A stretch of DNA of 64,000 bases from positions 182,153 to 246,152 of the forward strand of contig PCYM01000001.1 in the NCBI GenBank assembly GCA_002774875.1, read 5' to 3'. The translations under genes and the position numbers were made by a program. Each line of letters opens with the position of its first letter. Positions within the stretch are counted from its first letter, which is position 1. This document shows, one piece after another, positions 1-64,000 of the stretch. The notes under the pieces are model-generated. The model made no database searches. It worked only from the letters and a program-made list of their open reading frames with translations, and was not told the origin of the DNA. This DNA comes from Candidatus Uhrbacteria bacterium CG10_big_fil_rev_8_21_14_0_10_50_16 (GTDB lineage: Bacteria; Patescibacteriota; Patescibacteriia; UBA9934; UBA11717).

Positions 1-952
1 GCTGCCACCTCATTTAGTTGTGAAATTTGGCGTATAGCACGTCTAATCAGTCGTCGTAGAATGTAACCCTGATCTTTGTTGGACGGAAATACACCGTCGG
101 CAACCATCATGACTGACGTCCGTACATGATCCGCAATAATGCGCATGGCTCGCTCGTTATCGGTGTAGGACGCATGTGAAACAGATTCAATCGCCTCGAT
201 GATCGGCACAAACAAGTCCGTCTCAAACACGTTTGACTTACCAGTAAGCACCGCTAATGTTCGCTCCAATCCCATGCCTGTGTCGACATTTTGCTTTGCA
301 AGTGGCGTATAGACACCTTCTGGTGATCGATCAAACTGCATAAACACATTATTCCAAATCTCTACCCAAAGGTTATTCTCGGGATCAAACGTATCTGGCA
401 CAGCATCCGTACCTGTCCAGTAGAAAATTTCCGTGTCAGGTCCCTGCGGTCCTGAATGTTTACCACCTGCGGGCCACCAGTTATCCTCCTTACCAAGTTT
501 TGCAATGCGACCTTCTGGGATACCGAGTTCAAGCCATTTGTTAAAAGATTTTAGGTCATTGTCGCAATCATCATCCCCTGCAAACACAGAAACCGCAATC
601 CGATCCATGTCAACGTGTAAAACATCCTTGAGCAACTCAAAACTCCACGCGATTGATTCCTGTTTAAAATAGTCGCCAAGAGACCAGTTGCCTAACATTT
701 CAAAAAACGTGAGGTGCGTGTTGTCTCCTACTTCGTCGATATCGCCTGTTCGTACACACTTTTGTACGTCCACGAGGCGTGTTCCGGCAGGGTGTGTCTC
801 CCCTTTTAAATATGGGACGAGCGGATGCATTCCGGCTGTGGTAAAGAGCACAGACGGGTCATTCTCGGGAACTAAAGACGCCGAAGGAATCTCCACGTGT
901 CCCTTGGAGACAAAAAAATCGATATAGGCACGGCGTAATTGATGGGCGGTCA
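1..952 (-). CDS. alaS: alanyl-tRNA synthetase, N-terminal ~317 codons; rest of gene lies beyond window start
   Basis: Minus-strand translation from ATG (rc of 950-952): MTAHQLRRAYIDFFVSKGHVEIPSASLVPENDPSVLFTTAGMHP...QKCVRTGDIDEVGDNTHLTFFEMLGNWSLGDYFKQ, the class II AlaRS N-terminal signature. No stop before position 1. Confidence 0.8.
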
Positions 953-1015
953 TAGGAAATTGATAGTTCTAGAGAAATGCTGGTAGATGGGACAGGACAT
1001 GATACACAAAAGATC

Positions 1016-1477
1016 CTAGCGTGCTTTGGCGGCGATTTCAAGTGCCTGCCCGGCTAATTGTATCAAATTTGGGACCGTATCGAGATTTTTGATCTCATCC
1101 TCGGTAAACCAACCAATGGCATGAGCGCCTTCCTCTTCTAAAACGGGATCCGTTGTGATCGCCCTGCAAACATAGCCTAAATCACAATGCCTGTGGGTGT
1201 CACTTACCCAATGAATATTGATAAAATGCGGCCGTAGAAGTGGTGTTGTCTGTGCGTCTTTTTCACACGGACACAGTTCAGCAAGAACCTCTACCTCTAA
1301 TCCACACTCTTCTTGAATCTCCCGTAAAAGTGCCTGGTCCGGATTTTCATCGAGTTCAATATGCCCTCCAATCTGGAGCCATTTATTGAGTTTTTTATGG
1401 TGCACAAGGAGAATTTTATCCTCATGCACAATAAAAGCAGAAGCCGTAAAGTCTATAAGATCGTGAATATGCGCCAT
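1016..1477 (-). CDS. NUDIX hydrolase
   Basis: Nudix box GGHIELDENPDQALLREIQEECG (GX5EX7REUXEEXGU) in the 153-aa ORF. Confidence 0.8.
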   Translation of the reverse strand: MAHIHDLIDFTASAFIVHEDKILLVHHKKLNKWLQIGGHIELDENPDQALLREIQEECGLEVEVLAELCPCEKDAQTTPLLRPHFINIHWVSDTHRHCDLGYVCRAITTDPVLEEEGAHAIGWFTEDEIKNLDTVPNLIQLAGQALEIAAKAR

Positions 1478-1480
1478 AGA

Positions 1481-3142
1481 TTAAAAGGAAGATTCAATCG
1501 CAGAGTCTGCGGATTCGGAAAGTCGATATTTTCGAAACAATCGACGCTGTAAGCTACACCAAAGCGTCGTGAGTTCTGGGCTGCGCCAGATCCACGCAGC
1601 AAGGATATATACAATAAGCCCCGCAATACCCGCCACGAGTCCCTGTCCTAGGATACCAAAAAATGTGTTCGTTGGAATCACGCGTTCGTAGAGTATCTTC
1701 ATAGCTTGAATCATGAGTCCTCCAAGTAAACTCGCGACACAAAAGGTAATGAGTGACTGCAAAATTCTTGATTCATCGAGTCCGTGAAGCTTCCGTGAGA
1801 TAAAAAACCATAAGCAAATGAGCTGCAAAATACTTGCCAAGGAAAACGCCATGGCAATCCCGGCTACGCCGTAGCTGTGACTCCAGTAGAGGGCAAGGAC
1901 AATATTGATAGCAGCCGTAGCTAGCGCAATAAGGGCGGGCGTGAGCGTGTTTTTAAACGCAAAATAAACGCGAACAAGCAACGGAATGAGGGCTTGTGCA
2001 AATAAACTCAGGACAAAAAATGCTAGCGTGTGCGCTGTGAGAATTGTCGAATCCCAATCAATGACGCCTGCTCCTAAAACAACACGGACAATTTGAATGC
2101 GTAATAGTAAGAAGACAACACTGAGAGGGATAATCAAAAACAGGATATTACGAGTGGTGGTGGAAATTGTCGCTCGCATCTTTGCCATGTCTTCATTGTT
2201 TGCTTGCTCACTAAGCAGAGGAAACGCGGCGATAGCAAACGAGATTCCCACGATTCCAATCGGCACATATTGAATATTATTTGCAAAATTAAAGATAGCA
2301 ATACTCCCTACTGCTAGTAACGACGCGATGGCCGTCATAACAATGAGATTTAATTGTGATATCCCAAGGCCGACAATGCGCGGTCCCATTAAATACAAAA
2401 GCGTACGAACATCTGGATCTCTCCAATCCCAAACCATCCGGTATCGCCATCCCGAATGGATCGCCCCCACTAATTGAATAAGAAAATGAAGAAATGAACC
2501 GAGCACAACCCCCCAGGCAACGGTTGCGATACCACCGCCAACAAATCCTGTGACAATAACACCACTAATAATTCCAATGTTATAGAGCAAAGGTGCGATT
2601 GCATACAGTGTAAATCGTTTAAGGCCTTGTAGTACTCCGCCAAAGACGCTTGAAAGTCCCAATAAAATCGTCGCAAAATACATGATGCGAGAGATTCCCA
2701 CAGCCTGATCTACGGTTGCCGCATTAAATCCTGGCGCAATCATGTGCAGAATCTGCGGTGTATAGATCATTCCAATTCCGGACAAGAGGATTAAAAATGC
2801 CCCCATGATATGTAGCACGTTATTGGTGAACTCCCATGCCAGGTCGGAATTTTTAGAAAAGCGTTTTGAGAAAAACGGAATAAACCCTGCCGACAAAGCG
2901 CCGAGAACCAAAAATGTAAAAATGAGGTCTGGGATTCTAAATGCCGCGTAATACACGTCGAGCTCGACACCCGCACCAAATGTTCCTGCAAGGAGTCGAT
3001 CGCGGATGAGTCCAAGAACCCGTGAGGCGAGTGCGGTGGCGCCTAACAAAACAGCAGCGCCAACAATGGTCGGTGCTGCTGCGCCTTCTCGTTGTCTGTT
3101 TCTAGTCCGTCTCATGTTTAGAGGGTCGCAAGATGGTTGCAA
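1481..3142 (-). CDS. murJ: lipid II flippase MurJ/MviN
   Basis: 553-aa polytopic membrane protein. N-terminus LGLIRDRLLAGTFGAG..DVYYAAFRIPDL matches the MurJ consensus. Confidence 0.8.
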   Translation of the reverse strand: MQPSCDPLNMRRTRNRQREGAAAPTIVGAAVLLGATALASRVLGLIRDRLLAGTFGAGVELDVYYAAFRIPDLIFTFLVLGALSAGFIPFFSKRFSKNSDLAWEFTNNVLHIMGAFLILLSGIGMIYTPQILHMIAPGFNAATVDQAVGISRIMYFATILLGLSSVFGGVLQGLKRFTLYAIAPLLYNIGIISGVIVTGFVGGGIATVAWGVVLGSFLHFLIQLVGAIHSGWRYRMVWDWRDPDVRTLLYLMGPRIVGLGISQLNLIVMTAIASLLAVGSIAIFNFANNIQYVPIGIVGISFAIAAFPLLSEQANNEDMAKMRATISTTTRNILFLIIPLSVVFLLLRIQIVRVVLGAGVIDWDSTILTAHTLAFFVLSLFAQALIPLLVRVYFAFKNTLTPALIALATAAINIVLALYWSHSYGVAGIAMAFSLASILQLICLWFFISRKLHGLDESRILQSLITFCVASLLGGLMIQAMKILYERVIPTNTFFGILGQGLVAGIAGLIVYILAAWIWRSPELTTLWCSLQRRLFRKYRLSESADSAIESSF

Positions 3143-4262
3143 GCGACAGGAGAAGAATAACCACTAGCACAATGACAAATGCAAGGAACACGGGATTTGC
3201 AAGATGAAAAAAGGAAATGGTGATAAATGCTCGATCCTCGTTAATCGTTCCATCTTGACTTGTGACCATGAGCTGAACCTCGTACGTGCCGGCACCAGAA
3301 AACACGTGAACCGTGGAGGCATCGTGTGATTGTTCGCCATCTCCAAAGTCCCACGCCACGATTACAGGTACGACATCTGATTGAAACGTCTCAAAAGAAA
3401 ACGTATTCCATCCAAGTTTGTGTACTTCAAAAATGGCATTTGCGGAAAGTGCTTCCGGTTCACCGAGATCTGTCGGTTGCTCGTCACTTGAGCCGGTTTC
3501 TCCAAACGCAAATAACTTTGCAAATAAACTATCCTCCGTTGCAGCTATCTCGGTACTATTTGCTTGTACAGGCTCTTTTTGTTGATCAACGTGAGTATCT
3601 GAGACAGGCACATTGACAACATTTGGCACAAGCGGATCCTCGTCATCTAGGTCTGATATACCGTCATTGTCCGTATCAGCCTTCAATGGATCTGTCCCGA
3701 GGGTTTGTTCTACTTCATCTGTAATTCCATCGTTGTCGTCGTCAATGTCACAGACATCTCCAACCCCGTCTCCATCCGTATCACGTTGGTCCGCATTTGC
3801 TGCACGTGGACAGTTGTCTTGCTCATCCAGAATTGTATCCATGTCTTGATCCTGAATGGGTTGTAATAGCATCGTTACAACCGAGTTGTTTGCCGTAACC
3901 TGATCAACAGGTGTTGTGCTTTCGATCCTAACAGCAATATTAAACGGTTGATTGGGAACGATATAGTCCACAAACACTTCTTCATCGAATCCTCCAACGG
4001 GCAAGGAGATTGCCTGAGAATTCCCGATTTTTGTATCTGCCATATAAAACCCAACGGAGCCCGTAGCATCGACATCTCCATAGTTTCTCAAACGCGCATA
4101 GATACGAACCGTCTGACCAATATACACGTCTTGCTGGGACAAATAGACGCCCTTACCCGCAAAACCGACGTCAACCGTTTCCGCAGAAACAGCAAATGGT
4201 AAAAGAACAAAAACAAAGCAGCTAAGGACGAGGCGGAGAATCCTGTTTGTATTCAAAGTCAT
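3102..4262 (-). CDS. cell-surface protein with thrombospondin type-3-like Ca-binding repeats and a PKD domain, C-terminal TM anchor
   Basis: Signal peptide. DxDxDGxxDxxD repeats (DTDGDGVGDVCDIDDDNDGITD, DTDNDGISDLDDED). PKD-like WDFGDGEQSHDASTVHVFSGAGTYEVQLMV. C-terminal hydrophobic helix. Confidence 0.6.
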   Translation of the reverse strand: MTLNTNRILRLVLSCFVFVLLPFAVSAETVDVGFAGKGVYLSQQDVYIGQTVRIYARLRNYGDVDATGSVGFYMADTKIGNSQAISLPVGGFDEEVFVDYIVPNQPFNIAVRIESTTPVDQVTANNSVVTMLLQPIQDQDMDTILDEQDNCPRAANADQRDTDGDGVGDVCDIDDDNDGITDEVEQTLGTDPLKADTDNDGISDLDDEDPLVPNVVNVPVSDTHVDQQKEPVQANSTEIAATEDSLFAKLFAFGETGSSDEQPTDLGEPEALSANAIFEVHKLGWNTFSFETFQSDVVPVIVAWDFGDGEQSHDASTVHVFSGAGTYEVQLMVTSQDGTINEDRAFITISFFHLANPVFLAFVIVLVVILLLSLATILRPSKHETD

Positions 4263-4941
4263 AGATGGCTGGTTTGCGAATCGGTCCCCTCAGGATCATA
4301 AAGACTTCACTGAGGAAGTACTTGATAGTAAGGCGTACTCGTCCTTCTTTTCTCCAGCGGCGCATGGGTGTGTACACCGAATGTGAACGTAGTATACCAA
4401 ACTCTCCCACATCTGAGCCAAGGCGTGCGTAGTGCATATCTTCGGCAAGCGTAACGGTTTCATCGAACCCGCCAATTGCTTCGTGTACAAACCGTTTTGC
4501 AAACATACATGTGCCTACCGCGTGCGGGAGGTGTTTTCCTAAAAGGTGCGTATACGCGTTATAAAACCGGTATGTGAGTCGATCGAGTTGATTCCCGTCC
4601 GAAGGCCGTACATCAATCGCTGCAAGATCCAGCTGCTTGTGTCGCATTTCACTCAGAGTATCTTGGAGAAAATGATCAGATCGTAAAATGGCGTCTGCGT
4701 CCATAAAGAGAAAGATATCCCCCTTTGCAACAGCCGCCCCTAAATTTCTCCCAGCTCCCGGCAGTCCTCCGTCTACAATAACCGCACTCAACGATTTTGC
4801 AATCTCACGGGTGCGATCGGTAGAAAACGCGTCGGCAACAATCACTTCAAAATCCTTAAAGGATTGCTCGCTGAGCTGAGTCAGTAAGCGTTCAATGTTG
4901 GTCTCCTCGTTTTTTGCCGGTATGACAATGGAGACAAACAT
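4222..4941 (-). CDS. family 2 glycosyltransferase (dolichyl-phosphate sugar synthase-like)
   Basis: MFVSIVIPAKNEE..EVIVADAFSTDRT..DADA motifs typical of GT2. Confidence 0.7.
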   Translation of the reverse strand: MFVSIVIPAKNEETNIERLLTQLSEQSFKDFEVIVADAFSTDRTREIAKSLSAVIVDGGLPGAGRNLGAAVAKGDIFLFMDADAILRSDHFLQDTLSEMRHKQLDLAAIDVRPSDGNQLDRLTYRFYNAYTHLLGKHLPHAVGTCMFAKRFVHEAIGGFDETVTLAEDMHYARLGSDVGEFGILRSHSVYTPMRRWRKEGRVRLTIKYFLSEVFMILRGPIRKPAIYDFEYKQDSPPRP

Positions 4942-4944
4942 AAG

Positions 4945-5436
4945 TTAGTTGAGTTTTATTGGAGGTACGTCTACGAGATAAAAGAGCCCATCGACGTTTT
5001 TCATACGAAACTGTGTCGTATTTTTTTTGATCTGACACTCGGTATCGATACAGACAGGTTGTCGATTCCCTTCACTATCCAAAAACGCCACTGTGTGAGG
5101 AAAGAGACCCGATGTTGTGGCGGTGCCTAACCCATCGATCTCGACGCGTGTGCAAAAATGATCTTCACACAGTGTCTTAAGATCGGACGCAATGTCATCT
5201 GCTGATTTATTTTCTGCGAAACAAGGCTTTGATGAACAGTTTGCCTGTACATACTCGGCTGCCTGGGCATAATTTTTTGCCGCAAGCGCATCAAAGAAGC
5301 TTACAAGCTCCGCGGATCCATCTTCAGAGACCACACGATCACCTGTTACCCCAGGAGCACCAGGCTTATAAACAAAGACAGCGACCAAAATAAGCACAAT
5401 AATTCCAAGTGGTAAAAGCAGTTTGAGAGGTTTCAT
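4945..5436 (-). CDS. hypothetical secreted/membrane-anchored protein
   Basis: 163-aa ORF with N-terminal hydrophobic helix, no recognisable motif. Confidence 0.45.
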   Translation of the reverse strand: MKPLKLLLPLGIIVLILVAVFVYKPGAPGVTGDRVVSEDGSAELVSFFDALAAKNYAQAAEYVQANCSSKPCFAENKSADDIASDLKTLCEDHFCTRVEIDGLGTATTSGLFPHTVAFLDSEGNRQPVCIDTECQIKKNTTQFRMKNVDGLFYLVDVPPIKLN

Positions 5437-5463
5437 AGTTGTTTGATTCAGTAAAAGTATAAC

Positions 5464-5958
5464 TTATTTATGTGTGAGTGCATAGAGTCCTACCCCGCAC
5501 GCAACAGAAATATTGAGGGATGTTTTTGTGCCCTGCATAGGAATGTACAGGCGCAAGTCCGCGGCATTAAGCACGTCTTCCGGCAATCCCTCCGGCTCGT
5601 TACCAAAGAGAATCACAGCGTCCGAGGGGACTTGGACATCTTCCACTGACGGAAAAGACGGGTTCGATTCAAAAGCAACCACGGCTTTCCCTTCTGTCTG
5701 CAGTCGATCGATCAACGCGAGGATGTCTGGTTCGTGTGACCAAGGAATGGTGTCATCCGCTCCAAGCGCCGTTTTTGCAATCTCCAGTCGAGGTGGCGTA
5801 GCTGTATACCCGGCGAGGTAGAGATGTTTGACGCCAAATGCATCACAATTCCTAAAACACGCACCAATATTAAAGAGGCTGCGAATATTGTGAATAACCA
5901 CTTCCATAGTGCTGAGAGTAAACAGGAATGAAACGTTTCGGTCAAGCGGAACATCCAC
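5464..5958 (-). CDS. SpoU/TrmH-family RNA 2'-O-methyltransferase
   Basis: SPOUT motifs: LYLAGYTATPP, LFGNEPEGLPEDV, LYIPMQGTKTSLNISVACGVGLY. Confidence 0.7.
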   Translation of the reverse strand: MDVPLDRNVSFLFTLSTMEVVIHNIRSLFNIGACFRNCDAFGVKHLYLAGYTATPPRLEIAKTALGADDTIPWSHEPDILALIDRLQTEGKAVVAFESNPSFPSVEDVQVPSDAVILFGNEPEGLPEDVLNAADLRLYIPMQGTKTSLNISVACGVGLYALTHK

Positions 5959-5995
5959 CCTTTACAAAAGCCGCATTTTAGGCTAGTATGCCCGC

Positions 5996-6844
5996 ATGAA
6001 AACAGGATTCGTCACACTCTTTGGACGCTCCAACGTTGGCAAGTCCACCTTGCTCAATCGTTTGGTTGGGACAAAGGTTGCCATTACCTCTCCAAAACCA
6101 CAAACAACACGGCATCAAATTCAGGGGGTCGTACATTCAGAGGACGGACAGATTGTCTTTGTGGATACACCGGGAATCTTTACTACGTCTCGTGATAACC
6201 TCACCAAGTATCTTAATAAGACGGCGCAGAGTGCTCTTAAAGACGTCGATATTGTGATCCACGTGGTAGACCCAACGCGCCCAATTGGACCGGAGGACAA
6301 AAAGATTTTTAGCATTATCCGCGAGCTCAAACTGCCAAAGGTCCTCGTGATCAATAAGATTGACGTCTACCAGCCCCGCTATCTCGCCTCTTTTGAAGCG
6401 ATGGCCGATGAGTATGACACCGTCGTGAAACTCTCCGCTAAGGATGGTCAGCACACAAAGGCCCTCGTGAACGCGCTTATCGAATTATTGCCAGAGGGCG
6501 ATCCGATCTACGAACACGGTCAGTTTACCAACCTCGACAATGAATTCTGGTTTGCAGAGTTAATTCGAGAGAAGTTGTTTCTTCGACTCTCTGAAGAAGT
6601 CCCTTACTCTCTCACGGTAAAAGTGGACGAAATTGAACGTCGCGCCGATAACACGCTCTACATCAAAGCACGTATCATCACTAACGCGGATCGATATAAG
6701 GGAATGATTGTAGGAAAAGGCGGACGCGGTATTAAGGAGATTGGTCAGTCTGCGCGTAGAGAGATTGAAAACGCAACCAACTCAAACGTGTACCTGGACT
6801 TACAGGTGAGCGTCAACGAGCATTGGACCGAGGAATATAAATAA
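5996..6844 (+). CDS. era: GTPase Era
   Basis: G1 GRSNVGKST, G3 DTPG, NKID; C-terminal KH domain GKGGRGIKEIG. TTTACA-17-TAGTAT promoter upstream, no Shine-Dalgarno. Confidence 0.9.
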   Translation: MKTGFVTLFGRSNVGKSTLLNRLVGTKVAITSPKPQTTRHQIQGVVHSEDGQIVFVDTPGIFTTSRDNLTKYLNKTAQSALKDVDIVIHVVDPTRPIGPEDKKIFSIIRELKLPKVLVINKIDVYQPRYLASFEAMADEYDTVVKLSAKDGQHTKALVNALIELLPEGDPIYEHGQFTNLDNEFWFAELIREKLFLRLSEEVPYSLTVKVDEIERRADNTLYIKARIITNADRYKGMIVGKGGRGIKEIGQSARREIENATNSNVYLDLQVSVNEHWTEEYK

Positions 6845-6846
6845 CC

Positions 6847-7293
6847 CTACACCGTTTGGTGGAGGGTTATTTTGTTGAGGTTTCCGTTGAGCACCGTTGG
6901 CTGCATGGCAAGCATCTCGTCTGTGTAGGTGAGATTGGGTAATGGATAAAGAACAAAGATCGGCTTGTTGAGTACGTGGGCGAATCCCATTTCCAGGAAT
7001 GTGTTTCCGCCAATGTACCCCGGGACACCATTTTTCTCAATATTGGTTACCAACACGGCATCGCCTTCCGCAATCTTTTTGTAATGCGTGCGAATAGCAT
7101 CATATTGGATGGATAACGTGTGGTGTTGACCTGCTTGTTTAAGCACCTCGAGTTGAGCAAGATCGAGGTCTCCCGCCCGTACCAAATCCGCGCTAAGAGG
7201 CACAATTGTCTCATGACCCAACGCGTCGAGTTCGGTCTTAAGGACATCCATCTCTTTAACAAACGTCAAACTGCCACAAATCACCAGTCGCAT
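6847..7293 (-). CDS. nucleoside 2-deoxyribosyltransferase-like protein
   Basis: MRLVICGSLTF N-terminus and GGNTFLEMGFAHVLNKPI resembling the NDT catalytic-Glu motif (DxGTAFEiGyA..KPv). Start chosen at the ATG 1 nt after the upstream gene's stop (TAAnATG). Confidence 0.45.
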   Translation of the reverse strand: MRLVICGSLTFVKEMDVLKTELDALGHETIVPLSADLVRAGDLDLAQLEVLKQAGQHHTLSIQYDAIRTHYKKIAEGDAVLVTNIEKNGVPGYIGGNTFLEMGFAHVLNKPIFVLYPLPNLTYTDEMLAMQPTVLNGNLNKITLHQTV

Positions 7294-7294
7294 A

Positions 7295-7564
7295 TTAATT
7301 TTGAATCTTCTCGCCTGCGGCCCACAGGCGAAGCGTTGCCTCATCTGTTCCGCCACAGATCCATTGATCCGACTTGGTGTTAAGAAAGAACGGAACGCCA
7401 GGGCAACGATTTTGATTTACCTCATTCATTTTCTTGGCATTTTCCTCGTTATTCCACACCTCCAACTTTTCTATTGCCACGCCCTCGGCAATCAACTTGT
7501 CGATAATTGGCATCATTTCTACACAATGCGGACACGTTTCTCCGTAAAATTCGAGTAAAGCCAT
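7295..7564 (-). CDS. thioredoxin-fold protein (CPHC active site)
   Basis: 89 aa; FYGETCPHCVEMMP CxxC motif, glutaredoxin/thioredoxin-like. Confidence 0.6.
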   Translation of the reverse strand: MALLEFYGETCPHCVEMMPIIDKLIAEGVAIEKLEVWNNEENAKKMNEVNQNRCPGVPFFLNTKSDQWICGGTDEATLRLWAAGEKIQN

Positions 7565-7646
7565 ACAGTCACATTTAGGAATAATTTGTCACATGGCGCT
7601 AGTATAACATCTTGCTGCACGACAGAAAACACCGTACTATAGTCTT

Positions 7647-8189
7647 ATGTCTATAGGAAGATCACAACGTGCACTTCGCCTTTTTGCTGTACTCGCGATT
7701 CCATTTGCACTCTGGCAGACGCTCGACTGGTCTCCACGACCCGTTTTTTTGGTCGCCGATGCCACAGACGGCGTTGCACACCTGCACAAAGAGGTGCATC
7801 TTGTTCCGGGACTACGCATTCTCAGTAGAGCAACTATTCAGACACAATCCCTCCCTGCTCTCCTCACATTCGAAGGGACATCCCTCACGCTCGATTCCCG
7901 ATCACAGGTTAAAATCAAAGAAATTGCAACAGATCATCTCTCGTTTTTTTCTACACGCGGTCATGTTTGGATGACGCCCGACCGACAATTTACGTTCTGC
8001 ACGCGCGCAACATGTACCACAAGCAACGAGCCGATTGAGTTGTTTTACTACACGCCAGGTGAAGTTGTGGAGATCCGCGCTGCCGGCGAGGCGACCGTAA
8101 CATTTTTAGACACAGACTATTTTTTGCACGCAGGCGACAAACTCACCATCGACGAACTCACGCACGACGTGCAGACATTTACACCGTAA
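7647..8189 (+). CDS. hypothetical membrane-anchored protein
   Basis: 180-aa ORF with N-terminal TM helix (LFAVLAIPFALW), no motif. Confidence 0.4.
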   Translation: MSIGRSQRALRLFAVLAIPFALWQTLDWSPRPVFLVADATDGVAHLHKEVHLVPGLRILSRATIQTQSLPALLTFEGTSLTLDSRSQVKIKEIATDHLSFFSTRGHVWMTPDRQFTFCTRATCTTSNEPIELFYYTPGEVVEIRAAGEATVTFLDTDYFLHAGDKLTIDELTHDVQTFTP

Positions 8190-9531
8190 GCCAGGTGCCA
8201 AATTCTGGCATCTCCACATTCTCAACTCCTTTAGTAGCAAGATACGCTTTAAAAGCCTTTTGCGCCTTAACGTCCCCGTGTACAAGCTGCACGTTTTTTG
8301 GTTGCGCGGCCGATACCCAGTTTCCGAGTTTATTGTAATCCGCATGACCGCTATAGCTTTCGATCTTTATTACACGTGCGCGTACAGGCACGGTGTAGTC
8401 AAAAATATGCACGGGTGATTTTCCTTCCGCAATATCATTTCCGAGCGTTCCTGGTGCCTGATATCCCGTAACAAGAAGCGTATTATTGGCGTCGTCCAAG
8501 TAGCGAACAAGATGGTGTTGAATACGTCCCGCGTTCATCATACCGGAACCCGCAATAATCACTTTTGGATTTGGAACTTGGTTGATTTGCTTAGACGCGT
8601 CCACCGTGTCCGTAACATGAAGTTCCTTGAACGCAAAAAAGTTGTTATCTGTAAAACCGTCCGGTACGTCAAACTGCATCATCTCTGTGTCCTGACTGTA
8701 CTTTTGGAAGACGGCAATGGCCGTAATGGCAAGAGGGCTATCCAAAAACACTTGGCCCGGGTTGAGTCCGTCATGTTCGATAAGCTCATTCATTTCAAAC
8801 AGAATTTCCTGTGTACGCTCAATAGAAAACGCCGGAATCATAAGCACGCCATTTTGTTTGTGGTTGCGAAGAATCTCTGCACGTAATTGTTCCTTGCGTT
8901 CCTCGCGCTCCGGATGCAGCCGGTCTCCATACGTTGATTCGCAAACGAGAACATCTAGATTTGTTGGTAGCGCCTCCGTGTCATGGAGGAGTGGTGTGAT
9001 TGTAGAACCTACGTCGCCACTAAACGCGATCCGCTTTCCCTCTAACTCCAAAACCACAAAACTTGAACCCAGAATGTGCCCTGTATCATAGAACGTGGCC
9101 GTCACACCCTCCACGATTTCAAACGAGGAACGATACGTAACGGTCTGCCAACGTTTGTACGCCGCTTCCAAATCCTTTTCGCCGTAGAGTTCGTCCAAGT
9201 GACATTCCTCCGCATGGATGAGCATAATGTGATGCGCGTCCTCTAAGTTGATCTGCCCAAGCTCCTTTGTAGGACCCGTAGAATAAATCTGCGGTTTTCC
9301 ACCTTGATTGAACAATCGCGGAATACGACCAACGTGATCCAGGTGCGCATGCGTGACCAAAAGAACATCGACTTGTTTTGGATCAAACCCAAATTCGTCG
9401 TAATTACGCATATCACAAATACCACCGCCTTGGTAGTATCCGCAGTCAATTAAAATCTGTTTGTCCCCTGTTTTAATGAGGTAACAAGAACCCGGGACCT
9501 GACGTGTGGCACCGAAAAATCCTATTTGCAT
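8179..9531 (-). CDS. MBL-fold beta-CASP hydrolase (RNase J/CPSF-like)
   Basis: LLVTHAHLDHVGRIP (HxHxDH), later H/D motifs, 450 aa. Confidence 0.7.
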   Translation of the reverse strand: MQIGFFGATRQVPGSCYLIKTGDKQILIDCGYYQGGGICDMRNYDEFGFDPKQVDVLLVTHAHLDHVGRIPRLFNQGGKPQIYSTGPTKELGQINLEDAHHIMLIHAEECHLDELYGEKDLEAAYKRWQTVTYRSSFEIVEGVTATFYDTGHILGSSFVVLELEGKRIAFSGDVGSTITPLLHDTEALPTNLDVLVCESTYGDRLHPEREERKEQLRAEILRNHKQNGVLMIPAFSIERTQEILFEMNELIEHDGLNPGQVFLDSPLAITAIAVFQKYSQDTEMMQFDVPDGFTDNNFFAFKELHVTDTVDASKQINQVPNPKVIIAGSGMMNAGRIQHHLVRYLDDANNTLLVTGYQAPGTLGNDIAEGKSPVHIFDYTVPVRARVIKIESYSGHADYNKLGNWVSAAQPKNVQLVHGDVKAQKAFKAYLATKGVENVEMPEFGTWLTV

Positions 9532-9614
9532 ATTAAGTGCAGTATACAGGATTTCTCCCCCTTCGCCGATTCTCGTAGCACAGGCCCAATCCGATCGTGG
9601 GTGATGTCAATTTA

Positions 9615-9674
9615 GCGAAACAAAAAGGAGGGAGAAAGAATAAATTGATTGCTTCGTGAAACTCGCAATGACGA
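9615..9674 (+). repeat. about 60-nt conserved intergenic element, copy 1 (inverted copy at 59116-59175)
   Basis: GCGAAACAAAAAGGAGGGAGAAAGAATAAATTGATTGCTTCGTGAAACTCGCAATGACGA; 56/60 identical to the reverse complement of 59116-59175. Confidence 0.7.
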
Positions 9675-9740
9675 CACGGGATACTAGATGCCCCATGGAC
9701 TCTCGACAAAAACAAGTATTTATGCTAGTCTTGCGTCATT

Positions 9741-10754
9741 ATGGCGTTTGACTGGAACAATCTTCCGCGGCCAATCATTGCTCTCTCTCCCATGGCAGAC
9801 ATGACGGACTCCGCGTTTTGCCAAACCGTCAAAGAAGTTGGTTCCCCTATTTTGTTTCGTGAGATGGTGAGTGCTGAAGCGTTAGTACGTGCAAACGAAA
9901 AAACCATGGAGATGGTAGAGTTTGTAGAGGCAGAACGACCAATCATTCAACAGATTTTTGGATCGGACCCGGACACCATGGCCAAGGCTGCACAGATTGT
10001 GGAACAAACGGCACACCCAGAGGGAATTGATATCAACATGGGATGCCCCGTCTACAAGTTGACGTCGAGCTTTAATGGCGCCGCACTCATGAAAAACCCT
10101 GAGCTTGCCACACAGATTATCCAAAAAGTGAAAGTGGCGATTACCTGTCCTCTCTCTGTAAAAATTCGTGCGGGCTGGGATGACCCCGAGGAATGTATTG
10201 CGTTTGCAAAAGTTGTTGAGGCAGCCGGTGCGGACCTCATTACGATTCACGGCCGCACAAAGGCGCAAGCCTATGCCGGTTACTCGGACTGGGGTATTAT
10301 AAAGCGCGTAAAAGAGGCAGTGTCGATTCCGGTGCTTGCCAACGGTGATATCTTTTCTGCAGACGACGCACAGCGTGCGCTTGCCGTAACAGGTGCCGAC
10401 GGAGTCTTGGTGGCGCGCGGTGCACTTGGGAATCCGTGGATTTTTCCGCAGATCGTCGAGCAGCTCACCACGGGTACGATTGCAACCCGTCCAACCGTGC
10501 GTGAACATTTTGAACTTGTTCTGCGCCATGCCAAACGACACGTAGAACAATACGGAGAGCAAGGTCTTGTAACGTTTAGAAAACATTTGAGCTGGTACAC
10601 AAAAGGAATGCAGGGTGCAAAAGAAGTTCGATCTTCCCTGGTACGCATTCACACGTTTGAAGAATTAACCAATCTCTTGCAACCATTCTTGCAAGATAAT
10701 CGTCCAATGGAGCTTCAACGACTGGCGTCTCTTCAGCCAGAGTCTTACGACTAA
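9741..10754 (+). CDS. dus: tRNA-dihydrouridine synthase
   Basis: LSPMADMTDSAFCQ, DINMGCPVYK, TIHGRT motifs of Dus family. Confidence 0.85.
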   Translation: MAFDWNNLPRPIIALSPMADMTDSAFCQTVKEVGSPILFREMVSAEALVRANEKTMEMVEFVEAERPIIQQIFGSDPDTMAKAAQIVEQTAHPEGIDINMGCPVYKLTSSFNGAALMKNPELATQIIQKVKVAITCPLSVKIRAGWDDPEECIAFAKVVEAAGADLITIHGRTKAQAYAGYSDWGIIKRVKEAVSIPVLANGDIFSADDAQRALAVTGADGVLVARGALGNPWIFPQIVEQLTTGTIATRPTVREHFELVLRHAKRHVEQYGEQGLVTFRKHLSWYTKGMQGAKEVRSSLVRIHTFEELTNLLQPFLQDNRPMELQRLASLQPESYD

Positions 10755-10773
10755 TCCCTCTGGGATCTCATCT

Positions 10774-12099
10774 ATGTCAACAACCAAAAAGACAACACGA
10801 TCGTGGCACGCCGGTAAGGATCTCGTTTTATTTGTAGAACGCATGCCCGTTGGTGCGGAAAAAATCATAAAGGCACACGGCCGCACCCATGGACGCAACC
10901 TAAAGGTGGGTGTGATTTATGACTCTCGCAGTTCCCTTTCCAAAACCTACATCCTCAAACATAAATCCATGTTTGATGTTCTGATTCCCTGTGATTTTTC
11001 GGATCATAAATTTATTACCAAGGCTTTGCAGCCCTATCTCGATCGACTCCTAGCCATCACCTGCCGGTCCGAAGCCAACATGATGAAGTTCCGACAAATT
11101 ATTCCGCACGTTCCTTATTTGCGAACACCCACGATGGATTCGCTTTCCTGGTCCACAAACAAGCTCGCCATGCGACGCCGTTTTGCCGCTTGGGATAAAG
11201 CCATTACGCCTGCCTACACGGTTGTTCACGATGGAGGTAAAGAGAGCATTAAAAAGATTAAGAAAAAAATTGGTTTTCCGCTCGTTGTTAAGCCAACCGG
11301 ATTAGCACAAAGCATTTTGGTGACACTCTGTTTTCATGAAGAAGAATTAGAGGCGGCTTTGCGTCGCACGTTTAGAACGGTGAATCGTATTTACCGAGAA
11401 CGTGACAGTAAGGAGGAAGCAACTGTACTTGTGGAACAATTCATTGAAGGAGAAATGTATTCCGTGGACGCTTACGTTGATACACGCGGACGCATTACGT
11501 TCTGCCCGATGGTGTGGATTAAAACAGGTCGCGCGATTGGATTTGACGACTTCTTTGGTTATCAGCAAATGACGCCAACACGCCTCACCAAAGAGAGCGT
11601 CGCGGCAGCTGAGAAAACGGCGACCGCGTCAATCCGTGCCCTTGGTCTACGTAGTACAACGGCACACATTGAGATGATTCGCGACGATAACACGTGGAGG
11701 ATCGTGGAGGTTGGTGCACGACCAGGTGGGTTCCGAGTCGAGCTTTATAAACTCTCCTACGGAATCGACCATATTCTCAACGACGTATTAATTCGCATCC
11801 CCGAGAAAGTGAGCGTATCTCGACGCATAAAAGGCACGACCGCTGCCATGAAATTTTTTGCCAAACAAGAAGGAAAACTGGTAAAGATCAAAGGGCTCAA
11901 AAAGGCCGAAAAGCTTAAATCGTTTTACGAGGTGACGGTTAATAAGGTTCCCGGAGATCCATGTAAGTTTGCAAAAAATGGTGGAACGAGCGTATTTAAC
12001 ATCATCATGTTTAACAAGGAACGTTCGGAACTCCTTGCAGACATCCGCCGGTTAGAGCAAATGATCGATATTCAAACCGTTAAGAAGTCTTCCAAGTAG
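10774..12099 (+). CDS. ATP-grasp domain protein (unknown substrate)
   Basis: IGFPLVVKPTGLAQS, VLVEQFIEGEMYSVDAYV, EVGARPGG: ATP-grasp fold signatures; 441 aa. Confidence 0.55.
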   Translation: MSTTKKTTRSWHAGKDLVLFVERMPVGAEKIIKAHGRTHGRNLKVGVIYDSRSSLSKTYILKHKSMFDVLIPCDFSDHKFITKALQPYLDRLLAITCRSEANMMKFRQIIPHVPYLRTPTMDSLSWSTNKLAMRRRFAAWDKAITPAYTVVHDGGKESIKKIKKKIGFPLVVKPTGLAQSILVTLCFHEEELEAALRRTFRTVNRIYRERDSKEEATVLVEQFIEGEMYSVDAYVDTRGRITFCPMVWIKTGRAIGFDDFFGYQQMTPTRLTKESVAAAEKTATASIRALGLRSTTAHIEMIRDDNTWRIVEVGARPGGFRVELYKLSYGIDHILNDVLIRIPEKVSVSRRIKGTTAAMKFFAKQEGKLVKIKGLKKAEKLKSFYEVTVNKVPGDPCKFAKNGGTSVFNIIMFNKERSELLADIRRLEQMIDIQTVKKSSK

Positions 12100-12100
12100 G

Positions 12101-12138
12101 TAAAAACTCCTCGAGCAATTCGAGGAGTTTTTATTTGA
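12101..12138 (+). terminator. bidirectional intrinsic terminator
   Basis: AAAAACTCCTCGagcaattCGAGGAGTTTTTATTT. Confidence 0.7.
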
Positions 12139-12361
12139 TTCAATGTGTGAGATTAACGTTCTCCGGCGATTGGCAGATGTAGGGGCTCCAGAGGTGACGG
12201 CTGTATCTTAACGGCAATCAATGCGCCAAAAAACGCGATAAGAAGTATAACGATAAGGAAAAATCGGTAGTGATCTTTGAAGGTCATGCTAAAAGTATAC
12301 CGCGTTGACAGGTGCCTGTGAATACGATACACTCGTGTTGCCTTAATTGAGGCATGGAGAT

Positions 12362-12435
12362 TCGGGGATCGTCTAATGGTAGGACACCAGGTTCTGGTCC
12401 TGGGAATCGGGGTTCGAGCCCCTGTCCCCGAACCA
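12362..12435 (+). tRNA. tRNA-Gln (anticodon CTG), CCA encoded
   Basis: Cloverleaf: acceptor TCGGGGA/TCCCCGA, anticodon stem CCAGG/CCTGG with loop TTCTGGT, T-arm CGGGG-TTCGAGC-CCCTG, then ACCA. Promoter TTGACA-17-TACACT at 12305-12340. Confidence 0.8.
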
Positions 12436-12476
12436 AAGAAAAACCACGGCAGCGCGCCGTGATTTTTCTTTGTGTG
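12416..12476 (+). repeat. tRNA 3' end plus terminator, copy 1 of a 60-nt direct repeat
   Basis: gagcccctgtcccc..aaaaaccacggcagcgcgccgtgatttttctttgtg; repeated 202 nt downstream. Confidence 0.7.
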
Positions 12477-12617
12477 ATGGGGTGGAGAGAACATGCCATT
12501 GAGGCATGTTTGACGGGTGAGAACGGCCGGAGCCATGTTGCGCTGATATTGGCGAGAAGCGCAACGGCGAGGCCCGGACCCGAACCCGAATTTTCGGAAG
12601 AACATGAGAGGTGAGGG

Positions 12618-12678
12618 CGAGCCCCTGTCCCCTTCCACAGGAAAAATCACGGGCGCTGCCGTGATTTTTCTTTGTGAG
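12618..12678 (+). repeat. copy 2 of tRNA-3'-end/terminator repeat (partial tRNA duplicate, putative att-like scar)
   Basis: gagcccctgtcccc..aaaaatcacgggcgctgccgtgatttttctttgtg; terminator hairpin preserved with compensatory changes. Confidence 0.65.
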
Positions 12679-12704
12679 AGGAATGTGAGTTCTTACTGAA
12701 GCGA

Positions 12705-13061
12705 CTATTCTTTTATAACGCGTACAACCTGCTTGCAGCTTGCGTATCCTTCTGATAGCGTCCTGTACATTCCTGTGCTCGCCTGTCTTGTCCGTTCAAG
12801 TTCACTCCCTAAAGCACTTAGTTGAGAAGCAACGTGCTTAAACAGAGGAAGACTGTCACGAGGCTGCAAAGCCTCTCGTACGGAAGAAATAACAAGATAA
12901 GCTTCTCTTGCAAAAGGCGACGGTTCTTCTCCTGTTTCCCTATCCACAACCACCTCGTCTTTCGACGTTACAGGAGCGGTTTCGACCTCCGACTTGGCAG
13001 CTCCTAGGTGACAATCGTTTGTGTGACCAGTAAAACTTGGTGACCCGCACGCCTCACACAC
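12705..13061 (-). CDS. hypothetical protein (GTG start)
   Basis: 118-aa ORF, AGGA 9 nt upstream of GTG; no homology recognised. Confidence 0.3.
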   Translation of the reverse strand: MCEACGSPSFTGHTNDCHLGAAKSEVETAPVTSKDEVVVDRETGEEPSPFAREAYLVISSVREALQPRDSLPLFKHVASQLSALGSELERTRQASTGMYRTLSEGYASCKQVVRVIKE

Positions 13062-13348
13062 GATTCCGATCCTGACTCGATATTGAACATAAGGAGATAG
13101 GAGTGACTCTCTTAGAAATATGTAAATGATGTGTCTATCTTAGTGGAAGCACCATTCGAGCAGCTGTACTGGATGAATCCCGTTCGAGCTGTGCACGGAG
13201 GATCCCCCGCAGTTCCCGTCTCCAACCTCGAGCAAGATTATGCATGACGTTTCCCCTCTCCAATGATGCTGGTCTACATCCCTCTTGACGTATGCTATTC
13301 ATGACGTTGTATCAACAATAAAAAAAACACCCCGCAAGAGAGGTGTTT

Positions 13349-14911
13349 TTAGCTTACCACCGTGCCACCAAACGCCTCCAAAACACTTGTTACCTGCGGG
13401 TCCTGCTCCACATTGGAGAAGATGGCCTGTATCCCCACATTTTCTCCAACCACCTCGGTGAGGATTCCTGCAAGGAGGTGATTATTCTTTGGCTGATTAA
13501 CCGTCTCCGCGTAGAACTCAAATTTTACTTTGATAATGGCACGGCCGCCATCCACACGTATCGGCTCTGCTAACTCAAGCGCGAGAGGAAGTGATGCATG
13601 CCGTTCCCGCACGGTTTTTTGAAACGTGCTCCAATACCGTTTAATTATCTCAAACGTCACCTTTTCACCTGGTACCGTCTCCGCCTTTGGATCCGCATCA
13701 ATCCGAACAGCCTCAACAGTGGGTACTACGACGGATTTTTTTTCAATCACCACCGGCGTAACCTCTTGAGGAGCTTCTATTACTGCCGGTCGTGCCTCAA
13801 CGATAGGAGACAGGGGTAAGGTTGCTATTTGTACGCCATCACAAGCATCGATAATTGCAAGTTCAATGCCTAATTGTGGAAGATGATACGAGTACTCCTT
13901 GTACTGTGTCTGGGCCGACAAAAAAAGATCCAGCAACTGCTTAATACGAGAAATACTTACGTCCGTAAAACACGCACGGAGATCCGCTTGTTGCTCCTGT
14001 GTATATCCTTTATCTTCTCCACCCCCAATACGTTGCAAAAGTGCCAATCGCATAAGCTGCACAATCTCCCCCACGAGTCTTGCAGGTTCTGCGCCCGTAT
14101 CAATAAGCTCATGTACGCAATGGAGTGCTTGATCGACGGTTTGACTCACTAACAATGTTAACAAGCGCATGGTCTGTTCCACATCCACGATCGGCATTAC
14201 AACTCGTGCCCGCTCGGCTGTAATGGACTTTGCGTCCAACGTCAACACTTGTTCGAGTAAACTAATGGCATCACGCACATGTCCGCCAGACCGGCGCGCG
14301 ATCTCCTCTAACACCAACGTGTCCACGTGCACACCTTCCCTTTTTGCGATTACGTCTAATCGGTCCGTCAACAATTCTGCAGGCACATTGGTAAAATCGT
14401 ACCGCTGACACCGACTCACAATGGTGTCTGGAATTTTGTGCAACTCCGTGGTCGCCAAAATAAACATCGCGTACGACGGTGGTTCTTCGAGTGTTTTAAG
14501 TAATGCATTAAACGCGCCCTTGGAGAGCATGTGTACCTCGTCTACAATAAACACTTTCTTGGCAAGTTGCGTGGGCGCAAAACGCACGTTCTCAATCACA
14601 TTCTCGCGCACATTGTCGACACCGGTGTGAGACGCTGCATCAATCTCAATCACATCCATTGCGGAACCTTCTGTGATAGACCTACACGCTGGACACACCT
14701 CACACGGCTCTGCACCCTTACGGTCTGCACAGTTAACGGCCTTGGCAAGTAATCGTGCAATAGTTGTTTTTCCAATCCCGCGAGGTCCAGAAAACAGGTA
14801 GGCATGTGCCACGGTGTCGGTTTCTAATTGATGCCGAATTGGCGTCACAACATGATGTTGCCCTGTAACCTCCTTGAATGTTTGTGGTCGATAGGTGCGA
14901 TAAAGGCTCAT
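13349..14911 (-). CDS. dnaX: DNA polymerase III subunit gamma/tau
   Basis: MSLYRTYRPQTFKEVTGQHHVV..LFSGPRGIGKTTIARLLAKAVNC (clamp-loader Walker A), zinc module CEVCPAC. Start set at Met8 by homology. Confidence 0.85.
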   Translation of the reverse strand: MSLYRTYRPQTFKEVTGQHHVVTPIRHQLETDTVAHAYLFSGPRGIGKTTIARLLAKAVNCADRKGAEPCEVCPACRSITEGSAMDVIEIDAASHTGVDNVRENVIENVRFAPTQLAKKVFIVDEVHMLSKGAFNALLKTLEEPPSYAMFILATTELHKIPDTIVSRCQRYDFTNVPAELLTDRLDVIAKREGVHVDTLVLEEIARRSGGHVRDAISLLEQVLTLDAKSITAERARVVMPIVDVEQTMRLLTLLVSQTVDQALHCVHELIDTGAEPARLVGEIVQLMRLALLQRIGGGEDKGYTQEQQADLRACFTDVSISRIKQLLDLFLSAQTQYKEYSYHLPQLGIELAIIDACDGVQIATLPLSPIVEARPAVIEAPQEVTPVVIEKKSVVVPTVEAVRIDADPKAETVPGEKVTFEIIKRYWSTFQKTVRERHASLPLALELAEPIRVDGGRAIIKVKFEFYAETVNQPKNNHLLAGILTEVVGENVGIQAIFSNVEQDPQVTSVLEAFGGTVVS

Positions 14912-14955
14912 AGTGGAGGCAGTATACCACAATCAAAAGACCGCCCTGAGGCGGC

Positions 14956-15570
14956 CTATTTCTTGATAATATTCTCAACGGCGGCCCAAGATGCGGTCTG
15001 TCCTTGCGGCAAAAGCCCCACAATCTCGTCGCCTGCCTCCCCTCGAAAATACGTGACGCTTGCCGTGAGAACGTGGTAAGAGGTTCCGTCTTCGTCGATG
15101 AGCGCATAGTTGCCGTAATCGTCAATGGCCAACGTTCCAACCACACGATCCCGCTCCACCGGTCCGATTTGCTTAAAGATAAACGATCCATCTTCCTTAA
15201 TAACGAGCTTCATAATGTCCCCTTCCACCAGTTTGGATTTAGAAGCGTAGTTGGGAGGAATATTATATTTAACCCCATCGGTCCCCATCATACGCTCCCC
15301 ATCAAACACACCTTCTACAGTACGATCCTCCCCTTCCTCATCACGAGGAGCCACTTGTGTTTTATAGAGCGCCGTGTCGAGTTCCAGGTCTCCTTCTCCA
15401 CGTTCGAGCATGTCTAACACATTGTCCATTTGCTGACGCATTTGTCGCAGAGCACGAATCGCAACACGCACCCGCTGGTCGGGTGATCGTACCTCTTCGC
15501 TCTGGCCGTGCATGTTTGGCTCTAGAGCAAACTGGTCGTTGGCGTCATCGAATGTTGGGAGAAACGGCAT
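14956..15570 (-). CDS. hypothetical protein
   Basis: 204-aa acidic ORF immediately upstream of dnaX, own terminator GGCCGCCtcaGGGCGGTC+T-run. Confidence 0.5.
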   Translation of the reverse strand: MPFLPTFDDANDQFALEPNMHGQSEEVRSPDQRVRVAIRALRQMRQQMDNVLDMLERGEGDLELDTALYKTQVAPRDEEGEDRTVEGVFDGERMMGTDGVKYNIPPNYASKSKLVEGDIMKLVIKEDGSFIFKQIGPVERDRVVGTLAIDDYGNYALIDEDGTSYHVLTASVTYFRGEAGDEIVGLLPQGQTASWAAVENIIKK

Positions 15571-15683
15571 TTTATTTTTCTTTTTGCCCAGAACGTTTTT
15601 GTGGGCGCCTCCTTAGTAGCCTCAGTATAACATCTGTACGCGCGTTGGAGTAGAACAAGATCACGTGTTGCCTGTGGAAAAGT

Positions 15684-18239
15684 CTACAACGATGCAGGGA
15701 GTGTTGGCGCAACGGGCGGTGGCGGTGTTGGCGATCCGTATCCAGAACGTCGCGCGATGTCGCGTTCTACCTGTGCACGCGGTTTTCCGTAGGTAAGTCG
15801 TGCAAGCTGACGGATTTTTTCTGCAAGTTCTGGATTTGATTTGACGGGCGGTAAACTCGTCATAGTAAACGGCGGCAACTGCGTATTATTTTTTATCATC
15901 TTTGTGTACCACGTAAACGGATCGGAGTTAATGAGGTCGTTGGCATTAAACTCTGGTGCGAAGACTTTAATAAAGGTGTCCGTGTCCTCCGGTCCAATGC
16001 GACTCACAAACATCGATCCCACGTTTCCCAAAATCGCGTCGCGAATTTCCGTGTCCCCGCGTTGCACCACTTGGCTCATGTATTGGTGAGCCAAAATGAG
16101 ATCGAGTCGATATTTACGCGCCTCGGAAAGAATTGTTGCAATACTTGGCGTCACAAAGTTTTGAAACTCGTCGATATAAAGGTAGAAGTCTTTTCGCAGC
16201 TCCTCTGCCATGTCGGCGCGTGCCATAGCCGCCATTTGAAGTTTCGACACAATCACCAATCCCAAAAGCTGCGCGTTTACCTCTCCTGTTTTTCCTTTGG
16301 AAAGATCGATCAACAAGATTTTTTCCTTGTCCATCACCTCGCGGAAACTAAATCCGGAATGCGTTTGACCAATAATATTGCGCATCATGGCGTCCTCCAC
16401 AAAACGACCAACCTTGGAGATGAGGTAACCTAACATCTCGGACTTATGGAAGTCACTCACCTTTGCCATCTCTTGTTCCCAATACGCACGCACAACAGGA
16501 TCCTTAACCTTTGCAACCCATTGCTTCTGAAAGTCTTCGTCGCTAAACATGCGAGGGATCTCGGCAATCGTCCCCGGGTTCTCAAAATCTGACATAAGCG
16601 TAAGCATCACGTTGCGCATATGATGCTCAAACGTTGGCCCGATCATGTCTGGCGGAAACAACTTATAGAAAATGGAAATCATGTCCTGCACCGTAAGGTC
16701 GATCAACGCAGGCGTTGGTGCCTCCAACATGTTGAGTCCAACCGGCATGTCTGTGTCATATGGCGCAAACACCACCACATCCTCAATACGGTCCGGTGGA
16801 ATCGCCCCAAGAATCGTCGTAATAGCGTCTCCATGGGGATCCACGTAGCAAACACCGTGACCAGCAACAATATCGGCCACCGCCATGGCAACAATTTCTG
16901 TGGTTTTTCCGGAACCAGACTTACCGATAAAATACATGTGGCGCTGACGATCCGATGCAGAAATGCGAATCGGCGTCTTGGCACCTCTGTATTTATTGTG
17001 ACCAAGCAAAATTCCTTCCTTTGGCATATCGGCAGGCGCCGGTGCTGTGCGTGCGCCAAGCCAATCAATGTTCGACACAGGCGTGCCCGACATGGGAGGA
17101 TGCCACAAACTGGCAAGCTCTTCCGTGTTTAATACCAATCCTTCAGAATCGACGTAATTGCGATAAATAAAATCTTGCACCATGCGTGAGATATTACGTG
17201 GCACACTCTTTTCAAAACTATTCCCGAATTGGTAAATGTTGTATTGCGAAAAACTATTAAGAATATTATTGAGCGACGCTTGTGCAGATCCAACGTTTTC
17301 TGCACTCACGAGTATACGAATATTCACATCAAGCCCTGCACGTGAGGCCTTGTCTTCGATCCCTTTAAGCATCTCACGCTCGCGATCACTCATCTGACGC
17401 TGCGGCTCCTGCGACCCAGAACCATTTTTATCGCTTTTTCCAGAGATCAAACTCCCAAGTTTCATTCCGGAACCTCCTTCCTTTGGACTCTTCCCTTTTA
17501 ACGCCTGCTTGATTGTTGCCCCCTCCTGCATTAATTTGACAACGTTCAAGCCTCTTTCTCGCCAGGAACCTTTTGCAGAACGCGCGACAACCTGGATTGC
17601 TGCTCCGTCTGTTTCTGGGACTTTTGCCAATGCATTCAACAAGGCATAAAGAGGATCAGATTCAAGCTGTTTGTACGTTTTAATAGGAAACAAGTCCTCG
17701 CGCTTTAACGTGACATAGCTTCCAAGCACAACACCCGTTGGCGTAAACATATTGTAATCTTCCGCCTCCTCTACCTCTGCATCCGGAAACTGCGCATGCA
17801 ACTGCTGTACCATAAGCTCCTTCATAGCCGCAGGCGTTGCCACATAAAAATAAATAACCCCCGCTTTTACGACCATCTCAAATGCAATGTGATCTGTCCT
17901 GCCGTGCAACCATGCATTAAATCCTTTCTGATATGGTAGTCCACCGAGCGCCGAAAAAAACGTCTCTGCCACAGCAATGTCTTCCTGCACTTGTCGCAGT
18001 TCTAATGCTTCCTCACGCTCGCTCGATACAAATCGCGGGATCCGAACACGTAATACACGCATGTGCAAATTACCTCCCGCTTTACGGTGCGCGCGTAGAT
18101 GAAACCCACGGAACACAAAGAGCGCCGCTACGAGAATTCCTATCACCAGCAGCCCAATGACAACAGGAACAAGGCTCTCGATCATCGAAGGCGTGGATGA
18201 GAGTGTTGAGGCACTCGTGTTGAGGGTGATGGCAAACAT
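15684..18239 (-). CDS. TraD/VirD4/TrwB-like P-loop ATPase with N-terminal TM segment (type IV coupling-protein family)
   Basis: N-terminal TM helices, Walker A YFIGKSGSGKTT, Walker B LYIDEFQNF, 851 aa. Confidence 0.55.
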   Translation of the reverse strand: MFAITLNTSASTLSSTPSMIESLVPVVIGLLVIGILVAALFVFRGFHLRAHRKAGGNLHMRVLRVRIPRFVSSEREEALELRQVQEDIAVAETFFSALGGLPYQKGFNAWLHGRTDHIAFEMVVKAGVIYFYVATPAAMKELMVQQLHAQFPDAEVEEAEDYNMFTPTGVVLGSYVTLKREDLFPIKTYKQLESDPLYALLNALAKVPETDGAAIQVVARSAKGSWRERGLNVVKLMQEGATIKQALKGKSPKEGGSGMKLGSLISGKSDKNGSGSQEPQRQMSDREREMLKGIEDKASRAGLDVNIRILVSAENVGSAQASLNNILNSFSQYNIYQFGNSFEKSVPRNISRMVQDFIYRNYVDSEGLVLNTEELASLWHPPMSGTPVSNIDWLGARTAPAPADMPKEGILLGHNKYRGAKTPIRISASDRQRHMYFIGKSGSGKTTEIVAMAVADIVAGHGVCYVDPHGDAITTILGAIPPDRIEDVVVFAPYDTDMPVGLNMLEAPTPALIDLTVQDMISIFYKLFPPDMIGPTFEHHMRNVMLTLMSDFENPGTIAEIPRMFSDEDFQKQWVAKVKDPVVRAYWEQEMAKVSDFHKSEMLGYLISKVGRFVEDAMMRNIIGQTHSGFSFREVMDKEKILLIDLSKGKTGEVNAQLLGLVIVSKLQMAAMARADMAEELRKDFYLYIDEFQNFVTPSIATILSEARKYRLDLILAHQYMSQVVQRGDTEIRDAILGNVGSMFVSRIGPEDTDTFIKVFAPEFNANDLINSDPFTWYTKMIKNNTQLPPFTMTSLPPVKSNPELAEKIRQLARLTYGKPRAQVERDIARRSGYGSPTPPPPVAPTLPASL

Positions 18240-18243
18240 GCGA

Positions 18244-18750
18244 TTAACCGAGTAAATGATCAGATTCGGCGAGAGCCAAAATATGATCTGTTTTAATTTT
18301 AGACTCTTGTTCGAGATAGTGCTTATTGAGTTTTGGTGCCATGCCTAACCATTCGCGGATCAATCTCAACACGCGTGACGCCACAAGTTTTGCTTCTTGC
18401 CTCCAAACTAAAATTGTCCTCGCAACTTCTTCTCCTTTTGCCTTAAAGGCTGGTTTGAGATCTTGCGGCAATTCCTTATAGAAATCTTGTAGCCCTTCGG
18501 ACAAAATATCCTCTACCTGTACAAGTTCAGGATCTTTTTCTACAACGGGTGCCGCAACAGGCGTAACGGGCGTAACGGGTTGCTGCTGTACAGGTGCCTC
18601 GACAACAGGAGTTTGCTCCACAACCTCCGACGTTTGCTCATGTGTCGATTCAATATCCGTAAGTACCTCGGCCGCCGGCAACGGTTGCACATCCAATGTT
18701 TTCTTTACGCTTCCTTCCATAGTCATCAAATTATACCACGGCACACGCAT
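18244..18750 (-). CDS. hypothetical Pro/Val-rich protein, probably co-transcribed with the ATPase
   Basis: 168-aa ORF 4 nt upstream of the ATPase start; PVxxP repeats. Confidence 0.45.
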   Translation of the reverse strand: MRVPWYNLMTMEGSVKKTLDVQPLPAAEVLTDIESTHEQTSEVVEQTPVVEAPVQQQPVTPVTPVAAPVVEKDPELVQVEDILSEGLQDFYKELPQDLKPAFKAKGEEVARTILVWRQEAKLVASRVLRLIREWLGMAPKLNKHYLEQESKIKTDHILALAESDHLLG

Positions 18751-18782
18751 GCGTAAACGATGTTTTTCCGTTCTATCCCCAT

Positions 18783-19748
18783 ATGGCTGTGCACGCAGTC
18801 TGCGAAGGCACGCTGGCTATGTTATACTTTTGGTACATGACAAGGAGGTCAACGGTGCAACGTCTTAAGCGTGGAAACACGGAATGGTTCAACGTGGAAC
18901 ATGCACGCTCCCTAGACGTACAATCTCTTGTAAAACCCTTCCATCTTTCCGACGAAGATATTCGTTTGATTTTGGATGCCAGTCATAGATCACGGTTATT
19001 CGTACGACCTGATTATCTCATGGTGTTTTTAACGCATCCCGTTTACGATCGCGTACGAGATGATGTCGTGATACAGGAAATTGACCTATTGCTTACTCCC
19101 CACGCAATCGCCACTATTCACCACAGTCCTTTTAATCAGGTATCTAGCCTATTTTCGACATTACAGGCAACAAAGTCGCAAACAGCGCTCGGTGATCCCG
19201 CGCTCATTTTTGCCGATGTTCTATCTCTCCTCATTGAAGACGTGCGTGACATCTTAGAAATCCTTGCAAAACAAATCGACGTCGTAGAAGAGCAATTGTT
19301 TCATAATCGTCGCAGTCTATTGCAAGAGCTGCTTAGCATCCAAACCAACCTTATTGATGTGCAAAAAACGCTTGAATCACGTACAACGATTATCGATCGC
19401 TTGCTGGCCGCATTGCCAAAACGAACCGGATCCGCACGTACAGCAACCTACGCAGAGCTTCATCGTCAGACAGACGAGCTTCAAAATAGTCTCAACACGG
19501 AATATCAAACGATTGTTACCCTGCACCGTGCGCATGAGACCTACCTCAACTCGCGTACCAACAGGTTGATTTACATTTTGACATCTGTGACAATTATCGT
19601 AATGCCTGCCACGTTGCTTGCTGGGATTTTTGGGATGAATACGGTGCATCCATGGATTCTGGGAACAGAAAAAGACTTTTCGATTATTATTGCCATCATG
19701 GTTCTCAGCGGAACCTTTCTGTGGCTGTTTCTGCGTCGCAAACGTTAG
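18783..19748 (+). CDS. corA: CorA-family divalent cation transporter
   Basis: C-terminal two TM helices with GMN motif (FGMNTVHPW). Confidence 0.7.
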   Translation: MAVHAVCEGTLAMLYFWYMTRRSTVQRLKRGNTEWFNVEHARSLDVQSLVKPFHLSDEDIRLILDASHRSRLFVRPDYLMVFLTHPVYDRVRDDVVIQEIDLLLTPHAIATIHHSPFNQVSSLFSTLQATKSQTALGDPALIFADVLSLLIEDVRDILEILAKQIDVVEEQLFHNRRSLLQELLSIQTNLIDVQKTLESRTTIIDRLLAALPKRTGSARTATYAELHRQTDELQNSLNTEYQTIVTLHRAHETYLNSRTNRLIYILTSVTIIVMPATLLAGIFGMNTVHPWILGTEKDFSIIIAIMVLSGTFLWLFLRRKR

Positions 19749-19782
19749 AACCCAAAACGGGCTCAGAGGAGCCCGTTTTTTT

Positions 19783-21159
19783 CTACAATTCCGTAATTTT
19801 TTGACCGTCTGCTGTGTCATCCACGTGATAGCCCATGTCTGCAATCAATGACCTCAAGCGGTCTCCTTCCTCCCAGTCTTGTGTTTCACGCGCCACTTGT
19901 CGTTGATCAACCAGCTCCTGGACCTCTTCGGAAACCACGAGCGGTCGTGCAATGTAATCAATCAGCCCAAGCCCAAGCACCGCGTCCCATTTTTTGAGTG
20001 TTTGTGCCTTAGATGAGCTTGCGAGTTGAGAATCATTTACCAGCTCCCACACCAAGGCAATCGCACGTGGTGTATCTAAATCGTTATTTACCGCCTCTAA
20101 AAATCGAATATCAAAGTCAGCCGATCCAACTGAGGGCATCTCCCATTCTCGCACCATTTGACGAAGACGTTTGAGGGCGCTTTGTGCCGCCGCAAGCGAG
20201 TCCCAAGTAAAGTTAAGTTGCTGCCGGTAGTGCGCGGTCAGCGTGAGGTAGCGGAAAATCACCGGATCAAATCTCTTCTCGATCAACTGATCTGCCGTAT
20301 ACACGTTTCCAATCGACTTACTCATCTTACCGCCGTCTACGAGCAGAAATTCGTTATGCATCCACACGCGTGCCTCCGTAGTCCCTTTGCTACCCTGCGC
20401 TTGCGCCATCTCGTTGGGATGATGAATCATTTTGTGATCAATCCCGCCCGTGTGAATATCGTAGAGCTCGCCGAGCTCCTTAATGGACATAGCTGTACAT
20501 TCCACATGCCAACCGGGAAATCCAATACCCCAGGGAGATTCCCATTCCATTTGACGATGTTCCTCGGGTGAAGAGAACTTCCAAAGCGCAAAATCTGCTG
20601 AGTGTTTCTTTTCTGTGTTCTCTTCTATTCGTGCCTCCTCGTTTTCTGATTCCCCCATACCACGCAACACGCCGTAGTCGGCAAGCGTGGACGTATCAAA
20701 ATACACACCGTCGGAGGTTGTGTAGGTGTGTCCGTTTGCTTCGAGCTCCTGTACGATGGCAATCTGTTCTGCAATGTGATCTGTAGCCTTAGGAAGTGCA
20801 TCTGGTCGCGAAATATGGAATCGATCCATGTCCAGATAGAACTGATCTGTGTGGTGCTTTGCAACTTCCCATGCGGTCATCCCCTGCTCTCGCGACCCTT
20901 TTTCCATCTTGTCCTCACCCTGGTCCGCGTCGTCTGTCAGGTGACCTACGTCGGTAATATTCATCACCCATTTAACCTCCAATCCGTTAAAACGAAGGGT
21001 GCGTACCAAAATATCGGCAAAAATAAACGCGCGAAAGTTTCCAATGTGCTGCGTGTTGTACACCGTAGGCCCACACGTGTAAACACCGACCAGGTCTCGA
21101 TAAAGCGGTTCAAAAACTTCCTTTTTCTTTGTAAGCGAGTTGTAAAGCTGAATGTCCAT
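19783..21159 (-). CDS. cysS: cysteinyl-tRNA synthetase
   Basis: CGPTVYNTQHIGNFR (HIGH region) and KMSKSIGN. Confidence 0.9.
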   Translation of the reverse strand: MDIQLYNSLTKKKEVFEPLYRDLVGVYTCGPTVYNTQHIGNFRAFIFADILVRTLRFNGLEVKWVMNITDVGHLTDDADQGEDKMEKGSREQGMTAWEVAKHHTDQFYLDMDRFHISRPDALPKATDHIAEQIAIVQELEANGHTYTTSDGVYFDTSTLADYGVLRGMGESENEEARIEENTEKKHSADFALWKFSSPEEHRQMEWESPWGIGFPGWHVECTAMSIKELGELYDIHTGGIDHKMIHHPNEMAQAQGSKGTTEARVWMHNEFLLVDGGKMSKSIGNVYTADQLIEKRFDPVIFRYLTLTAHYRQQLNFTWDSLAAAQSALKRLRQMVREWEMPSVGSADFDIRFLEAVNNDLDTPRAIALVWELVNDSQLASSSKAQTLKKWDAVLGLGLIDYIARPLVVSEEVQELVDQRQVARETQDWEEGDRLRSLIADMGYHVDDTADGQKITEL

Positions 21160-21189
21160 AGTGAGGCTAGTTTACCAGATCTGTTGCAA

Positions 21190-21603
21190 ACACAAAACCT
21201 GTATAAAAGAACAGCCCCACCGAGACATTCGGTGGGGGCCGGGAGGGAGAGGTGGCGCCACCGAATGTTTCTCGATGGAACCGTTCTACTGTGTGGTTGA
21301 AGCGTAATTAGGCACTGTCACAAACGCTTAATCAACACACACAGGCCAGAATTTCCACGCAGGCGAGGGGGAATTCCTGCAATGGCTAGGGGACAGCACG
21401 GGGCGGCGTGCTGTCTCAACTGTAGCGTCTGGCGGCTACGATCCGTTATGAACCTGGTCGAACAGGTGCTGCAGCGTGAGCCACAACGCGATTTCCCCGT
21501 AGGAGAACCGTCATAACAGGACCTACGCGTGACATAAGGATCGTTGGGTCGAACGCTCCCTATGCCAGTCACGTATGGCAAAAAATTATCACAATCCAAG
21601 AGC
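21190..21603 (-). promoter_or_regulatory. about 400-nt structured cysS leader with promoter and terminator/antiterminator (attenuator, possibly T-box-like)
   Basis: Minus-strand promoter TTGACA(21596-21601)-15-TGtGATAAT. Leader ends in terminator CCCCACCGAatgtcTCGGTGGGG + CUGUUCUUUUAU (21192-21227). Upstream AAACATTCGGTGG (21248-21260) can pair with the terminator 5' half as an antiterminator. No separate promoter seen between terminator and cysS ATG. Confidence 0.5.
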
Positions 21604-21814
21604 CCTGTCAACCCCTGGATACAACAACCCCACCATGAGTCGTTTGGTGGGGGAAGAGAGTCCCACCGTACGTAGGTGGGATTGCTGGTATGTCGTGCCT
21701 GATCGCCCGAGGACAATGCAACTGCACAGGCGCACGCGCGAGCGTGGGCACAGGCGGCACGGGGAAATCATGGCGGTTGGACCATGACGACCGTGCCGGG
21801 CAAGGAGCAAACTA

Positions 21815-21850
21815 CCACAAACAAAAAAAGAGGTCAAGCCCCTGCCTCTC
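21815..21850 (-). terminator. intrinsic terminator of upstream membrane-protein gene
   Basis: minus strand AGAGGcaggggcttgaCCTCT + TTTTTTTGTTTG. Confidence 0.65.
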
Positions 21851-21874
21851 CTATCCTTTTATGAGACAGGTTCG

Positions 21875-22459
21875 TTAATCTCGTGTTACACCGATGCAAA
21901 ATATTGGTGCCACAATCCACAAGATCGTTCCAAGCGGACTCATAAAAAGAGACTGCATAAATACCGAGAATCCACTCACTGTTTCTGCATTAAACTGTTG
22001 AAAGAGGATGACTGTCAACATTCCGAGTGCAGACGCAGACACAAAAACGGATGCCGCGCGCGAGCCTCGCTCCTCCTCTAATGTATCGCCAATTCCGTAC
22101 TGAACAATTGCAAACACGATTCCCGCAAGCCCGGCAATCACGCCAATGCGTCCCGGAATACTCGTTGGAATCCCAAACGTGCCGTGTATCCACGCAAGTG
22201 CTGCACTTACGCTCACGATTCCTACAACCACATAACCTGCGATCACAAACGCGAGCGTCTTCCCTCTCCCCCACATCCCAACAAAAAATGCGAGGCCTAC
22301 AAGTAAGGCCGTTAACAAAACATCCCAAGAAGGGTGCTCTCCAAAAATCGACAAGCCCCAGGCAAGTGCCGTGGCTGACCATTGTGCAAGTTGATCCATA
22401 AAGACTAGTCTATCAAACTCGCGCCGCTTGTACGACGTGGATAAAAAGAACAGGCTCAA
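21875..22459 (-). CDS. hypothetical polytopic membrane protein
   Basis: 194 aa, about 6 predicted TM helices. Confidence 0.5.
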   Translation of the reverse strand: MSLFFLSTSYKRREFDRLVFMDQLAQWSATALAWGLSIFGEHPSWDVLLTALLVGLAFFVGMWGRGKTLAFVIAGYVVVGIVSVSAALAWIHGTFGIPTSIPGRIGVIAGLAGIVFAIVQYGIGDTLEEERGSRAASVFVSASALGMLTVILFQQFNAETVSGFSVFMQSLFMSPLGTILWIVAPIFCIGVTRD

Positions 22460-22467
22460 TGCCTGCT

Positions 22468-23532
22468 CTATTCCTCTCGCAAATCGAGTTCTTGCAAAAG
22501 TTGTTTCTGCTTCTTGTTAAGCTTTGTTGGTGTGACAACAAAGATCGTCACAAGTTGATTTGCTCGACCGCGCCCTGTCTCAATTCCCTTTCCTTTAATA
22601 CTCAACACGTCGCCAGATTGCGTACCGGGTGGCACCTTCATCTTCACCTTTCCATCAATCGTCTCCACTTCCACGGAATCTCCAAGTGCGGCTTGCGTGA
22701 ATCCCACCGTCACCGAAGATCGCAGGTCAAACCCATCGCGCTCAAAACGCGCATCATCCTTAATAAACACACGGATAAACAAGTCGCCCGGCTCACCACC
22801 AAAGGGTGCCGCCTCTCCTTTACCGCGCACACGCACAGATTCTCCGTCGCTCATACCAGGTGGCAACGTAATCTTAATCGTAGATTGTTTTTTGACGGTT
22901 CCGGTGCCGGAGCACTCCCCGCAAGCGTGCTCAGCTTCCTTGCCTTGTCCATGGCACACGTCGCAGGCAACGGTTTGTGCAATTTGTCCAAACGGCGTGT
23001 TGCGTGCCACGCGCTTTACTCCTTGGCCACTGCAGCTTGTACACGTCTTAGTTTTGCCATCTTTTGCGCCTGTCCCCGCACAGTTGTCGCACGTGTCTGT
23101 CTTGCGTAACGTAATCTCCTTCTCTGCACCACGCACCACCTCCTCAAACGTGAGCTGCATGTCGGTTTGAATATCCTGGCCTTGCGAGCGACGTCGACCA
23201 CGGCCACCACCTCCAAACATGCCGCCAAAGATATCTCCCAGGTCTCCCAAATCTCCAAAATCAAAATTCACGCCTTGTGCGCCAAATCCACCAAAGCCCG
23301 CGCCAGGTGCACCTCCGCCGCCACCAAACGCCGCCTCTCCAAACTGATCGTACTGCTGGCGTTTTGACTCGTCTCCCAAGACTTGGTATGCGGAGTTGAT
23401 CTCTTTAAACTTAGCCTCATCTCCCCCCTCCTTATCCGGGTGATATTTGTGCGCCAGTTTTCTAAACGCCTTTTTGATCTCCTCCTGCGTCGCTCCCCGC
23501 TCAACTCCTAAAATTTTATATGGATCTGGCAT
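22468..23532 (-). CDS. dnaJ: chaperone DnaJ
   Basis: J domain with HPD (YKILGV..KYHPDK), G/F region, four CxxCxGxG zinc repeats. Confidence 0.9.
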
Positions 23533-23546
23533 GCAATGAGAAAGAA

Positions 23547-24521
23547 TTACTTGATCTGAAACGTTCCTAAACCTCCACGATTAAAGACGTAAGAATGACT
23601 GCCAATGGCAAAGTGAATCTCCTCTGGGCGGTCCAACATCGCCACCCAGTCCACACCAAATTCATCCACTTGTCCTTTGAGTACCGACGTTGAATCAGAC
23701 GCAGACGAGAGTAGATACGAAGGATTCGTTCCGTTTGTATCAATCGTCACCTCCAAATCTCCTCGTTTGATTGTGGTGATCGCCCATCCTCGCTCATCCT
23801 GTGTCGACGTTGCCGACCCGATCAACGCGCGATATTTTGTATTCAGATCGATCGTAAAGGCGTCTTCCATACTCACGCCTGCATCACCCATACCCATACT
23901 AATGAGTAGCTTGTCGCCAACCATCTGCATCTCTCCCACGGTTCCCGTCTCCCCTTCTGGAAACCCTTGTGTGGTGGACAACGTTGAGAAAAATCCTAGG
24001 ATTTCTACGTTATTCACATTCTTTTGACGCATCACAACGCAGAGACTCTGCCCATATATTCCGCAATATTCCTGGTTCACATCCTTGTCTGGAACAGACA
24101 TAATGCGAATATCATCCAGAGCGGCGATGTGCAGACGATCCACCTCTACAAGAAGTCCGGTCTGCAACGCCTCACGAAGCATCTCTTGGAGATCCACAGA
24201 CGCATTTCCCGCAGCTGGATACCCTTCCAGCACATACTGATCATAAATAGAGCGAACCGTTACGGCATCTACTTCATTCTCCATCATCTCATCCATCATG
24301 TCTCCATCACCCTCCTCCACGTTTGCCGAGTCCTCCACGGAGTCCTTTTCCTCACGCGGCATGGTGGTAAGAATACCTCCACCCACAATCGCAATAGACA
24401 CAATAAACAACGCCATCCAAAACACCAAGGAACTCTCCTTCTCCTTTGCACCGCGCGTAGGTGTCTCTACGCGCGGTGTTGCTTTTATTGTCTTCTTTGT
24501 TGTGGTTTTTTTAGTGGCCAT
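23547..24521 (-). CDS. hypothetical membrane-anchored protein encoded inside the dnaK-dnaJ operon
   Basis: Lys-rich N-terminus then TM helix ([20 protein letters not shown]). ATG 1 nt after dnaK stop (TAAnATG). Confidence 0.55.
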
Positions 24522-24522
24522 A

Positions 24523-26430
24523 TTATTCCGCCTTTGTTTTCTCACCGCCTTCCTTTACATCCTCGACCTCTGCCTCTTTGATGTCTTCCTTCTTTTCGCC
24601 TTCCGTTGATTCTGCACTCTTAGCTTCTTGTTCTGCCTGATACATAGCCGCACCAACTTTTTGCGCCGATGTTGTGAGTTCGTCTGCGGCCTTTTTGATA
24701 GCCTCCATGTCTGTTCCGTCTTTAACGGCCCTCAATGCCTCTAATTTTTCCTCAACCTCTTTTTTATCTGCCTCGCTTACCTTGCCTCCACCCTCCTTGA
24801 GCATTTTCTCCGTGGTGTACACAAGTGTATCGGCAAGGTTCTTGGTCTCAATTTCTTCGCGCTTCTTTTTGTCTGCCTCCGCGTTTGCCTCCGCGTCCTT
24901 CTTCATCTTCTCCACTTCTTCCTTACTCAAACCGGTGGACGATGTGATGGTAATCTTCTGCTCCGTGCCAGTTCCCTTATCGACCGCCTTTACATTAAGG
25001 ATACCGTTTGCGTCGATGTCAAAACTCACCTCAACTTGTGGAACACCACGCGGTGCCGGTGGAATACCTGAGAGGATAAACCGACCAAGCGTCTTGTTGT
25101 CTTGTGCCATTTCTCGTTCACCCTGCAACACGTGAATCTCCACCGAGTTTTGATTGTCAGCCGCGGTTGAGAAGATTTGTGACTTGGACGCCGGAATTGT
25201 GGTATTGCGTTCGATCAATTTGGTCGACACACCACCCAACGTCTCCAACCCAAGAGATAACGGCGTAACGTCCAGCAAAAGCACGTCCTTCACGTCTCCC
25301 TGTAACACACCTGCCTGCACAGCCGCACCCATGGCAACCACCTCGTCTGGGTTAACTGTAACGTTTGGTTTTTTGCCAAAGAATTCTTCCACGGTCTTTA
25401 AGACGAGTGGCATGCGCGTCATTCCACCCACCATAATCACCTCATCAATATCCGATGCCTTCATACCGGCATCCTCCAAGGCCTTTTTACAAGGCTCGAG
25501 CGTCTTGATCGCAAGGTCATACACCAACTCCTCCAATTTTGCACGTGTCATGGTCATCACCAAGTGCTTTGGACCATCGGCGCCCTGTGTAATAAACGGC
25601 TGATTGATCTCGGACTGTTGTGACGTGGACAATTCGATCTTCGCTTTTTCTGCTGCCTCTTTTATACGTTGAAGTGCTAGAGGATCTGCACCCAAGTCAA
25701 TCCCTTCTTGATTCTTAAATTCTGCAATGATCCACTTAATAATCACCTGGTCAAAATCGTCTCCACCAAGATGTGTGTCTCCGTTGGTTGACTTTACCTC
25801 CACCGTGTCGTCGGAGATATCCAAAATGGACACATCAAACGTTCCACCACCAAGGTCGTACACGGCGATTTGCTGACCAACCTTTTTATCGAACCCATAT
25901 GCCAATGCTGCAGCCGTTGGTTCGTTGATAATACGTCGTACTTTAAGACCCGCAATCTCTCCTGCGTCTTTTGTGGCCTGTCGTTGTGCGTCGTCAAAAT
26001 ACGCTGGTACCGTAATCACCGCCTCTTCAATCTTCTCGCCAATTTTAGCTTCTGCGTCCGCTTTAAGTTTACCCAAAATCATGGCAGAGATTTCTTGAGG
26101 CGTGTATTCCTTGTCACCCAACGCAACCTTAATCCCTTCGCCAGACTGTACGAGCTTAAATGGAAACAGTTCCGCGTCGCGCTTAACTTCTGGGTCATCC
26201 CATCGACGACCAATCAGACGCTTTAATGAGAACAACGTATTCCCTGGGTTTGTAACTGCCTGCCGTTTTGCTGCGATTCCCACCAAGCGCTCTCCCGTTT
26301 TTGATTCTCCAACCACAGACGGGGTTGTGCGATGTCCTTCTGCATTTTCTAAAATAAGAGGTTTTCCTCCTTCAATCACCGCGATAGCGGAGTTGGTTGT
26401 CCCAAGGTCGATTCCGAGTATTTTTGCCAT
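24523..26430 (-). CDS. dnaK: chaperone DnaK (Hsp70)
   Basis: [18 protein letters not shown].., DLGGGTFD, full-length 635 aa. Confidence 0.95.
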
Positions 26431-26451
26431 ATGATTTGATTCTGATTGATG

Positions 26452-27000
26452 TTAGTTGATCGTGTTCTTTGCTTTTGCCACCACTACGCGTGCGGGGCGA
26501 ATAAGCTTGTCGAACAGTTTAAATCCACGTTGTAACACCTGCAAGATAGTTCCCTCCGGTTGATCGCTTTCCCGCTCCTCCGCCGATTCCTGCTCATTAG
26601 GATTAAACATTCCTACAGGTTCCAGCACAGTGAGCCCTTGCTCCGTCAACTTGTCCAACAAGAGCTTTTGCACATGCCCGATTCCAATGAGCCAATTCTG
26701 GATCTCCTTTTGTGTGGCCTCGTCACAGCGCTCCGTATTTGGAGGTTGACGCATCGCCGCGTCAAAGTAGTCGATCGTTGGCAGTAGGTCTTGAATGAGT
26801 GCCGCCGTGGCGTATTTGGCAAATTCTGTGCGTTCTTGTGACGCATTACGTTTGAGGTTCTCATAGTCCGCAAGTGCGCGCTGCCATCCGGCTAAATAGT
26901 CTGATGCGAGTTGATCAGGAGTTTTCTCAACAGGCACGTCTACAATTTCTTCCTCCATTTCTGTGGCCGAAATCTTTTTTACTGGTTCTTTTTTTGCCAT
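26452..27000 (-). CDS. grpE: nucleotide exchange factor GrpE
   Basis: DYENLKRNASQERTEF..; position between hrcA and dnaK. Confidence 0.85.
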   Translation of the reverse strand: MAKKEPVKKISATEMEEEIVDVPVEKTPDQLASDYLAGWQRALADYENLKRNASQERTEFAKYATAALIQDLLPTIDYFDAAMRQPPNTERCDEATQKEIQNWLIGIGHVQKLLLDKLTEQGLTVLEPVGMFNPNEQESAEERESDQPEGTILQVLQRGFKLFDKLIRPARVVVAKAKNTIN

Positions 27001-27003
27001 ACG

Positions 27004-27696
27004 TTAATTGGTAAGGAGTCTTCGCACTTCACGCAACAACGCGCGATTATAACCGTAATTCATGCGCGTGGGGCCAATAATGCTCACCACGCCATGCACG
27101 CCCGACGGATCATCGAATGAGATAAACAGAGAGGAAAGCTGCTCGCCAAACGGGTTCTCGTTTCCGATGAGAATACACACATCGTCAAACCGTCTGCGCA
27201 TGAGTTGGGCCATAGTTGCGTCCATGACATCCATGAGTTGACTAAACCGGCGCATTTGGTCTGCACTGGCAAACTCAGGAAGTTCAAACAGCCGAGAGAT
27301 GCCCGTGGTATAGGAATGACGCGGACCCAGGGTAAACACGACGGCGTTTCCGGTGAGTGCGGCGAGTTGCACGCAGAGTTGACGCAGTCGCACCTCCATA
27401 TTGCGCACCCGCGATTGATCCACGAGTTGTTTATACTCACGTTCCAGGCGTCGCTTTTGCTCAAGGAATGTCTCAATGTAATACCGATACCCCGTGTCCG
27501 TTGGAATGCGGCCGGCAGAGGTGTGTGGAGAAACAAGGTATCCTTCTTCCTCCAACTCCGCGAGATCGTTCCGAATGGTTGCGCTTGAGACACCAATGTC
27601 TGGCAACTGCGCCAACCACGAAGAGCTCACCGGCTCGGCAGATTGTATGTAACTCTCCACGAGCAGCTTCAAAATTTGTTCTTGTCTCTGTGTCAT
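27004..27696 (-). CDS. hrcA: heat-inducible transcription repressor HrcA (short form)
   Basis: N-terminal wHTH EPVSSSWLAQ..ATIRNDLAELEEEGYL..; first gene of operon. Confidence 0.8.
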   Translation of the reverse strand: MTQRQEQILKLLVESYIQSAEPVSSSWLAQLPDIGVSSATIRNDLAELEEEGYLVSPHTSAGRIPTDTGYRYYIETFLEQKRRLEREYKQLVDQSRVRNMEVRLRQLCVQLAALTGNAVVFTLGPRHSYTTGISRLFELPEFASADQMRRFSQLMDVMDATMAQLMRRRFDDVCILIGNENPFGEQLSSLFISFDDPSGVHGVVSIIGPTRMNYGYNRALLREVRRLLTN

Positions 27697-27702
27697 GGGG
27701 TA

Positions 27703-27744
27703 TTAGCACTCGTCATTCTACACTGCTAGTTTTTGGGTGTCAAG
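27703..27744 (-). promoter_or_regulatory. sigma70 promoter overlapped by an imperfect CIRCE operator
   Basis: Minus strand TTGACA-17-TAGAAT. Inverted repeat CTAGCAGTG-N9-GAGTGCTAA (consensus TTAGCACTC-N9-GAGTGCTAA) spanning -10 and the start site. Confidence 0.6.
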
Positions 27745-27784
27745 ATAACTGAAGAGGCCGCTGTTTGCGACCTTTAATAGAAAC

Positions 27785-27822
27785 AATCGACGGGCGGCAG
27801 GGAGAGTTCCCCGCCGCCCGTT
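27785..27822 (-). terminator. terminator of cassette G
   Basis: CGGGCGGCagggagagttccCCGCCGCCCG hairpin then U-rich tract on minus strand. Confidence 0.6.
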
Positions 27823-27835
27823 TGGAAGTTGTGGG

Positions 27836-28546
27836 TCATTCGATGCGACGCTCCTTGAGCAGTACCAGCGTGAGGACATCGGCCGCCAAGGTTACCGCGA
27901 TGCATAGCCGAATCACCGGCACGTTGAGCGAGCCCGGGACGTTCTCCACAAAGAGCAGGAGTACTACACCGGTGGTTGCAGCATCTGCCAAGAACCGTGC
28001 ACGTTGCGCCCACATCGAGAGCTGCTGCGGTTCCTGCGCTTGCATCACAAACGGCACGTAGGCCACGGAGATGTAAGCGCCGATGATCACCGCGCCGGAG
28101 ATGGGATCCTGCACGTTAAACTGTTGCGCGAAACTCTGGTACAGCACCGTCGTCAAAGTGAGCACGGCGCCCGCGGTCAGAGCCTTGAGCATGCGGCTAG
28201 TGCCCTTGTCGGCAAACAGTACCCAGCACACCACCAGCACAGTATCCATGGCCAGCCATGGCCACTCGATGATGCGCAGCGGCAGCTCGACTGGATCCGT
28301 AGGCGGCCACACAAGAGTGAACGTGTACTCAAAGCTCCACATCATTGCCAGACCCAGCAACGGAATGTTGTTGACCTTGTTCTTGATGCTTCCTCGAATC
28401 AACAAGATGAAGGTTGCCGTCCACCCGGCAAGCACGCCCACCAAGCTCAGACACGCCATCAAGGCAAGCGGCCACGGCAGACTCTTGAGGACGACCAACG
28501 TCTCACGAATCGCGTCCAACGTTACAAGGGGTTCACACGTTTCCAT
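27836..28546 (-). CDS. GC-rich ORFan polytopic membrane protein (cassette G)
   Basis: about 58% GC. Minus-strand promoter TTGACA-16/17-TAAGTT, Shine-Dalgarno GGAGAGGAGAAAG, 4 nt, then ATG (METCEPLV..). About 6 TM helices; own terminator. Confidence 0.55.
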   Translation of the reverse strand: METCEPLVTLDAIRETLVVLKSLPWPLALMACLSLVGVLAGWTATFILLIRGSIKNKVNNIPLLGLAMMWSFEYTFTLVWPPTDPVELPLRIIEWPWLAMDTVLVVCWVLFADKGTSRMLKALTAGAVLTLTTVLYQSFAQQFNVQDPISGAVIIGAYISVAYVPFVMQAQEPQQLSMWAQRARFLADAATTGVVLLLFVENVPGSLNVPVIRLCIAVTLAADVLTLVLLKERRIE

Positions 28547-28625
28547 GTCTTTCTCCTCTCCAAGTACGTCAGCGTCATAACGACTCTGCGAACTTATCAG
28601 ATTTTTGAAATTTGTCAACGGAGCC

Positions 28626-28660
28626 GCCTAAACAAAAAAGAGCCCGAGGCTCTTTTAAGC
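28626..28660 (-). terminator. bidirectional terminator after K+ channel gene
   Basis: AAAAAAGAGCCcgaGGCTCTTTT. Confidence 0.7.
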
Positions 28661-28669
28661 AATGAATCG

Positions 28670-29005
28670 TTATTTTTTTCTTCGTTTTTTTGTGATACGC
28701 CCACGAATACTCATTTGATCGTGATAGCGTGCAAAAACTAGCTCGCCGACGATTCCAATTCCAAAGAGCAACAATGGAATAGAGAGGAGTGCGTAGACAC
28801 TTGTTACCAAGCGAGAGGTGTCCGATGAGGGTGCAAGATCTCCATAGCCGACTGTCGTCACCGTTGCCACGGAAAAATAAAACGCCTGGATCCATGTCCA
28901 ATTCTCAAGCCGCTGAAAAATGATCGTACCTCCTACCAAGAGCGCCGCGAGCACCACAAAGATCAGGAAGATACGTTTTACAAACTGGTTTGTAATCGTA
29001 TTCAT
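28670..29005 (-). CDS. two-TM potassium channel (pore-only, KcsA-like)
   Basis: Selectivity filter TVGYGD flanked by two TM helices; 111 aa. Host-like GC, extended -10 TGaTACAAT close to the ATG (leaderless-like). Confidence 0.7.
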   Translation of the reverse strand: MNTITNQFVKRIFLIFVVLAALLVGGTIIFQRLENWTWIQAFYFSVATVTTVGYGDLAPSSDTSRLVTSVYALLSIPLLLFGIGIVGELVFARYHDQMSIRGRITKKRRKK

Positions 29006-29247
29006 GATGACATTGTATCAATAAAGGATCCTTTTCTCTCTCCTTTTGTGTGGATAACAAACTCGCGCAAACGGAGGTTCTTCTATTGACAGGATCCGAA
29101 TTTAGAGATATGTTCATTTTATTGGAAAGGTTTATTGAGTCTGTGAGATAAGCGCTGTGTTTATCGATCATTGGTAAACAAGGCGCTTGTCTCATGCACG
29201 AGATGGCCGTGACCGTCCGAAGACGGATCGATTCTAGGGAGACGGTG

Positions 29248-30117
29248 ATGAAGAATTTCACACCCCCGCAGTTGGACATGTTCCGGGAGGCCGTCGAGTT
29301 GGAGGCTTCCGCCCTCAACCTAAGTCGAGAGCAGCTTCAAGGAGTCCTGGGCAGCAGGAGGCTCCGCGGCATGCTGCGAGACCTTCTGGTGGAGCTCGGA
29401 CAGGAGTATCCGCCAAACGCGGACGAGGCTCGCGTGCGTCTGTGGGACCATTTCCTGGGAGTCGCCGAGGCCCGCAAGGCGTTCGGAGTCCTGATCTCGG
29501 ACAGCATGATCCGGGAACTGGGCGATGTGCCGGACGACCTGTTGGGCCGTATCATGGCGAGCCACGGCCCTGGCGAGAAGGAGTATCTCCGGCTCTTCCT
29601 GGATCCGGGACTGTCCGTCGCGACCATGATTCGCTCGCAGGGAGTCCAGTACAAGGGGAGCTACGACGACTCCATGCTCTCCAGCTTCAACCAGCCGTGC
29701 TGGCGACTTGTGGATGTTCGCCACTTGTACAACCAGAGTGCCCGGCGGATCCTGACCATGGAGCTGATGAGCTTGCTCTCCAAGGGCATCAGCCAGACGG
29801 GTGAGTTGGAGCAACTCCAGCTCGGCCGTAAGGACACCGCTGGTCACACGGTCTACATGTCCTCGCGACAGAAGGTTCAGTACCACAAGCTGCAAATCAT
29901 CGGGTCGGCTCGGCCGAGCCAGGTGATGACCATCACGGTCCCCCTGATCCGTCCGTCGACTCAGAAATACCGGCACGCAACGCCGGAAGAGATCCGATCT
30001 GCCTACAGCAGAGAGATTGCGCTGGAAAGCGTTATGCTGCCTGACGGGAGGTGGTTCTTGTCCACCAGGATCGACAGAGTCGTTGTCCTGGTGAGCGAGA
30101 TCACCTGGATCAAGTAG
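29248..30117 (+). CDS. GC-rich ORFan protein (cassette A)
   Basis: about 60% GC. Promoter TTGACA(29085-29090)-17-TATGTT, Shine-Dalgarno AGGGAGA, 5 nt, then ATG (MKNFTPPQ..). Terminator 30139-30180. The antisense 284-aa ORF has an R/G/L-rich artefact composition. Confidence 0.6.
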   Translation: MKNFTPPQLDMFREAVELEASALNLSREQLQGVLGSRRLRGMLRDLLVELGQEYPPNADEARVRLWDHFLGVAEARKAFGVLISDSMIRELGDVPDDLLGRIMASHGPGEKEYLRLFLDPGLSVATMIRSQGVQYKGSYDDSMLSSFNQPCWRLVDVRHLYNQSARRILTMELMSLLSKGISQTGELEQLQLGRKDTAGHTVYMSSRQKVQYHKLQIIGSARPSQVMTITVPLIRPSTQKYRHATPEEIRSAYSREIALESVMLPDGRWFLSTRIDRVVVLVSEITWIK

Positions 30118-30138
30118 CCCAGCGCCTAGCACCCACAA

Positions 30139-30180
30139 GGGGGCGTCCGCAATCCTGCGGACGCCCCCTCTCACTTTATC
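30139..30180 (+). terminator. terminator of cassette A
   Basis: GGGGGCGTCCGCaatcctGCGGACGCCCCC + TCTCACTTTAT. Confidence 0.7.
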
Positions 30181-30238
30181 TACCCTCTATTGACGTCCTG
30201 TCTCTTTTCTTGTATCCTCTCGTTGCGTTTCAATTCAC

Positions 30239-30313
30239 GGCCCCATCGTCTAACGGTTAGGACAGCAGGTTCTCATCCTGCAAATCCGGGTTCGATTCCC
30301 GGTGGGGTCACCA
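30239..30313 (+). tRNA. tRNA-Glu (anticodon CTC), CCA encoded
   Basis: Acceptor GGCCCCA/TGGGGTC, anticodon stem GCAGG/CCTGC with loop TTCTCAT, T-arm CCGGG-TTCGATT-CCCGG, then ACCA. Followed by terminator CCGAGctcgtCTCGG+T7 (30317-30350). Confidence 0.8.
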
Positions 30314-30372
30314 ACAAAAAATCCGAGCTCGTCTCGGGTTTTTTGTTGGTACCTCCCGCGGAAATTGGACAA

Positions 30373-30413
30373 GGGGCACTGGGAAGGGAGAAATTCTCCC
30401 TTCCCAGTGCCCC
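30373..30413. other. 18-bp perfect hairpin (GGGGCACTGGGAAGGGAG aaatt CTCCCTTCCCAGTGCCCC)
   Basis: Perfect inverted repeat 60 nt downstream of tRNA-Glu, no U-tract; candidate recombination/att-type structure at the island border. Confidence 0.6.
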
Positions 30414-30454
30414 TATTATGAGGTTTAAAATGCGATCGACACCACGCATACACT

Positions 30455-30503
30455 CATATCTTATTCTAAATTAACAACACGGTGGGGTCCGGAGACCCCA
30501 CCG
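30455..30503 (-). terminator. terminator of cassette F
   Basis: CGGTGGGGTCtccgGACCCCACCG then UGUUGUUAAUUU on minus strand. Confidence 0.5.
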
Positions 30504-30522
30504 CTATCAGGAGTGGGTGCGT

Positions 30523-31008
30523 TCAGCCGCCGCCGCACCGACACGAGCTACGCTGACCGTGATCGCTGTTGCAGCAACCCTGCGCGTGACCCCAGTCGCG
30601 TTCACCATCCTCGGGCCAGATCTCGGTGTCGAGATCGGCGTACAGGCCGCACAGGTACTCACGGGTGCGCGCGTAGGTTCCCGGCTCCATCGATCCCGGC
30701 AGATCGCACGGGTCGTGGTGAAGGTAATCCACGCCCATGGACTGACAGAAGTCGGTGTACGGCTTGCTGTAGAGCAGGAACGTGTGCCACGCCTCATCGG
30801 CTAGATGTGACGGAGCAAGACGACGACCTTCCGGAACTGCGCAAGCGCGCAGGAACTGGATGGCGCCATCAAAGGCTCGACGGGCCACATCCTCGTCGAT
30901 ACTCATATTCTTGACCATGCGAGCTATCACGCGGTCACGAATGGATGAGTCGAGGTTGTAGTCGGGGAGTCGAATCTGAGACTCGACCAAACAAAGGGCG
31001 GCAGACAT
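30523..31008 (-). CDS. GC-rich ORFan protein (cassette F)
   Basis: about 62% GC. Minus-strand promoter TTGACA-17-TAGAGT, Shine-Dalgarno GAGGTG, 4 nt, then ATG (MSAALCLVES..). Conserved-looking core EAWHTFLLYSKPYTDFC..YLHHDP, Cys-rich tail. Confidence 0.5.
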   Translation of the reverse strand: MSAALCLVESQIRLPDYNLDSSIRDRVIARMVKNMSIDEDVARRAFDGAIQFLRACAVPEGRRLAPSHLADEAWHTFLLYSKPYTDFCQSMGVDYLHHDPCDLPGSMEPGTYARTREYLCGLYADLDTEIWPEDGERDWGHAQGCCNSDHGQRSSCRCGGG

Positions 31009-31079
31009 AAGCACCTCAATCAATCGTCTCGAACGGCATGTCCGAGACGCTTACTCTACGTGCCTCACAGCCATGTTGT

Positions 31080-31125
31080 CAACATATCACTGGTCGGGTC
31101 TATAAAAATAGTGGCGCCCGCCCAG
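31080..31125 (-). terminator. terminator of cassette E
   Basis: GCCCGCCCGGGatcctccTGGGCGGGCGC + CACUAUUUUUAUAG on minus strand. Confidence 0.6.
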
Positions 31126-31148
31126 GAGGATCCCGGGCGGGCGTACGT

Positions 31149-31739
31149 TCACTTGATGTTCGGACAGACCTTGGGCAAATCGGAGAACTGCCAAGAGACT
31201 CCGAGATCCTGCAGATTCCGCAGTTCTTGTTCCATGCGGTTGCGAGTGTTGTTGAGACCGATTGCCATGGCCTGTATGAACCAGGTGCACACGTCGCTGA
31301 TCTCCTGCCAGGTCAACAGCTCGTACTTGGCGAGAACCGCAGACAGACGGCCGTCCTGCCCCTTGTCGAGTCTGCCACTGATGCCATCCACGGCAATCGT
31401 GTTCTGCATCACGTAGACGAGCAGACGGCCGGTCGAATCACTCCCCAGGCGACCCTGCCCGCCCGCGATCATGAGGTCCGCCACCTCCCGATACGAGCTC
31501 CACGCACCCTGGGAGGCTTGGAACATCTCGGCGATCTGCTGTAGTCCGCAGGTCAGCACCTTTGCGTTCTCCACGCGTTCTTCCCGACTCTCCCGTGCCT
31601 GAACCTTGGCCTCGTCTCGAACAGACTGATCCGACACGGACCCGGTGGCCCACGCATTCGTGCAGGACCCCGGTGCCAACAAGAGCACCAACACCACCAA
31701 CATGCAAAACCCCACGAACTTCAATTGCTTCTCCATCAT
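31149..31739 (-). CDS. GC-rich ORFan secreted protein (cassette E)
   Basis: Minus-strand promoter TTGACA-17-TATAAA (31775-31808), Shine-Dalgarno GGGAGAG then ATGATG. Signal peptide MMEKQLKFVGFCMLVVLVLLLAPGSC; 196 aa. Confidence 0.55.
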   Translation of the reverse strand: MMEKQLKFVGFCMLVVLVLLLAPGSCTNAWATGSVSDQSVRDEAKVQARESREERVENAKVLTCGLQQIAEMFQASQGAWSSYREVADLMIAGGQGRLGSDSTGRLLVYVMQNTIAVDGISGRLDKGQDGRLSAVLAKYELLTWQEISDVCTWFIQAMAIGLNNTRNRMEQELRNLQDLGVSWQFSDLPKVCPNIK

Positions 31740-31815
31740 CTCTCCCGTCTCGCCATCTATTCGGCGGATCAACTTCTTTATAGTCAAAAAAAGACTCCGT
31801 GTCAATAGGCCGGGG

Positions 31816-32025
31816 CTAAACCGTCGTCGACCACCACAGGAGAAACGTGACCGTCTCCTCCACAGTGCCAAGCGTCAACAACAGCGTCTTCATCCGTCTT
31901 GTTCCCATACGGCGCCTCAACAAAGCCACCAACGTATTCCACTGCAGAAGATTTAGATCCAGGCCGGTCTGCCTCAGACGTGCGCATACATTTTTCTCAA
32001 CATCTTCCAACGAGAAATCATTCAT
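31816..32025 (-). CDS. possible small ORFan gene with strong Shine-Dalgarno (candidate cassette I)
   Basis: GGAGGT 5 nt before ATG (MNDFSLEDVEK..), 69 aa, about 50% GC. The stop abuts cassette E's promoter; weak TTGACG promoter. Confidence 0.3.
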   Translation of the reverse strand: MNDFSLEDVEKNVCARLRQTGLDLNLLQWNTLVALLRRRMGTRRMKTLLLTLGTVEETVTFLLWWSTTV

Positions 32026-32137
32026 CTATACCTCCAGGCGTTAGAGAGAAACCTGACATCTTAATACGTAATTTTCAGTTTCCGTCATGCGTCAATCAAA
32101 AACGACCCCACATACGCGAGGTCGTTAATTCCACCCA

Positions 32138-33805
32138 TCACACAGACAAAAACCGTTTTGCTTCTGCATGCCAGGACCGCTTAAGCGTTTTTTTCTTTTT
32201 GAGTAACTCTGCAAAAAATTCTCCTCCCATTACGCTTGGCACAATCACAAATGTTGCACCGTGCTTGTAGAGATATTCCGCATCCAGTGTATTGCGTGCG
32301 GTTACAATTACAATCGTCGTACCCCGTTGACGTTTCATGTAGGACAAAATCTCTTCGTTCACTTCCCTATCCGGAATGGTAGACACAAGGAGTTTTGCTT
32401 TGTGCGCTTGCAGTCCCACCAAAAGTTCCTCGTTAGAGACATCCCCATAAACCGCCTGAACAGGCCTATCCTGAAGCGCTTCAATTTGTTGTGGATCATA
32501 ATCCACTACCAACACATCCTTATGCACGCACAAGAGCGATGGCAAAATTGCCGCACCCATGTCCTGATACCCAAATAATAAAATGGCGGATGCACGAGAC
32601 CGGACACTCTCCAGTGGTGCGTATCCCGGTGCCATCCATTCAAACATCCATGCAAATAATTTGTAAACCGACTCTCCGTAAAGAATCAGGTAGGAGGAGA
32701 CGGCAATAGTGATCATCCCAACCATGGTGGCCATCGGGAGAATCTCCTCCGCAATTAAGCCAGCGGCAATTCCTGCGGCAAGAACAATAAAAGAAAATTC
32801 GCTCACCTGGGCCACCGTCGCACCCGTCATAAATCCTGCACGTGGGTGATAGCCAAACACACGCAACAAAGGAACGATAATTAAAGGCTTCCCTAACAAC
32901 ACAACGGTGCTAAACACAAGTGCTGGCACCCACATGGTTTGCAACGCCTCCAAAGAAAGGTTTGTCCCTAGAACGATAAAGAAAATGATAAGGAAAAAAT
33001 CGCGCAACGGCTTGATTTTAGATTCGATCTCTCGATGAAACCCGGTGCCAGCCAGCGAGATTCCTGCGAGCAACGCGCCAATCTCAATGCCAAATCCTAG
33101 AAAGAACAACACGCTTGTGACGGCAAAACACCAACCAACGGCCGTCAAAAACAAGAGTTCCTGCAAGCGCGCGGCATAACGAAACACGGCCGGCAATACA
33201 AAACGCGCCACCACCCACAAACTCACTAACACAACAACCGCCTTTACCAAAGAAATAGTAATTAACTCCGTTACATTTCCGTGATCTCGCAAGGCACCCA
33301 GTACAAGCAGTAAACCCATAGCAAGTAAATCCTGCACAATCAAAATTCCAATGCTTAATCGTCCGTGTAACCGTTCTAATTCCTCTTTGTCTGCGAGCAT
33401 TTTTACCACCACGATCGTACTAGAAAACGCAAATGCAGTACCCAAAAAGAGGCTCGTTGTCGCATTGAATCCAAGCAACATTCCCACACCGTAACCCAAT
33501 CCCGTCGTCAACACCGTTTGACCAAGACCAACAACGATCGCCGCGGAACCAATGTCCTTAATCTTTCGCCAATCTAAATTTAGACCGACCAAAAACAACA
33601 AAAACGCAATACCAACCTCCGAGAAGGCCCGCATGGTTTCCGTTTGATGCACAAACCCAAGAACACCTGGGCCAATAATCAACCCTGCCACCATGTAGGC
33701 AATCAATAATGGCTGTTTGATTTTAAATGCAAGTAATGCCAAACTACTCGCCGTTACAATCACGAAGGCAATTTGCAAGAAAATATTTTGTAGCAATAGG
33801 TCCAT
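32138..33805 (-). CDS. CPA2 (Kef-type) cation/proton antiporter with C-terminal TrkA-N/RCK domain
   Basis: 12-13 TM N-terminal domain (GLIIGPGVLG..), C-terminal Rossmann VLVVDYDPQQIEAL. ATG 1 nt after kinase stop. Confidence 0.8.
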   Translation of the reverse strand: MDLLLQNIFLQIAFVIVTASSLALLAFKIKQPLLIAYMVAGLIIGPGVLGFVHQTETMRAFSEVGIAFLLFLVGLNLDWRKIKDIGSAAIVVGLGQTVLTTGLGYGVGMLLGFNATTSLFLGTAFAFSSTIVVVKMLADKEELERLHGRLSIGILIVQDLLAMGLLLVLGALRDHGNVTELITISLVKAVVVLVSLWVVARFVLPAVFRYAARLQELLFLTAVGWCFAVTSVLFFLGFGIEIGALLAGISLAGTGFHREIESKIKPLRDFFLIIFFIVLGTNLSLEALQTMWVPALVFSTVVLLGKPLIIVPLLRVFGYHPRAGFMTGATVAQVSEFSFIVLAAGIAAGLIAEEILPMATMVGMITIAVSSYLILYGESVYKLFAWMFEWMAPGYAPLESVRSRASAILLFGYQDMGAAILPSLLCVHKDVLVVDYDPQQIEALQDRPVQAVYGDVSNEELLVGLQAHKAKLLVSTIPDREVNEEILSYMKRQRGTTIVIVTARNTLDAEYLYKHGATFVIVPSVMGGEFFAELLKKKKTLKRSWHAEAKRFLSV

Positions 33806-33806
33806 A

Positions 33807-35561
33807 CTAGGCAGCTCGTTGTGACTCTTCGGGTGCGTCCGCTTCTTTATTCGTCGTTGATTTTATCTCCGCCAAGAGTTGCGCAAGGTCTTCTTGTTCT
33901 TGAGCCGTTAACGGTTGTTCGTCTGGCTCGCGCAACGCACGGGATTCTTCCACGAGATGATCCATCTCTGCACGTTCTTCTCCTTCGATCTCCTTGGACA
34001 CCTCCAGCCCCGTTTCCTCCCCTAACTGACGCAACGCGTGCTGCGCCAAAACGCACACAAACTCTGCATCCTCGCGTGTATCCATGGTACGCAGGTTCTT
34101 GTTGAGCGTCTCTATGCGTGCGGAGAAATCAACCATCCTCTCTCCCTCATACCGTCGCCACAGCTCTTGTGCACGTAAGACGAGATTTGTTGCCTCTTGT
34201 TTTGTCTGTTGTTCGATCTCCTCCCGCCAGGATTCTTCCTCTTCTCGGCTCACATAGGCGCATCCCCCTTCTGCGAATAAATCCTCCAAACAATCCGAAA
34301 GACCTTCGGCAAACATCGTGAGATCCATTCCTCGCCCATCTGCATACGATTTCCATGCATTCACGCGCTCATTCTTCAGCGCATTTGCATATGGCAACAC
34401 CACATCCCACGCTAACTCGGCTAGCTTCAGCTCCGCAGGACTCAAAGGCTCACCCGTTTGCTGCGTGATAAATTCTTGAATTGATTCTCGATTCTCTGCA
34501 GAGAGATGAAACGTACCATTCATGATTTCGATAATCTTGTTCTGAATATCCAATTCTACCTTCTTTGGATCTCGGATAATCAATTTAAACCCTCTCGCAA
34601 GACACATGGCCAAGGAGTACATGTCTTCCAACGACTTCTCCATCGGAACGTCGATGTATTGTTCCGGAGCTGCAAAGAAAGGCGTTCCTGAATAACGTCC
34701 CGTAGGCCTTGGAACACCTGTCCGTTCTGAAATGCCAAAATCCACCGCACGTGCCCTGTGTGGTAATGCTGTATCCACGCGAATGTTTGCAGGTTTTATA
34801 TCGTGATGCGCCCAGCCAAGCTTACGCATATCGATCAACTGCCGCGCAACCGATTCAAACGCTAACGCCCCCATCGCACGCGCGTCATGAATCTCCATGA
34901 CGGACTCACCCGCCTCAATTGCCTCCCAAATGGTTTTCATGTCCTGCCCTGGAACATACCCCATAAGGAGAGCAAGTTTTCTCTCCCCACGCTTATCCTC
35001 CACACGTCGCACATCTTGGAGCGCGCCCATTTCGAGTGTTGCAGCAATTTCGTGCTCCATACGATCACGCGCCGAGCCAATTTTATCCGCATTTGTATCG
35101 AATCCCTCGTCAGGATGGTACTTTGCCACCTCTTCCGCATAAAAACGCGCGTTGCCCGCAGAGGGTTCATACATCGTTTTGATTACACCCAGTCGCCCCT
35201 GACTCCCCATCATGGCACGTTCCCAGCCTTTTTCTGGCATTTTTCGAACACGAAACACCTCGCCAAATACACCCGCACCCTCCCTCTTCTCAATCTTCCA
35301 TGGGCCAAACGTATCTGCGAGCGCCTGCTGCGCCTCCCTTGTAAACATACTCACATTGTCCACGTTTAAAATAGGAATTGCCTCTAACGCAACACCTCCG
35401 CCCTCCGCAGGATGTTTTGCACGATCAATCTCGTCTTCTTCTAACGCCGCCTCCTCCATTGGACGGGTAACATCAATGGACGATTCTAACTCTGCTCGCC
35501 GTTGTTGGCGCCGCGCATTGCGTTCCTCATCCCATCCAACATAATGTCCTCCAAAGTCCAT
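33807..35561 (-). CDS. Hanks-type Ser/Thr protein kinase
   Basis: HHDIKPANIRV, DFGIS, GTPFFAAPEQ; C-terminal acidic coiled region. ATG 1 nt after murF stop. Confidence 0.8.
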   Translation of the reverse strand: MDFGGHYVGWDEERNARRQQRRAELESSIDVTRPMEEAALEEDEIDRAKHPAEGGGVALEAIPILNVDNVSMFTREAQQALADTFGPWKIEKREGAGVFGEVFRVRKMPEKGWERAMMGSQGRLGVIKTMYEPSAGNARFYAEEVAKYHPDEGFDTNADKIGSARDRMEHEIAATLEMGALQDVRRVEDKRGERKLALLMGYVPGQDMKTIWEAIEAGESVMEIHDARAMGALAFESVARQLIDMRKLGWAHHDIKPANIRVDTALPHRARAVDFGISERTGVPRPTGRYSGTPFFAAPEQYIDVPMEKSLEDMYSLAMCLARGFKLIIRDPKKVELDIQNKIIEIMNGTFHLSAENRESIQEFITQQTGEPLSPAELKLAELAWDVVLPYANALKNERVNAWKSYADGRGMDLTMFAEGLSDCLEDLFAEGGCAYVSREEEESWREEIEQQTKQEATNLVLRAQELWRRYEGERMVDFSARIETLNKNLRTMDTREDAEFVCVLAQHALRQLGEETGLEVSKEIEGEERAEMDHLVEESRALREPDEQPLTAQEQEDLAQLLAEIKSTTNKEADAPEESQRAA

Positions 35562-35562
35562 A

Positions 35563-36864
35563 TTAATTTGCAAGCCATTTTCCGTACTGACGCACAAGAA
35601 GCTCTGGTGCTCTCAACGGTTCTGCCATGAGTTCTTTGACAATCTTCTCTGTACGAATACCCTGCGATCCTTTAACAAGAATCGCGTCTCCACGTTTCAT
35701 CCGCTCCTGTAAAAATCGCCCCGCGTCCACCGAATTTGCATACGTGTAGACCTGCGTCTGTGCCATTCCCTGCTCCAACGCCGCACGTGCGGCATCGCGT
35801 GCATGTTCTCCCACCGTCACAAACAAATCAATCGGCAATGTTGCGACATGTTTACCAACATCTTTGTGCGCCTGTTCCGAGTAGCGTCCCAACTCCAACA
35901 TATCTCCCACAACCGCAATACGTTGTGCACCCGCATTAATAGGCACACCACACAACACTTCCAGCGCCGCATGCACCGCCTCCGGTGACGCATTATAGGT
36001 ATCATCAATTAACAACGTATGTTTAATACCTGGCAACAACCGCAATCGACCCGGCATAGGGATGTAGGACTGGACATTTTTTGCGATCGTTGAAGGAGAC
36101 AGTCCAAGCTGCAGAGCTACGGCTGCGCCTGCCAATACAGATCGTACGTGCGCGTCTCCAATCACGTTTTTCATTGTAACGGGCACGGAGTCTCGTCCCA
36201 TTCTGAGCGTAAACATTAACTGAGACATTGTGTCACCAACAAGCGTCTCACCATTTTGACGCATATCAACGCGAATATCCTCCGCCGTAATATCCGCCAT
36301 ACCTAATCCATACGTCACCACAGACCCCTTGGCGAGATGACTCATGCCTGACACATTTGCATCGTCTGCATTTAAAATCGCGATTCCATCCGCTGCCAAT
36401 CCGCGAATTAATGCGCTTTTTTCCTCTTTTACATCCTCGATCGTTCCAAAATATTCTGCGTGCGCCACACCAACAGCTGTTACAACTGCTATATAGGGAC
36501 GCGCCATCTGACAAAGGTATTGAATGTCTCCTCGTGCGTCCGCTCCAAATTCCAGCACAAGAATTTCTGGATAATCATGCGCGCCACCCTGAGAGCATCG
36601 CCATCCGCGCCACAACACACCCACCCAACCAAAGAATGAGCGGCCAGGTGACGTCTCGTTGAGGATAGTCAACGGCACACCAATCTCATTATTATAGTTT
36701 TCTACTGTCGCGCGCACGCGTCGTGAAGAACCAATGGCAGCAACAATCGCATGGCGTGTGGACGTCTTACCGACCGACCCGGTAATTGCAATAACTTTTG
36801 GTTTATACGCACGTAACGTTTTTTTGGCAAGGCGCGCAAGAACGCGCTGGAGGAGTTGTTTCAT
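35563..36864 (-). CDS. murF: UDP-N-acetylmuramoyl-tripeptide--D-alanyl-D-alanine ligase
   Basis: ITGSVGKTST P-loop, VVGDMLELG motif, Mur ligase fold. Confidence 0.8.
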   Translation of the reverse strand: MKQLLQRVLARLAKKTLRAYKPKVIAITGSVGKTSTRHAIVAAIGSSRRVRATVENYNNEIGVPLTILNETSPGRSFFGWVGVLWRGWRCSQGGAHDYPEILVLEFGADARGDIQYLCQMARPYIAVVTAVGVAHAEYFGTIEDVKEEKSALIRGLAADGIAILNADDANVSGMSHLAKGSVVTYGLGMADITAEDIRVDMRQNGETLVGDTMSQLMFTLRMGRDSVPVTMKNVIGDAHVRSVLAGAAVALQLGLSPSTIAKNVQSYIPMPGRLRLLPGIKHTLLIDDTYNASPEAVHAALEVLCGVPINAGAQRIAVVGDMLELGRYSEQAHKDVGKHVATLPIDLFVTVGEHARDAARAALEQGMAQTQVYTYANSVDAGRFLQERMKRGDAILVKGSQGIRTEKIVKELMAEPLRAPELLVRQYGKWLAN

Positions 36865-36889
36865 ACAGGCAGGAATGCGGCTCTATAGG

Positions 36890-38707
36890 TTATCGTTCGG
36901 GGGAAATTTGCTTATAGTGTAGCAGAAAATCCGCGATCTCCCCAAACAAGGGAGCGGCGGTTCCGGCAGCCCATTCTGACGCACGTGGGTGATCTATTCG
37001 AATCAACATCACAAACCGTGGATCACGCGCTGGACCGTAGCCCACAAACGTTGCAATCGTATTGCCCGTTTGATATCCCGTACCACTATCGTTGGCCACC
37101 TGCGCCGTTCCTGTCTTTCCGGCAATGTAATATCCATCGACCTTTGCAAGCCCTGCATGTCCATTCTCAACTGTGGATACGAGCATCGCGGTAGTAAGTT
37201 GGGCGGTTTTTGGGGAGACAACTTGGCGAAGTTGCACAGGATCCGTCTTCTCAACGGTACCATCTTGATGTCGAACTTCCTTTACAAGGTAGGGTTGCAT
37301 CATCGCTCCCCCGTTGGCAAGTGCCGTATAAGCGCGTGCCATTTGCAGCGGTGTCACCGTCAATCCCTGACCGTAGGAACTCGTCGCAGAATAAATCTCA
37401 TGCCCTTTATCCACAGCACTAATCTCCCCTTGTACCTCACTGTTAAGCGAGATCCCAATAGTCTCGCCAAATCCAAAATCATGCACATAGCGCGCCAGAA
37501 CATCACCTCCCATTTTACGCATCACAAAAATCATCCCCGTATTGAGCGACTTCTCCAGCACTTCCGTCATGGTTTGGATACCGTTGGCCTTATGGTCTGA
37601 GTTGCGGATAGTATAGCGATCAATCTTCTCTTCTCCCGTGTCGTTATACGTCATGCTCGGTGTAACAGCGCCCGCATCCAATCCCGCCGCCATCACGAGC
37701 GGTTTAAACACGGAACCTGGTTCATATGCAGAAAAGATTGCCTGATTATTATAGACAGAAATTGATTCTACCTCGTTGTATACGTTGGGGTTATAGGTAG
37801 GCACACCGCACATAGCCCAAACAGCACCCGTTTTTGAATCCAAAATAATCAAAGATCCACTATCGGCCTCAAAGCGATCTACGTTCTCTTGCAATTTTGT
37901 ACAGGCCACATGCTGAATGGTGCGATCAAGTGTCAATACAAGATCCGCACCATTTTGTGCATCGTGAAGATTACGTGCGCCGATCCCAATCCAATTGCCT
38001 TTTGCATCCAGCTCTGAGAATAAAAATCCCGGCTGCCCTGCGAGCGTGTCATTAAAGTAACCCTCCAATCCATATTTTCCACTTACGGTTCCATTGGGGT
38101 CCTCACTCACAAAGCCCGTCACATGTGCCGTCGTTTCCTCCTCAGGATAAAAGCGAAATTGCTCACGCAATAAATGAATCCCCGTGAGATTTGCGCGCGT
38201 AATCTCGTCTCCCAATTCCTCGCTTACTCGACGTTTAATCGGCTCGTAGGGGTCGTCGGCTTTTTGTAATTGCGCAAGGACGTGATCGTATTCCGAAGGT
38301 AACGTAATGGTTTCTCCTTGATCATTCACAGATTCCTCTCCCTCACGAGACAATCCTAAAATGTCAGACAATACATCTGCGGTACGCACAGGGTCGTCGA
38401 CTTTACGAGGTTCTGCCCACACAAGATTTAAAAATTGATTCGTGGCAATCGCCACCTCTGTGCCATCTCGATCTTCTACAAGAATGGACCCGCGCTGTGG
38501 ATACAGGTCTTTATAGAGCTCCCGTTGCCCGCTCGCCAAGGCCTCATACACCCCGTGCTTGAGGATCTGTAAATACCCCAAACGGACAATAAGCATGGCG
38601 GCAACCAGAAAAAACGCGGCCTGCAAAAGACGCACACGAGAAGGCGTGGAGACGGATGCAGAGCGATTCCCGTAATACGCCCGTGTTTTTGGGGATTTTT
38701 GTGTCAT
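36890..38707 (-). CDS. penicillin-binding protein 2 / FtsI-type transpeptidase
   Basis: N-terminal TM, SVFKP (SxxK), SxN and KTGTA motifs. Confidence 0.85.
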   Translation of the reverse strand: MTQKSPKTRAYYGNRSASVSTPSRVRLLQAAFFLVAAMLIVRLGYLQILKHGVYEALASGQRELYKDLYPQRGSILVEDRDGTEVAIATNQFLNLVWAEPRKVDDPVRTADVLSDILGLSREGEESVNDQGETITLPSEYDHVLAQLQKADDPYEPIKRRVSEELGDEITRANLTGIHLLREQFRFYPEEETTAHVTGFVSEDPNGTVSGKYGLEGYFNDTLAGQPGFLFSELDAKGNWIGIGARNLHDAQNGADLVLTLDRTIQHVACTKLQENVDRFEADSGSLIILDSKTGAVWAMCGVPTYNPNVYNEVESISVYNNQAIFSAYEPGSVFKPLVMAAGLDAGAVTPSMTYNDTGEEKIDRYTIRNSDHKANGIQTMTEVLEKSLNTGMIFVMRKMGGDVLARYVHDFGFGETIGISLNSEVQGEISAVDKGHEIYSATSSYGQGLTVTPLQMARAYTALANGGAMMQPYLVKEVRHQDGTVEKTDPVQLRQVVSPKTAQLTTAMLVSTVENGHAGLAKVDGYYIAGKTGTAQVANDSGTGYQTGNTIATFVGYGPARDPRFVMLIRIDHPRASEWAAGTAAPLFGEIADFLLHYKQISPER

Positions 38708-38864
38708 CTAGCACACAGTATACCACCTTGACAAAATCGCCATTTTCTGATAGGTTAGACCGTCACATTCCGTCTGAGGTTTGTGCAAAATTCACCAGAA
38801 ACATGCCTGTTTGAGGCTGTGCAACACATTTGATCTGCGCCTACGTGCGCGAGAGGAGGATGCG

Positions 38865-41018
38865 ATGAGCGTGAACGTGAAGAAGATTGGTTGGATGGGC
38901 TTCCACTCGGGTCGTCCGCATTTGGACGACTTGTTGGCAGCCGTGATTGGATGCGTGCTTGGCCTCTTTGAGGTCGAGTTCATGGACCCGAAGAGTTCCG
39001 TAAACCTTATCCTGGACGCGAGCGGCATCTCCAATGCCCTGGCGCGCCAGATGAGCGAGACGGGGCGGGACGCCGACGGCGTGCAGTTGTACGCCGCGTG
39101 GATCGGCACGACCCCCAACGGTGGGACCTCCCCCGTCTCCGAGGGCGACCAGTGGTGGTCGCCCTACGACGAGCACGGGAGTGGCAACCCCGCGGACTCG
39201 GCCACGGAGCTCATGCTCCACCTGGCCGGGGACGACAAGGCCATTGGCCGGCGGCTCCAGACCCTCTTCCGGGGATGGGGCATCCGCGCCTCGGAGGCGC
39301 AGGTCGCGGAGTCGGTGGAAAAGCTCCACCACATGGTGGCCTACACCACCATGAAGGACAACTTTCCCGTCGCCATGCGCGGCGGAATCAGCTGGCTCCT
39401 CAAGCAGCTGAACCGGGTGTGCTGCTTCCAGATCGGAGAAGGTGGGAAGATCCGGGAGGAGTCCTACTCCTCCCAGGAGGTCCTCCGTGACCTCCGTTGG
39501 ATCTACCGACTGCTCGTCACCTACATGACGAGCAACCTGCAGATTGAGACCTCCGATCTGGCCGCCGTGGACCAGGAGATGGTTCACTGGTACCTCCAGC
39601 GTGAGGACGTGAGCCCGGCATGGAAGCCGGACACCGCTCCACGCACGATGGCGGAGCTGACGGCCATGATCCGGACGGAGGTGCGCCGCAAGGCGCTGGA
39701 GGCCAAGAAGGCCAACCGGGCATTCAGCCCGCCCTCCACGCTGCTCCGCCGTTTGCGGAGCCTCACCGCTCTGGTGAGTGACTTGCGCAACCCCAGCAAC
39801 TGGGCATCGGTGGAGGCATGGATGCTCCACCAATGGATGGGGGGCAAGAAGGTCCACCTCGGGATGAACGTGGGTAACACCACGACCATCCAGGAGGTGA
39901 TCGCCAACCTCGCCGCCCGCGCGGAAGCTCTCAAGGAGAGCGCGCGGGCGGACACACCCCGCCAGCAGGAGAAGCTGGAGGGCTGGATCCGGCAGCTGCA
40001 GGAGTTGCAGCTGCGCGTGGAGGATGAAGAGCAGACCCGCCAGCTGATGGCGGGAGATGAGCGGATGGATGAGCGGACCGCCGCCTCCCCCTACGGGGTG
40101 GTGGCGACCACGGTCCTGCTCCTGCGGCGTTCCCGCCGCACGGACGGCCTGGCCTTCCCCGAGGGTCAGGCCGTGGCCGAGGAGTACCTCTTCATGGCGC
40201 TGGACGCGCTGTGGGGAAAGATGCTCCTGGCGGAGGCCGCCTCCCGTCAGATCCAGGAGGCACAGGCGGACCCCACCTGCACGCCGGCCATCGCGGTCGA
40301 CTGGCAGGTGAAAGGTGTGGAGCAGCCGGGACTGCTCCACTCCGATGGCATCAACCCCGAGACCCCGGCGGAGGCCCGCCGGATCTTGGGCAAAGGCCAG
40401 GTGGGTGGTCGCCAGGTGAAGCGCTTCCCGCTGATCCTGGTCACCTGCGAGAAGCTGCCGGACGGTACGCCGTTCGGAAGCGCCTACCTGGGCGCCGACC
40501 AGCGGTACTTCGGTACCGACTGGACGGACGGATTCTTCCGTCACATCACGTCCTGGCTCCGAGTCATGGAACTCCGGCGCCAGGGCAATCCGTTGCCGGA
40601 GGACCTCGATACCCTCGAGGCGCCCGACAAGGTGCAGGACCACGTGTGGTTCCTACACCTCAACGGAGACGGAAAGGCCGTCCAGGTGATGGCCAAGAGC
40701 CTCCACCGCCGGGATTCGCCCGGTACGGAGCTGGACGCCAAGCAGGAGATCCTGGCCGCCCAACTGGTGGTCTACACCGTCTTCTGCGCCTGGCGGTCTC
40801 TCGGAGTGTTCGGCAGCCAGCAGGGCCGCCTCAGCCTCCGGGCACGGGACAGCGCCCTGCGGGCGCTCCGCCACCGCCTCGCCGGCGCCGAGGACATGGC
40901 CGCCGAGCTGCAGCTCATCTTGAGCGAGCTCCGCAGCCAGATCGTCATCCACCAGACCGCCCTCCTCCCCCTGCGGGAGTCGAAGGCGCCGGGTGAAGAG
41001 CTCGCCCCCACGAGCTAA
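38865..41018 (+). CDS. large GC-rich ORFan protein, 718 aa (cassette B)
   Basis: about 65% GC against about 48% in flanking genes. Promoter TTGACA(38729-38734)-17-TAGGTT, Shine-Dalgarno GAGGAGGA, 4 nt, then ATG (MSVNVKKIGW..). Balanced amino-acid composition, whereas the other five frames give R/G/L/H-rich artefacts. Terminator 41050-41092. Confidence 0.65.
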   Translation: MSVNVKKIGWMGFHSGRPHLDDLLAAVIGCVLGLFEVEFMDPKSSVNLILDASGISNALARQMSETGRDADGVQLYAAWIGTTPNGGTSPVSEGDQWWSPYDEHGSGNPADSATELMLHLAGDDKAIGRRLQTLFRGWGIRASEAQVAESVEKLHHMVAYTTMKDNFPVAMRGGISWLLKQLNRVCCFQIGEGGKIREESYSSQEVLRDLRWIYRLLVTYMTSNLQIETSDLAAVDQEMVHWYLQREDVSPAWKPDTAPRTMAELTAMIRTEVRRKALEAKKANRAFSPPSTLLRRLRSLTALVSDLRNPSNWASVEAWMLHQWMGGKKVHLGMNVGNTTTIQEVIANLAARAEALKESARADTPRQQEKLEGWIRQLQELQLRVEDEEQTRQLMAGDERMDERTAASPYGVVATTVLLLRRSRRTDGLAFPEGQAVAEEYLFMALDALWGKMLLAEAASRQIQEAQADPTCTPAIAVDWQVKGVEQPGLLHSDGINPETPAEARRILGKGQVGGRQVKRFPLILVTCEKLPDGTPFGSAYLGADQRYFGTDWTDGFFRHITSWLRVMELRRQGNPLPEDLDTLEAPDKVQDHVWFLHLNGDGKAVQVMAKSLHRRDSPGTELDAKQEILAAQLVVYTVFCAWRSLGVFGSQQGRLSLRARDSALRALRHRLAGAEDMAAELQLILSELRSQIVIHQTALLPLRESKAPGEELAPTS

Positions 41019-41049
41019 CCCCCTCCTGCACATGGAGGGACGCGAAAAA

Positions 41050-41092
41050 AGAGGGGCTCCGCAATCTGCGTGAGCCCCTTTTCCTTTTATCT
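41050..41092 (+). terminator. terminator of cassette B
   Basis: AGAGGGGCTCcgcaatctgcgtGAGCCCCTTTTCCTTTTAT. Confidence 0.7.
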
Positions 41093-41098
41093 CTTTTT

Positions 41099-41455
41099 TT
41101 ATTGCGCCGCAGCAATCGCTGCAACAAGTTTTGCTTTAAGACCCGTAAGTGCCGTGACGGCCGTTGCATAATCTTCATCACGGATTGCACGCGATCCCAC
41201 ATATCCTTCTTCCTCCCACACACTCAATTGTGTTGCATCCACACCCGCGGTACTTGCATCCACGAGCAACTGTCCCACGTCGAGCATAAGGTTAAGCGCT
41301 TGGGTCTTTGCGGCACTATCCACGGGAGCCGCTGTCTTAGGGATCTCCTGCGCAGGCACTGCTAATGGTTCAACAGGAATTGAATCGGAGGGTTTGGAAG
41401 CACATCCAGCTCCCACGAGTGAGAAGGCCATGAGCGAGAGAATGAGTTTTTTCAT
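41099..41455 (-). CDS. hypothetical lipoprotein
   Basis: Signal peptide with lipobox-like LVGAGC; 118 aa. Confidence 0.5.
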   Translation of the reverse strand: MKKLILSLMAFSLVGAGCASKPSDSIPVEPLAVPAQEIPKTAAPVDSAAKTQALNLMLDVGQLLVDASTAGVDATQLSVWEEEGYVGSRAIRDEDYATAVTALTGLKAKLVAAIAAAQ

Positions 41456-41709
41456 AAGTGCTGAATTACATCTATTAATTTTTTTGTAAACGGAAACAGT
41501 CGCAAGATCGTAAGCACAATGGCAACAACGACCGTGGCTCCAATCGCCGAGCCGACACCTCGTATCACCCCCGCCCCAAATTGCAACCCAACAAACGTTC
41601 TCTTGTTACCCGCAAATGAGAATCCGTCGATTTTTTGGATACGATCAAGATTGGCATTGAGACGTCGCATTTCGCGTGCAAGCGTCCTTTCTCCTGTTGC
41701 TTGTTTCAT
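41452..41709 (-). CDS. hypothetical small membrane protein
   Basis: 85 aa, C-terminal TM helix, 4-nt ATGA overlap with downstream lipoprotein gene. Confidence 0.4.
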   Translation of the reverse strand: MKQATGERTLAREMRRLNANLDRIQKIDGFSFAGNKRTFVGLQFGAGVIRGVGSAIGATVVVAIVLTILRLFPFTKKLIDVIQHL

Positions 41710-42011
41710 AAAGACAGTATATCAAATTTCCGCAACATCTTCTTTTTGCAGCGCATTATGGGCATCAATTACATCACTATTAATCGAGGTAAGGGGGTGC
41801 GTTTCTGTACAGACGGGTAATTCACGCACAACACGAATCCTCCCCGTGAATCAAATCAATGCCTTGCAGGCCGTAAACGGTTTCCTGACGTGTATATTCC
41901 AGCATTGCGGTTTGCGTTGCCTTTGTCAACTTCATCTGCAACGCTTCTTCACCAGTGACCCATACTGCCTCCCGATGTTCTGCCGACAAAAGAATCGTCA
42001 AATGCTCATTC

Positions 42012-45000
42012 TTAACTACATCCACTTGTAGACCCACAATTGAGACACTTATAACAAGCCGCATTGCGCACCATAATGGATCCACAGGTATCACACGCCG
42101 GCGCGTCCGACTGATTGTCAAACGTCTGCGTAAGTGACGCTGCCTTGTATCCGTAGGTTTCCCCTTCTGCCTTTGCGTCGAACAAGCTCACTTGATCCAA
42201 CGGGTCTTTTACCTCAGGTTCCTCTGCATGTGGTCTGCTCAAATGATCATCCATTCCCTGCTTATCCACCTGAATTCCCAATTCGATCTGCTTATTAACA
42301 TCCAAGAACTTGTACGCCATCCATCGGAAGATGTAATCCACTACGGACTTTGCAATGCGGATATTGGCGTTATTGGTAAATCCGGACGGTTCAAAGCGCA
42401 TGTGTGCAAATCGATTTACAAGCGCCTCCAACGGTACGCCATACTGCAGGGCGATAGAGACGGCAGACGCGAGCGCGTTCATGAGCCCAGAAATCACTGA
42501 TCCTTCCTTGCTCATCATGATAAACACTTCTCCCGGTGTTCCATCGTCGTACAACCCAACCGTCAAATATCCTTTGTGACCGGCAATCGAGAACTTATGC
42601 GTAACGGATCGGCGCTCGTCTGGCAACCGTCGTCGGCGTGGGGTAGAAACCTCACGTGTAATCACCACGGGCTGTGGGGCTTCTTGCACAGGCGCGGACG
42701 TCTCTTCCGCGGAATCTCCTTTTGCTCCGTCGTCCTTCTGTTTGAGTGACGTGGTGAGCGGCTGTTGACGCTTAGATCCATCACGGTAAATTGCAATGGC
42801 CTTAAGTCCCATCTTCCACCCTTCGCGATACACTTCCTCCACATCCTCTACCGTTGCCGTTTCTGGCATATTGACGGTCTTGGAGATAGCACCCGACAAA
42901 AACGGTTGCACCGCCGCCATCATGCGCACGTGTCCCATGTAATGAATGGTGCGTGTTCCCTGTGCGGCTTTAAAGGCACAATCAAACACAGGCAAATGCT
43001 CGTCTTTAAATCCAGGTGCCCCCTCGATCGTATCCTTCTCTTTAATGTAGTCAATAATCGACGCGCATTGTTCTGGGTTGTAGTTAAGGAACTCGAGCGC
43101 CTCCGGCACCGTTCCATTGACCAACTTCTCCATGCCGCCGTCTACCATCCATTTGTACTTAACGAGAGCGATATCTGGCTCCACACCTGTTGTGGCACAA
43201 TCCATAAGGAATGAGATGGTTCCCGTCGGTGCCAATACGCTAATTTGCGCATTGCGGAATCCATGTTTTGTTCCATACTCCAACGCCCTGTCCCAACTCG
43301 ATCGCGCAGCTGCCAACACTTCTGCCGGCACACCTGCCTCTGGAATGCGATACGCCGCTTCACGATGCATGCGAATCACGCCCAACATAGACTCGCGATT
43401 CCGCTCGTACCCAGCAAACGGACCAAGCTTCTCGGCAATTTTGGCGCTTTGATAGTACGTCTGGCCCGACATGATAGACGTAAGTGCCGCCGACAAGTTA
43501 CGACCTTCGTCCGAGTCATACGGTAATCCGCGGCTCATCAACAACGCGCCAAGGTTGGCATAACCAATGCCCAGAGGTCGGTAATCGAAACTGTTTTGTT
43601 CAATAGAGGGAGTTGGATAATCCGAGTTTCCAACAGCAATCTCCATAGCCGTAATCATCACTTCCAACGCATGGTTGTATTCCTCAACGTTAAAACTCTT
43701 GTCCTCGCGTCGGAACAACATGAGGTTAAGACTCGACAAATTACACGCCGTGTCGTCCAAAAACATGTACTCCGAACAAGGATTGGATCCGTTAATTTGA
43801 TCTGTCACTTTACACGTGTGCCATGCGTTAATGGTGTCATGATATTGCACACCCGGATCTCCGCACCACCACGCGCTCTCTGACATTTTACGCATCAACT
43901 CGCGCGCCTTGTACGTTTGTGCCACATTCCCCGTTGTGCGCTCGATCGTAGAAAAGTCGCCATCGGTCTCCACAGCACGCATAAACTGATCCGTTACGCG
44001 CACCGAGTTGTTGGCGTTTTGAAAGAAAATGGAACTGTATGCATCTCCCGTAAAGGACCCATCATAACCCGCATCAATCAGCGCCCATGCCTTCTTCTCC
44101 TCTTTTACTTTACACTCGATAAACTCCTCTACATCTGGATGATCGATGTTTAAAATCACCATCTTCGCTGCCCGTCGCGTTTTTCCGCCAGACCGCACGA
44201 TCCCGGCGAACGAATCCCAGCCCTTCATAAAACTCACAACGCCTGAGCTCTTGCCATTGGACTTTGCCAAGTACTCACACGACCCACGAAGATTCGACAA
44301 GTTGGAACCCGTACCCGATCCATACTTAAACAGCATGGTCTCCGTGGTAGCCAGGTTCATAATGGATCGCATGTCGTCCTGCACCGAGTTAATAAAACAG
44401 GCCGAACATTGTGGATGTTGGCTCACACCGACATTAAACCAAACGGGGCTATTAAACGCCGCCTTCTGGTTAATGAGAATATGCGCCAACTCCGCCTCAA
44501 ATATATCTGCGTCCTCCGCCGTCTGAAAATAGCCGTCGTTGCGGCCCCAATTTGCCATTGTCGTTGCTACGCGTCCAATCAACTGACGAGCACTTGTTTC
44601 ACGCTCCGGTTCACCAATCTTTCCTTTAAAATACTTTGAGACAACAATATTGGTAGCTGTTTGCGACCAGGTTGCTGGGACTTCTACGTCTTTCTGCTCA
44701 AAAATAACATTCCCTTTCTCATCTTTGATCGCTGCAACACGCGTCTCCCACGTGATTTGATCAAATGGGTGTACACCGGGAGTTGTAAAATGCCGTGCTA
44801 CCGTAATGCCGTTTCCATATTTTGGTTCGGAACGGTGTGTGGGAATGAGGTTTTGTTTTTGACCCATGTACGCGCGCGCCACAAACGCAAGGTTGTTGTC
44901 GATACACGTAAGCGAGACCATCTCGCGAATGTCACCCGTTGTTGGCACTAATACGCCGTCATACACTTTATTCAAACGCGTAATCACATGACCCGTCATG

Positions 45001-45200
45001 CGCTCGGCATAACGCAGCGCCTTATCTTGCTTCAACCCAGCGGTACGCACCGCTGCATCGATTGATTTGTAAAGCTTCTCTTGTGAGAACGTCTCCTCGC
45101 GCCCGTCCATTTTTTTTACCAGTTTGACGGAGGTGAGAAACGTCCAAACAGCGTCGGCAGAGCCTGCGACTGTTTGCTGCAGTTTATTGGTTGAAGACAT
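42012..45200 (-). CDS. nrdJ: class II (adenosylcobalamin-dependent) ribonucleotide reductase with N-terminal ATP cone and C-terminal zinc ribbon
   Basis: ATP-cone LVKKMDGREETFSQEKLYKSIDAAVR, RNR catalytic core (about 1060 aa, single chain), C-terminal CDTCGS..CYKCLNCGS. Confidence 0.85.
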   Translation of the reverse strand: MSSTNKLQQTVAGSADAVWTFLTSVKLVKKMDGREETFSQEKLYKSIDAAVRTAGLKQDKALRYAERMTGHVITRLNKVYDGVLVPTTGDIREMVSLTCIDNNLAFVARAYMGQKQNLIPTHRSEPKYGNGITVARHFTTPGVHPFDQITWETRVAAIKDEKGNVIFEQKDVEVPATWSQTATNIVVSKYFKGKIGEPERETSARQLIGRVATTMANWGRNDGYFQTAEDADIFEAELAHILINQKAAFNSPVWFNVGVSQHPQCSACFINSVQDDMRSIMNLATTETMLFKYGSGTGSNLSNLRGSCEYLAKSNGKSSGVVSFMKGWDSFAGIVRSGGKTRRAAKMVILNIDHPDVEEFIECKVKEEKKAWALIDAGYDGSFTGDAYSSIFFQNANNSVRVTDQFMRAVETDGDFSTIERTTGNVAQTYKARELMRKMSESAWWCGDPGVQYHDTINAWHTCKVTDQINGSNPCSEYMFLDDTACNLSSLNLMLFRREDKSFNVEEYNHALEVMITAMEIAVGNSDYPTPSIEQNSFDYRPLGIGYANLGALLMSRGLPYDSDEGRNLSAALTSIMSGQTYYQSAKIAEKLGPFAGYERNRESMLGVIRMHREAAYRIPEAGVPAEVLAAARSSWDRALEYGTKHGFRNAQISVLAPTGTISFLMDCATTGVEPDIALVKYKWMVDGGMEKLVNGTVPEALEFLNYNPEQCASIIDYIKEKDTIEGAPGFKDEHLPVFDCAFKAAQGTRTIHYMGHVRMMAAVQPFLSGAISKTVNMPETATVEDVEEVYREGWKMGLKAIAIYRDGSKRQQPLTTSLKQKDDGAKGDSAEETSAPVQEAPQPVVITREVSTPRRRRLPDERRSVTHKFSIAGHKGYLTVGLYDDGTPGEVFIMMSKEGSVISGLMNALASAVSIALQYGVPLEALVNRFAHMRFEPSGFTNNANIRIAKSVVDYIFRWMAYKFLDVNKQIELGIQVDKQGMDDHLSRPHAEEPEVKDPLDQVSLFDAKAEGETYGYKAASLTQTFDNQSDAPACDTCGSIMVRNAACYKCLNCGSTSGCS

Positions 45201-45564
45201 AATGGGTCCGATGTTTGTTTCTTAAAGCCTTGTAGCTTATTCTCTTGGTGCGGACAAAAACAACATCCCAATCAAGGAGATATTGGAACCTCATCAAACC
45301 TTTATTCCCGCGGACAAAGGATTAGCGAAGTTCATCCAACACACTGTAAAAGACAAGCCTGCAAAGAGCGAACGTGTGAGCCGTGTCACCAGGGACAGGT
45401 TCGACGACAATCCCACATCTTGTGCTCCAATGTGGATTCTACCACAAGATACGGTGTCCCATCCCTCCATTATAGTGTCGCACAACGCTACGTTTGGGGA
45501 TAACCTTTTTTCCCTTCCAACACGCGCCCAATCTTAGCACGTTTTGACTCAAGATGCTCACCAC

Positions 45565-46140
45565 TTAAAGCGGCATTGAGAGGTTGATGGAGGCGGCAAG
45601 CTCTACCTCCGGCGCCACAGAAAAGGCAATCTCATGCACCTGCCCCATCCGGTCCTCAAACAACACATGCCCATGCTCGCGTGCAAATTCATAAATCTCT
45701 TTCGTGACACGGACATCTTGCAAACAATAGTCGGCGAGTTCCTGAATTTTTCCTTCCTTCCAAAACTCTACTGCCTGTAATCCGTGACCAGACTTTCCCA
45801 TACCAAGCGTGGACTTTGCCACGTCATCTAACTTGACGCGATAGCCGAGCGTCTGGTGAATTTTTTCCAACAGGTCGAGTTGTGGAATTTGATTCAAATC
45901 ACCCGCGTAGTAATTATTCATAACCGGGTTATCGAACCCTTTTTGGTTGTAGCCGATAATACGATCCGCTTGCTCAAGCCGCGGCCAAAGTTTTGGCAGG
46001 TCCGGCTCCAAAAAATATTCGTAACTGTCTGTTTCAAAAAAATACACCCCAACGAGCGATATGCGGAGCTTGTCATGATGCCATCCGCCAACGTCTTCAA
46101 AGGTGTTTTGAGTTTCAATATCGAGAACAATTTCTTTGGA
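45565..46140 (-). CDS. 3'-5' exonuclease, PolB-exo-like (DEDDy) fold
   Basis: VLDIETQ (Exo I), FDNPVM, YCLQDV; start taken at MSKEIVLDIE. Confidence 0.55.
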   Translation of the reverse strand, partial: SKEIVLDIETQNTFEDVGGWHHDKLRISLVGVYFFETDSYEYFLEPDLPKLWPRLEQADRIIGYNQKGFDNPVMNNYYAGDLNQIPQLDLLEKIHQTLGYRVKLDDVAKSTLGMGKSGHGLQAVEFWKEGKIQELADYCLQDVRVTKEIYEFAREHGHVLFEDRMGQVHEIAFSVAPEVELAASINLSMPL

Positions 46141-46274
46141 CATAGATAAAAGAGGAGGTCGAGCTAGGACACGATTATAACATATTGATTTTATCTCTAA
46201 TCTGAGAGAACCCTTGACAAAATCTGCAAAGACAGGTTGAATGGACATGCGTCAAATTCCACGACGCAAGGAGC

Positions 46275-46521
46275 CGACATGCGCAGCGCCAATACCGTGG
46301 AGACTGGGGAAGAACGAGACTGGAGGAAGAACGAGGAGGAGGGCCGGAAGCTCGCTGGGTGGGTCGACGTCCGCCTGCGCAACGGAAGGGTCCAGCACGA
46401 GGTCGTACAGGATCTCATCGACACCGGAGTTGGCCGCGAGGTCGCCGGATGGGCTCTCGCCATCGCCATCAGGAACAACGGAGGCAAGCCGCCCGAGGTT
46501 CTGCCGCACGTGACCGCCTGA
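46275..46521 (+). CDS. small GC-rich ORFan protein, 82 aa (cassette C)
   Basis: about 65% GC. Promoter TTGACA(46214-46219)-17-TTGAAT, Shine-Dalgarno AAGGAG, 6 nt, then ATG (MRSANTVE..). Terminator GAAGCCCGCCC..GGGCGGGCTTC+T5 (46539-46581) abutting the MTase stop. Confidence 0.45.
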
Positions 46522-46538
46522 CGGTCCTGAACACGAAC

Positions 46539-46581
46539 GAAGCCCGCCCGGGACACTACTTGGGCGGGCTTCCTGTTTTTA
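46539..46581 (+). terminator. terminator of cassette C
   Basis: GAAGCCCGCCCgggacactacttGGGCGGGCTTC CTGTTTTT. Confidence 0.7.
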
Positions 46582-47115
46582 CCATTCGTACAACCGAGCC
46601 GTAGCACGACCGACCGGTTGTTCTTTTTTTATCGTCGCCCCACCGGAAAGCGTAAAGTCGTGAGAGAGGACTTTGACATGCGTGTATCGGTCTCTAAGTC
46701 GCTGTTCGATTTTCTGCATGGCTTTTGGAAGAAGGTACAGAACCACCACATCCGTATCCGGCAGATCAACCTTAAAGATGTTCCCTCGAATAATCGTAAC
46801 CATATCCGATACACCGTTGCGATACGCGCGCCATCGTGCCAACCACACCAATACGGGATTGAGTTCGATGCCTATACACACGGCGCCATATTCGCGCGCC
46901 GCAACCAGCAACATACTCGCATCTCCACACCCCAGATCCACGACACGATCACCTGGTTTAATCCCGCCAAGACCACACATCGCGCGCGTGATCGCCTTAT
47001 TTGTTGGGACCCACGGCGCGCCCGAGAAAATCGTCAACGTCACCGCCACCATAAACACCGAAAAAATGCACAAACAAATCAACACAATCAACAAAATAAT
47101 CGTTGCTAGTTCCAT
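46579..47115 (-). CDS. class I SAM-dependent methyltransferase with N-terminal TM helix
   Basis: VVDLGCGDASMLL (motif I), ELNPVLV; ATG 1 nt after upstream stop. Confidence 0.65.
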   Translation of the reverse strand: MELATIILLIVLICLCIFSVFMVAVTLTIFSGAPWVPTNKAITRAMCGLGGIKPGDRVVDLGCGDASMLLVAAREYGAVCIGIELNPVLVWLARWRAYRNGVSDMVTIIRGNIFKVDLPDTDVVVLYLLPKAMQKIEQRLRDRYTHVKVLSHDFTLSGGATIKKEQPVGRATARLYEW

Positions 47116-47116
47116 A

Positions 47117-48490
47117 TTACACAACCTCTGCCATCGTCGCCGCACCTGCGACCGCTTCTGAATACGTTGGATAGGCGTGTATCATTTCCGCCAGATCATC
47201 CATGCGCGCCTTCAGATGAATCGCAAGCGCCACTTCATGAATCAGCTCCCCGGCTCGCTCGCTTACTATGTGGCCGCCAAGCAGTTTGCGCGTTTTTGGA
47301 TCCGCAACAAGCTTTACAAATCCCTTTGTGTTGCCATCAATATAGGCACGACCAAGACCTCGCATATAAAATGTTCCCACCAGCACGGTGCCGTATTTTT
47401 CTCGCACTTCTGCCTCCGTCATTCCCACACTCGCCACCTCTGGGTCTACAAACGTCACCCGCGGCACCACGCGTTCGTCCACCTGTCGTGGAGTTTTAGC
47501 AAACGCATTCGCACCTGCAAGTGACCCTTCATAGTGTGCCGTGTGCGTAAACAACATCCCACCGTCCACATCCCCCGCCGCCCAGATGTTTTGCGCGCTC
47601 GTTACGAGCTCTGAGTTAGTGAGAACATTTCCCCGCGCATCCAATTGCACACCCGCAGCCTGACAACCAAGGCCTGCGGTATTTGCCTTCTTACCCGTTG
47701 CCAACACAAGCACTTGTGATTTGATTATTTTCATCTCCTTTCCCACGCGCACTTTTGTCTGTGTCCCTTTTTCTGCTTTCTCGACACGAATCACCTCCGC
47801 GTTTAATTCAACATGGATATTCAAAACGGCAAATTGATTTGCAACAAGCTCTGAGATTTCTGGTTCTTCTCGATTTAACAGCGCGCCCGCATGTTGAATA
47901 ATCGTGACCCGCGTGCCAAAACTCGCATAAATCAATGCCAACTCGCACCCAACAGGCCCGCCCCCGATAATGGTCATAGACTCGGGCAGCGCATCAAACG
48001 TCACCGCCTCTTTAAATCCAATCCACGCCACCTGATCAATCCCCGGGATCTCGGGAACAAACGTGGAGGATCCAGTCGCGATTACAAACTTGTCCGACGT
48101 CACCTGCTTGTCATCGATCTGTACCGTATGCGCGTCCAAAAATGTTGCAAACCCATGTAACACATCTATGCCAAGTTTATCGGCGATTTTTTCGATACGC
48201 GATCCACCGAGGGCACCAACAATCTGACCACGCCGCTTCATAATCTCCACAAAATCTGCCGTCACATCCTTGCTCGTCACGCCATACATCTGCGTCTGCA
48301 ATAAATCTCTGTAGACTTTGGCGCTTTTTAAGAGAGCTTTCGTTGGCACGCACGCCCAGTTTGGACACTCACCTCCAAGACGATCCGCCTCCACAATGCC
48401 AATCTTACGACCCTGCCCTTTTGCTGCATGCGCCGCGGAGAATCCTGCAGAACCGGATCCAATCACTAATAAGTCGTAGTCGTATTTCAT
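47117..48490 (-). CDS. class I pyridine nucleotide-disulfide oxidoreductase (dihydrolipoamide dehydrogenase / mercuric reductase family)
   Basis: FAD GxGxxG (VIGSGSAG), redox-active disulfide GGECPNWACVPTK, NAD site, C-terminal dimerisation domain. Confidence 0.8.
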   Translation of the reverse strand: MKYDYDLLVIGSGSAGFSAAHAAKGQGRKIGIVEADRLGGECPNWACVPTKALLKSAKVYRDLLQTQMYGVTSKDVTADFVEIMKRRGQIVGALGGSRIEKIADKLGIDVLHGFATFLDAHTVQIDDKQVTSDKFVIATGSSTFVPEIPGIDQVAWIGFKEAVTFDALPESMTIIGGGPVGCELALIYASFGTRVTIIQHAGALLNREEPEISELVANQFAVLNIHVELNAEVIRVEKAEKGTQTKVRVGKEMKIIKSQVLVLATGKKANTAGLGCQAAGVQLDARGNVLTNSELVTSAQNIWAAGDVDGGMLFTHTAHYEGSLAGANAFAKTPRQVDERVVPRVTFVDPEVASVGMTEAEVREKYGTVLVGTFYMRGLGRAYIDGNTKGFVKLVADPKTRKLLGGHIVSERAGELIHEVALAIHLKARMDDLAEMIHAYPTYSEAVAGAATMAEVV

Positions 48491-48526
48491 AGATGGGTTG
48501 AGATGTCTGTCACAAATAATCGTTCA

Positions 48527-49870
48527 TCAACCACGTTGATGATTCTTTTTCCACTCGTTGAGAATGTCGGTGGTTCCATGCCCCAAGAACCGAAGGAAGT
48601 CGTGCTCAATGGCATTCTTTTCTGCAATCATACCGTAGACCATGGCACTCGTGCGAGGTGTTCGCTTCATGGTCGTGCGATCAACCTCGATAAGTCCAAA
48701 CGTAGGCGCAAATCCTTTTGCCCATTCAAAGTTATCCAACAAAGACCAGTGAAAGTACCCGCGCACGTCGGCACCTTCCTGTACGGCGTAGTACAGCTGC
48801 ATCAAAAATCCCACAATCACCCGGATACGCTTGTCGTCGTTGGTCGTCGCTAACCCATTCTCCGTAATATAGATCGGTTTTTTGTAACTCGCCATGTCCA
48901 TACAGACATCAAATATTCCATGGGGAAATAATTCCCAGCCAATGTCAGACGATTCAAACTGCGCACTTTGTGAATTCTCCACCGGCCCTTTACGCTTTAA
49001 AAAATCCCACGCACTTTTGAGTCTAAAGTGAAAATAATAGTTGAGCCCCAAAAAGTCGTGCGTGCGCATGCCACTGACATAGTAGAACACGTGATTCATG
49101 CCGCGATCGATCGCCGCTGCTGCCACATGATCCACAAAACTATGCTTGCGGTAAATGGTCATGGAGGAGACATTGTTGGCAATCCCGACCTGTGTTGTTC
49201 TATTGCGTGCACGCGCCCACGCATGAATCAGTTTGTACGCTGCTCTGTGACACCGTGTCTGCCACCACACCACCTTGGCCGCCTTGTAATAGCTCCGTCG
49301 TTGCGGAGGCCACTCCAAAAAAACATACCCCTGCAGCACATAGACCATCGGCTCGTTGATTGTGCACCATAGGTCGACAAACTCCCCGAGCTCCTCACAC
49401 ACCTTTTCTACAAATCGTGTGTAGTATTTAACCACTTTATGTGTCTCCCAACCTCCCTCGTCCATCAACCATTGCGGGTTGGTAAAGTGATGCAACGTCA
49501 ACATAATTTGCAAACCCTGGTTTTTGGCCTCTGAAAGCAGATCACGATAGTGCGCAAACGCCTCCCCGTCCCATGTTCCCTCGCTCGGCTCCAAACGTGA
49601 CCATTCCACACTCATCCGATAGGCGTTGTTGTGCAGATGATCTTTTGCAAGCGCAAAATCTTCCTTGTAGTGATTCCAATGATCCACCGCACTCCCAGAC
49701 GTTGTACCGTCGGCAATGTGTCCGCCTTCTTGCTCCCACTTCCACCAGTCGGCGTTTTTATTTCCGCCTTCAATTTGATACGAGCTCGTTCCCGTGCCCC
49801 ACAAAAACCCCTCCGGGAATTGACGGGGTTCGTAATGGAGATCCTTTGTGCGCTCACTCATGAGTCCCAT
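48527..49870 (-). CDS. GH1 beta-glucosidase
   Basis: FLWGTGTSSYQIEGG, TLHHF.P, ITENG catalytic nucleophile. Confidence 0.85.
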   Translation of the reverse strand: MGLMSERTKDLHYEPRQFPEGFLWGTGTSSYQIEGGNKNADWWKWEQEGGHIADGTTSGSAVDHWNHYKEDFALAKDHLHNNAYRMSVEWSRLEPSEGTWDGEAFAHYRDLLSEAKNQGLQIMLTLHHFTNPQWLMDEGGWETHKVVKYYTRFVEKVCEELGEFVDLWCTINEPMVYVLQGYVFLEWPPQRRSYYKAAKVVWWQTRCHRAAYKLIHAWARARNRTTQVGIANNVSSMTIYRKHSFVDHVAAAAIDRGMNHVFYYVSGMRTHDFLGLNYYFHFRLKSAWDFLKRKGPVENSQSAQFESSDIGWELFPHGIFDVCMDMASYKKPIYITENGLATTNDDKRIRVIVGFLMQLYYAVQEGADVRGYFHWSLLDNFEWAKGFAPTFGLIEVDRTTMKRTPRTSAMVYGMIAEKNAIEHDFLRFLGHGTTDILNEWKKNHQRG

Positions 49871-49871
49871 A

Positions 49872-50885
49872 CTACCAGCGAATTGTACGTGCAGCCTCCC
49901 ACAACTCAGGGTGCCCCACTTGTCTTAATGCCAACCACCATTCCACACCCCAGACCATCACCTCGTCCATTCCAACCTGATTTGCATAGTCGACATTTTT
50001 CCGTAAATCGTCCGCAGAAAAAATATCAACTTGTTCTTGAGGCGAGTACGTTTGAATGGACCGCTCAAACCACGGCTCCATCTGAAGTTCTGATATCACC
50101 ACATGCGCCGGGCGCACAAGCCATGCCTTGGCTCGGTACATCCACGGAGGAATTGGGTATGTCGTGTAACCAATCCCCTTTGTAAACGTCGTACGATACA
50201 CGGACACGCCAATTGTATCAGACAGCTTGGCCACGCGATTCCACAGTTCCAACTCACCGCTTGCCGTAAGCTGCACCGGATGGCTTGGATCAATACGACG
50301 CACCAACGCAACCTCGTCTGATAACGTTGCAAGCGTTTCCCCGTCCCCACACTCCCCGAAGGCTCTAAAAAATGGTTCGTTTTCCACTTGCCAACGCAAG
50401 AGCGATGAACTGTTTTTGTAGCGTGTCACGGTCTGCTCAACAAATGTCAATTGTGCATGTATTTGATCCTCGGTCGACAACGCATTAATCCATGCGGGCA
50501 CAAAGCACTCGGGCCATCGCGGAACACGGCGACCGACCACCAACACAACATCTGCCCCATGTTCTTCGGCAAGTTGCATAAGCGCGTCCATCTCACTCCA
50601 ATCATAGCTGTTCTGTTGTGCCTCAACGCGATCCCAATACACAGGGATACGAAGCAGAGAAATACCAAGATCCTCCATAGATTCCCGCAGTCCATCCACC
50701 GGGTCCACGCCAATATATTCCGCGTACTGTGCCGACCACGTGGCGCCGTAGCGAATCTTATCTGTCTCAACACGTCGAGGAAGCACAAACGGTCCGCCAG
50801 CAAGAACAAGGATCAACGCAACGCCGATCCCGAGAATGATTCTTGTGAACCGTTTTTTTGTGTTTGTGTGCATTCCTCCAGTCAA
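49872..50885 (-). CDS. membrane-anchored GH5-like (cellulase superfamily) glycoside hydrolase
   Basis: N-terminal TM; TIM-barrel glycosidase NEP motif (WQVENEPF). Confidence 0.5.
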   Translation of the reverse strand: MTGGMHTNTKKRFTRIILGIGVALILVLAGGPFVLPRRVETDKIRYGATWSAQYAEYIGVDPVDGLRESMEDLGISLLRIPVYWDRVEAQQNSYDWSEMDALMQLAEEHGADVVLVVGRRVPRWPECFVPAWINALSTEDQIHAQLTFVEQTVTRYKNSSSLLRWQVENEPFFRAFGECGDGETLATLSDEVALVRRIDPSHPVQLTASGELELWNRVAKLSDTIGVSVYRTTFTKGIGYTTYPIPPWMYRAKAWLVRPAHVVISELQMEPWFERSIQTYSPQEQVDIFSADDLRKNVDYANQVGMDEVMVWGVEWWLALRQVGHPELWEAARTIRW

Positions 50886-50894
50886 GATAACCTA

Positions 50895-52604
50895 CTATTC
50901 AATTTCTTCTTTTTGGGCCTTCACAAACGCGATCCACCCTTCCACAAGCTCAATAGCAAGTTTGATTGGTGCCTCGGCAACGTAATCCAAGAAAAAGGCA
51001 AACACATTCAACTTACTTGCACGCAACGTCATCCAACGGCCGGCGCGAGTAATCGGCAACAGAAAGAAATCAAACAGTGTTCCAAACACACTTCCTTGCC
51101 GTTCCACAACCAATAATTCCAATGTGCTCTGACGAATCCGCAATCCAAAGAACGTCACCAACGAGAAGAAGAGTAAGAACAACATCACGGACACCACATT
51201 AAAGGAGAGGACCACTGCCAAGAACCAGGCAAGGAATCCGTAACTCACCACGTAGGTCAACAAGTACAGCGTCGTAAAGAACCGTCCAAGTGCACCCTGC
51301 GTCCAGGGCTTGCGAATCTTAAACACCACGCCCAATGCTTGATCTTTTCCACTCAACACCGCCTTTACAAACGTGAGCAGTTGCGCCGTGTTGCGCTTTG
51401 CAGGAATGGTAAGCGTTGTGCCAATGAGCGCCAAGAAAAACGGATGGAATAGGATATTGATCGCTAACGATGTCTGGTTGATGTGCTGCAGCGCAAAGAA
51501 TTCATACGGAACCTCAATAATCAACGCCAACAACATTTTTGTAATAAACAAGAACAGCACGGCACGAGCCACCGTACGCGTGCGGCGTTTCTTAAATCGA
51601 TCGTAACGCGCGTAGGCTACATTGCGGACGGCCGTCGCAAGACGATCATCGTCCCGTGCCACTTCTGCAAAGTCTTTATGTTTCTCAATGAGGTCATGCA
51701 AGGTCCAAAACACAAACGTAAACCGCCGCATGTAGCGGAACAGTTGATCGGCTAATGGATGCTGAATCTGTCCATCAATTGCCTTCATGATTTTAGGCAA
51801 CTTGTGGGCGACGTCGTCAATTTCCGCCTGCGTGGCTTTTCCCCAATGCGGGAAGTACAACAACATAACTCGGTAGCGGAGCGATCCAAGATTAGACTTC
51901 AATAACGAACGGTGGATTGCGATATAAATGAGCAAATCCTTTTGCTTATCATCGATCTTCCCAGCCTCCCACACCAACTCGCGCCTGACGCGATCAAACA
52001 TAAAGTTTGCCAGCGCCTCATTCCCCTTTGGTGGGTGTAACAAATATTCAATTTCTGTAGAGATGACGTCAAACAGCCACTCCTCCATGTCGTTTTGCTC
52101 GTCACTGTTCTGTGGAATGACGGCAAATAGGCGATCGTATTTTTGAATCACCTTTTCCACCGTGTCGATCATCTCAATCGGCACCTGCTTGTTGGGAAGA
52201 TACTTGGCCCAAATCAACTCACGCAACACCAATTCTCCGCGTGAGATGCCGTGTTGATCGATTCCCTGAATCCGACGTTGCAAAATACGACGAATCGCAT
52301 TACGTCGCACCAAATGTTCTTCCTCGTACTCCACCGCGCGCCGTACCTTCTCGTAGGCAGATCCGGCCGTGCGACTTGTTTTACTCACCGTTATTTTTTC
52401 TCCATCTTCCGGCCACTCCTGCGTGGAGTGAATCGCCGATATGAGGTGCTTTACATGTTCCATAGTGAGGATAGTATAACATGGCGAGCAAAAGACTGCG
52501 GATATCTCCGTCTCCTTTCGTTCCCTCTTATTATTGGTTGTATACAAAAAGGCATGTCTCCATGCCCTTTGTTCAGTTGTTTGTAAATCGTGTGTGGAGG
52601 GCAA
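50895..52604 (-). CDS. hypothetical polytopic membrane protein
   Basis: 569-aa ORF (true start may be MEHVKHLI at about 52463), soluble N-domain plus about 8 TM helices. Confidence 0.45.
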   Translation of the reverse strand: MPSTHDLQTTEQRAWRHAFLYTTNNKRERKETEISAVFCSPCYTILTMEHVKHLISAIHSTQEWPEDGEKITVSKTSRTAGSAYEKVRRAVEYEEEHLVRRNAIRRILQRRIQGIDQHGISRGELVLRELIWAKYLPNKQVPIEMIDTVEKVIQKYDRLFAVIPQNSDEQNDMEEWLFDVISTEIEYLLHPPKGNEALANFMFDRVRRELVWEAGKIDDKQKDLLIYIAIHRSLLKSNLGSLRYRVMLLYFPHWGKATQAEIDDVAHKLPKIMKAIDGQIQHPLADQLFRYMRRFTFVFWTLHDLIEKHKDFAEVARDDDRLATAVRNVAYARYDRFKKRRTRTVARAVLFLFITKMLLALIIEVPYEFFALQHINQTSLAINILFHPFFLALIGTTLTIPAKRNTAQLLTFVKAVLSGKDQALGVVFKIRKPWTQGALGRFFTTLYLLTYVVSYGFLAWFLAVVLSFNVVSVMLFLLFFSLVTFFGLRIRQSTLELLVVERQGSVFGTLFDFFLLPITRAGRWMTLRASKLNVFAFFLDYVAEAPIKLAIELVEGWIAFVKAQKEEIE

Positions 52605-53241
52605 TCGCTACAGCGTGACCCACATTCAGTGATTCAAGTGCCTCCTTGTGGCTAATCGACACCGACGTTCCCTCAACCGGTAGTTGTAATCCGTTCCCTT
52701 CACTTCCCACCACCAAGACAATCTCCTTTTGCTCGTTGAGGCCGTTTAACGACGTTCCGCCTTTTTCTAATCGATACACCGGTCGTCCAAGCTGCTCGAT
52801 CACCGTGAGTGCTTCTGGCCGTGACACAACCACCCAAGGGACCTGGAACAAGGCACCGACAGACGATCGCACCACCTTTGGATTGGTGACATCCACGGAA
52901 TCAATCAACAGCACAGCACCGTCAAATCCCAAGCAAAGTCGCAAAATCGCTCCCACATTCCCAGGATCTTGTACGCCATCTAGTACAAGGATCGTTGAAG
53001 CGTTTTTAACGTCCTCCAAACTCCACTCGGGGATTCGCGCCATCGCGGCATGATCTTGAGGAGTATCGGTCGTCACCAACCCATCAAACTCCAACACGTC
53101 ACCTCGTGTAAAACGCGTGACCACGGCGTCTCCCGCTAGGGCGATCACCTTTTCCCCCTCCACTAAACAGAGACCGTGTTTTGCACGTCCTTTTTTGGTC
53201 TGCAGCGACCGAACAATTTTTTCTTGGGCATTGCTTAGCAT
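52573..53241 (-). CDS. TrmH-family rRNA 2'-O-methyltransferase (RlmB-like)
   Basis: VLDGVQDPGNVGAILR, VLVVGSEGNGL SPOUT motifs; start at MLSNAQEKIVRSL avoids overlap. Confidence 0.7.
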   Translation of the reverse strand: MLSNAQEKIVRSLQTKKGRAKHGLCLVEGEKVIALAGDAVVTRFTRGDVLEFDGLVTTDTPQDHAAMARIPEWSLEDVKNASTILVLDGVQDPGNVGAILRLCLGFDGAVLLIDSVDVTNPKVVRSSVGALFQVPWVVVSRPEALTVIEQLGRPVYRLEKGGTSLNGLNEQKEIVLVVGSEGNGLQLPVEGTSVSISHKEALESLNVGHAVAIALHTRFTNN

Positions 53242-53299
53242 AGTGGGAGGACCTAACCACATATCCTGCGATCCGTCAACCGGGGATCTCTGTGGACAA

Positions 53300-53653
53300 C
53301 TAGCCGTCCTTACGGAATTTAACGGAAAATGAGGGGACCCAGCGTTGATCGGCTTTATCCACAACCTCCACCTGTTCCTTGGCGAGGTACATGTTAAGCG
53401 ACAAATCTGAGAGGAGTTCTTGCAAACTCATGATCTCCAGCTTGAGATCGTCCAAGCGTTGTGCATCTTTGAGCGCGTGCGATTTAACTTCGTTCTCAAT
53501 GCTCTTCTTTTTTTCACGAAGAATCTTCATTTCTTCTGTGACTTTATTGTATTCCGCGTTATGTGAGAGCTCATCCTTAATGGTTTTGCTCAAATCGCGG
53601 CGTTCCATTTTTACGTCTAAAAGGTCGTTATAGGTTTCTTGTAATCGAGACAT
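53300..53653 (-). CDS. hypothetical coiled-coil protein
   Basis: 117 aa, heptad-rich K/E sequence. Confidence 0.4.
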   Translation of the reverse strand: MSRLQETYNDLLDVKMERRDLSKTIKDELSHNAEYNKVTEEMKILREKKKSIENEVKSHALKDAQRLDDLKLEIMSLQELLSDLSLNMYLAKEQVEVVDKADQRWVPSFSVKFRKDG

Positions 53654-53768
53654 ACAAAAGGGTTATGTGCGCGCCATTGTATCACAATGTTCTTCTTGCA
53701 CGGTTGACAGTCTCACAAAAAATAGGTACAACCTCTGTACTGATCAAAGATATCAGTGGAGAACAGGT

Positions 53769-54290
53769 ATGGAAGATGGTAAGGATTTCTATTTTGAGAG
53801 CGTGATCATTCACGTGGGAGACAAGACGGTGGAGCTGGAGCATGTGCACAGCACCAACAGGCGGTTGCAACGGCTCATGGAGCAGGGTTACGACATAGCC
53901 GCATCGCTCGAGTTCACGGTGGACCCGAATAATCAGGTGGCGACCCAGCTGGGTCTACTGCAGTACCTGCCTGACCCGCGGCAGACGGAGGTCGCGGAAC
54001 CCGAGGTGGGCACTCAACCCGTCGACCTCGCCAACACCGGATTCACGCAAGAACAAGTGAACCTCCTCAACACCCCGGTTAGTGAGCTCCCCCAGATCTT
54101 CGTCGTCCAAGAAATTGTGAGCCTGGCTAGTCGCCATCTGACGCGTCTTCACCACGTAGTGGTGGGCGGTGGACCGAGGTCCCTGAGCCTTTCTGAGGCG
54201 ACAGAGACCAGATATCAGAACTTGCTCAACGCGCACGGCCTGAAGATCTATTCGCCACTTTCGAGCATTGAGGACCTCCTCCTCGTCTAG
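53769..54290 (+). CDS. GC-rich ORFan protein, 173 aa (cassette D)
   Basis: about 57% GC. Promoter TTGACA(53712-53717)-17-TACAAC, Shine-Dalgarno GGAGAA, 6 nt, then ATG (MEDGKDFYFE..). Terminator GAGCCCGcaccactggtgtCGGGCTC+AAACATTTTTC (54306-54342). Confidence 0.55.
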   Translation: MEDGKDFYFESVIIHVGDKTVELEHVHSTNRRLQRLMEQGYDIAASLEFTVDPNNQVATQLGLLQYLPDPRQTEVAEPEVGTQPVDLANTGFTQEQVNLLNTPVSELPQIFVVQEIVSLASRHLTRLHHVVVGGGPRSLSLSEATETRYQNLLNAHGLKIYSPLSSIEDLLLV

Positions 54291-54305
54291 CAGCCCCTAC
54301 AACAA

Positions 54306-54342
54306 GAGCCCGCACCACTGGTGTCGGGCTCAAACATTTTTC
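54306..54342 (+). terminator. terminator of cassette D
   Basis: GAGCCCG/CGGGCTC hairpin plus T-run. Confidence 0.65.
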
Positions 54343-54356
54343 AACCGTTCCTCTGT

Positions 54357-54782
54357 TTAACGTGCGCGATAGGGGTAGGCTTTTCTAAAATCATCCTCGG
54401 TTCCCTCTACCCCATCCTTCCCCGCGGAAACCAATTGAATCATGGTTGCATCCGTCTCGGGTGTCACAAGGTGAATGGACTGCGTAAACGTATCCGTGGT
54501 TGGATACGCGTCCCCCGTGAGCGTCTGCCACTCCACAAAACGCTGCGTCAGGCTCACCGAAGCATCCGTATCGTACTCGTGTTCAAAGACCCACGTCATA
54601 AACCCATCGGCCACTTGATCAAACACCGTCTGCGTCAGCGACCCATCGATTCCCACAAACGCGCTGTCCTGCGTGGTATCCACCGTTTTATTACTCACCA
54701 AACCACCCGACACGCACCCCGCGCCCAGCACGAGTGTAAGCATACCAAGCATCCCTATCTGCAACAGAGGTTTATTCACCAT
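54357..54782 (-). CDS. hypothetical lipoprotein
   Basis: Signal peptide with lipobox LVLGAGC; 141 aa. Confidence 0.45.
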   Translation of the reverse strand: MVNKPLLQIGMLGMLTLVLGAGCVSGGLVSNKTVDTTQDSAFVGIDGSLTQTVFDQVADGFMTWVFEHEYDTDASVSLTQRFVEWQTLTGDAYPTTDTFTQSIHLVTPETDATMIQLVSAGKDGVEGTEDDFRKAYPYRAR

Positions 54783-56343
54783 AAAGTAATTGAGCGGCGG
54801 CAGGCGCCATTTGATAATTAGAATGAGCTACACCTGGGACCACCTGAAACGTCCAGTTAAACAACAACCCATTATCCATTGCAAATTGTCTCGCAGCGTT
54901 ATAAAAGTTTGTCGCACGTTCAACGCGTTGAGATCCCTGTAACTTGGCGGCAGCTGATTTTGATAAGTTTTCCGCATTTGGGTCCGTGTCCTCCGATCCA
55001 ACAATGACTTGCATTGGGACGGAAAACGATTGTGCCAAACGATCGTGATCAAAAAACGCTTCTCCAAATCCCGCAGGATAGGTCTGACCATAGTCTGGCC
55101 ACAGATACCAACCCGAGCTCGCTGCAATCACGCGTCTGACCTTTGCGTAAGGCTTGGCAAAAATAGCACGATGAACGAGTTGTCCACCACCAGAAAACCC
55201 AAATAAATCATAGAGTTGCTCCGTACTGTTCGATGTGGCAATAACCTGATCGAAAATCGCATCAAACATCGTTGCATACCAATAATTCTCTGGGAGAGCC
55301 ATACGGCTGCTCGTATAAATGTTTCCGTAAGGGTATTGATACCCCGAGGTATACACATCGGCTGGGAAATGAGGAAGCAATAACACAAAACCGTATTGTT
55401 CAGCATAGGGGACCCAACTAGACCTATACCCCTCAACAGCTCGACTTGCCCCATGAATAACAAACAAGATCGGAGCATCCTGTGGTAATCCCGCAGGGCG
55501 ATACGTGTAAACGGTCATTGGAATTGTAGGATTTATTGAAGGGTCCTGAAAAACAAATGAGCCGTATCCTTCTGGAATCAAAGAAGAAATGAGCGATATC
55601 TCTCCTTGTTCAAGCGGGATCTGCTCGCCGGCAACGGGCGCATGATCCACAACAGGCGCAAATAATTGTGCTGCATCTACAACCTCATCAACATGTCCCG
55701 TCATTACCTGTCCAATAGCCCGTGTAGGTGTAATAGTATCCGTCCAAATTCTCAAATCCGAACGCAAAGCATTTGCCGTGATCGCCGCTGCCGTCAACAA
55801 ATGTTTCTCCCCATTCCACACCATCCACGGATCACCACCGTTTGTGTAGACCAATCCGTTATACCCTTGGGATACATTCTCCGTAGTAATTGCCTCACCT
55901 ACGTGGTAATTCAAAAAAAACGTGTCAGGGACATCTCGTACGCGCGATTGCCACTGGTACGTGCCCGAAAGTTGTTGCGCCACCTGCTCACTCTCAATCC
56001 ATCGAATCTCGCCACCCTGCCCAACCGCATATACTTTTGGCAATGATTGAATTTTAATCCAGTACGTTCCGGGTCGATAAACAATATTCGCTCTTAATGG
56101 CAATGCAGCCATCTGAGATTGAGAGATAATGGTAACAGCAGAAAAATCTTGATACCAAGAGAAAAATACTTGTTCGTCTGGGAACGCGTGCCGGTTTCCC
56201 TGTGTATCAACGTAGTACACAGCGGATGCCTGCTCCGTTTTAACAAGCGATTGTGGAGCAATAGCCAAACTTGCATGCACAAATAGAGAGGAAGCTAGCA
56301 TTAATCCAAAACTCAATAAGCCCAGTGAGACGCAACGCTGCAT
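54772..56343 (-). CDS. secreted alpha/beta-hydrolase (esterase/PHB-depolymerase-like) with N-terminal extra domain
   Basis: Signal peptide; GxSxG nucleophile elbow LFGFSGGGQL in C-terminal half. Confidence 0.6.
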   Translation of the reverse strand: MQRCVSLGLLSFGLMLASSLFVHASLAIAPQSLVKTEQASAVYYVDTQGNRHAFPDEQVFFSWYQDFSAVTIISQSQMAALPLRANIVYRPGTYWIKIQSLPKVYAVGQGGEIRWIESEQVAQQLSGTYQWQSRVRDVPDTFFLNYHVGEAITTENVSQGYNGLVYTNGGDPWMVWNGEKHLLTAAAITANALRSDLRIWTDTITPTRAIGQVMTGHVDEVVDAAQLFAPVVDHAPVAGEQIPLEQGEISLISSLIPEGYGSFVFQDPSINPTIPMTVYTYRPAGLPQDAPILFVIHGASRAVEGYRSSWVPYAEQYGFVLLLPHFPADVYTSGYQYPYGNIYTSSRMALPENYWYATMFDAIFDQVIATSNSTEQLYDLFGFSGGGQLVHRAIFAKPYAKVRRVIAASSGWYLWPDYGQTYPAGFGEAFFDHDRLAQSFSVPMQVIVGSEDTDPNAENLSKSAAAKLQGSQRVERATNFYNAARQFAMDNGLLFNWTFQVVPGVAHSNYQMAPAAAQLLYGE

Positions 56344-56409
56344 AGTTTATCGTTTGCCCACATGATATCATGGCATAGACAGATCTTCCAATCCTGCTAA
56401 TCTCCTGTT

Positions 56410-57774
56410 ATGCAAACATTTTCCAACAAAACATTCACCTTTGTCTCCTACGCATTTGAAACAACAACCGGTGTCATTACCCTTTTGTATGATTTGAACG
56501 GCGATACCTACAAGGAGCGCATCACTGTGCCAATGAGCGATATCAATATGGACTGCGTCCCCCAGGAAGATCTTGATCGCGCACTTTTCTCTCTGCACCT
56601 CATGGTTGGAATCGGCTATTGGAAAACGTACTGCCCAAAAAACATCGTCATTCAAAGCGGCCAACTCACCCGCACACAGGCGCATTTTTGGAACACCGTC
56701 TACACCAACGGGCTTGGTGAATTGTATTACAAAAACGACATCGACTTTCGCGATCAAGTACATTTTCCCTACAATAAAGACTTGGAGGCACTCGTTCCAC
56801 AGGGCAGCAACGAGCGTAAGGAGCATGTATTGGTCCCCTTTGGTGGCGGAAAGGACTCCGTGGTGACGGCCGAGCTCATGCGCAAGCTCGGATTTACTGT
56901 GACCCTTTTCTCCATTCAAGACGCGGCACCAATCCAAGACGCCGCCCGTGTTTTTGACGCCCCACACGTGATTGTCGACAGAGCACTGGATCCAAACATC
57001 GTTGATCCCACCTCTGCCGTGCGCACAGACCCACAGGCGTTTAACGGTCACGTACCCATTAGTGCTATCTGGTCCATGATCACCGTTGTGACCGCAATCC
57101 TCCATGGTGCTACAGATATCGTGTACTCCTGGGAGCGGTCTGCATCGGAGGGAAACTTGGAGTATCTCGGCATGGAGATCAACCATCAGTGGAGCAAGTC
57201 GTTGGCATTTGAACGCTCACTCCAAGCCTACGTAGATACATTCATTACCAAACGCACACGCATCTATAGCCTTGTACGACCATTGAGTGAATTTCATATC
57301 GTGCAGCTCTTTACGCGCTATCCGCAGTATTTTGATTCTTTCTCGAGCTGTAATCGCAACTACACGCAGGAGGCCATTGCCAATCACGCGCCGACGTTTT
57401 GGTGCAATCAGTGCCCAAAATGTGCGTTTATTTTCTCGCAACTCAATGCGTTTTTGCCGCACACACAGGTGGTAAACATCTTCGGCGAAGACATGTTTGC
57501 CAATGACAACTTACTTGATCTCTACCGCGAGCTCCTAGGGATTCAGGGAAACAAGCCATTTGAGTGTGTCGGTGAGGCTAAAGAGGTGGTTGCCGCTATG
57601 GAACTTGCCTACCGTCGCGCCGATGCAAACGACGCACCTGTCATGCAACTCTATGCGGGTGAAGTACGAGACACCGTTGAGGATCATGATGCCGTAATCC
57701 AAGACTTGCTCACGCCAAGCACGGATCATGCGGTTCCATCTGACATCGTTGCACGCGTGGATTATGCGGCTTAA
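56410..57774 (+). CDS. PP-loop ATP pyrophosphatase-family protein; candidate UDP-MurNAc-L-Ala-L-Glu epimerase MurL
   Basis: SGGxDS-type PP-loop VPFGGGKDSVV, C-terminal Cys cluster WCNQCPKC. Overlaps and is co-oriented with a MurD-like ligase gene. Confidence 0.5.
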   Translation: MQTFSNKTFTFVSYAFETTTGVITLLYDLNGDTYKERITVPMSDINMDCVPQEDLDRALFSLHLMVGIGYWKTYCPKNIVIQSGQLTRTQAHFWNTVYTNGLGELYYKNDIDFRDQVHFPYNKDLEALVPQGSNERKEHVLVPFGGGKDSVVTAELMRKLGFTVTLFSIQDAAPIQDAARVFDAPHVIVDRALDPNIVDPTSAVRTDPQAFNGHVPISAIWSMITVVTAILHGATDIVYSWERSASEGNLEYLGMEINHQWSKSLAFERSLQAYVDTFITKRTRIYSLVRPLSEFHIVQLFTRYPQYFDSFSSCNRNYTQEAIANHAPTFWCNQCPKCAFIFSQLNAFLPHTQVVNIFGEDMFANDNLLDLYRELLGIQGNKPFECVGEAKEVVAAMELAYRRADANDAPVMQLYAGEVRDTVEDHDAVIQDLLTPSTDHAVPSDIVARVDYAA

Positions 57775-59095
57775 AGACCTTGCCAACAAACGTGTTGCTT
57801 TGATTGGATTTGAGGCGACCAACCGTTCCCTATTTTATGCACTTCGCTCCGTCTGCCCCAACCTCTGGGTAGAGATTCGCGATCTTCGCACCACCGTCAC
57901 GCTGCCAGAGGACCCGTTTGTTACGCACACACTCGGCGAAACATACCTAGACCATCTACAAACGTTCGACGTCATTATTCGATCACCTGGCGTGCGCTAT
58001 TGGCCACAGTTGCAAGCGGTGCAATCGCATGTCACCACAAGTCTCAATCTCTTCTTTGACGAGGTACGATCAACGACCACGGCAACGATGATTGGTGTCA
58101 CCGGGACCAAGGGAAAATCAACCACTGCCACCCTGTTGGCACATGTTTTGCGTGAGGCGGGTAAAGCTGTGACGCTCATTGGCAACATGGATATTCAGGA
58201 ATGGGATCACCTACACGAGATTAACGACGACACAATTGTCGTGTACGAGATGTCCAGCTACATGTTGGAAGATTTTAACAACTGGCCAGACATTGCCCTC
58301 CTGCTCCCCTTATACCCGGATCATATGGACTGGCATGGATCATTTGCCGCATACACCGAGGCTAAATCTCGCATTACGGCTCGTCAAACAAGCGAAAACA
58401 TGTTGATCTTTCCTGCTAAAAACGCGGAGGCTCTCTCCATTGCAAAACAGACAGACGCCACAACCATCCCCGTGCAGATTGTAAGCGGTCTTCATTGGCA
58501 AAACGGTTTCTTTTTTGATGGAACACAGCAACTTTTTTCTACAAACGCGCTCCCGCTCCCCGGAGAGCATTGGTTAGACGATGCACTGCTCGTTCTCGCT
58601 GTCGTTAAACAGTTGGACATTCCCTTTGACCGTGCCCAGCGTGCGTTCACCAGCTTCAAAGGTTTGCCACATCGATTAGAGGTTGTGGCAACAATCAACC
58701 AAGTAACCTACGTGGACGATGCTATTTCCACCACACCAGAATCAACAATCGCGGCTGTAAAGGCGTTCGATACGGTCGGATCCATTGTCTTGGGCGGTAT
58801 GGATCGCGGATATGATTATGTGGCACTTGCGCAGCTACTCACAGAACGTCACGTGCCAAACGTCCTCCTCTTCCCCGGCGCCCGTGAGAAATTTCAACAC
58901 GCTCTTACACGCGCTCAGTTTGCTGGTAGCGTGATTCTTGTGGAATCCATGCAGGAGGTCGTTTCTACCATGGCGCAGTGCACACCCGCAGGGTCTGTGG
59001 CACTCTTGTCTACCGCCGCACCAAGTTACGATCAGTTTAAGAATTACAAAGATCAGGGGCAACAGTTTGTGGATTGTGTTCGAAAGTTGTCTTAG
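57764..59095 (+). CDS. MurD-family UDP-MurNAc-L-Ala--glutamate ligase (candidate MurD2)
   Basis: GVTGTKGKSTTATLLAHVL P-loop, Mur ligase central and C-terminal domains; start at MRLKDLANKRVALIGFE. Confidence 0.65.
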   Translation: MRLKDLANKRVALIGFEATNRSLFYALRSVCPNLWVEIRDLRTTVTLPEDPFVTHTLGETYLDHLQTFDVIIRSPGVRYWPQLQAVQSHVTTSLNLFFDEVRSTTTATMIGVTGTKGKSTTATLLAHVLREAGKAVTLIGNMDIQEWDHLHEINDDTIVVYEMSSYMLEDFNNWPDIALLLPLYPDHMDWHGSFAAYTEAKSRITARQTSENMLIFPAKNAEALSIAKQTDATTIPVQIVSGLHWQNGFFFDGTQQLFSTNALPLPGEHWLDDALLVLAVVKQLDIPFDRAQRAFTSFKGLPHRLEVVATINQVTYVDDAISTTPESTIAAVKAFDTVGSIVLGGMDRGYDYVALAQLLTERHVPNVLLFPGAREKFQHALTRAQFAGSVILVESMQEVVSTMAQCTPAGSVALLSTAAPSYDQFKNYKDQGQQFVDCVRKLS

Positions 59096-59115
59096 ATGCT
59101 ATCACCCTCGTTTGA

Positions 59116-59175
59116 TCGTCATTGCGCGTTTCACGAAGCAATCTATTTATTCTTTCTCTCTCCTTTTTGTTTCGC
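59116..59175 (-). repeat. about 60-nt conserved element, copy 2 (inverted relative to 9615-9674)
   Basis: tcgtcattgcgcgtttcacgaagcaatctatttattctttctctctcctttttgtttcgc. Confidence 0.7.
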
Positions 59176-59495
59176 CAAAAAGGAGGCAAAAAGCATCGTG
59201 TCTGTACGGCGTACTCGTGGGGACACGCTGAGGGAACTCGCGATTTTGCTCACGATCAGATCAGCTCTGATCAATCCAGCCCTTCGCCCCCGAGGATATG
59301 TGCGTTTTGAAAGACGAAGCCTATGCGGAGAATTATCAAAACACGCATGTCCGAAGATGAGCGAGTTCGGCGAAGGATTTAAGCGTGATGAATAATGCGG
59401 TTAAGGTCCCTAGGCGGGCTCGGGATGACGGATGGTTTGCTCACGATCTAATCTGTTTCAGACTTCGTCGGCGAAGGATTTAAGAAATAAAAAAC

Positions 59496-59535
59496 ACCCG
59501 CGCGAGGCGGATGTTTTTTTAGACACGGTGCTTGT
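59496..59535. terminator. bidirectional terminator
   Basis: AAATAAAAAACACCCGCgcgagGCGGATGTTTTTTT. Confidence 0.55.
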
Positions 59536-59716
59536 TGCTGCGAAGACTCTTTGCTGCCGTCTTTTTTGCGACACGCTTCAACTTTGGCAATTTTACGCCC
59601 GTTGAGGCACTTTTTCCTTTGCGAGACATAGATGTATGTGAGTAGTGATCGTTCCACCCCGTAGATCTACGAGACAGAATCTGCTAATACGCCAGAGTAT
59701 AGGCCAAGAGACGGGT

Positions 59717-60037
59717 TTAGTCAAGCCTCTCGCGGACAAAGCGTTGAAACTCCTGTTTCATGCGTAAAATCTCGCGTTCCACCGTTGGTCCATCGTATTC
59801 CCCGCTATGCATATTAGAGCCTGCATAGCTGGCCTTTTTTTGATCAAGGTGCAGATCAAACGTTACGACTTTGTCGGTCTCCTTTACATACACATGGAAT
59901 CGCGGATAAAACTCTCCACCGATTTTCCGCGTATAACTCAACTTCCCCATTTTACGGTCGTAGTGTGGAGAATACCGAGCCGCACGCAATAAGCGTTCGG
60001 GTGTTCCCGGCAACGGTTGTGCAAAGTGAATCTTCAT
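59717..60037 (-). CDS. hypothetical protein
   Basis: 106-aa ORF, basic, no motif. Confidence 0.45.
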   Translation of the reverse strand: MKIHFAQPLPGTPERLLRAARYSPHYDRKMGKLSYTRKIGGEFYPRFHVYVKETDKVVTFDLHLDQKKASYAGSNMHSGEYDGPTVEREILRMKQEFQRFVRERLD

Positions 60038-60082
60038 TTCTCTAGTATACCAAAACCCCAGACATGCCGGGGTTTTTGCTGT

Positions 60083-60367
60083 TTACAAGATTGCCTCTTT
60101 TGCGGCCTTGCTCAAACGGAATTTTACGACCGTCTTTGCAGGGATGCTGATTGCCTCACCTGTTGCTGGGTTGCGTCCCATGCGTGCGGCACGGTTCTGC
60201 TTAACGAGCTTTCCCAATCCTGGGAGCGTCAACTCACCTTTCCCACGAACCTCACCGTATACGAGGTCAACAAACTTCTCGTAACCTTCTGCGGCCTCCT
60301 TTTTGGAGAGTCCCCATGCTTCTGAAAGAGCTGCTGTAAACTGTGACTTGGTTAGTCCTGATGCCAT
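60083..60367 (-). CDS. hup: DNA-binding protein HU
   Basis: KAARMGRNPATGEAISIPAKTVVKF HU/IHF arm signature, 94 aa. Confidence 0.85.
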   Translation of the reverse strand: MASGLTKSQFTAALSEAWGLSKKEAAEGYEKFVDLVYGEVRGKGELTLPGLGKLVKQNRAARMGRNPATGEAISIPAKTVVKFRLSKAAKEAIL

Positions 60368-60475
60368 AATCTAGCGGTTAAGAATGCTTCTTAGAGGGAG
60401 TGTACACCAAACGCTCAAAAACGCTAGGGTTTATCCACATTTGCCATACACGCTCCAAAAAAGCTGTCAACAAAA

Positions 60476-62032
60476 TTAATTTTTAGCGCGATCAGACAAT
60501 AACGCCGACAAATGTTGCTGAATACGATCGATCGCAAATTCTGATCCGTCTTCTAACTCCAGACTCCAAATCATGGACGTTGCGATCTCAATGGTTTGTT
60601 CTTCATTGAACGTCTCAAACCAAGAAATCGTGCTTTCAAGAATCGCGATCGTTTCCATTATTGTTTGTCGCTCCGTTGCCTCTTCGATTTGCTGCCAAAT
60701 CTGTTGATCTATTAATGGTTGCAGGGCATCTCGCGCACGATCCTTGTCGCCATTAACAAGCGCGTTATACGCATATGTTTCCTGCCGTTGAATGTAGGCA
60801 AGCAATGTGGGCTGTACATCGGTCACGGTGAACGACCGATCATAGGCTCGCAATCGCGCATAAAGCGTGGCAACTTGTTCTGCCGCCGCGTCTTCATTGT
60901 AATGAATATCCTGGGCATGTGGCGTAGTGGCTGGTGCTGTTCTGTGTGTAATCCGTTTTGTGTCTTCTCGTGCCTTGCTTGTCTGAGCCCACGCGATTAA
61001 TCCGCGCGCCACGTTATAGGGCATATCTGTATCAATTAGGTGATAGAGCGCAAACTGTGCCGTTTTGGGTAAGGCGTCCACCATGTCGATCCGATGCACG
61101 AGCAAATCCTCCAAAAATAATGACTGATTGTAGCTGCGTTGCACATCCCCAAGAGCGTAACTCTTTCTATGACGCAAATATTGCAGGGTGGTGGTTGGAT
61201 CATAGGAAAGCGCACGTAATACCCCTTGTGCCTGAGAGAATCCCACCAATACGCGATAGTCCACTGGTTGACCCGTGATCTTCTCCACGCGCGACACAAA
61301 CTCATCGACGCCCAAATATTCACACACGTTGGAGATGTATTGTTCCTTTGCCCAAGCGAGCGACACGACGTCTGGCTCTTCCTCTGGAACCAAGGTGGAT
61401 TCTTGCGGCAACAACGTCGGCGCCTCACTCTCGGAGACTTCTTGGTTTGTAAACCAAGCCGCTTCTTCTGCCTGCCGCTCTTCTTCCACACGTTTGAGAT
61501 CCACATCGACGGCGTCCAATAATTCCGTTTGCGGCGTCCAGTGTTCTTGTCGTGGGATATAGCTATACGTTCCGCGTGGGACATTCACAAACTCCACGGT
61601 GTCTTTAGCGGTGTCAATCGTGATTGAATGAATTGCGTCGCAGTGAACCTCCTTTGCCCCCTTGCGAGAATCCACCCCCACCACTAACACGGTCACTTTT
61701 TCGGGCGTCTCGATATCTGTGTCAACACCCAATAAACCCGCGATTTGCGAGGAAAGGCTCCAAGTAGACCCCTCATCGCACGACTGTGAAGAGCAGACAG
61801 GGACAACAAACACCACAACAAAGAGCGTTGTGGCAGCCATGAGAATCGCAATCCATTTTAACGGTTTAGCTGCTTTCATGTGTGGAATTAGCCCCATCAT
61901 AGCATTGCCGCCGTCAAACCCGCAAAAGACGGTCTCTTCTTCGAAACTCAAACATGTCTCTTCCATAGTTGACAACACTGGCATTTTTTGATATGAATGA
62001 TAGGTACGTAGCCACAATGGTTGTGGTTGCAA
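60476..62032 (-). CDS. LytR-CpsA-Psr (LCP) family cell-envelope phosphotransferase
   Basis: TM anchor then LVVGVDSR..AIHSITID..VNVPRGTY LCP core. Real start probably MMGLIPHMKAAK (about 61906), leaving room for cassette H's promoter. Confidence 0.65.
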   Translation of the reverse strand: MQPQPLWLRTYHSYQKMPVLSTMEETCLSFEEETVFCGFDGGNAMMGLIPHMKAAKPLKWIAILMAATTLFVVVFVVPVCSSQSCDEGSTWSLSSQIAGLLGVDTDIETPEKVTVLVVGVDSRKGAKEVHCDAIHSITIDTAKDTVEFVNVPRGTYSYIPRQEHWTPQTELLDAVDVDLKRVEEERQAEEAAWFTNQEVSESEAPTLLPQESTLVPEEEPDVVSLAWAKEQYISNVCEYLGVDEFVSRVEKITGQPVDYRVLVGFSQAQGVLRALSYDPTTTLQYLRHRKSYALGDVQRSYNQSLFLEDLLVHRIDMVDALPKTAQFALYHLIDTDMPYNVARGLIAWAQTSKAREDTKRITHRTAPATTPHAQDIHYNEDAAAEQVATLYARLRAYDRSFTVTDVQPTLLAYIQRQETYAYNALVNGDKDRARDALQPLIDQQIWQQIEEATERQTIMETIAILESTISWFETFNEEQTIEIATSMIWSLELEDGSEFAIDRIQQHLSALLSDRAKN

Positions 62033-62045
62033 TGCGGAGGTGGGA

Positions 62046-62259
62046 CATGACCTACAAGGATCTGCAGGAGCTGTACATGGAGATCGGCCTAACGGCCGAT
62101 CAGGCCCATGCGGCCATCATGGGCGTCGCGCAACTCATGCTGCGTGCCGCCACCGGACGCGACAACATCCACGCGATCGGCGCCGCGGGATTCATCCCGC
62201 GTAAGAGCACGATGGACAATCAGTGCCCCCTCCCCCGGCGGAGGACGGCGACGGCGTGA
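62046..62259 (+). CDS. small GC-rich ORFan protein, 71 aa (cassette H)
   Basis: about 62% GC. Promoter TTGACA(61966-61971)-17-TATGAA, Shine-Dalgarno GGAGGTG, 4 nt, then ATG (MTYKDLQELY..). Terminator AAGAGCC..GGCTCTT+CGTTTTT (62291-62327). Confidence 0.4.
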
Positions 62260-62290
62260 ACAACCTGAACAGCGACAACGTGTCGCCCTG

Positions 62291-62327
62291 AGAAGAGCCC
62301 TCTTCTCAGGGTGGCTCTTCGTTTTTA
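62291..62327 (+). terminator. terminator of cassette H
   Basis: AGAAGAGccctcttctcagggtgGCTCTTCGTTTTT. Confidence 0.55.
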
Positions 62328-62344
62328 GGGTATACTGTCCAAAA

Positions 62345-63454
62345 ATGTCTATGCAAAAACTCCTCCTTCTCCTCTGCCTCCCCGTATTCATCCTGTTTGC
62401 GCGCCCCGTATACGCACAATCCTCACAAGAGATCCGCGCCACCGTCGACACCATTACCCTCGATGAAACCGTTAACGGGGTTAGACACGTCGTGTTTAGC
62501 GCAACAGACAAGGCAGGTGATCAATTTACCGTTGATAGCGGCGATTCCTATCTGCAGGGAATTAAATACAACATTCGCCCCGGACAAGACGTCTTATTGC
62601 AACTAGTGGATTTTGGCGACGGGTCACCCAGCACCGTTTTCCTTGTAGACGTCGTCCGTTTTAATGCACTCGTGCTCATCGGTCTCCTCTTTGCCCTGCT
62701 CACGATCGTCGTAGGCTACGCGCGCGGTGGGTTTGCGCTATTGGGGCTAGGCATTACAGTTGCCATTCTTTTTGGCTATATCTTGCCGCAAATTCTCGCA
62801 GGCCATAATCCCGTCCTCGTCACCATCCTTGGCTCGATCGTCATTCTCGCCGTCAACATGCACCTCACCCATGGTTGGAATAAACGCACCTGGTATGGAT
62901 TTTTAAGTACCGTTATCGGCCTCTTGTTTGTGTGGGGATTCGCCGAGGTCTTTGTGTGGTTTGCGCAACTTTCCGGTCTCGCCTCTGAGGAAGTTTCTCT
63001 GCTCTTCCTCACAACCGATCAAATCGCTCTCCCAACAGGGCTCCTGCTCGCTGGCATTATTTTAGGTGCCACGGGCGTGTTGGATGACATCGCCGTAACA
63101 CAAACAGAAACTGTTGAGGAATTAAAACAAACAGACCCCACGCTTTCGCAGAAGGATCTCTTTCTTAAAGCCATGAACATTGGACGGCACCACATTGCCT
63201 CCGTGGTCAACACGTTGGTTCTTGCTTACGCGGGTGTTGCCCTTCCAATTTTTCTCCTATTTTACCTTCGTGAAGATATGAGCATTTGGCGGTTCATTAA
63301 CGAGGAGCTTGTGGCTGAGGAGATGATTCGCACGCTTGCGGGCACTATGGCGCTCATCTTACTCGTTCCTATCTCCACGTGGATGGCAACCTTGGTGCAC
63401 GGAGAATCTGCACACCATTACACAACCGCCAAGAAGTCCGCACACACGCACTAA
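62345..63454 (+). CDS. YibE/F-family membrane protein
   Basis: Signal peptide plus extracytoplasmic domain followed by 8 TM helices, typical YibE/F layout. Start MSMQKLLLL chosen because the upstream ORF extension overlaps cassette H. Confidence 0.6.
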   Translation: MSMQKLLLLLCLPVFILFARPVYAQSSQEIRATVDTITLDETVNGVRHVVFSATDKAGDQFTVDSGDSYLQGIKYNIRPGQDVLLQLVDFGDGSPSTVFLVDVVRFNALVLIGLLFALLTIVVGYARGGFALLGLGITVAILFGYILPQILAGHNPVLVTILGSIVILAVNMHLTHGWNKRTWYGFLSTVIGLLFVWGFAEVFVWFAQLSGLASEEVSLLFLTTDQIALPTGLLLAGIILGATGVLDDIAVTQTETVEELKQTDPTLSQKDLFLKAMNIGRHHIASVVNTLVLAYAGVALPIFLLFYLREDMSIWRFINEELVAEEMIRTLAGTMALILLVPISTWMATLVHGESAHHYTTAKKSAHTH

Positions 63455-63924
63455 TAATGATACGTCTTGCCGGCTAAAATCGTCATGGCTCGGTAGAGTT
63501 GCTCCGTGAGCATAACCAGCGCAAGATCGTGCGGGTAAGTTTGTTTAGACAATGCAAACGTTTTATCGGCAGATCGTTTAACCACATCTGCTAATCCCAA
63601 CGGCCCACCCACAATAAACGCCAAGTGCTGCGTTTGCTGTTCGGCCAATGTGTCGATCCACTCAGCAAGCTCCGTTGAATTGGGTTCTCGGCCATCGGCG
63701 TCCATCACAATTGGACGTGCGTCACTAGGGAGTATCGACGCGATTTTCTCGGCCTCCACCGACAAAACGTATTCACGCTCCTTGGCTGTACCAAATTTTT
63801 CCTCCTTCACTTCCAATAATTCCACCTGCGCGAATGGAGATAACCGCTTCAGATACCCGTCCACAAGCTCCTGATGTGGACCGTTTTTTAATTTTCCAAC
63901 GTGAATGATTGTAAATTTATACAT
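63451..63924 (-). CDS. rlmH: 23S rRNA (pseudouridine1915-N3)-methyltransferase RlmH
   Basis: 157-aa SPOUT protein; LAFIVGGPLGL and TYPHDLALVMLTEQLYRA match RlmH/YbeA. Confidence 0.8.
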   Translation of the reverse strand: MYKFTIIHVGKLKNGPHQELVDGYLKRLSPFAQVELLEVKEEKFGTAKEREYVLSVEAEKIASILPSDARPIVMDADGREPNSTELAEWIDTLAEQQTQHLAFIVGGPLGLADVVKRSADKTFALSKQTYPHDLALVMLTEQLYRAMTILAGKTYHY

Positions 63925-64000
63925 AGAGTATTTTGAAATAGATACGCCCCAACATTCTACCGTTCGTTGACGAAATGAGCGAATTATGGTAAATCCCGGG

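Follow-up and report, generated by a model that had tools for sequence, protein, structure and literature searches.

Within a 64,000-nucleotide stretch of DNA (the window) from the uncultured groundwater bacterium Candidatus Uhrbacteria CG10, about 650–700 nt of foreign, GC3-rich DNA lies in reversed orientation between a lipoprotein gene and a coiled-coil gene, which are contiguous in more distant Uhrbacteria. This segment, cassette D, carries one gene, ORF173. We estimate a probability of roughly 0.6 that cassette D is a self-contained, moron-like, horizontally acquired accessory gene in the chromosome, with a mosaic structure. A foreign ORFan transcription unit is of a known kind; what is new is how sharply and repeatably such units stand out against a saturated backbone in a member of the CPR (Patescibacteria), whose genomes are small and thought to be streamlined and in which gene gain and its sources are poorly known.

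A relative of ORF173 was found in the same slot and orientation in one further lineage only, UBA11717 (L001, L002, and L003), referred to here as the sister lineage; its product is the 206-aa protein P0002. The features of the window locus, from left to right, are as follows.

53300–53653, minus strand: cc117, a coiled-coil-like host gene of 117 aa flanking the insert and situated downstream of it on this strand (96% amino acid identity to the sister lineage, dN/dS 0.03, pS 0.56).
53620–53974, no strand assigned: low-divergence block running from the 5' end of cc117 across the divergent promoter region of 115 nt and through codons 1–68 of ORF173 (92–98% identity to L001).
53676–53684, minus strand: putative extended −10 element TGATACAAT, inferred from sequence, which would restart cc117–SpoU.
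53704–53732, plus strand: putative sigma-70-type promoter of ORF173, TTGACA-17-TACAAC, a pattern seen once in the window against 0.08 expected.
53758–53763, plus strand: Shine-Dalgarno sequence GGAGAA of ORF173, with 7 nt between GGAG and the ATG.
53769–54290, plus strand: ORF173 coding sequence (173 aa and stop), with GC periodicity and cassette-like codon usage.
53769–53972, plus strand: N-module, codons 1–68, a conserved and probably folded beta-beta-alpha-beta-beta domain (82% amino acid and 92% nucleotide identity to P0002; low-confidence AF2 model).
53942–53955, no strand assigned: perfect 14-nt palindrome GACCCAGCTGGGTC, which both lineages carry some 20 nt short of the point where homology ends.
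53973–54290, plus strand: variable part, codons 69–173, an acidic proline-rich linker and a predicted helical C-module, unalignable with the sister allele.
54296–54341, no strand assigned: bidirectional intrinsic terminator, composed of CCTACAACAA (TTGTTGTAGG on the minus strand), a hairpin at 54306–54331, and AAACATTTTT, as indicated by fold energies.
54357–54782, minus strand: lipo141, a putative lipoprotein gene that flanks the insert and converges on the common terminator (65% amino acid identity to the sister lineage, pS 0.70).

The ORF173 frame runs on the plus strand from the ATG at 53769 to the TAG at 54288–54290, and its translation is identical to the deposited PIR48011.1 (COV06_01265), annotated as a hypothetical protein of Candidatus Uhrbacteria CG10, a CPR organism. 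The protein has neither a signal peptide nor a sorting signal. The 173-aa plus-strand frame of the original prediction was confirmed, and its interpretation as a foreign ORFan unit is supported overall. Predicted promoter, ribosome-binding site, and terminator are all present around the gene, as expected for the self-contained unit that had been proposed. The −35 box TTGACA (53704–53709) and the −10 box TACAAC (53727–53732) are separated by a 17-nt spacer, and the promoter of the sister lineage is identical except for one nucleotide, which lies in the spacer. A generic promoter scan did not return this promoter because its −10 box lacks the usual final T. The unit had been proposed to start at 53712, a coordinate that falls 8 nt inside, counted from the first base of the −35 box at 53704. 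From these signals, ORF173 would be transcribed from its own TTGACA-17-TACAAC promoter and translated from the GGAG Shine-Dalgarno sequence.

At the other end, the stop codon is followed by the 10-mer CCTACAACAA, the 26-nt hairpin (54306–54331), and the T run AAACATTTTT. The hairpin has a predicted energy of −20.2 kcal/mol on the plus strand (z = −5.5) and of −19.9 kcal/mol on the minus strand, where it is followed by TTGTTGTAGG and can therefore also terminate the converging lipo141. The transcripts of lipo141 and ORF173 would accordingly meet at one bidirectional terminator. In the sister lineage, a hairpin of another sequence occupies the same position after the same 10-mer as in the window allele.

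The arrangement of the flanking genes in relatives defines the insert. The cc117 gene has 14 homologues in Uhrbacteria-like contigs, where it lies directly after the lipoprotein gene. The two genes are contiguous and on one strand in L005, L006, L007, L010, and a 929-kb JGI contig; the gap between them in these five insert-free relatives is 23–31 nt, or they overlap, and no gene lies in between. Because the flanking genes are adjacent in these five more distant relatives, the ORF173 unit is a lineage-specific insert, and it interrupts a co-directional gene pair. The comparative genomics proposed as a check therefore returned an insert-free arrangement in five relatives and one sister lineage with the insert, which bears out the description as a plus-strand insert among minus-strand host genes. 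The insert is not confined to this genome, since the sister lineage carries it in the same slot. In L009, the slot holds two unrelated same-strand genes of host-like composition.

The neighbourhood of cassette D contains a SpoU methylase, glycosidases, MurL, and MurD. TGATACAAT stands at the left end of this intergenic stretch, with 22 nt separating it from the start codon of cc117, and the insert-free relatives have TGCTATACT at the equivalent position. The sequence is consistent with back-to-back promoters, one driving ORF173 and the extended −10 at the left edge restarting cc117–SpoU. Neither a donor nor a mobile-element gene, integrase, direct repeat, or phage gene was found near ORF173. 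An 8-nt inverted repeat at the ends of the insert (ACGGTTGA / TCAACCGT), spotted by eye, was dropped, as the sister allele lacks it.

The composition of ORF173 departs from its surroundings. Its GC content is 57.5%, compared with 50.2% in the window and about 50% in the neighbours, and its GC3 is 0.73, compared with 0.42–0.63 (about 55%) in the neighbours; the "GC-rich" label was correct, if for a moderate difference. The foreign GC and GC3 values were seen in both ORF173 alleles and in both halves of the gene. The RSCU of ORF173 correlated with that of the other GC-rich units (r = 0.76) and hardly with that of 23 host genes (r = 0.08), and the log-likelihood ratio favoured cassette usage by +0.23 bit per codon, in both halves, whereas host controls of similar size ranged from −0.27 to −0.82 bit per codon. 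The original prediction would have been contradicted by housekeeping homology with host-like codon usage; we found no such homology, and the usage is that of the low host correlation given above.

At least six GC-rich units with common codon usage, ORF173 and five others, were counted in the 64 kb. The promoter pattern TTGACA-N16-18-TANNNT occurs 8 times in the window against 1.46 expected, a count reached in none of 100 shuffles, and 4 of the 8 sites precede GC3-rich single-gene units:

27836–28546, minus strand: GC3-rich single-gene unit with consensus promoter.
29194–30117, plus strand: GC3-rich single-gene unit with consensus promoter.
30523–31023, minus strand: GC3-rich single-gene unit with consensus promoter.
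38865–41018, plus strand: GC3-rich single-gene unit C (cassette C), 717 aa, GC 66%, with consensus promoter.

The pattern also lies upstream of tRNA-Gln and of a minus-strand host operon led by a gene with its start at 27696; this operon is probably a heat-shock operon, because DnaK-, DnaJ-, and GrpE-like genes follow. Given its presence before tRNA-Gln and the host operon, we consider TTGACA-N16-18-TANNNT to be the organism's own sigma-70-type consensus. The "same cassette architecture" attributed to cassette D consequently stands in a generic sense only: the promoter follows the host sigma-70-type consensus and is not a cassette-specific sequence. A separate cluster of GC-rich units flanks tRNA-Glu at 27.7–31.9 kb.

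The comparison with the sister lineage revealed two histories in one gene. The backbones of the two lineages share about 71–78% DNA identity, and their synonymous sites are saturated: NG86 pS was 0.67–0.78 in all but one of the 16 host genes tested, the exception being cc117, which is extremely conserved (0.56), the range of 0.56–0.78 around cassette D referring to ten flanking genes. By contrast, the 115-nt region between cc117 and ORF173 shows 5 differences (4.3%). Codons 1–68 of ORF173 show 2 synonymous and 15 non-synonymous differences (pS 0.044, pN 0.095), and the resulting dN/dS of 2.2 rests on 15 versus 2 changes because only two alleles exist. The synonymous deficit of these codons relative to host genes was strong (p < 1e-13), whereas the replacement excess over the neutral sites of the block was suggestive only (odds ratio 2.3, one-sided p = 0.055). 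As the 5' half is near-identical while other genes are saturated, ORF173 has been exchanged recently. Judged by silent-site divergence, the ancestor of the promoter and N-module is estimated to be at least 10-fold more recent than that of the host backbone.

Directly after the motif QLGLLQY(L/M)P, at about position 53975, identity drops to the level of unrelated sequence and stays there until the end of the lipoprotein gene. The C part of ORF173 and the 138-aa C part of P0002 showed no DNA or protein similarity (p = 0.8), and a likeness of the two C-terminal tails (N-x-L-L-x-x-x-G-L) was rejected as not significant (p = 0.18–0.8). Since the C-modules of the two alleles are non-homologous, a recombination breakpoint is placed at about codon 69. 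The 3' part of ORF173 is either an unrelated module joined there or an older remnant. The foreign codon usage kept in both 3' parts points to module replacement, and the terminators, which stand in the same place after the same 10-mer with different stems, point to an old common 3' end. Identical insertion sites together with different terminator stems fit an old shared 3' insertion, so that the history needs at least two events.

Cassette C supplies an independent comparison, as it is syntenic in UBA11717, with a protein that is 93% identical. Its pS is 0.142, against 0.67–0.78 in its flanks, and its extent of low divergence is given below.

38715–41150: low-divergence block of cassette C, from just upstream of the promoter, through the terminator, into the first ~50 nt of lipo118.

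The left edge of this block is sharp at the cassette boundary, and on the right side identity falls gradually over about 150 nt of the flanking gene. A 34-kb synteny scan at an identity of at least 90% returned only tRNA-Glu, a probable HU gene (placed by synteny), three short stretches, and cassettes C and D. Two further loci with cassette C, L012 and L013, come from the same strain as the window and therefore add no third lineage to the cassette C cluster. A 2.4-kb protein-coding block cannot reflect constraint at the RNA level, and the common explanation for C and D is recent gene flow. On these divergences, GC-rich units C and D appear to share a much more recent ancestor between the lineages than the backbones do, through flow between the lineages or from one donor pool; in D, recent common ancestry applies only to the promoter and N-module. 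The low 5' divergence of D is probably caused in the same manner, by genes that recently passed from one lineage to the other or reached both from a common GC-rich donor pool.

Had the unit entered the common ancestor once, long ago, and been passed on vertically since, the insert would be expected in the same slot and orientation in both lineages, as is seen. Under this alternative, the 5' block would have been held by selection at the nucleotide level, as a structured RNA, a regulatory leader, or protein-binding DNA, while the 3' half drifted; terminators in the same place after the same 10-mer with differing stems are what long divergence would produce, and the left edge of the block coincides with a gene boundary. 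We nevertheless consider it unlikely. As an RNA element or riboswitch, the block was rejected: it has no Rfam match (best E 5.3), and neither of its strands folds with unusual energy (z = −0.84 and 0.06); covariation in the block could draw on two sequences only. An overlapping gene was also rejected, as all other frames of the block contain stops and are conserved no better, which leaves no alternative open frame to absorb the changes. Codon bias, a further candidate for the low pS, can neither reduce pS so far nor protect the intergenic region. Moreover, the 2.4 kb of cassette C is equally low in divergence throughout, beyond the reach of nucleotide-level constraint, and both 3' halves of ORF173 retain unameliorated foreign codon usage.

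A bolder reading, which we hold to be doubtful, is that cassette D and the other GC3-rich units form a previously undescribed class of non-autonomous CPR gene cassettes that move precisely between genomes about 25% diverged, D being a modular member that exchanges its C-terminal specificity module at a fixed junction next to the 14-nt palindrome. The basis for such a class is the shared codon usage, the fact that all units are ORFans except the unit A cyclase, and a perfect TTGACA-N16-18-TANNNT promoter in 4 of 6 units. The GC-rich units had no Pfam or PADLOC family, apart from the Pyr4-like membrane terpene cyclase of unit A. Cassettes C and D were also traced to have a bidirectional terminator and a promoter that points outward to serve the host operon they interrupt.

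The absence of a recognisable motif in ORF173, as originally noted, was borne out by every search. No Pfam, NCBIfam, or PADLOC family was found at E ≤ 0.1, PHROGs gave no match, and the PDB sequence search, tblastn against phage and plasmid records, and IMG/VR were likewise empty. When the modules were submitted to Pfam separately at E ≤ 10, only the N-module gave sub-threshold matches, to DUF7795 (E = 0.19) and HTH_24 (E = 0.23), neither of which is a domain for secretion or toxicity. The best match of the PDB sequence profile, an integrin I-domain (E = 0.51), was treated as noise. A word search of 5.8 billion proteins and an exhaustive HMMER search of 1.84 billion representatives returned only ORF173 itself, P0002, and two repeat surface proteins of the SpaA/Cna-B type (P0003 and P0004); the latter were rejected as homologues, as they share a short motif only and their E-value is summed over 4–7 repeats. 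The P0002 C-module, searched alone, matched only itself, and the C part of the window allele (codons 69–173) had no relatives in the databases. The genome-contig scan found ORF173 in UBA11717 only, and two metagenome scans gave no relative; L004, drawn from a metagenome scan, was discarded as a chance match in an unrelated gene. The ORFan designation is consequently nearly true, with the one relative in the sister lineage.

With a two-sequence alignment, AF2 produced low-confidence models (pLDDT of 38 over the whole protein, 58 when the N-module was modelled), in which, at the same low confidence, the N-module adopts beta-beta-alpha-beta-beta secondary structure and is followed by the linker and helices. 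The Foldseek check suggested earlier, comparing the N-module with the PDB, gave nothing below E = 0.8, and no fold was assigned. ORF173 would thus consist of an N-module of 68 aa built around a conserved hydrophobic core, which an acidic linker joins to a helical C-module. On the surface of the N-module, residues seem to change faster than silent sites, a pattern typical of accessory genes involved in conflict or partner specificity, as in interactions with phage, hosts, or competitors. The N-module may be a constant scaffold and the C-module an exchangeable specificity part, probably for conflict or partner interaction; we offer this as a weak suggestion of modest confidence.

A more specific version, that ORF173 is a polymorphic toxin- or immunity-type locus with a constant N-module and interchangeable C-terminal effectors swapped at a fixed junction, we regard as quite improbable. 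The switch from 92% nucleotide identity to none right after QLGLLQY(L/M)P, the N-module dN/dS above 1, and the perfect 14-nt palindrome beside the junction are all in its favour. However, ORF173 has neither a domain for secretion or trafficking nor a toxin or immunity domain of a known type, and PADLOC returned no match; no second gene follows on the same strand, as ORF173 runs into the terminator and the converging lipo141; and no silent or orphan modules were found in the 64-kb window or the compared loci.

That ORF173 might be no gene at all, being a chance frame in GC-rich intergenic DNA or a non-coding RNA locus, we judge to be highly improbable. This reading could appeal to the dN/dS of at least 1 in codons 1–68, to the tendency of GC-rich DNA to keep frames open (the antisense frame of the window 3' part is also open), and to the lack of homologues and the poor structure prediction. 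Nonetheless, both alleles (173 and 206 aa) run free of stops through their unalignable 3' halves, as do just 3.4% and 0.46% of mononucleotide shuffles, whereas the other frames in L001 have 3–6 stops. The GC content by codon position, 0.66/0.34/0.73, is similarly periodic in both halves and both alleles, and the Shine-Dalgarno sequence stands at an ideal distance. Within the N-module, 1 of 28 hydrophobic residues differs, compared with 11 of 40 polar residues (p = 0.011); such sparing of hydrophobic residues is what a folded domain that keeps its core should show. Neither an RNA family nor an RNA structure was found. ORF173 thus most probably encodes a genuine cytosolic protein of two modules.

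An assembly or binning artefact, such as a chimeric contig or a collapsed repeat common to the metagenomes, deserves almost no weight even though both genomes are metagenome-assembled, given that a separate assembly, L008, reproduces the window allele and its junction into the variable part with a single mismatch over 885 nt, that the cassette C region recurs at 99.98–99.99% in L012 and L013, that three assemblies (L001, L002, and L003) agree fully on the sister allele, and that the two alleles, being 4–8% apart, are not collapsed.

On the preferred reading of a horizontally acquired, moron-like accessory gene, two lineages with saturated backbones share foreign single-gene units at 4–14% silent divergence, at the same site for both units compared. 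This would be a clean mark of genes having recently entered, or moved between, uncultured bacteria of an episymbiont-like kind. The architecture suggests that an insert can split an operon without killing it, by means of a bidirectional terminator at one end and back-to-back promoters at the other. ORF173 and P0002 form a family of two whose surface evolves fast and whose C-module is replaceable, which makes ORF173 a candidate for a role in conflict or partner specificity.

Several known systems were compared with cassette D. In a diversity-generating retroelement (DGR), a variable region is accompanied by a near-identical template repeat and a nearby reverse transcriptase, and the changes are adenine-specific. 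No template repeat was found and the two variable parts are unalignable, which sets ORF173 apart from DGR targets; the alleles differ there beyond adenine-specific mutation, and a second copy of the variable part, whether a DGR template or a silent-cassette donor, was absent from the 64-kb window and the compared loci. An integron gene cassette is a promoterless ORF with a 3' attC site, held in an array next to intI/attI. The ORF173 unit is not such a cassette, because it has its own promoter, lies outside any array, and has no integrase among the proteins scanned; Pfam found none in the seven ORFs around cassette D or in seven other proteins, mostly from GC-rich units. Unlike an integron cassette, ORF173 is isolated between housekeeping genes, and the GC-rich units are scattered on both strands.

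With the SpaA/Cna-B repeats of Gram-positive surface proteins (P0003 and P0004), ORF173 has in common a motif of about 20 residues, GYD(I/V)A(A/T)S(L/I)EFTV. It differs from them in that only 20–45 residues match, the alignments to the repeat proteins spanning 33–45, and that a signal peptide or sorting signal is lacking; the N-module matched no such Pfam family, even at E = 10, and the likeness is a local motif resemblance only. Polymorphic toxin and bacteriocin genes resemble ORF173 in their sharply bounded constant 5' part, unrelated 3' part, and fast evolution; unlike those systems, it has no secretion domain, toxin domain, adjacent immunity gene, or orphan modules. Genomic islands of ORFans also show atypical composition, lineage restriction, and no known homologues, whereas the units described here are single genes scattered in conserved operons instead of one tRNA-adjacent island with an integrase.

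Phage morons are independent transcription units that lie between two phage genes and are horizontally spread (Cumby et al. 2012, PMC3594210). Like a moron, ORF173 consists of one ORF with its own predicted promoter and terminator, lies between two genes that are adjacent in relatives, differs in composition from its surroundings (GC 57.5% versus 50.2%, GC3 0.73), and is horizontally spread and of accessory or unassigned function. Unlike a moron, it resides in a chromosomal housekeeping neighbourhood (SpoU methylase, MurL/MurD) and not in a phage or prophage; the searches for a phage context gave no PHROG, phage-record, or IMG/VR match. A second difference from the phage moron is that the ORF173 unit would either provide or keep a promoter serving the host genes that lie downstream.

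Several further features were recorded in the neighbourhood of cassette D, which carries the 173-aa ORFan ORF173 between the genes for cc117 and a lipoprotein.

50895-52604, minus strand: mechanical ORF of 569 aa
52573-53364, minus strand: mechanical ORF of 263 aa
53300-53653, minus strand: cc117, coiled-coil-like protein of 117 aa, assigned to no family
53942-53955: perfect 14-nt palindrome GACCCAGCTGGGTC, within codons 58-63 of ORF173
54772-56343, minus strand: 523-aa secreted, PHB-depolymerase-like esterase, between MurL and the lipoprotein gene
56410-59095, plus strand: MurL-like UDP-MurNAc-L-Ala-L-Glu epimerase overlapping a MurD-type ligase

The esterase has a host-like GC content of 46.8%, and its synonymous divergence (pS) from the sister lineage is saturated at 0.68. 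Because of these two sequence properties, we regard it as an old insertion, unlike the neighbouring cassette D. Four relatives (L005, L006, L007, and L010) have no such esterase, and MurL there adjoins the lipoprotein gene. In a further relative (L009), the slot holds a Peptidase_C25 protein that is similar at its N-terminus.

The MurL-like epimerase matched its NCBIfam model with E = 1.5e-113, yet stayed under the equivalog cut-off, and the gene pair was kept in all relatives examined. The two genes suggest that a CPR bacterium uses a peptidoglycan route in which L-Glu is added and then epimerised.

Among the proteins encoded in this neighbourhood, cc117 was the most conserved (96% aa identity; dN/dS of 0.03), and its gene always lies ahead of a SpoU-type methylase gene in Uhrbacteria-like contigs. 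Compared with the gene calls in the relatives (521 and 222 aa), the mechanical ORFs of 569 and 263 aa begin approximately 40-48 codons too far upstream; translation probably starts at internal ATGs instead (MEHVKH... and MLSNAQEK..., respectively). The palindrome, kept by both lineages, lies approximately 20 nt upstream of the point where ORF173 loses homology to the sister allele.

Additional features were found elsewhere in the window.

27750-31900: GC-rich island around tRNA-Glu (30239-30313)
27836-28546, minus strand: Pyr4-like membrane terpene cyclase, a unit of this island
38715-41150, plus strand: cassette C, encoding the 717-aa ORFan PIR47998.1
46001-46150 and 47101-47350: short stretches outside the GC-rich cassettes, with 91-95.5% identity to the sister lineage

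The second short stretch encodes the N-terminal end of a pyridine-nucleotide disulfide oxidoreductase. Either small recombination tracts or codons under strong constraint could account for the two stretches. The tRNA-Glu island comprises at least four single-gene units, each with its own promoter and terminator. Besides the cyclase, its units are ORFans of 307, 166, and 200 aa, and different genes occupy its place in the sister lineage (L011 766-3194).

In cassette C (GC 66%, GC3 0.87), the promoter-type sequence TTGACA-17-TAGGTT and the Shine-Dalgarno site GAGGAGG precede the ORF, and a strong terminator follows it. The sister lineage UBA11717 carries it in synteny with 93% aa identity, a pS of 0.14 against 0.67-0.78 for the flanks, and a dN/dS of 0.25 for the protein. 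On the minus strand at its left end, TGGTATACT immediately precedes a divergent PBP gene (ATG at 38707), an arrangement that mirrors the layout of cassette D.

Follow-up and report, generated by a model that had tools for sequence, protein, structure and literature searches.

A probable MurL-MurD2 gene pair for peptidoglycan D-glutamate in a Candidatus Uhrbacteria genome

How does an ultra-small bacterium of the CPR/Patescibacteria obtain the D-glutamate (D-Glu) of its cell wall? The question is raised by two overlapping genes on a 64-kb stretch of DNA (the window), which comes from a MAG of Candidatus Uhrbacteria. The organism makes peptidoglycan, since the window encodes MurJ, an FtsI-like PBP, a MurF-like ligase and an LCP-family protein. 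In the standard route MurI or a D-amino-acid aminotransferase acts together with MurD, whereas the MurL route does without free D-Glu and inverts the residue after ligation. This alternative pathway was described for MurL (XOO_1319) and MurD2 (XOO_1320) of Xanthomonas oryzae (Feng et al. 2017; summaries in PMC8788868 and PMC5808125); the inversion is unidirectional and costs an extra ATP (PMC8788868), and it is only with the enzymes of X. oryzae, Micromonospora and Salinispora that the biochemistry of MurL has been demonstrated (PMC8788868). We conclude that the two genes in the window very probably form a murL-murD2 operon that supplies the stem peptide of the peptidoglycan with D-Glu and needs no free D-glutamate to do so.

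The overlapping gene pair and its relatives

The murL homologue occupies 56410..57774 on the forward strand of the ORF map, starts with ATG and encodes 454 aa; its stop codon, TAA, is read at 57772-57774. The ORF of the ligase is listed as 57728..59095 (+), and the homologue alignment backs an internal ATG at 57764 as its start. Because the N-termini of the homologues align from this ATG, we assign the ligase, a murD2-type (MurL-coupled, MurD-clade) enzyme matched by TIGR01087 murD, Mur_ligase_M and Mur_ligase_C, to 57764..59095 (+), with a length of 443 aa and an overlap of 11 nt between the murL stop and the murD2 start (57764..57774, +, as read from the sequence). Some gene callers instead place the start at 57728, an in-frame ATG further upstream, and this would make the overlap 47 nt. 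The overlap of the two reading frames would couple the translation of murL and murD2. Upstream, a 66-bp intergenic region (56344..56409) is common to the pair and to a divergent gene at 54772..56343 (-); from the ORF map and the sequence, it is the presumed promoter region of the operon. A promoter scan around the operon gave no more matches than shuffled sequence did, and an Rfam scan of the 620-nt gap 3' of murD2 gave sub-threshold chance matches only.

A ligase was detected in 77 related loci, and in 73 of them the gene immediately downstream of murL, on the same strand, is MurD-like; it overlaps murL, is fused to it or starts no more than 105 nt away. This adjacency spans several phyla, including the genera of the characterised pathway, and its retention in so many loci argues that the pairing is not due to chance. 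Where the genes overlap, they do so by 4 to 26 nt, typically by 20 nt in the Xanthomonadales; the X. oryzae pair has the same order, murL then murD2, and overlapping reading frames as well, by 20 nt compared with 11 nt in the window. By contrast, canonical murD sits between mraY and ftsW, whereas the window ligase gene overlaps murL. The earlier note had described a 454-aa PP-loop protein overlapped at 57764-57774 by a MurD-family ligase gene, in the gene order of the Xanthomonas MurL/MurD2 pair. The ORF map and the sequence agree with this description, and order and overlap are the same in Xanthomonas and Stenotrophomonas. Natural fusions of MurL and ligase occur in both domain orders (793, 836 and 858 aa in loci L022, L030 and L069). 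Among the best 150 representatives of the MurL family, 15 are 799-914 aa long, and Mur ligase domains were found in all nine of those tested.

MurL and the PP-loop ATPases

Over residues 5-451, the product of 56410..57774 matches the NCBIfam model NF041275 for MurL (E 1.5e-113, 379.7 bits; model positions 6-444 of 447). NF041275 (MurL_Xanthmoales) is a narrow equivalog with a curated cutoff of 700 bits, which the window protein does not reach, and we therefore assign it to the wider MurL family and not to the Xanthomonadales equivalog. Pfam MurL_N and MurL_epimerase_C are precomputed matches on exactly this protein (E <= 1e-5), and its homology to X. oryzae MurL is full-length, at ~35% identity. 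At positions conserved family-wide, defined as at least 95% conserved in an alignment of 78 homologues that takes in Xanthomonas vasicola and Stenotrophomonas maltophilia, the protein is identical at 54 of 55, the sole exception being L105 in place of Phe. The conserved motifs of the family are GGGKDS, NGHxP, ExSA, NHQxSK, SCN, WCxxCxKC and KPFECVG.

Three of these regions bear on function. The PP-loop motif FGGGKDS (residues 144-150; 56839..56859, +) is the predicted ATP pyrophosphatase/adenylation site, as judged from the homologue alignment, the alignment with TtuA and the fold; G145-S150 is invariant in two alignments, of 17 and of 78 homologues. Equally invariant in both are Cys314, Cys332, Cys335 and Cys338, which make up the cluster C314...C332-x2-C335-x2-C338 (SCN...WCNQCPKC; 57346..57423, +), with WCNQCPKC at residues 331-338 (nt 57400-57423) and Cys314 as a further invariant Cys upstream. 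This cluster is a putative QueC-like metal site. The motif KPFECVG (residues 382-388; 57553..57573, +) is likewise invariant in the two alignments, and its Cys386 might serve as the acid/base residue of the epimerisation step.

In a structure search, the AlphaFold (AF2) model of the window MurL (pLDDT 90.4) matches the PP-loop ATPases MJ0690, QatC, TtuA, Cap9 and argininosuccinate synthase, with Foldseek probabilities of 1.00 to 3k32, QatC (9y02/9y01) and Cap9 (9nto) and of 0.97-0.99 to TtuA, and in alignment the MurL PP-loop falls on SGGKDS of TtuA. The GGGKDS motif and the match of the predicted fold place MurL, as modelled, in the PP-loop ATP pyrophosphatase (adenine nucleotide alpha-hydrolase) superfamily. 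No solved MurL structure emerged when the PDB was searched by sequence; the matches were to the PP-loop motif only. With the QueC-like PP-loop ATPases (QueC, QatC of QatABCD, Cap9 of CBASS, TtuA and MJ0690), MurL shares the predicted fold and a GGxxDS PP-loop, and its C...CxxCxxC pattern resembles the QueC zinc site; outside the PP-loop, however, there is no significant sequence similarity, and MurL, unlike these enzymes, has two further domains, one of ~130 residues at the N-terminus and a helical one at the C-terminus. When aligned by hhalign, C314/C332/C335/C338 of MurL fall on the C...CxxCxxC of E. coli QueC, but this topologically sensible match is weak (E 0.042, probability 1.3%), and since it lacks significance we base the kinship of MurL and QueC on fold and Cys pattern only. 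QueC chemistry begins with adenylation of the substrate carboxylate. The proposed MurL chemistry would likewise begin by adenylating its substrate; it would then epimerise a UDP-MurNAc dipeptide, whereas the QueC-like ATPases perform amidation or thiolation.

In the proposed pathway, the ligase would first attach L-glutamate, and the ATP-using epimerase MurL would then invert the attached residue. By homology to XOO_1319, MurL would adenylate the alpha-carboxylate of the terminal L-Glu, with ATP giving AMP and PPi, and this adenylation would acidify the alpha-proton of that residue so that inversion becomes possible. We infer the substrates and the stereochemistry of both the window MurL and its ligase. 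The published MurL reaction needs ATP and Mg2+ and forms AMP (PMC5808125), and the modelled PP-loop fold fits such a reaction; it would explain in structural terms how AMP is formed, a mechanism that the reviews call unclear.

The same resemblances could be read differently. The PP-loop motif and the Cys cluster recall QueC and TtuA, QatC, TtuA and MJ0690 are structural neighbours, and a JGI record calls one homologue 7-cyano-7-deazaguanine synthase, all of which could mean that a canonical D-Glu MurD lies incidentally beside an unrelated QueC/TtuA/TilS-type nucleoside- or tRNA-modifying enzyme. We consider this extremely improbable. Models of QueC, TtuA or TilS type match the protein at the PP-loop motif only and at E >= 6e-4, the TtuA model covering just residues 136-170 (E 6e-4) as against the full-length MurL match, and hhalign aligns QueC at no better than the E value given above; moreover, the adjacency to the ligase is kept over several phyla and fusions occur. 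The earlier note had suggested MurL from an FGGGKDS motif and a C-terminal CxxC cluster, located here at residues 144-150 and 331-338, and had named alignment with QueC/TilS-type enzymes, along with a canonical murD and murI elsewhere in the genome, as the outcome that would speak against it; the protein instead aligns with MurL over its full length at E 1.5e-113, and the 54 residues kept in the alignment to the characterised family bear out the identification.

Specificity residues of the ligase and the supply of D-Glu

Against TIGR01087 murD the ligase scores 288 bits, above the curated cutoff of 212 bits. It shares with canonical MurD the three-domain build, the catalytic residues K115, N138, E157, H183 and K198, the last being the carbamylated Lys (E. 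coli numbering), and Asp at position 182, and T321 is kept too; to judge by its sequence, the enzyme is a MurD-clade Mur ligase whose catalytic apparatus is intact. Raw similarity places it no closer to Xanthomonas MurD2 (144 bits) than to E. coli MurD (140 bits), and its identity to X. oryzae MurD2 is about 28-30%. We compared the specificity residues with five structurally solved D-Glu MurDs as the canonical reference and with the MurD2 determinants as given in the review PMC8788868.

Where canonical MurD has K319, K348 and A414, the window ligase has Ile, Arg and Pro. Ile321 (58724..58726, +) aligns with E. coli K319, a position held by Lys in all five solved D-Glu MurDs but by Ile, Leu or Phe in 72 of 72 MurL-linked ligases, and by Lys in none of the 15 MurL-fused ligases; the K319T exchange lets E. 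coli MurD accept L-Glu (PMC8788868). Arg348 (58805..58807, +) corresponds to E. coli K348 and to R358 of X. oryzae MurD2, which is named as a specificity determinant of that enzyme (PMC8788868). Since the MurD of S. agalactiae also has Arg here, Arg348 alone is not diagnostic of MurD2. Pro420-Ser421-Tyr422 (59021..59029, +) aligns with E. coli A414-S415-L416 and with P433...F435 of X. oryzae MurD2; position 414 is Ala in five of the five solved D-Glu MurDs. The loss of K319 and the equivalents of R358, P433 and the aromatic residue 435 are thus common to the window ligase and X. oryzae MurD2, and the Ile, Arg and Pro-Ser-Tyr it carries at these sites are typical of MurL-coupled ligases, in line with the MurL-linked set as a whole and in contrast to the five solved D-Glu MurDs. 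An NJ tree splits canonical from MurL-linked ligases (bootstrap 74/100) and groups the window ligase with the latter.

The ligase departs from the Xanthomonas enzyme at one determinant. Asp186 (58319..58321, +) aligns with D182 of E. coli MurD and with E197 of X. oryzae MurD2, so the Glu of that position is absent. In X. oryzae MurD2, E197D alters stereospecificity and E197D/R358K converts the enzyme to a D-Glu ligase, and S. mutans MurD, whose residue at the R358 position is Arg, takes L-Glu to a slight extent (PMC8788868). These data, together with the passing of the TIGR01087 cutoff, would suit a ligase of relaxed or mixed stereospecificity, which adds L-Glu as well as D-Glu, or chiefly D-Glu from a racemase encoded elsewhere. 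MurL would then correct or salvage mis-ligated L-Glu by epimerisation and would not be the sole route to D-Glu. The presence of Asp186 lowers our confidence in a strict L-Glu specificity of the window ligase. However, Asp also occupies this position in eight of the 15 natural MurL-ligase fusions, which are single polypeptides, and in the MurL-linked ligases of loci L001, L006, L009, L012, L015 and L069, and two of the fusions (P0143 and P0125) carry the exact D-I-R-P-Y signature of the window ligase. We therefore take E197 to be a determinant in the Xanthomonas enzyme that is not universal in MurL-coupled ligases. The replacement of K319, invariant in the D-Glu MurDs, by Ile and of A414 by Pro likewise points away from a ligase of mixed specificity.

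The supply of free D-Glu bears on the same alternative. Neither Pfam and NCBIfam models run over 49 ORFs nor E. coli MurI and MurD as tblastn queries brought up a MurI, a D-amino-acid aminotransferase (Aminotran_4) or a second MurD in the window. The 80 related loci, each of up to ~13 kb, likewise lacked murI, the aminotransferase and a canonical MurD. For the organism itself, the check for all three covered the 64 kb of the window, which is part of a larger genome. The window does hold a second Mur ligase, missing from the earlier note, at 35563..36864 (-); it is MurF-like, which rules it out as a canonical MurD. On balance, we judge a mixed-specificity ligase with a salvage MurL unlikely and favour the MurL-MurD2 route. 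The two remaining proposals of the earlier note come out as follows: neither murI nor a canonical murD is present in the window, and the assignment as MurD2 agrees with the MurL-coupled residues found in comparison with the five solved D-Glu MurDs, with Asp186 at the E197 position as a caveat.

The divergence of the pair also leaves room for another substrate, either a different amino acid at position 2 of the stem peptide or a non-peptidoglycan UDP-sugar peptide. Identity between the CPR sequences and the characterised enzymes is only 34-36% for MurL and about 28-30% for MurD2, Asp186 is joined by other differences in the amino-acid pocket, and the biochemistry of the pair is known from non-CPR enzymes. 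Set against this are the nearly complete retention of conserved MurL residues (54/55), the retention of MurD residues at the contacts with UDP-MurNAc-L-Ala/ATP and in the Glu site (T321 and S415, plus Tyr428 at F422, an aromatic residue conservative for Phe), and the ordinary peptidoglycan genes elsewhere in the window. A different substrate therefore strikes us as quite improbable. This bacterium most likely obtains its wall D-Glu by epimerisation after ligation, at the price of one extra ATP, and not from glutamate racemase.

Distribution of the pathway

The window pair is an ordinary member of the known MurL-MurD2 pathway, and what sets it apart is a host outside the few genera described: the CPR/Patescibacteria are absent from the published MurL/MurD2 distribution list (PMC8788868), and in the library searched we found no paper linking MurL/MurD2 or glutamate racemase to this group. 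According to reviews, a comparatively small number of genera use the pathway, and it is advocated as a target for drugs of narrow spectrum (PMC8788868). The MurL family is common in CPR genomes; among species-representative genomes we count no fewer than 590 loci, and clustering at 50% identity gives about 1,660 clusters (E <= 1e-30). These numbers, together with the many CPR lineages and the recurrent fusions, indicate a distribution much wider than reviewed. We put forward, as a tentative proposal with somewhat less than even support, that MurL-MurD2 is a major and possibly the main D-Glu route of the CPR/Patescibacteria, often hard-wired as a single fusion, and that ligases with Asp at position 182, including the one studied here, form a subtype that would show the E197 determinant not to be general. 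If this is true, the framing as a narrow-spectrum target needs revision, as does the evolutionary origin inferred for the pathway.

The window murL is annotated by NCBI as 'hypothetical protein', and MurL homologues are misnamed 'endonuclease domain-containing' or QueC, as in the JGI record mentioned above. The MurL assignment allows the annotation of the window gene and of these homologues to be corrected.

Identity and layout of the gene pair

The gene pair at 56410-59095 very probably has MurL-MurD2 function, and the MurL-MurD2 route to D-Glu that the earlier note had proposed for it is supported by family match, signature residues, synteny and gene fusions. The first gene (56410..57774, +) encodes a 454-aa protein carrying FGGGKDS (residues 144-150) and WCNQCPKC (residues 331-338). 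The MurD-like ORF runs from an upstream ATG over 57728..59095 (+), which would give an overlap of 47 nt; homologue alignment places the ligase start at the internal ATG 57764, as does JGI, a single gene caller. From that start the ligase shares the last 11 nt of murL, stop codon included (TAA at 57772-57774), the sequence reading ...GTG GAT T[ATG CGG CT]T AA. The two ORFs, their overlap and both motifs are confirmed. Because the upstream neighbour (54772..56343) is divergent, we treat the pair as a two-gene unit. The locus is also present in the ENA, JGI and Logan assemblies. In the ~620 nt 3' of murD2 (59096-59716) neither a convincing ORF nor an above-threshold Rfam match was found; a hairpin at 59489-59519 (13-bp stem, A and T runs on either side) could be a bidirectional transcription terminator.

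The 454-aa protein matches the NCBIfam MurL model NF041275 over nearly its full length (E 1.5e-113, 379.7 bits; residues 5-451, aligned to positions 6-444 of the 447-position model). This score lies below the equivalog cutoff of 700 bits, which is tuned to Xanthomonadales, so the protein is not assigned to that narrow equivalog. Database entries for this exact protein list hits to two newer Pfam models, MurL_N (PF26299) and MurL_epimerase_C (PF26298). In an alignment of 78 homologues, including those of Xanthomonas vasicola, X. hortorum and Stenotrophomonas maltophilia, it keeps 54 of the 55 positions conserved at ≥95%, and it retains the motifs GGGKDS, NGHxP, ExSA, NHQxSK, SCN, WCxxCxKC and KPFECVG. 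The earlier note had weighed a QueC/TilS-type enzyme as the alternative; the second-best model, TtuA (E 6e-4), covers only 35 residues around the PP-loop, and against the full-length MurL match this makes such an identity very unlikely. The database entry for the protein, COV06_01280 of a Candidatus Uhrbacteria bacterium (100% identity), places the window in a CPR/Patescibacteria genome and is named 'hypothetical protein', and the homologues P0053, P0091, P0098, P0101, P0110 and P0029 appear in some sources as 'endonuclease domain-containing protein' or '7-cyano-7-deazaguanine synthase'. These names are probably annotation errors propagating in CPR genomes.

Reviews describe MurL as an enzyme that 'lacks known conserved domains', requires ATP and Mg2+, forms AMP and works from L to D only, and they propose that the alpha-carboxylate is adenylated before inversion and hydrolysis (PMC8788868, PMC5808125). 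A PDB sequence search returned no solved MurL structure. Our AlphaFold2 model (17-sequence alignment; pLDDT 90.4, pTM 0.90) matched PP-loop ATPases in a Foldseek search of the PDB, namely MJ0690 (3k32), QatC, TtuA, Cap9 and YcfA, and further argininosuccinate synthase, NMN synthetase and MnmA. For QatC (9y02/9y01), which belongs to the QatABCD defence system, the alignment spanned about 430 columns at a TM of about 0.4. The adenylating PP-loop fold predicted here would fit the proposed route. The invariant C314...C332-x2-C335-x2-C338 aligns with the C...CxxCxxC zinc-site pattern of QueC at a non-significant hhalign E of 0.042; metal binding by this cluster is putative, as is a role for the invariant Cys386.

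Specificity residues and fusions of the ligase

Judged by its sequence, the downstream gene encodes a MurD-clade Mur ligase (TIGR01087, 288 bits, cutoff 212), with Mur_ligase_M and Mur_ligase_C matches. In X. oryzae MurD2 the determinants are E197, R358, P433 and F435 (D182, K348, A414 and L416 in E. coli MurD); the E197D/R358K double mutant uses D-Glu, and E. coli MurD with K319T accepts L-Glu (PMC8788868). We aligned 72 murL-adjacent ligases with E. coli MurD, whose structural numbering was verified, and added four more solved D-Glu MurDs from PDB alignments. K319 and A414 occur in all five solved MurDs. None of the 72 MurL-linked ligases has K319, which is replaced by Ile, Leu or Phe, and almost all carry P414 and R348 together with an aromatic residue at 416. 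All catalytic residues are kept in the window ligase, which has I321, R348 and P420-S-Y422. In a neighbour-joining tree the five canonical MurDs stand apart from every MurL-linked ligase, this one included (bootstrap 74/100).

One position departs from the MurD2 pattern: where X. oryzae MurD2 has Glu197, the window ligase has Asp186, the residue of canonical MurD. This Asp is shared by six further MurL-linked ligases (loci L001, L006, L009, L012, L015 and L069). Stop-free ORFs join MurL to a ligase in L022 (5983-8364, 793 aa), L030 (5890-8400, 836 aa) and L018 (5986-8085, cut by the contig end), and L069 (4696-7272, 858 aa) encodes a fusion in ligase-MurL order. When 1.84 billion representatives were searched with a profile, 15 of the best 150 family members proved to be fusions of this kind, 799-914 aa long; such fusion proteins include P0121, P0125, P0143, P0187, P0207, P0221, P0236 and P0266. 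Mur ligase domains were found in 9/9 long proteins scanned, in both domain orders. MurL precedes the ligase in 13 of the 15 long representatives, as in L018, L022 and L030; P0207 and P0236 share the reverse order of L069. Position 182 in the 15 fused ligase domains is Asp in eight, Glu in six and Ala in one, and Lys at 319 occurs in none; P0143 and P0125 match the window's D-I-R-P-Y signature exactly. Since a MurL-fused ligase has to supply MurL, Asp at 182 is no argument against MurD2-type function; with Asp186, however, L-Glu selectivity may be less than strict.

Synteny and distribution

Scanning species-representative genome contigs with the MurL alignment gave at least 590 matching stretches. 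Among the best 80 loci, at least 32 bear CPR names (Peribacteria, Gracilibacteria, Parcubacteria, Woesebacteria, Taylorbacteria, Levyibacteriota, Microgenomates, Roizmanbacteria, Saccharibacteria, Uhrbacteria); the others belong largely to Xanthomonadales and Alphaproteobacteria, in which the pathway has been described (PMC8788868), plus one Myxococcota and one Solirubrobacteraceae MAG. The searches recovered a MurD-like gene in 77 of these 80 loci, and in 73 of the 77, Xanthomonadales among them, it lies directly 3' of murL on the same strand, overlapping, fused or ≤105 nt away, which bears out the Xanthomonas-like gene order suggested earlier. The overlap is typically 20 nt in Xanthomonadales, 4 to 20 nt in CPR loci and 11 nt here. 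Extra ORFs separate murL and the ligase in L006, L028 and L071: three small opposite-strand ORFs in L006 (7445-8478), and in L028 (7392-7718) one with a GIY-YIG-like motif recognised by eye. L017 and L055 end at a contig edge; L060, with ~0.7 kb of downstream sequence, is the only one of the best 80 that lacks a ligase match without a contig edge to explain it. At 50% identity the MurL family comprises 3,841 clusters (E ≤ 1e-3), 2,770 (1e-10) or 1,663 (1e-30).

The MurL-MurD2 system is already known (Feng et al. 2017, as summarised in PMC8788868 and PMC5808125), and Pfam, NCBIfam and JGI annotation recognise the family, JGI naming some CPR homologues correctly. We found no report of the pathway in CPR/Patescibacteria in the accessible literature. 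Only four points reach past that literature, namely how widely the pathway occurs in CPR, its repeated gene fusions, the Asp-182 subtype and the PP-loop fold, and these may be published elsewhere.

Loci L001, L008 and L036 are titled 'uncultured Gammaproteobacteria bacterium' and L012 'Weeksellaceae bacterium'; the GC of the four is 0.41-0.57. Their MurL proteins, 35-58% identical to the window's, are closest or among the closest to Uhrbacteria/CPR sequences; that of L036 is no closer to the window than Xanthomonadales. These labels look doubtful, possibly through mislabelling or misbinning.

Peptidoglycan context in the window

Domain scans of 49 ORFs in the 64-kb window found no Asp_Glu_race, Aminotran_4 or second MurD, and E. 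coli MurI and MurD as tblastn queries gave no additional match in the window or the 80 loci, in line with the earlier observation that the window holds no murI or canonical murD. Within these 64 kb, part of the genome only, the absence of a racemase or aminotransferase is consistent with MurL-MurD2 as the D-Glu source. The organism makes peptidoglycan: the window encodes MurJ (1481..3142), an FtsI-like transpeptidase PBP (36890..38707, -), a 433-aa MurF-like Mur ligase (35563..36864, -; TIGR01143, 275.7 bits, just below cutoff) and an LCP-family protein (60476..62032). The MurF-like gene lies directly 3' of the PBP gene as a dcw-type cluster fragment (35563-38707, -), followed by a protein-kinase-domain gene, not mraY.

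Elsewhere, a 441-aa ATP-grasp ligase (10774-12099, +) adjoining a dihydrouridine synthase gene shows weak D-Ala-D-Ala ligase/L-amino-acid ligase similarity, under every Ddl cutoff, and an 851-aa protein (15684-18239, -) weakly matches domains of TrwB/TraG-type coupling proteins of type IV secretion. A 745-aa ORF (38781-41018, +) without Pfam or NCBIfam match, overlapped by an opposite-strand 600-aa ORF, marks the window's GC peak (0.58-0.59 vs about 0.49 elsewhere). The minus strand further carries the B12-dependent ribonucleotide reductase NrdJ (42012-45200, 1062 aa) and a GH1 beta-glucosidase beside a cellulase-like (GH5) gene (48527-50885).
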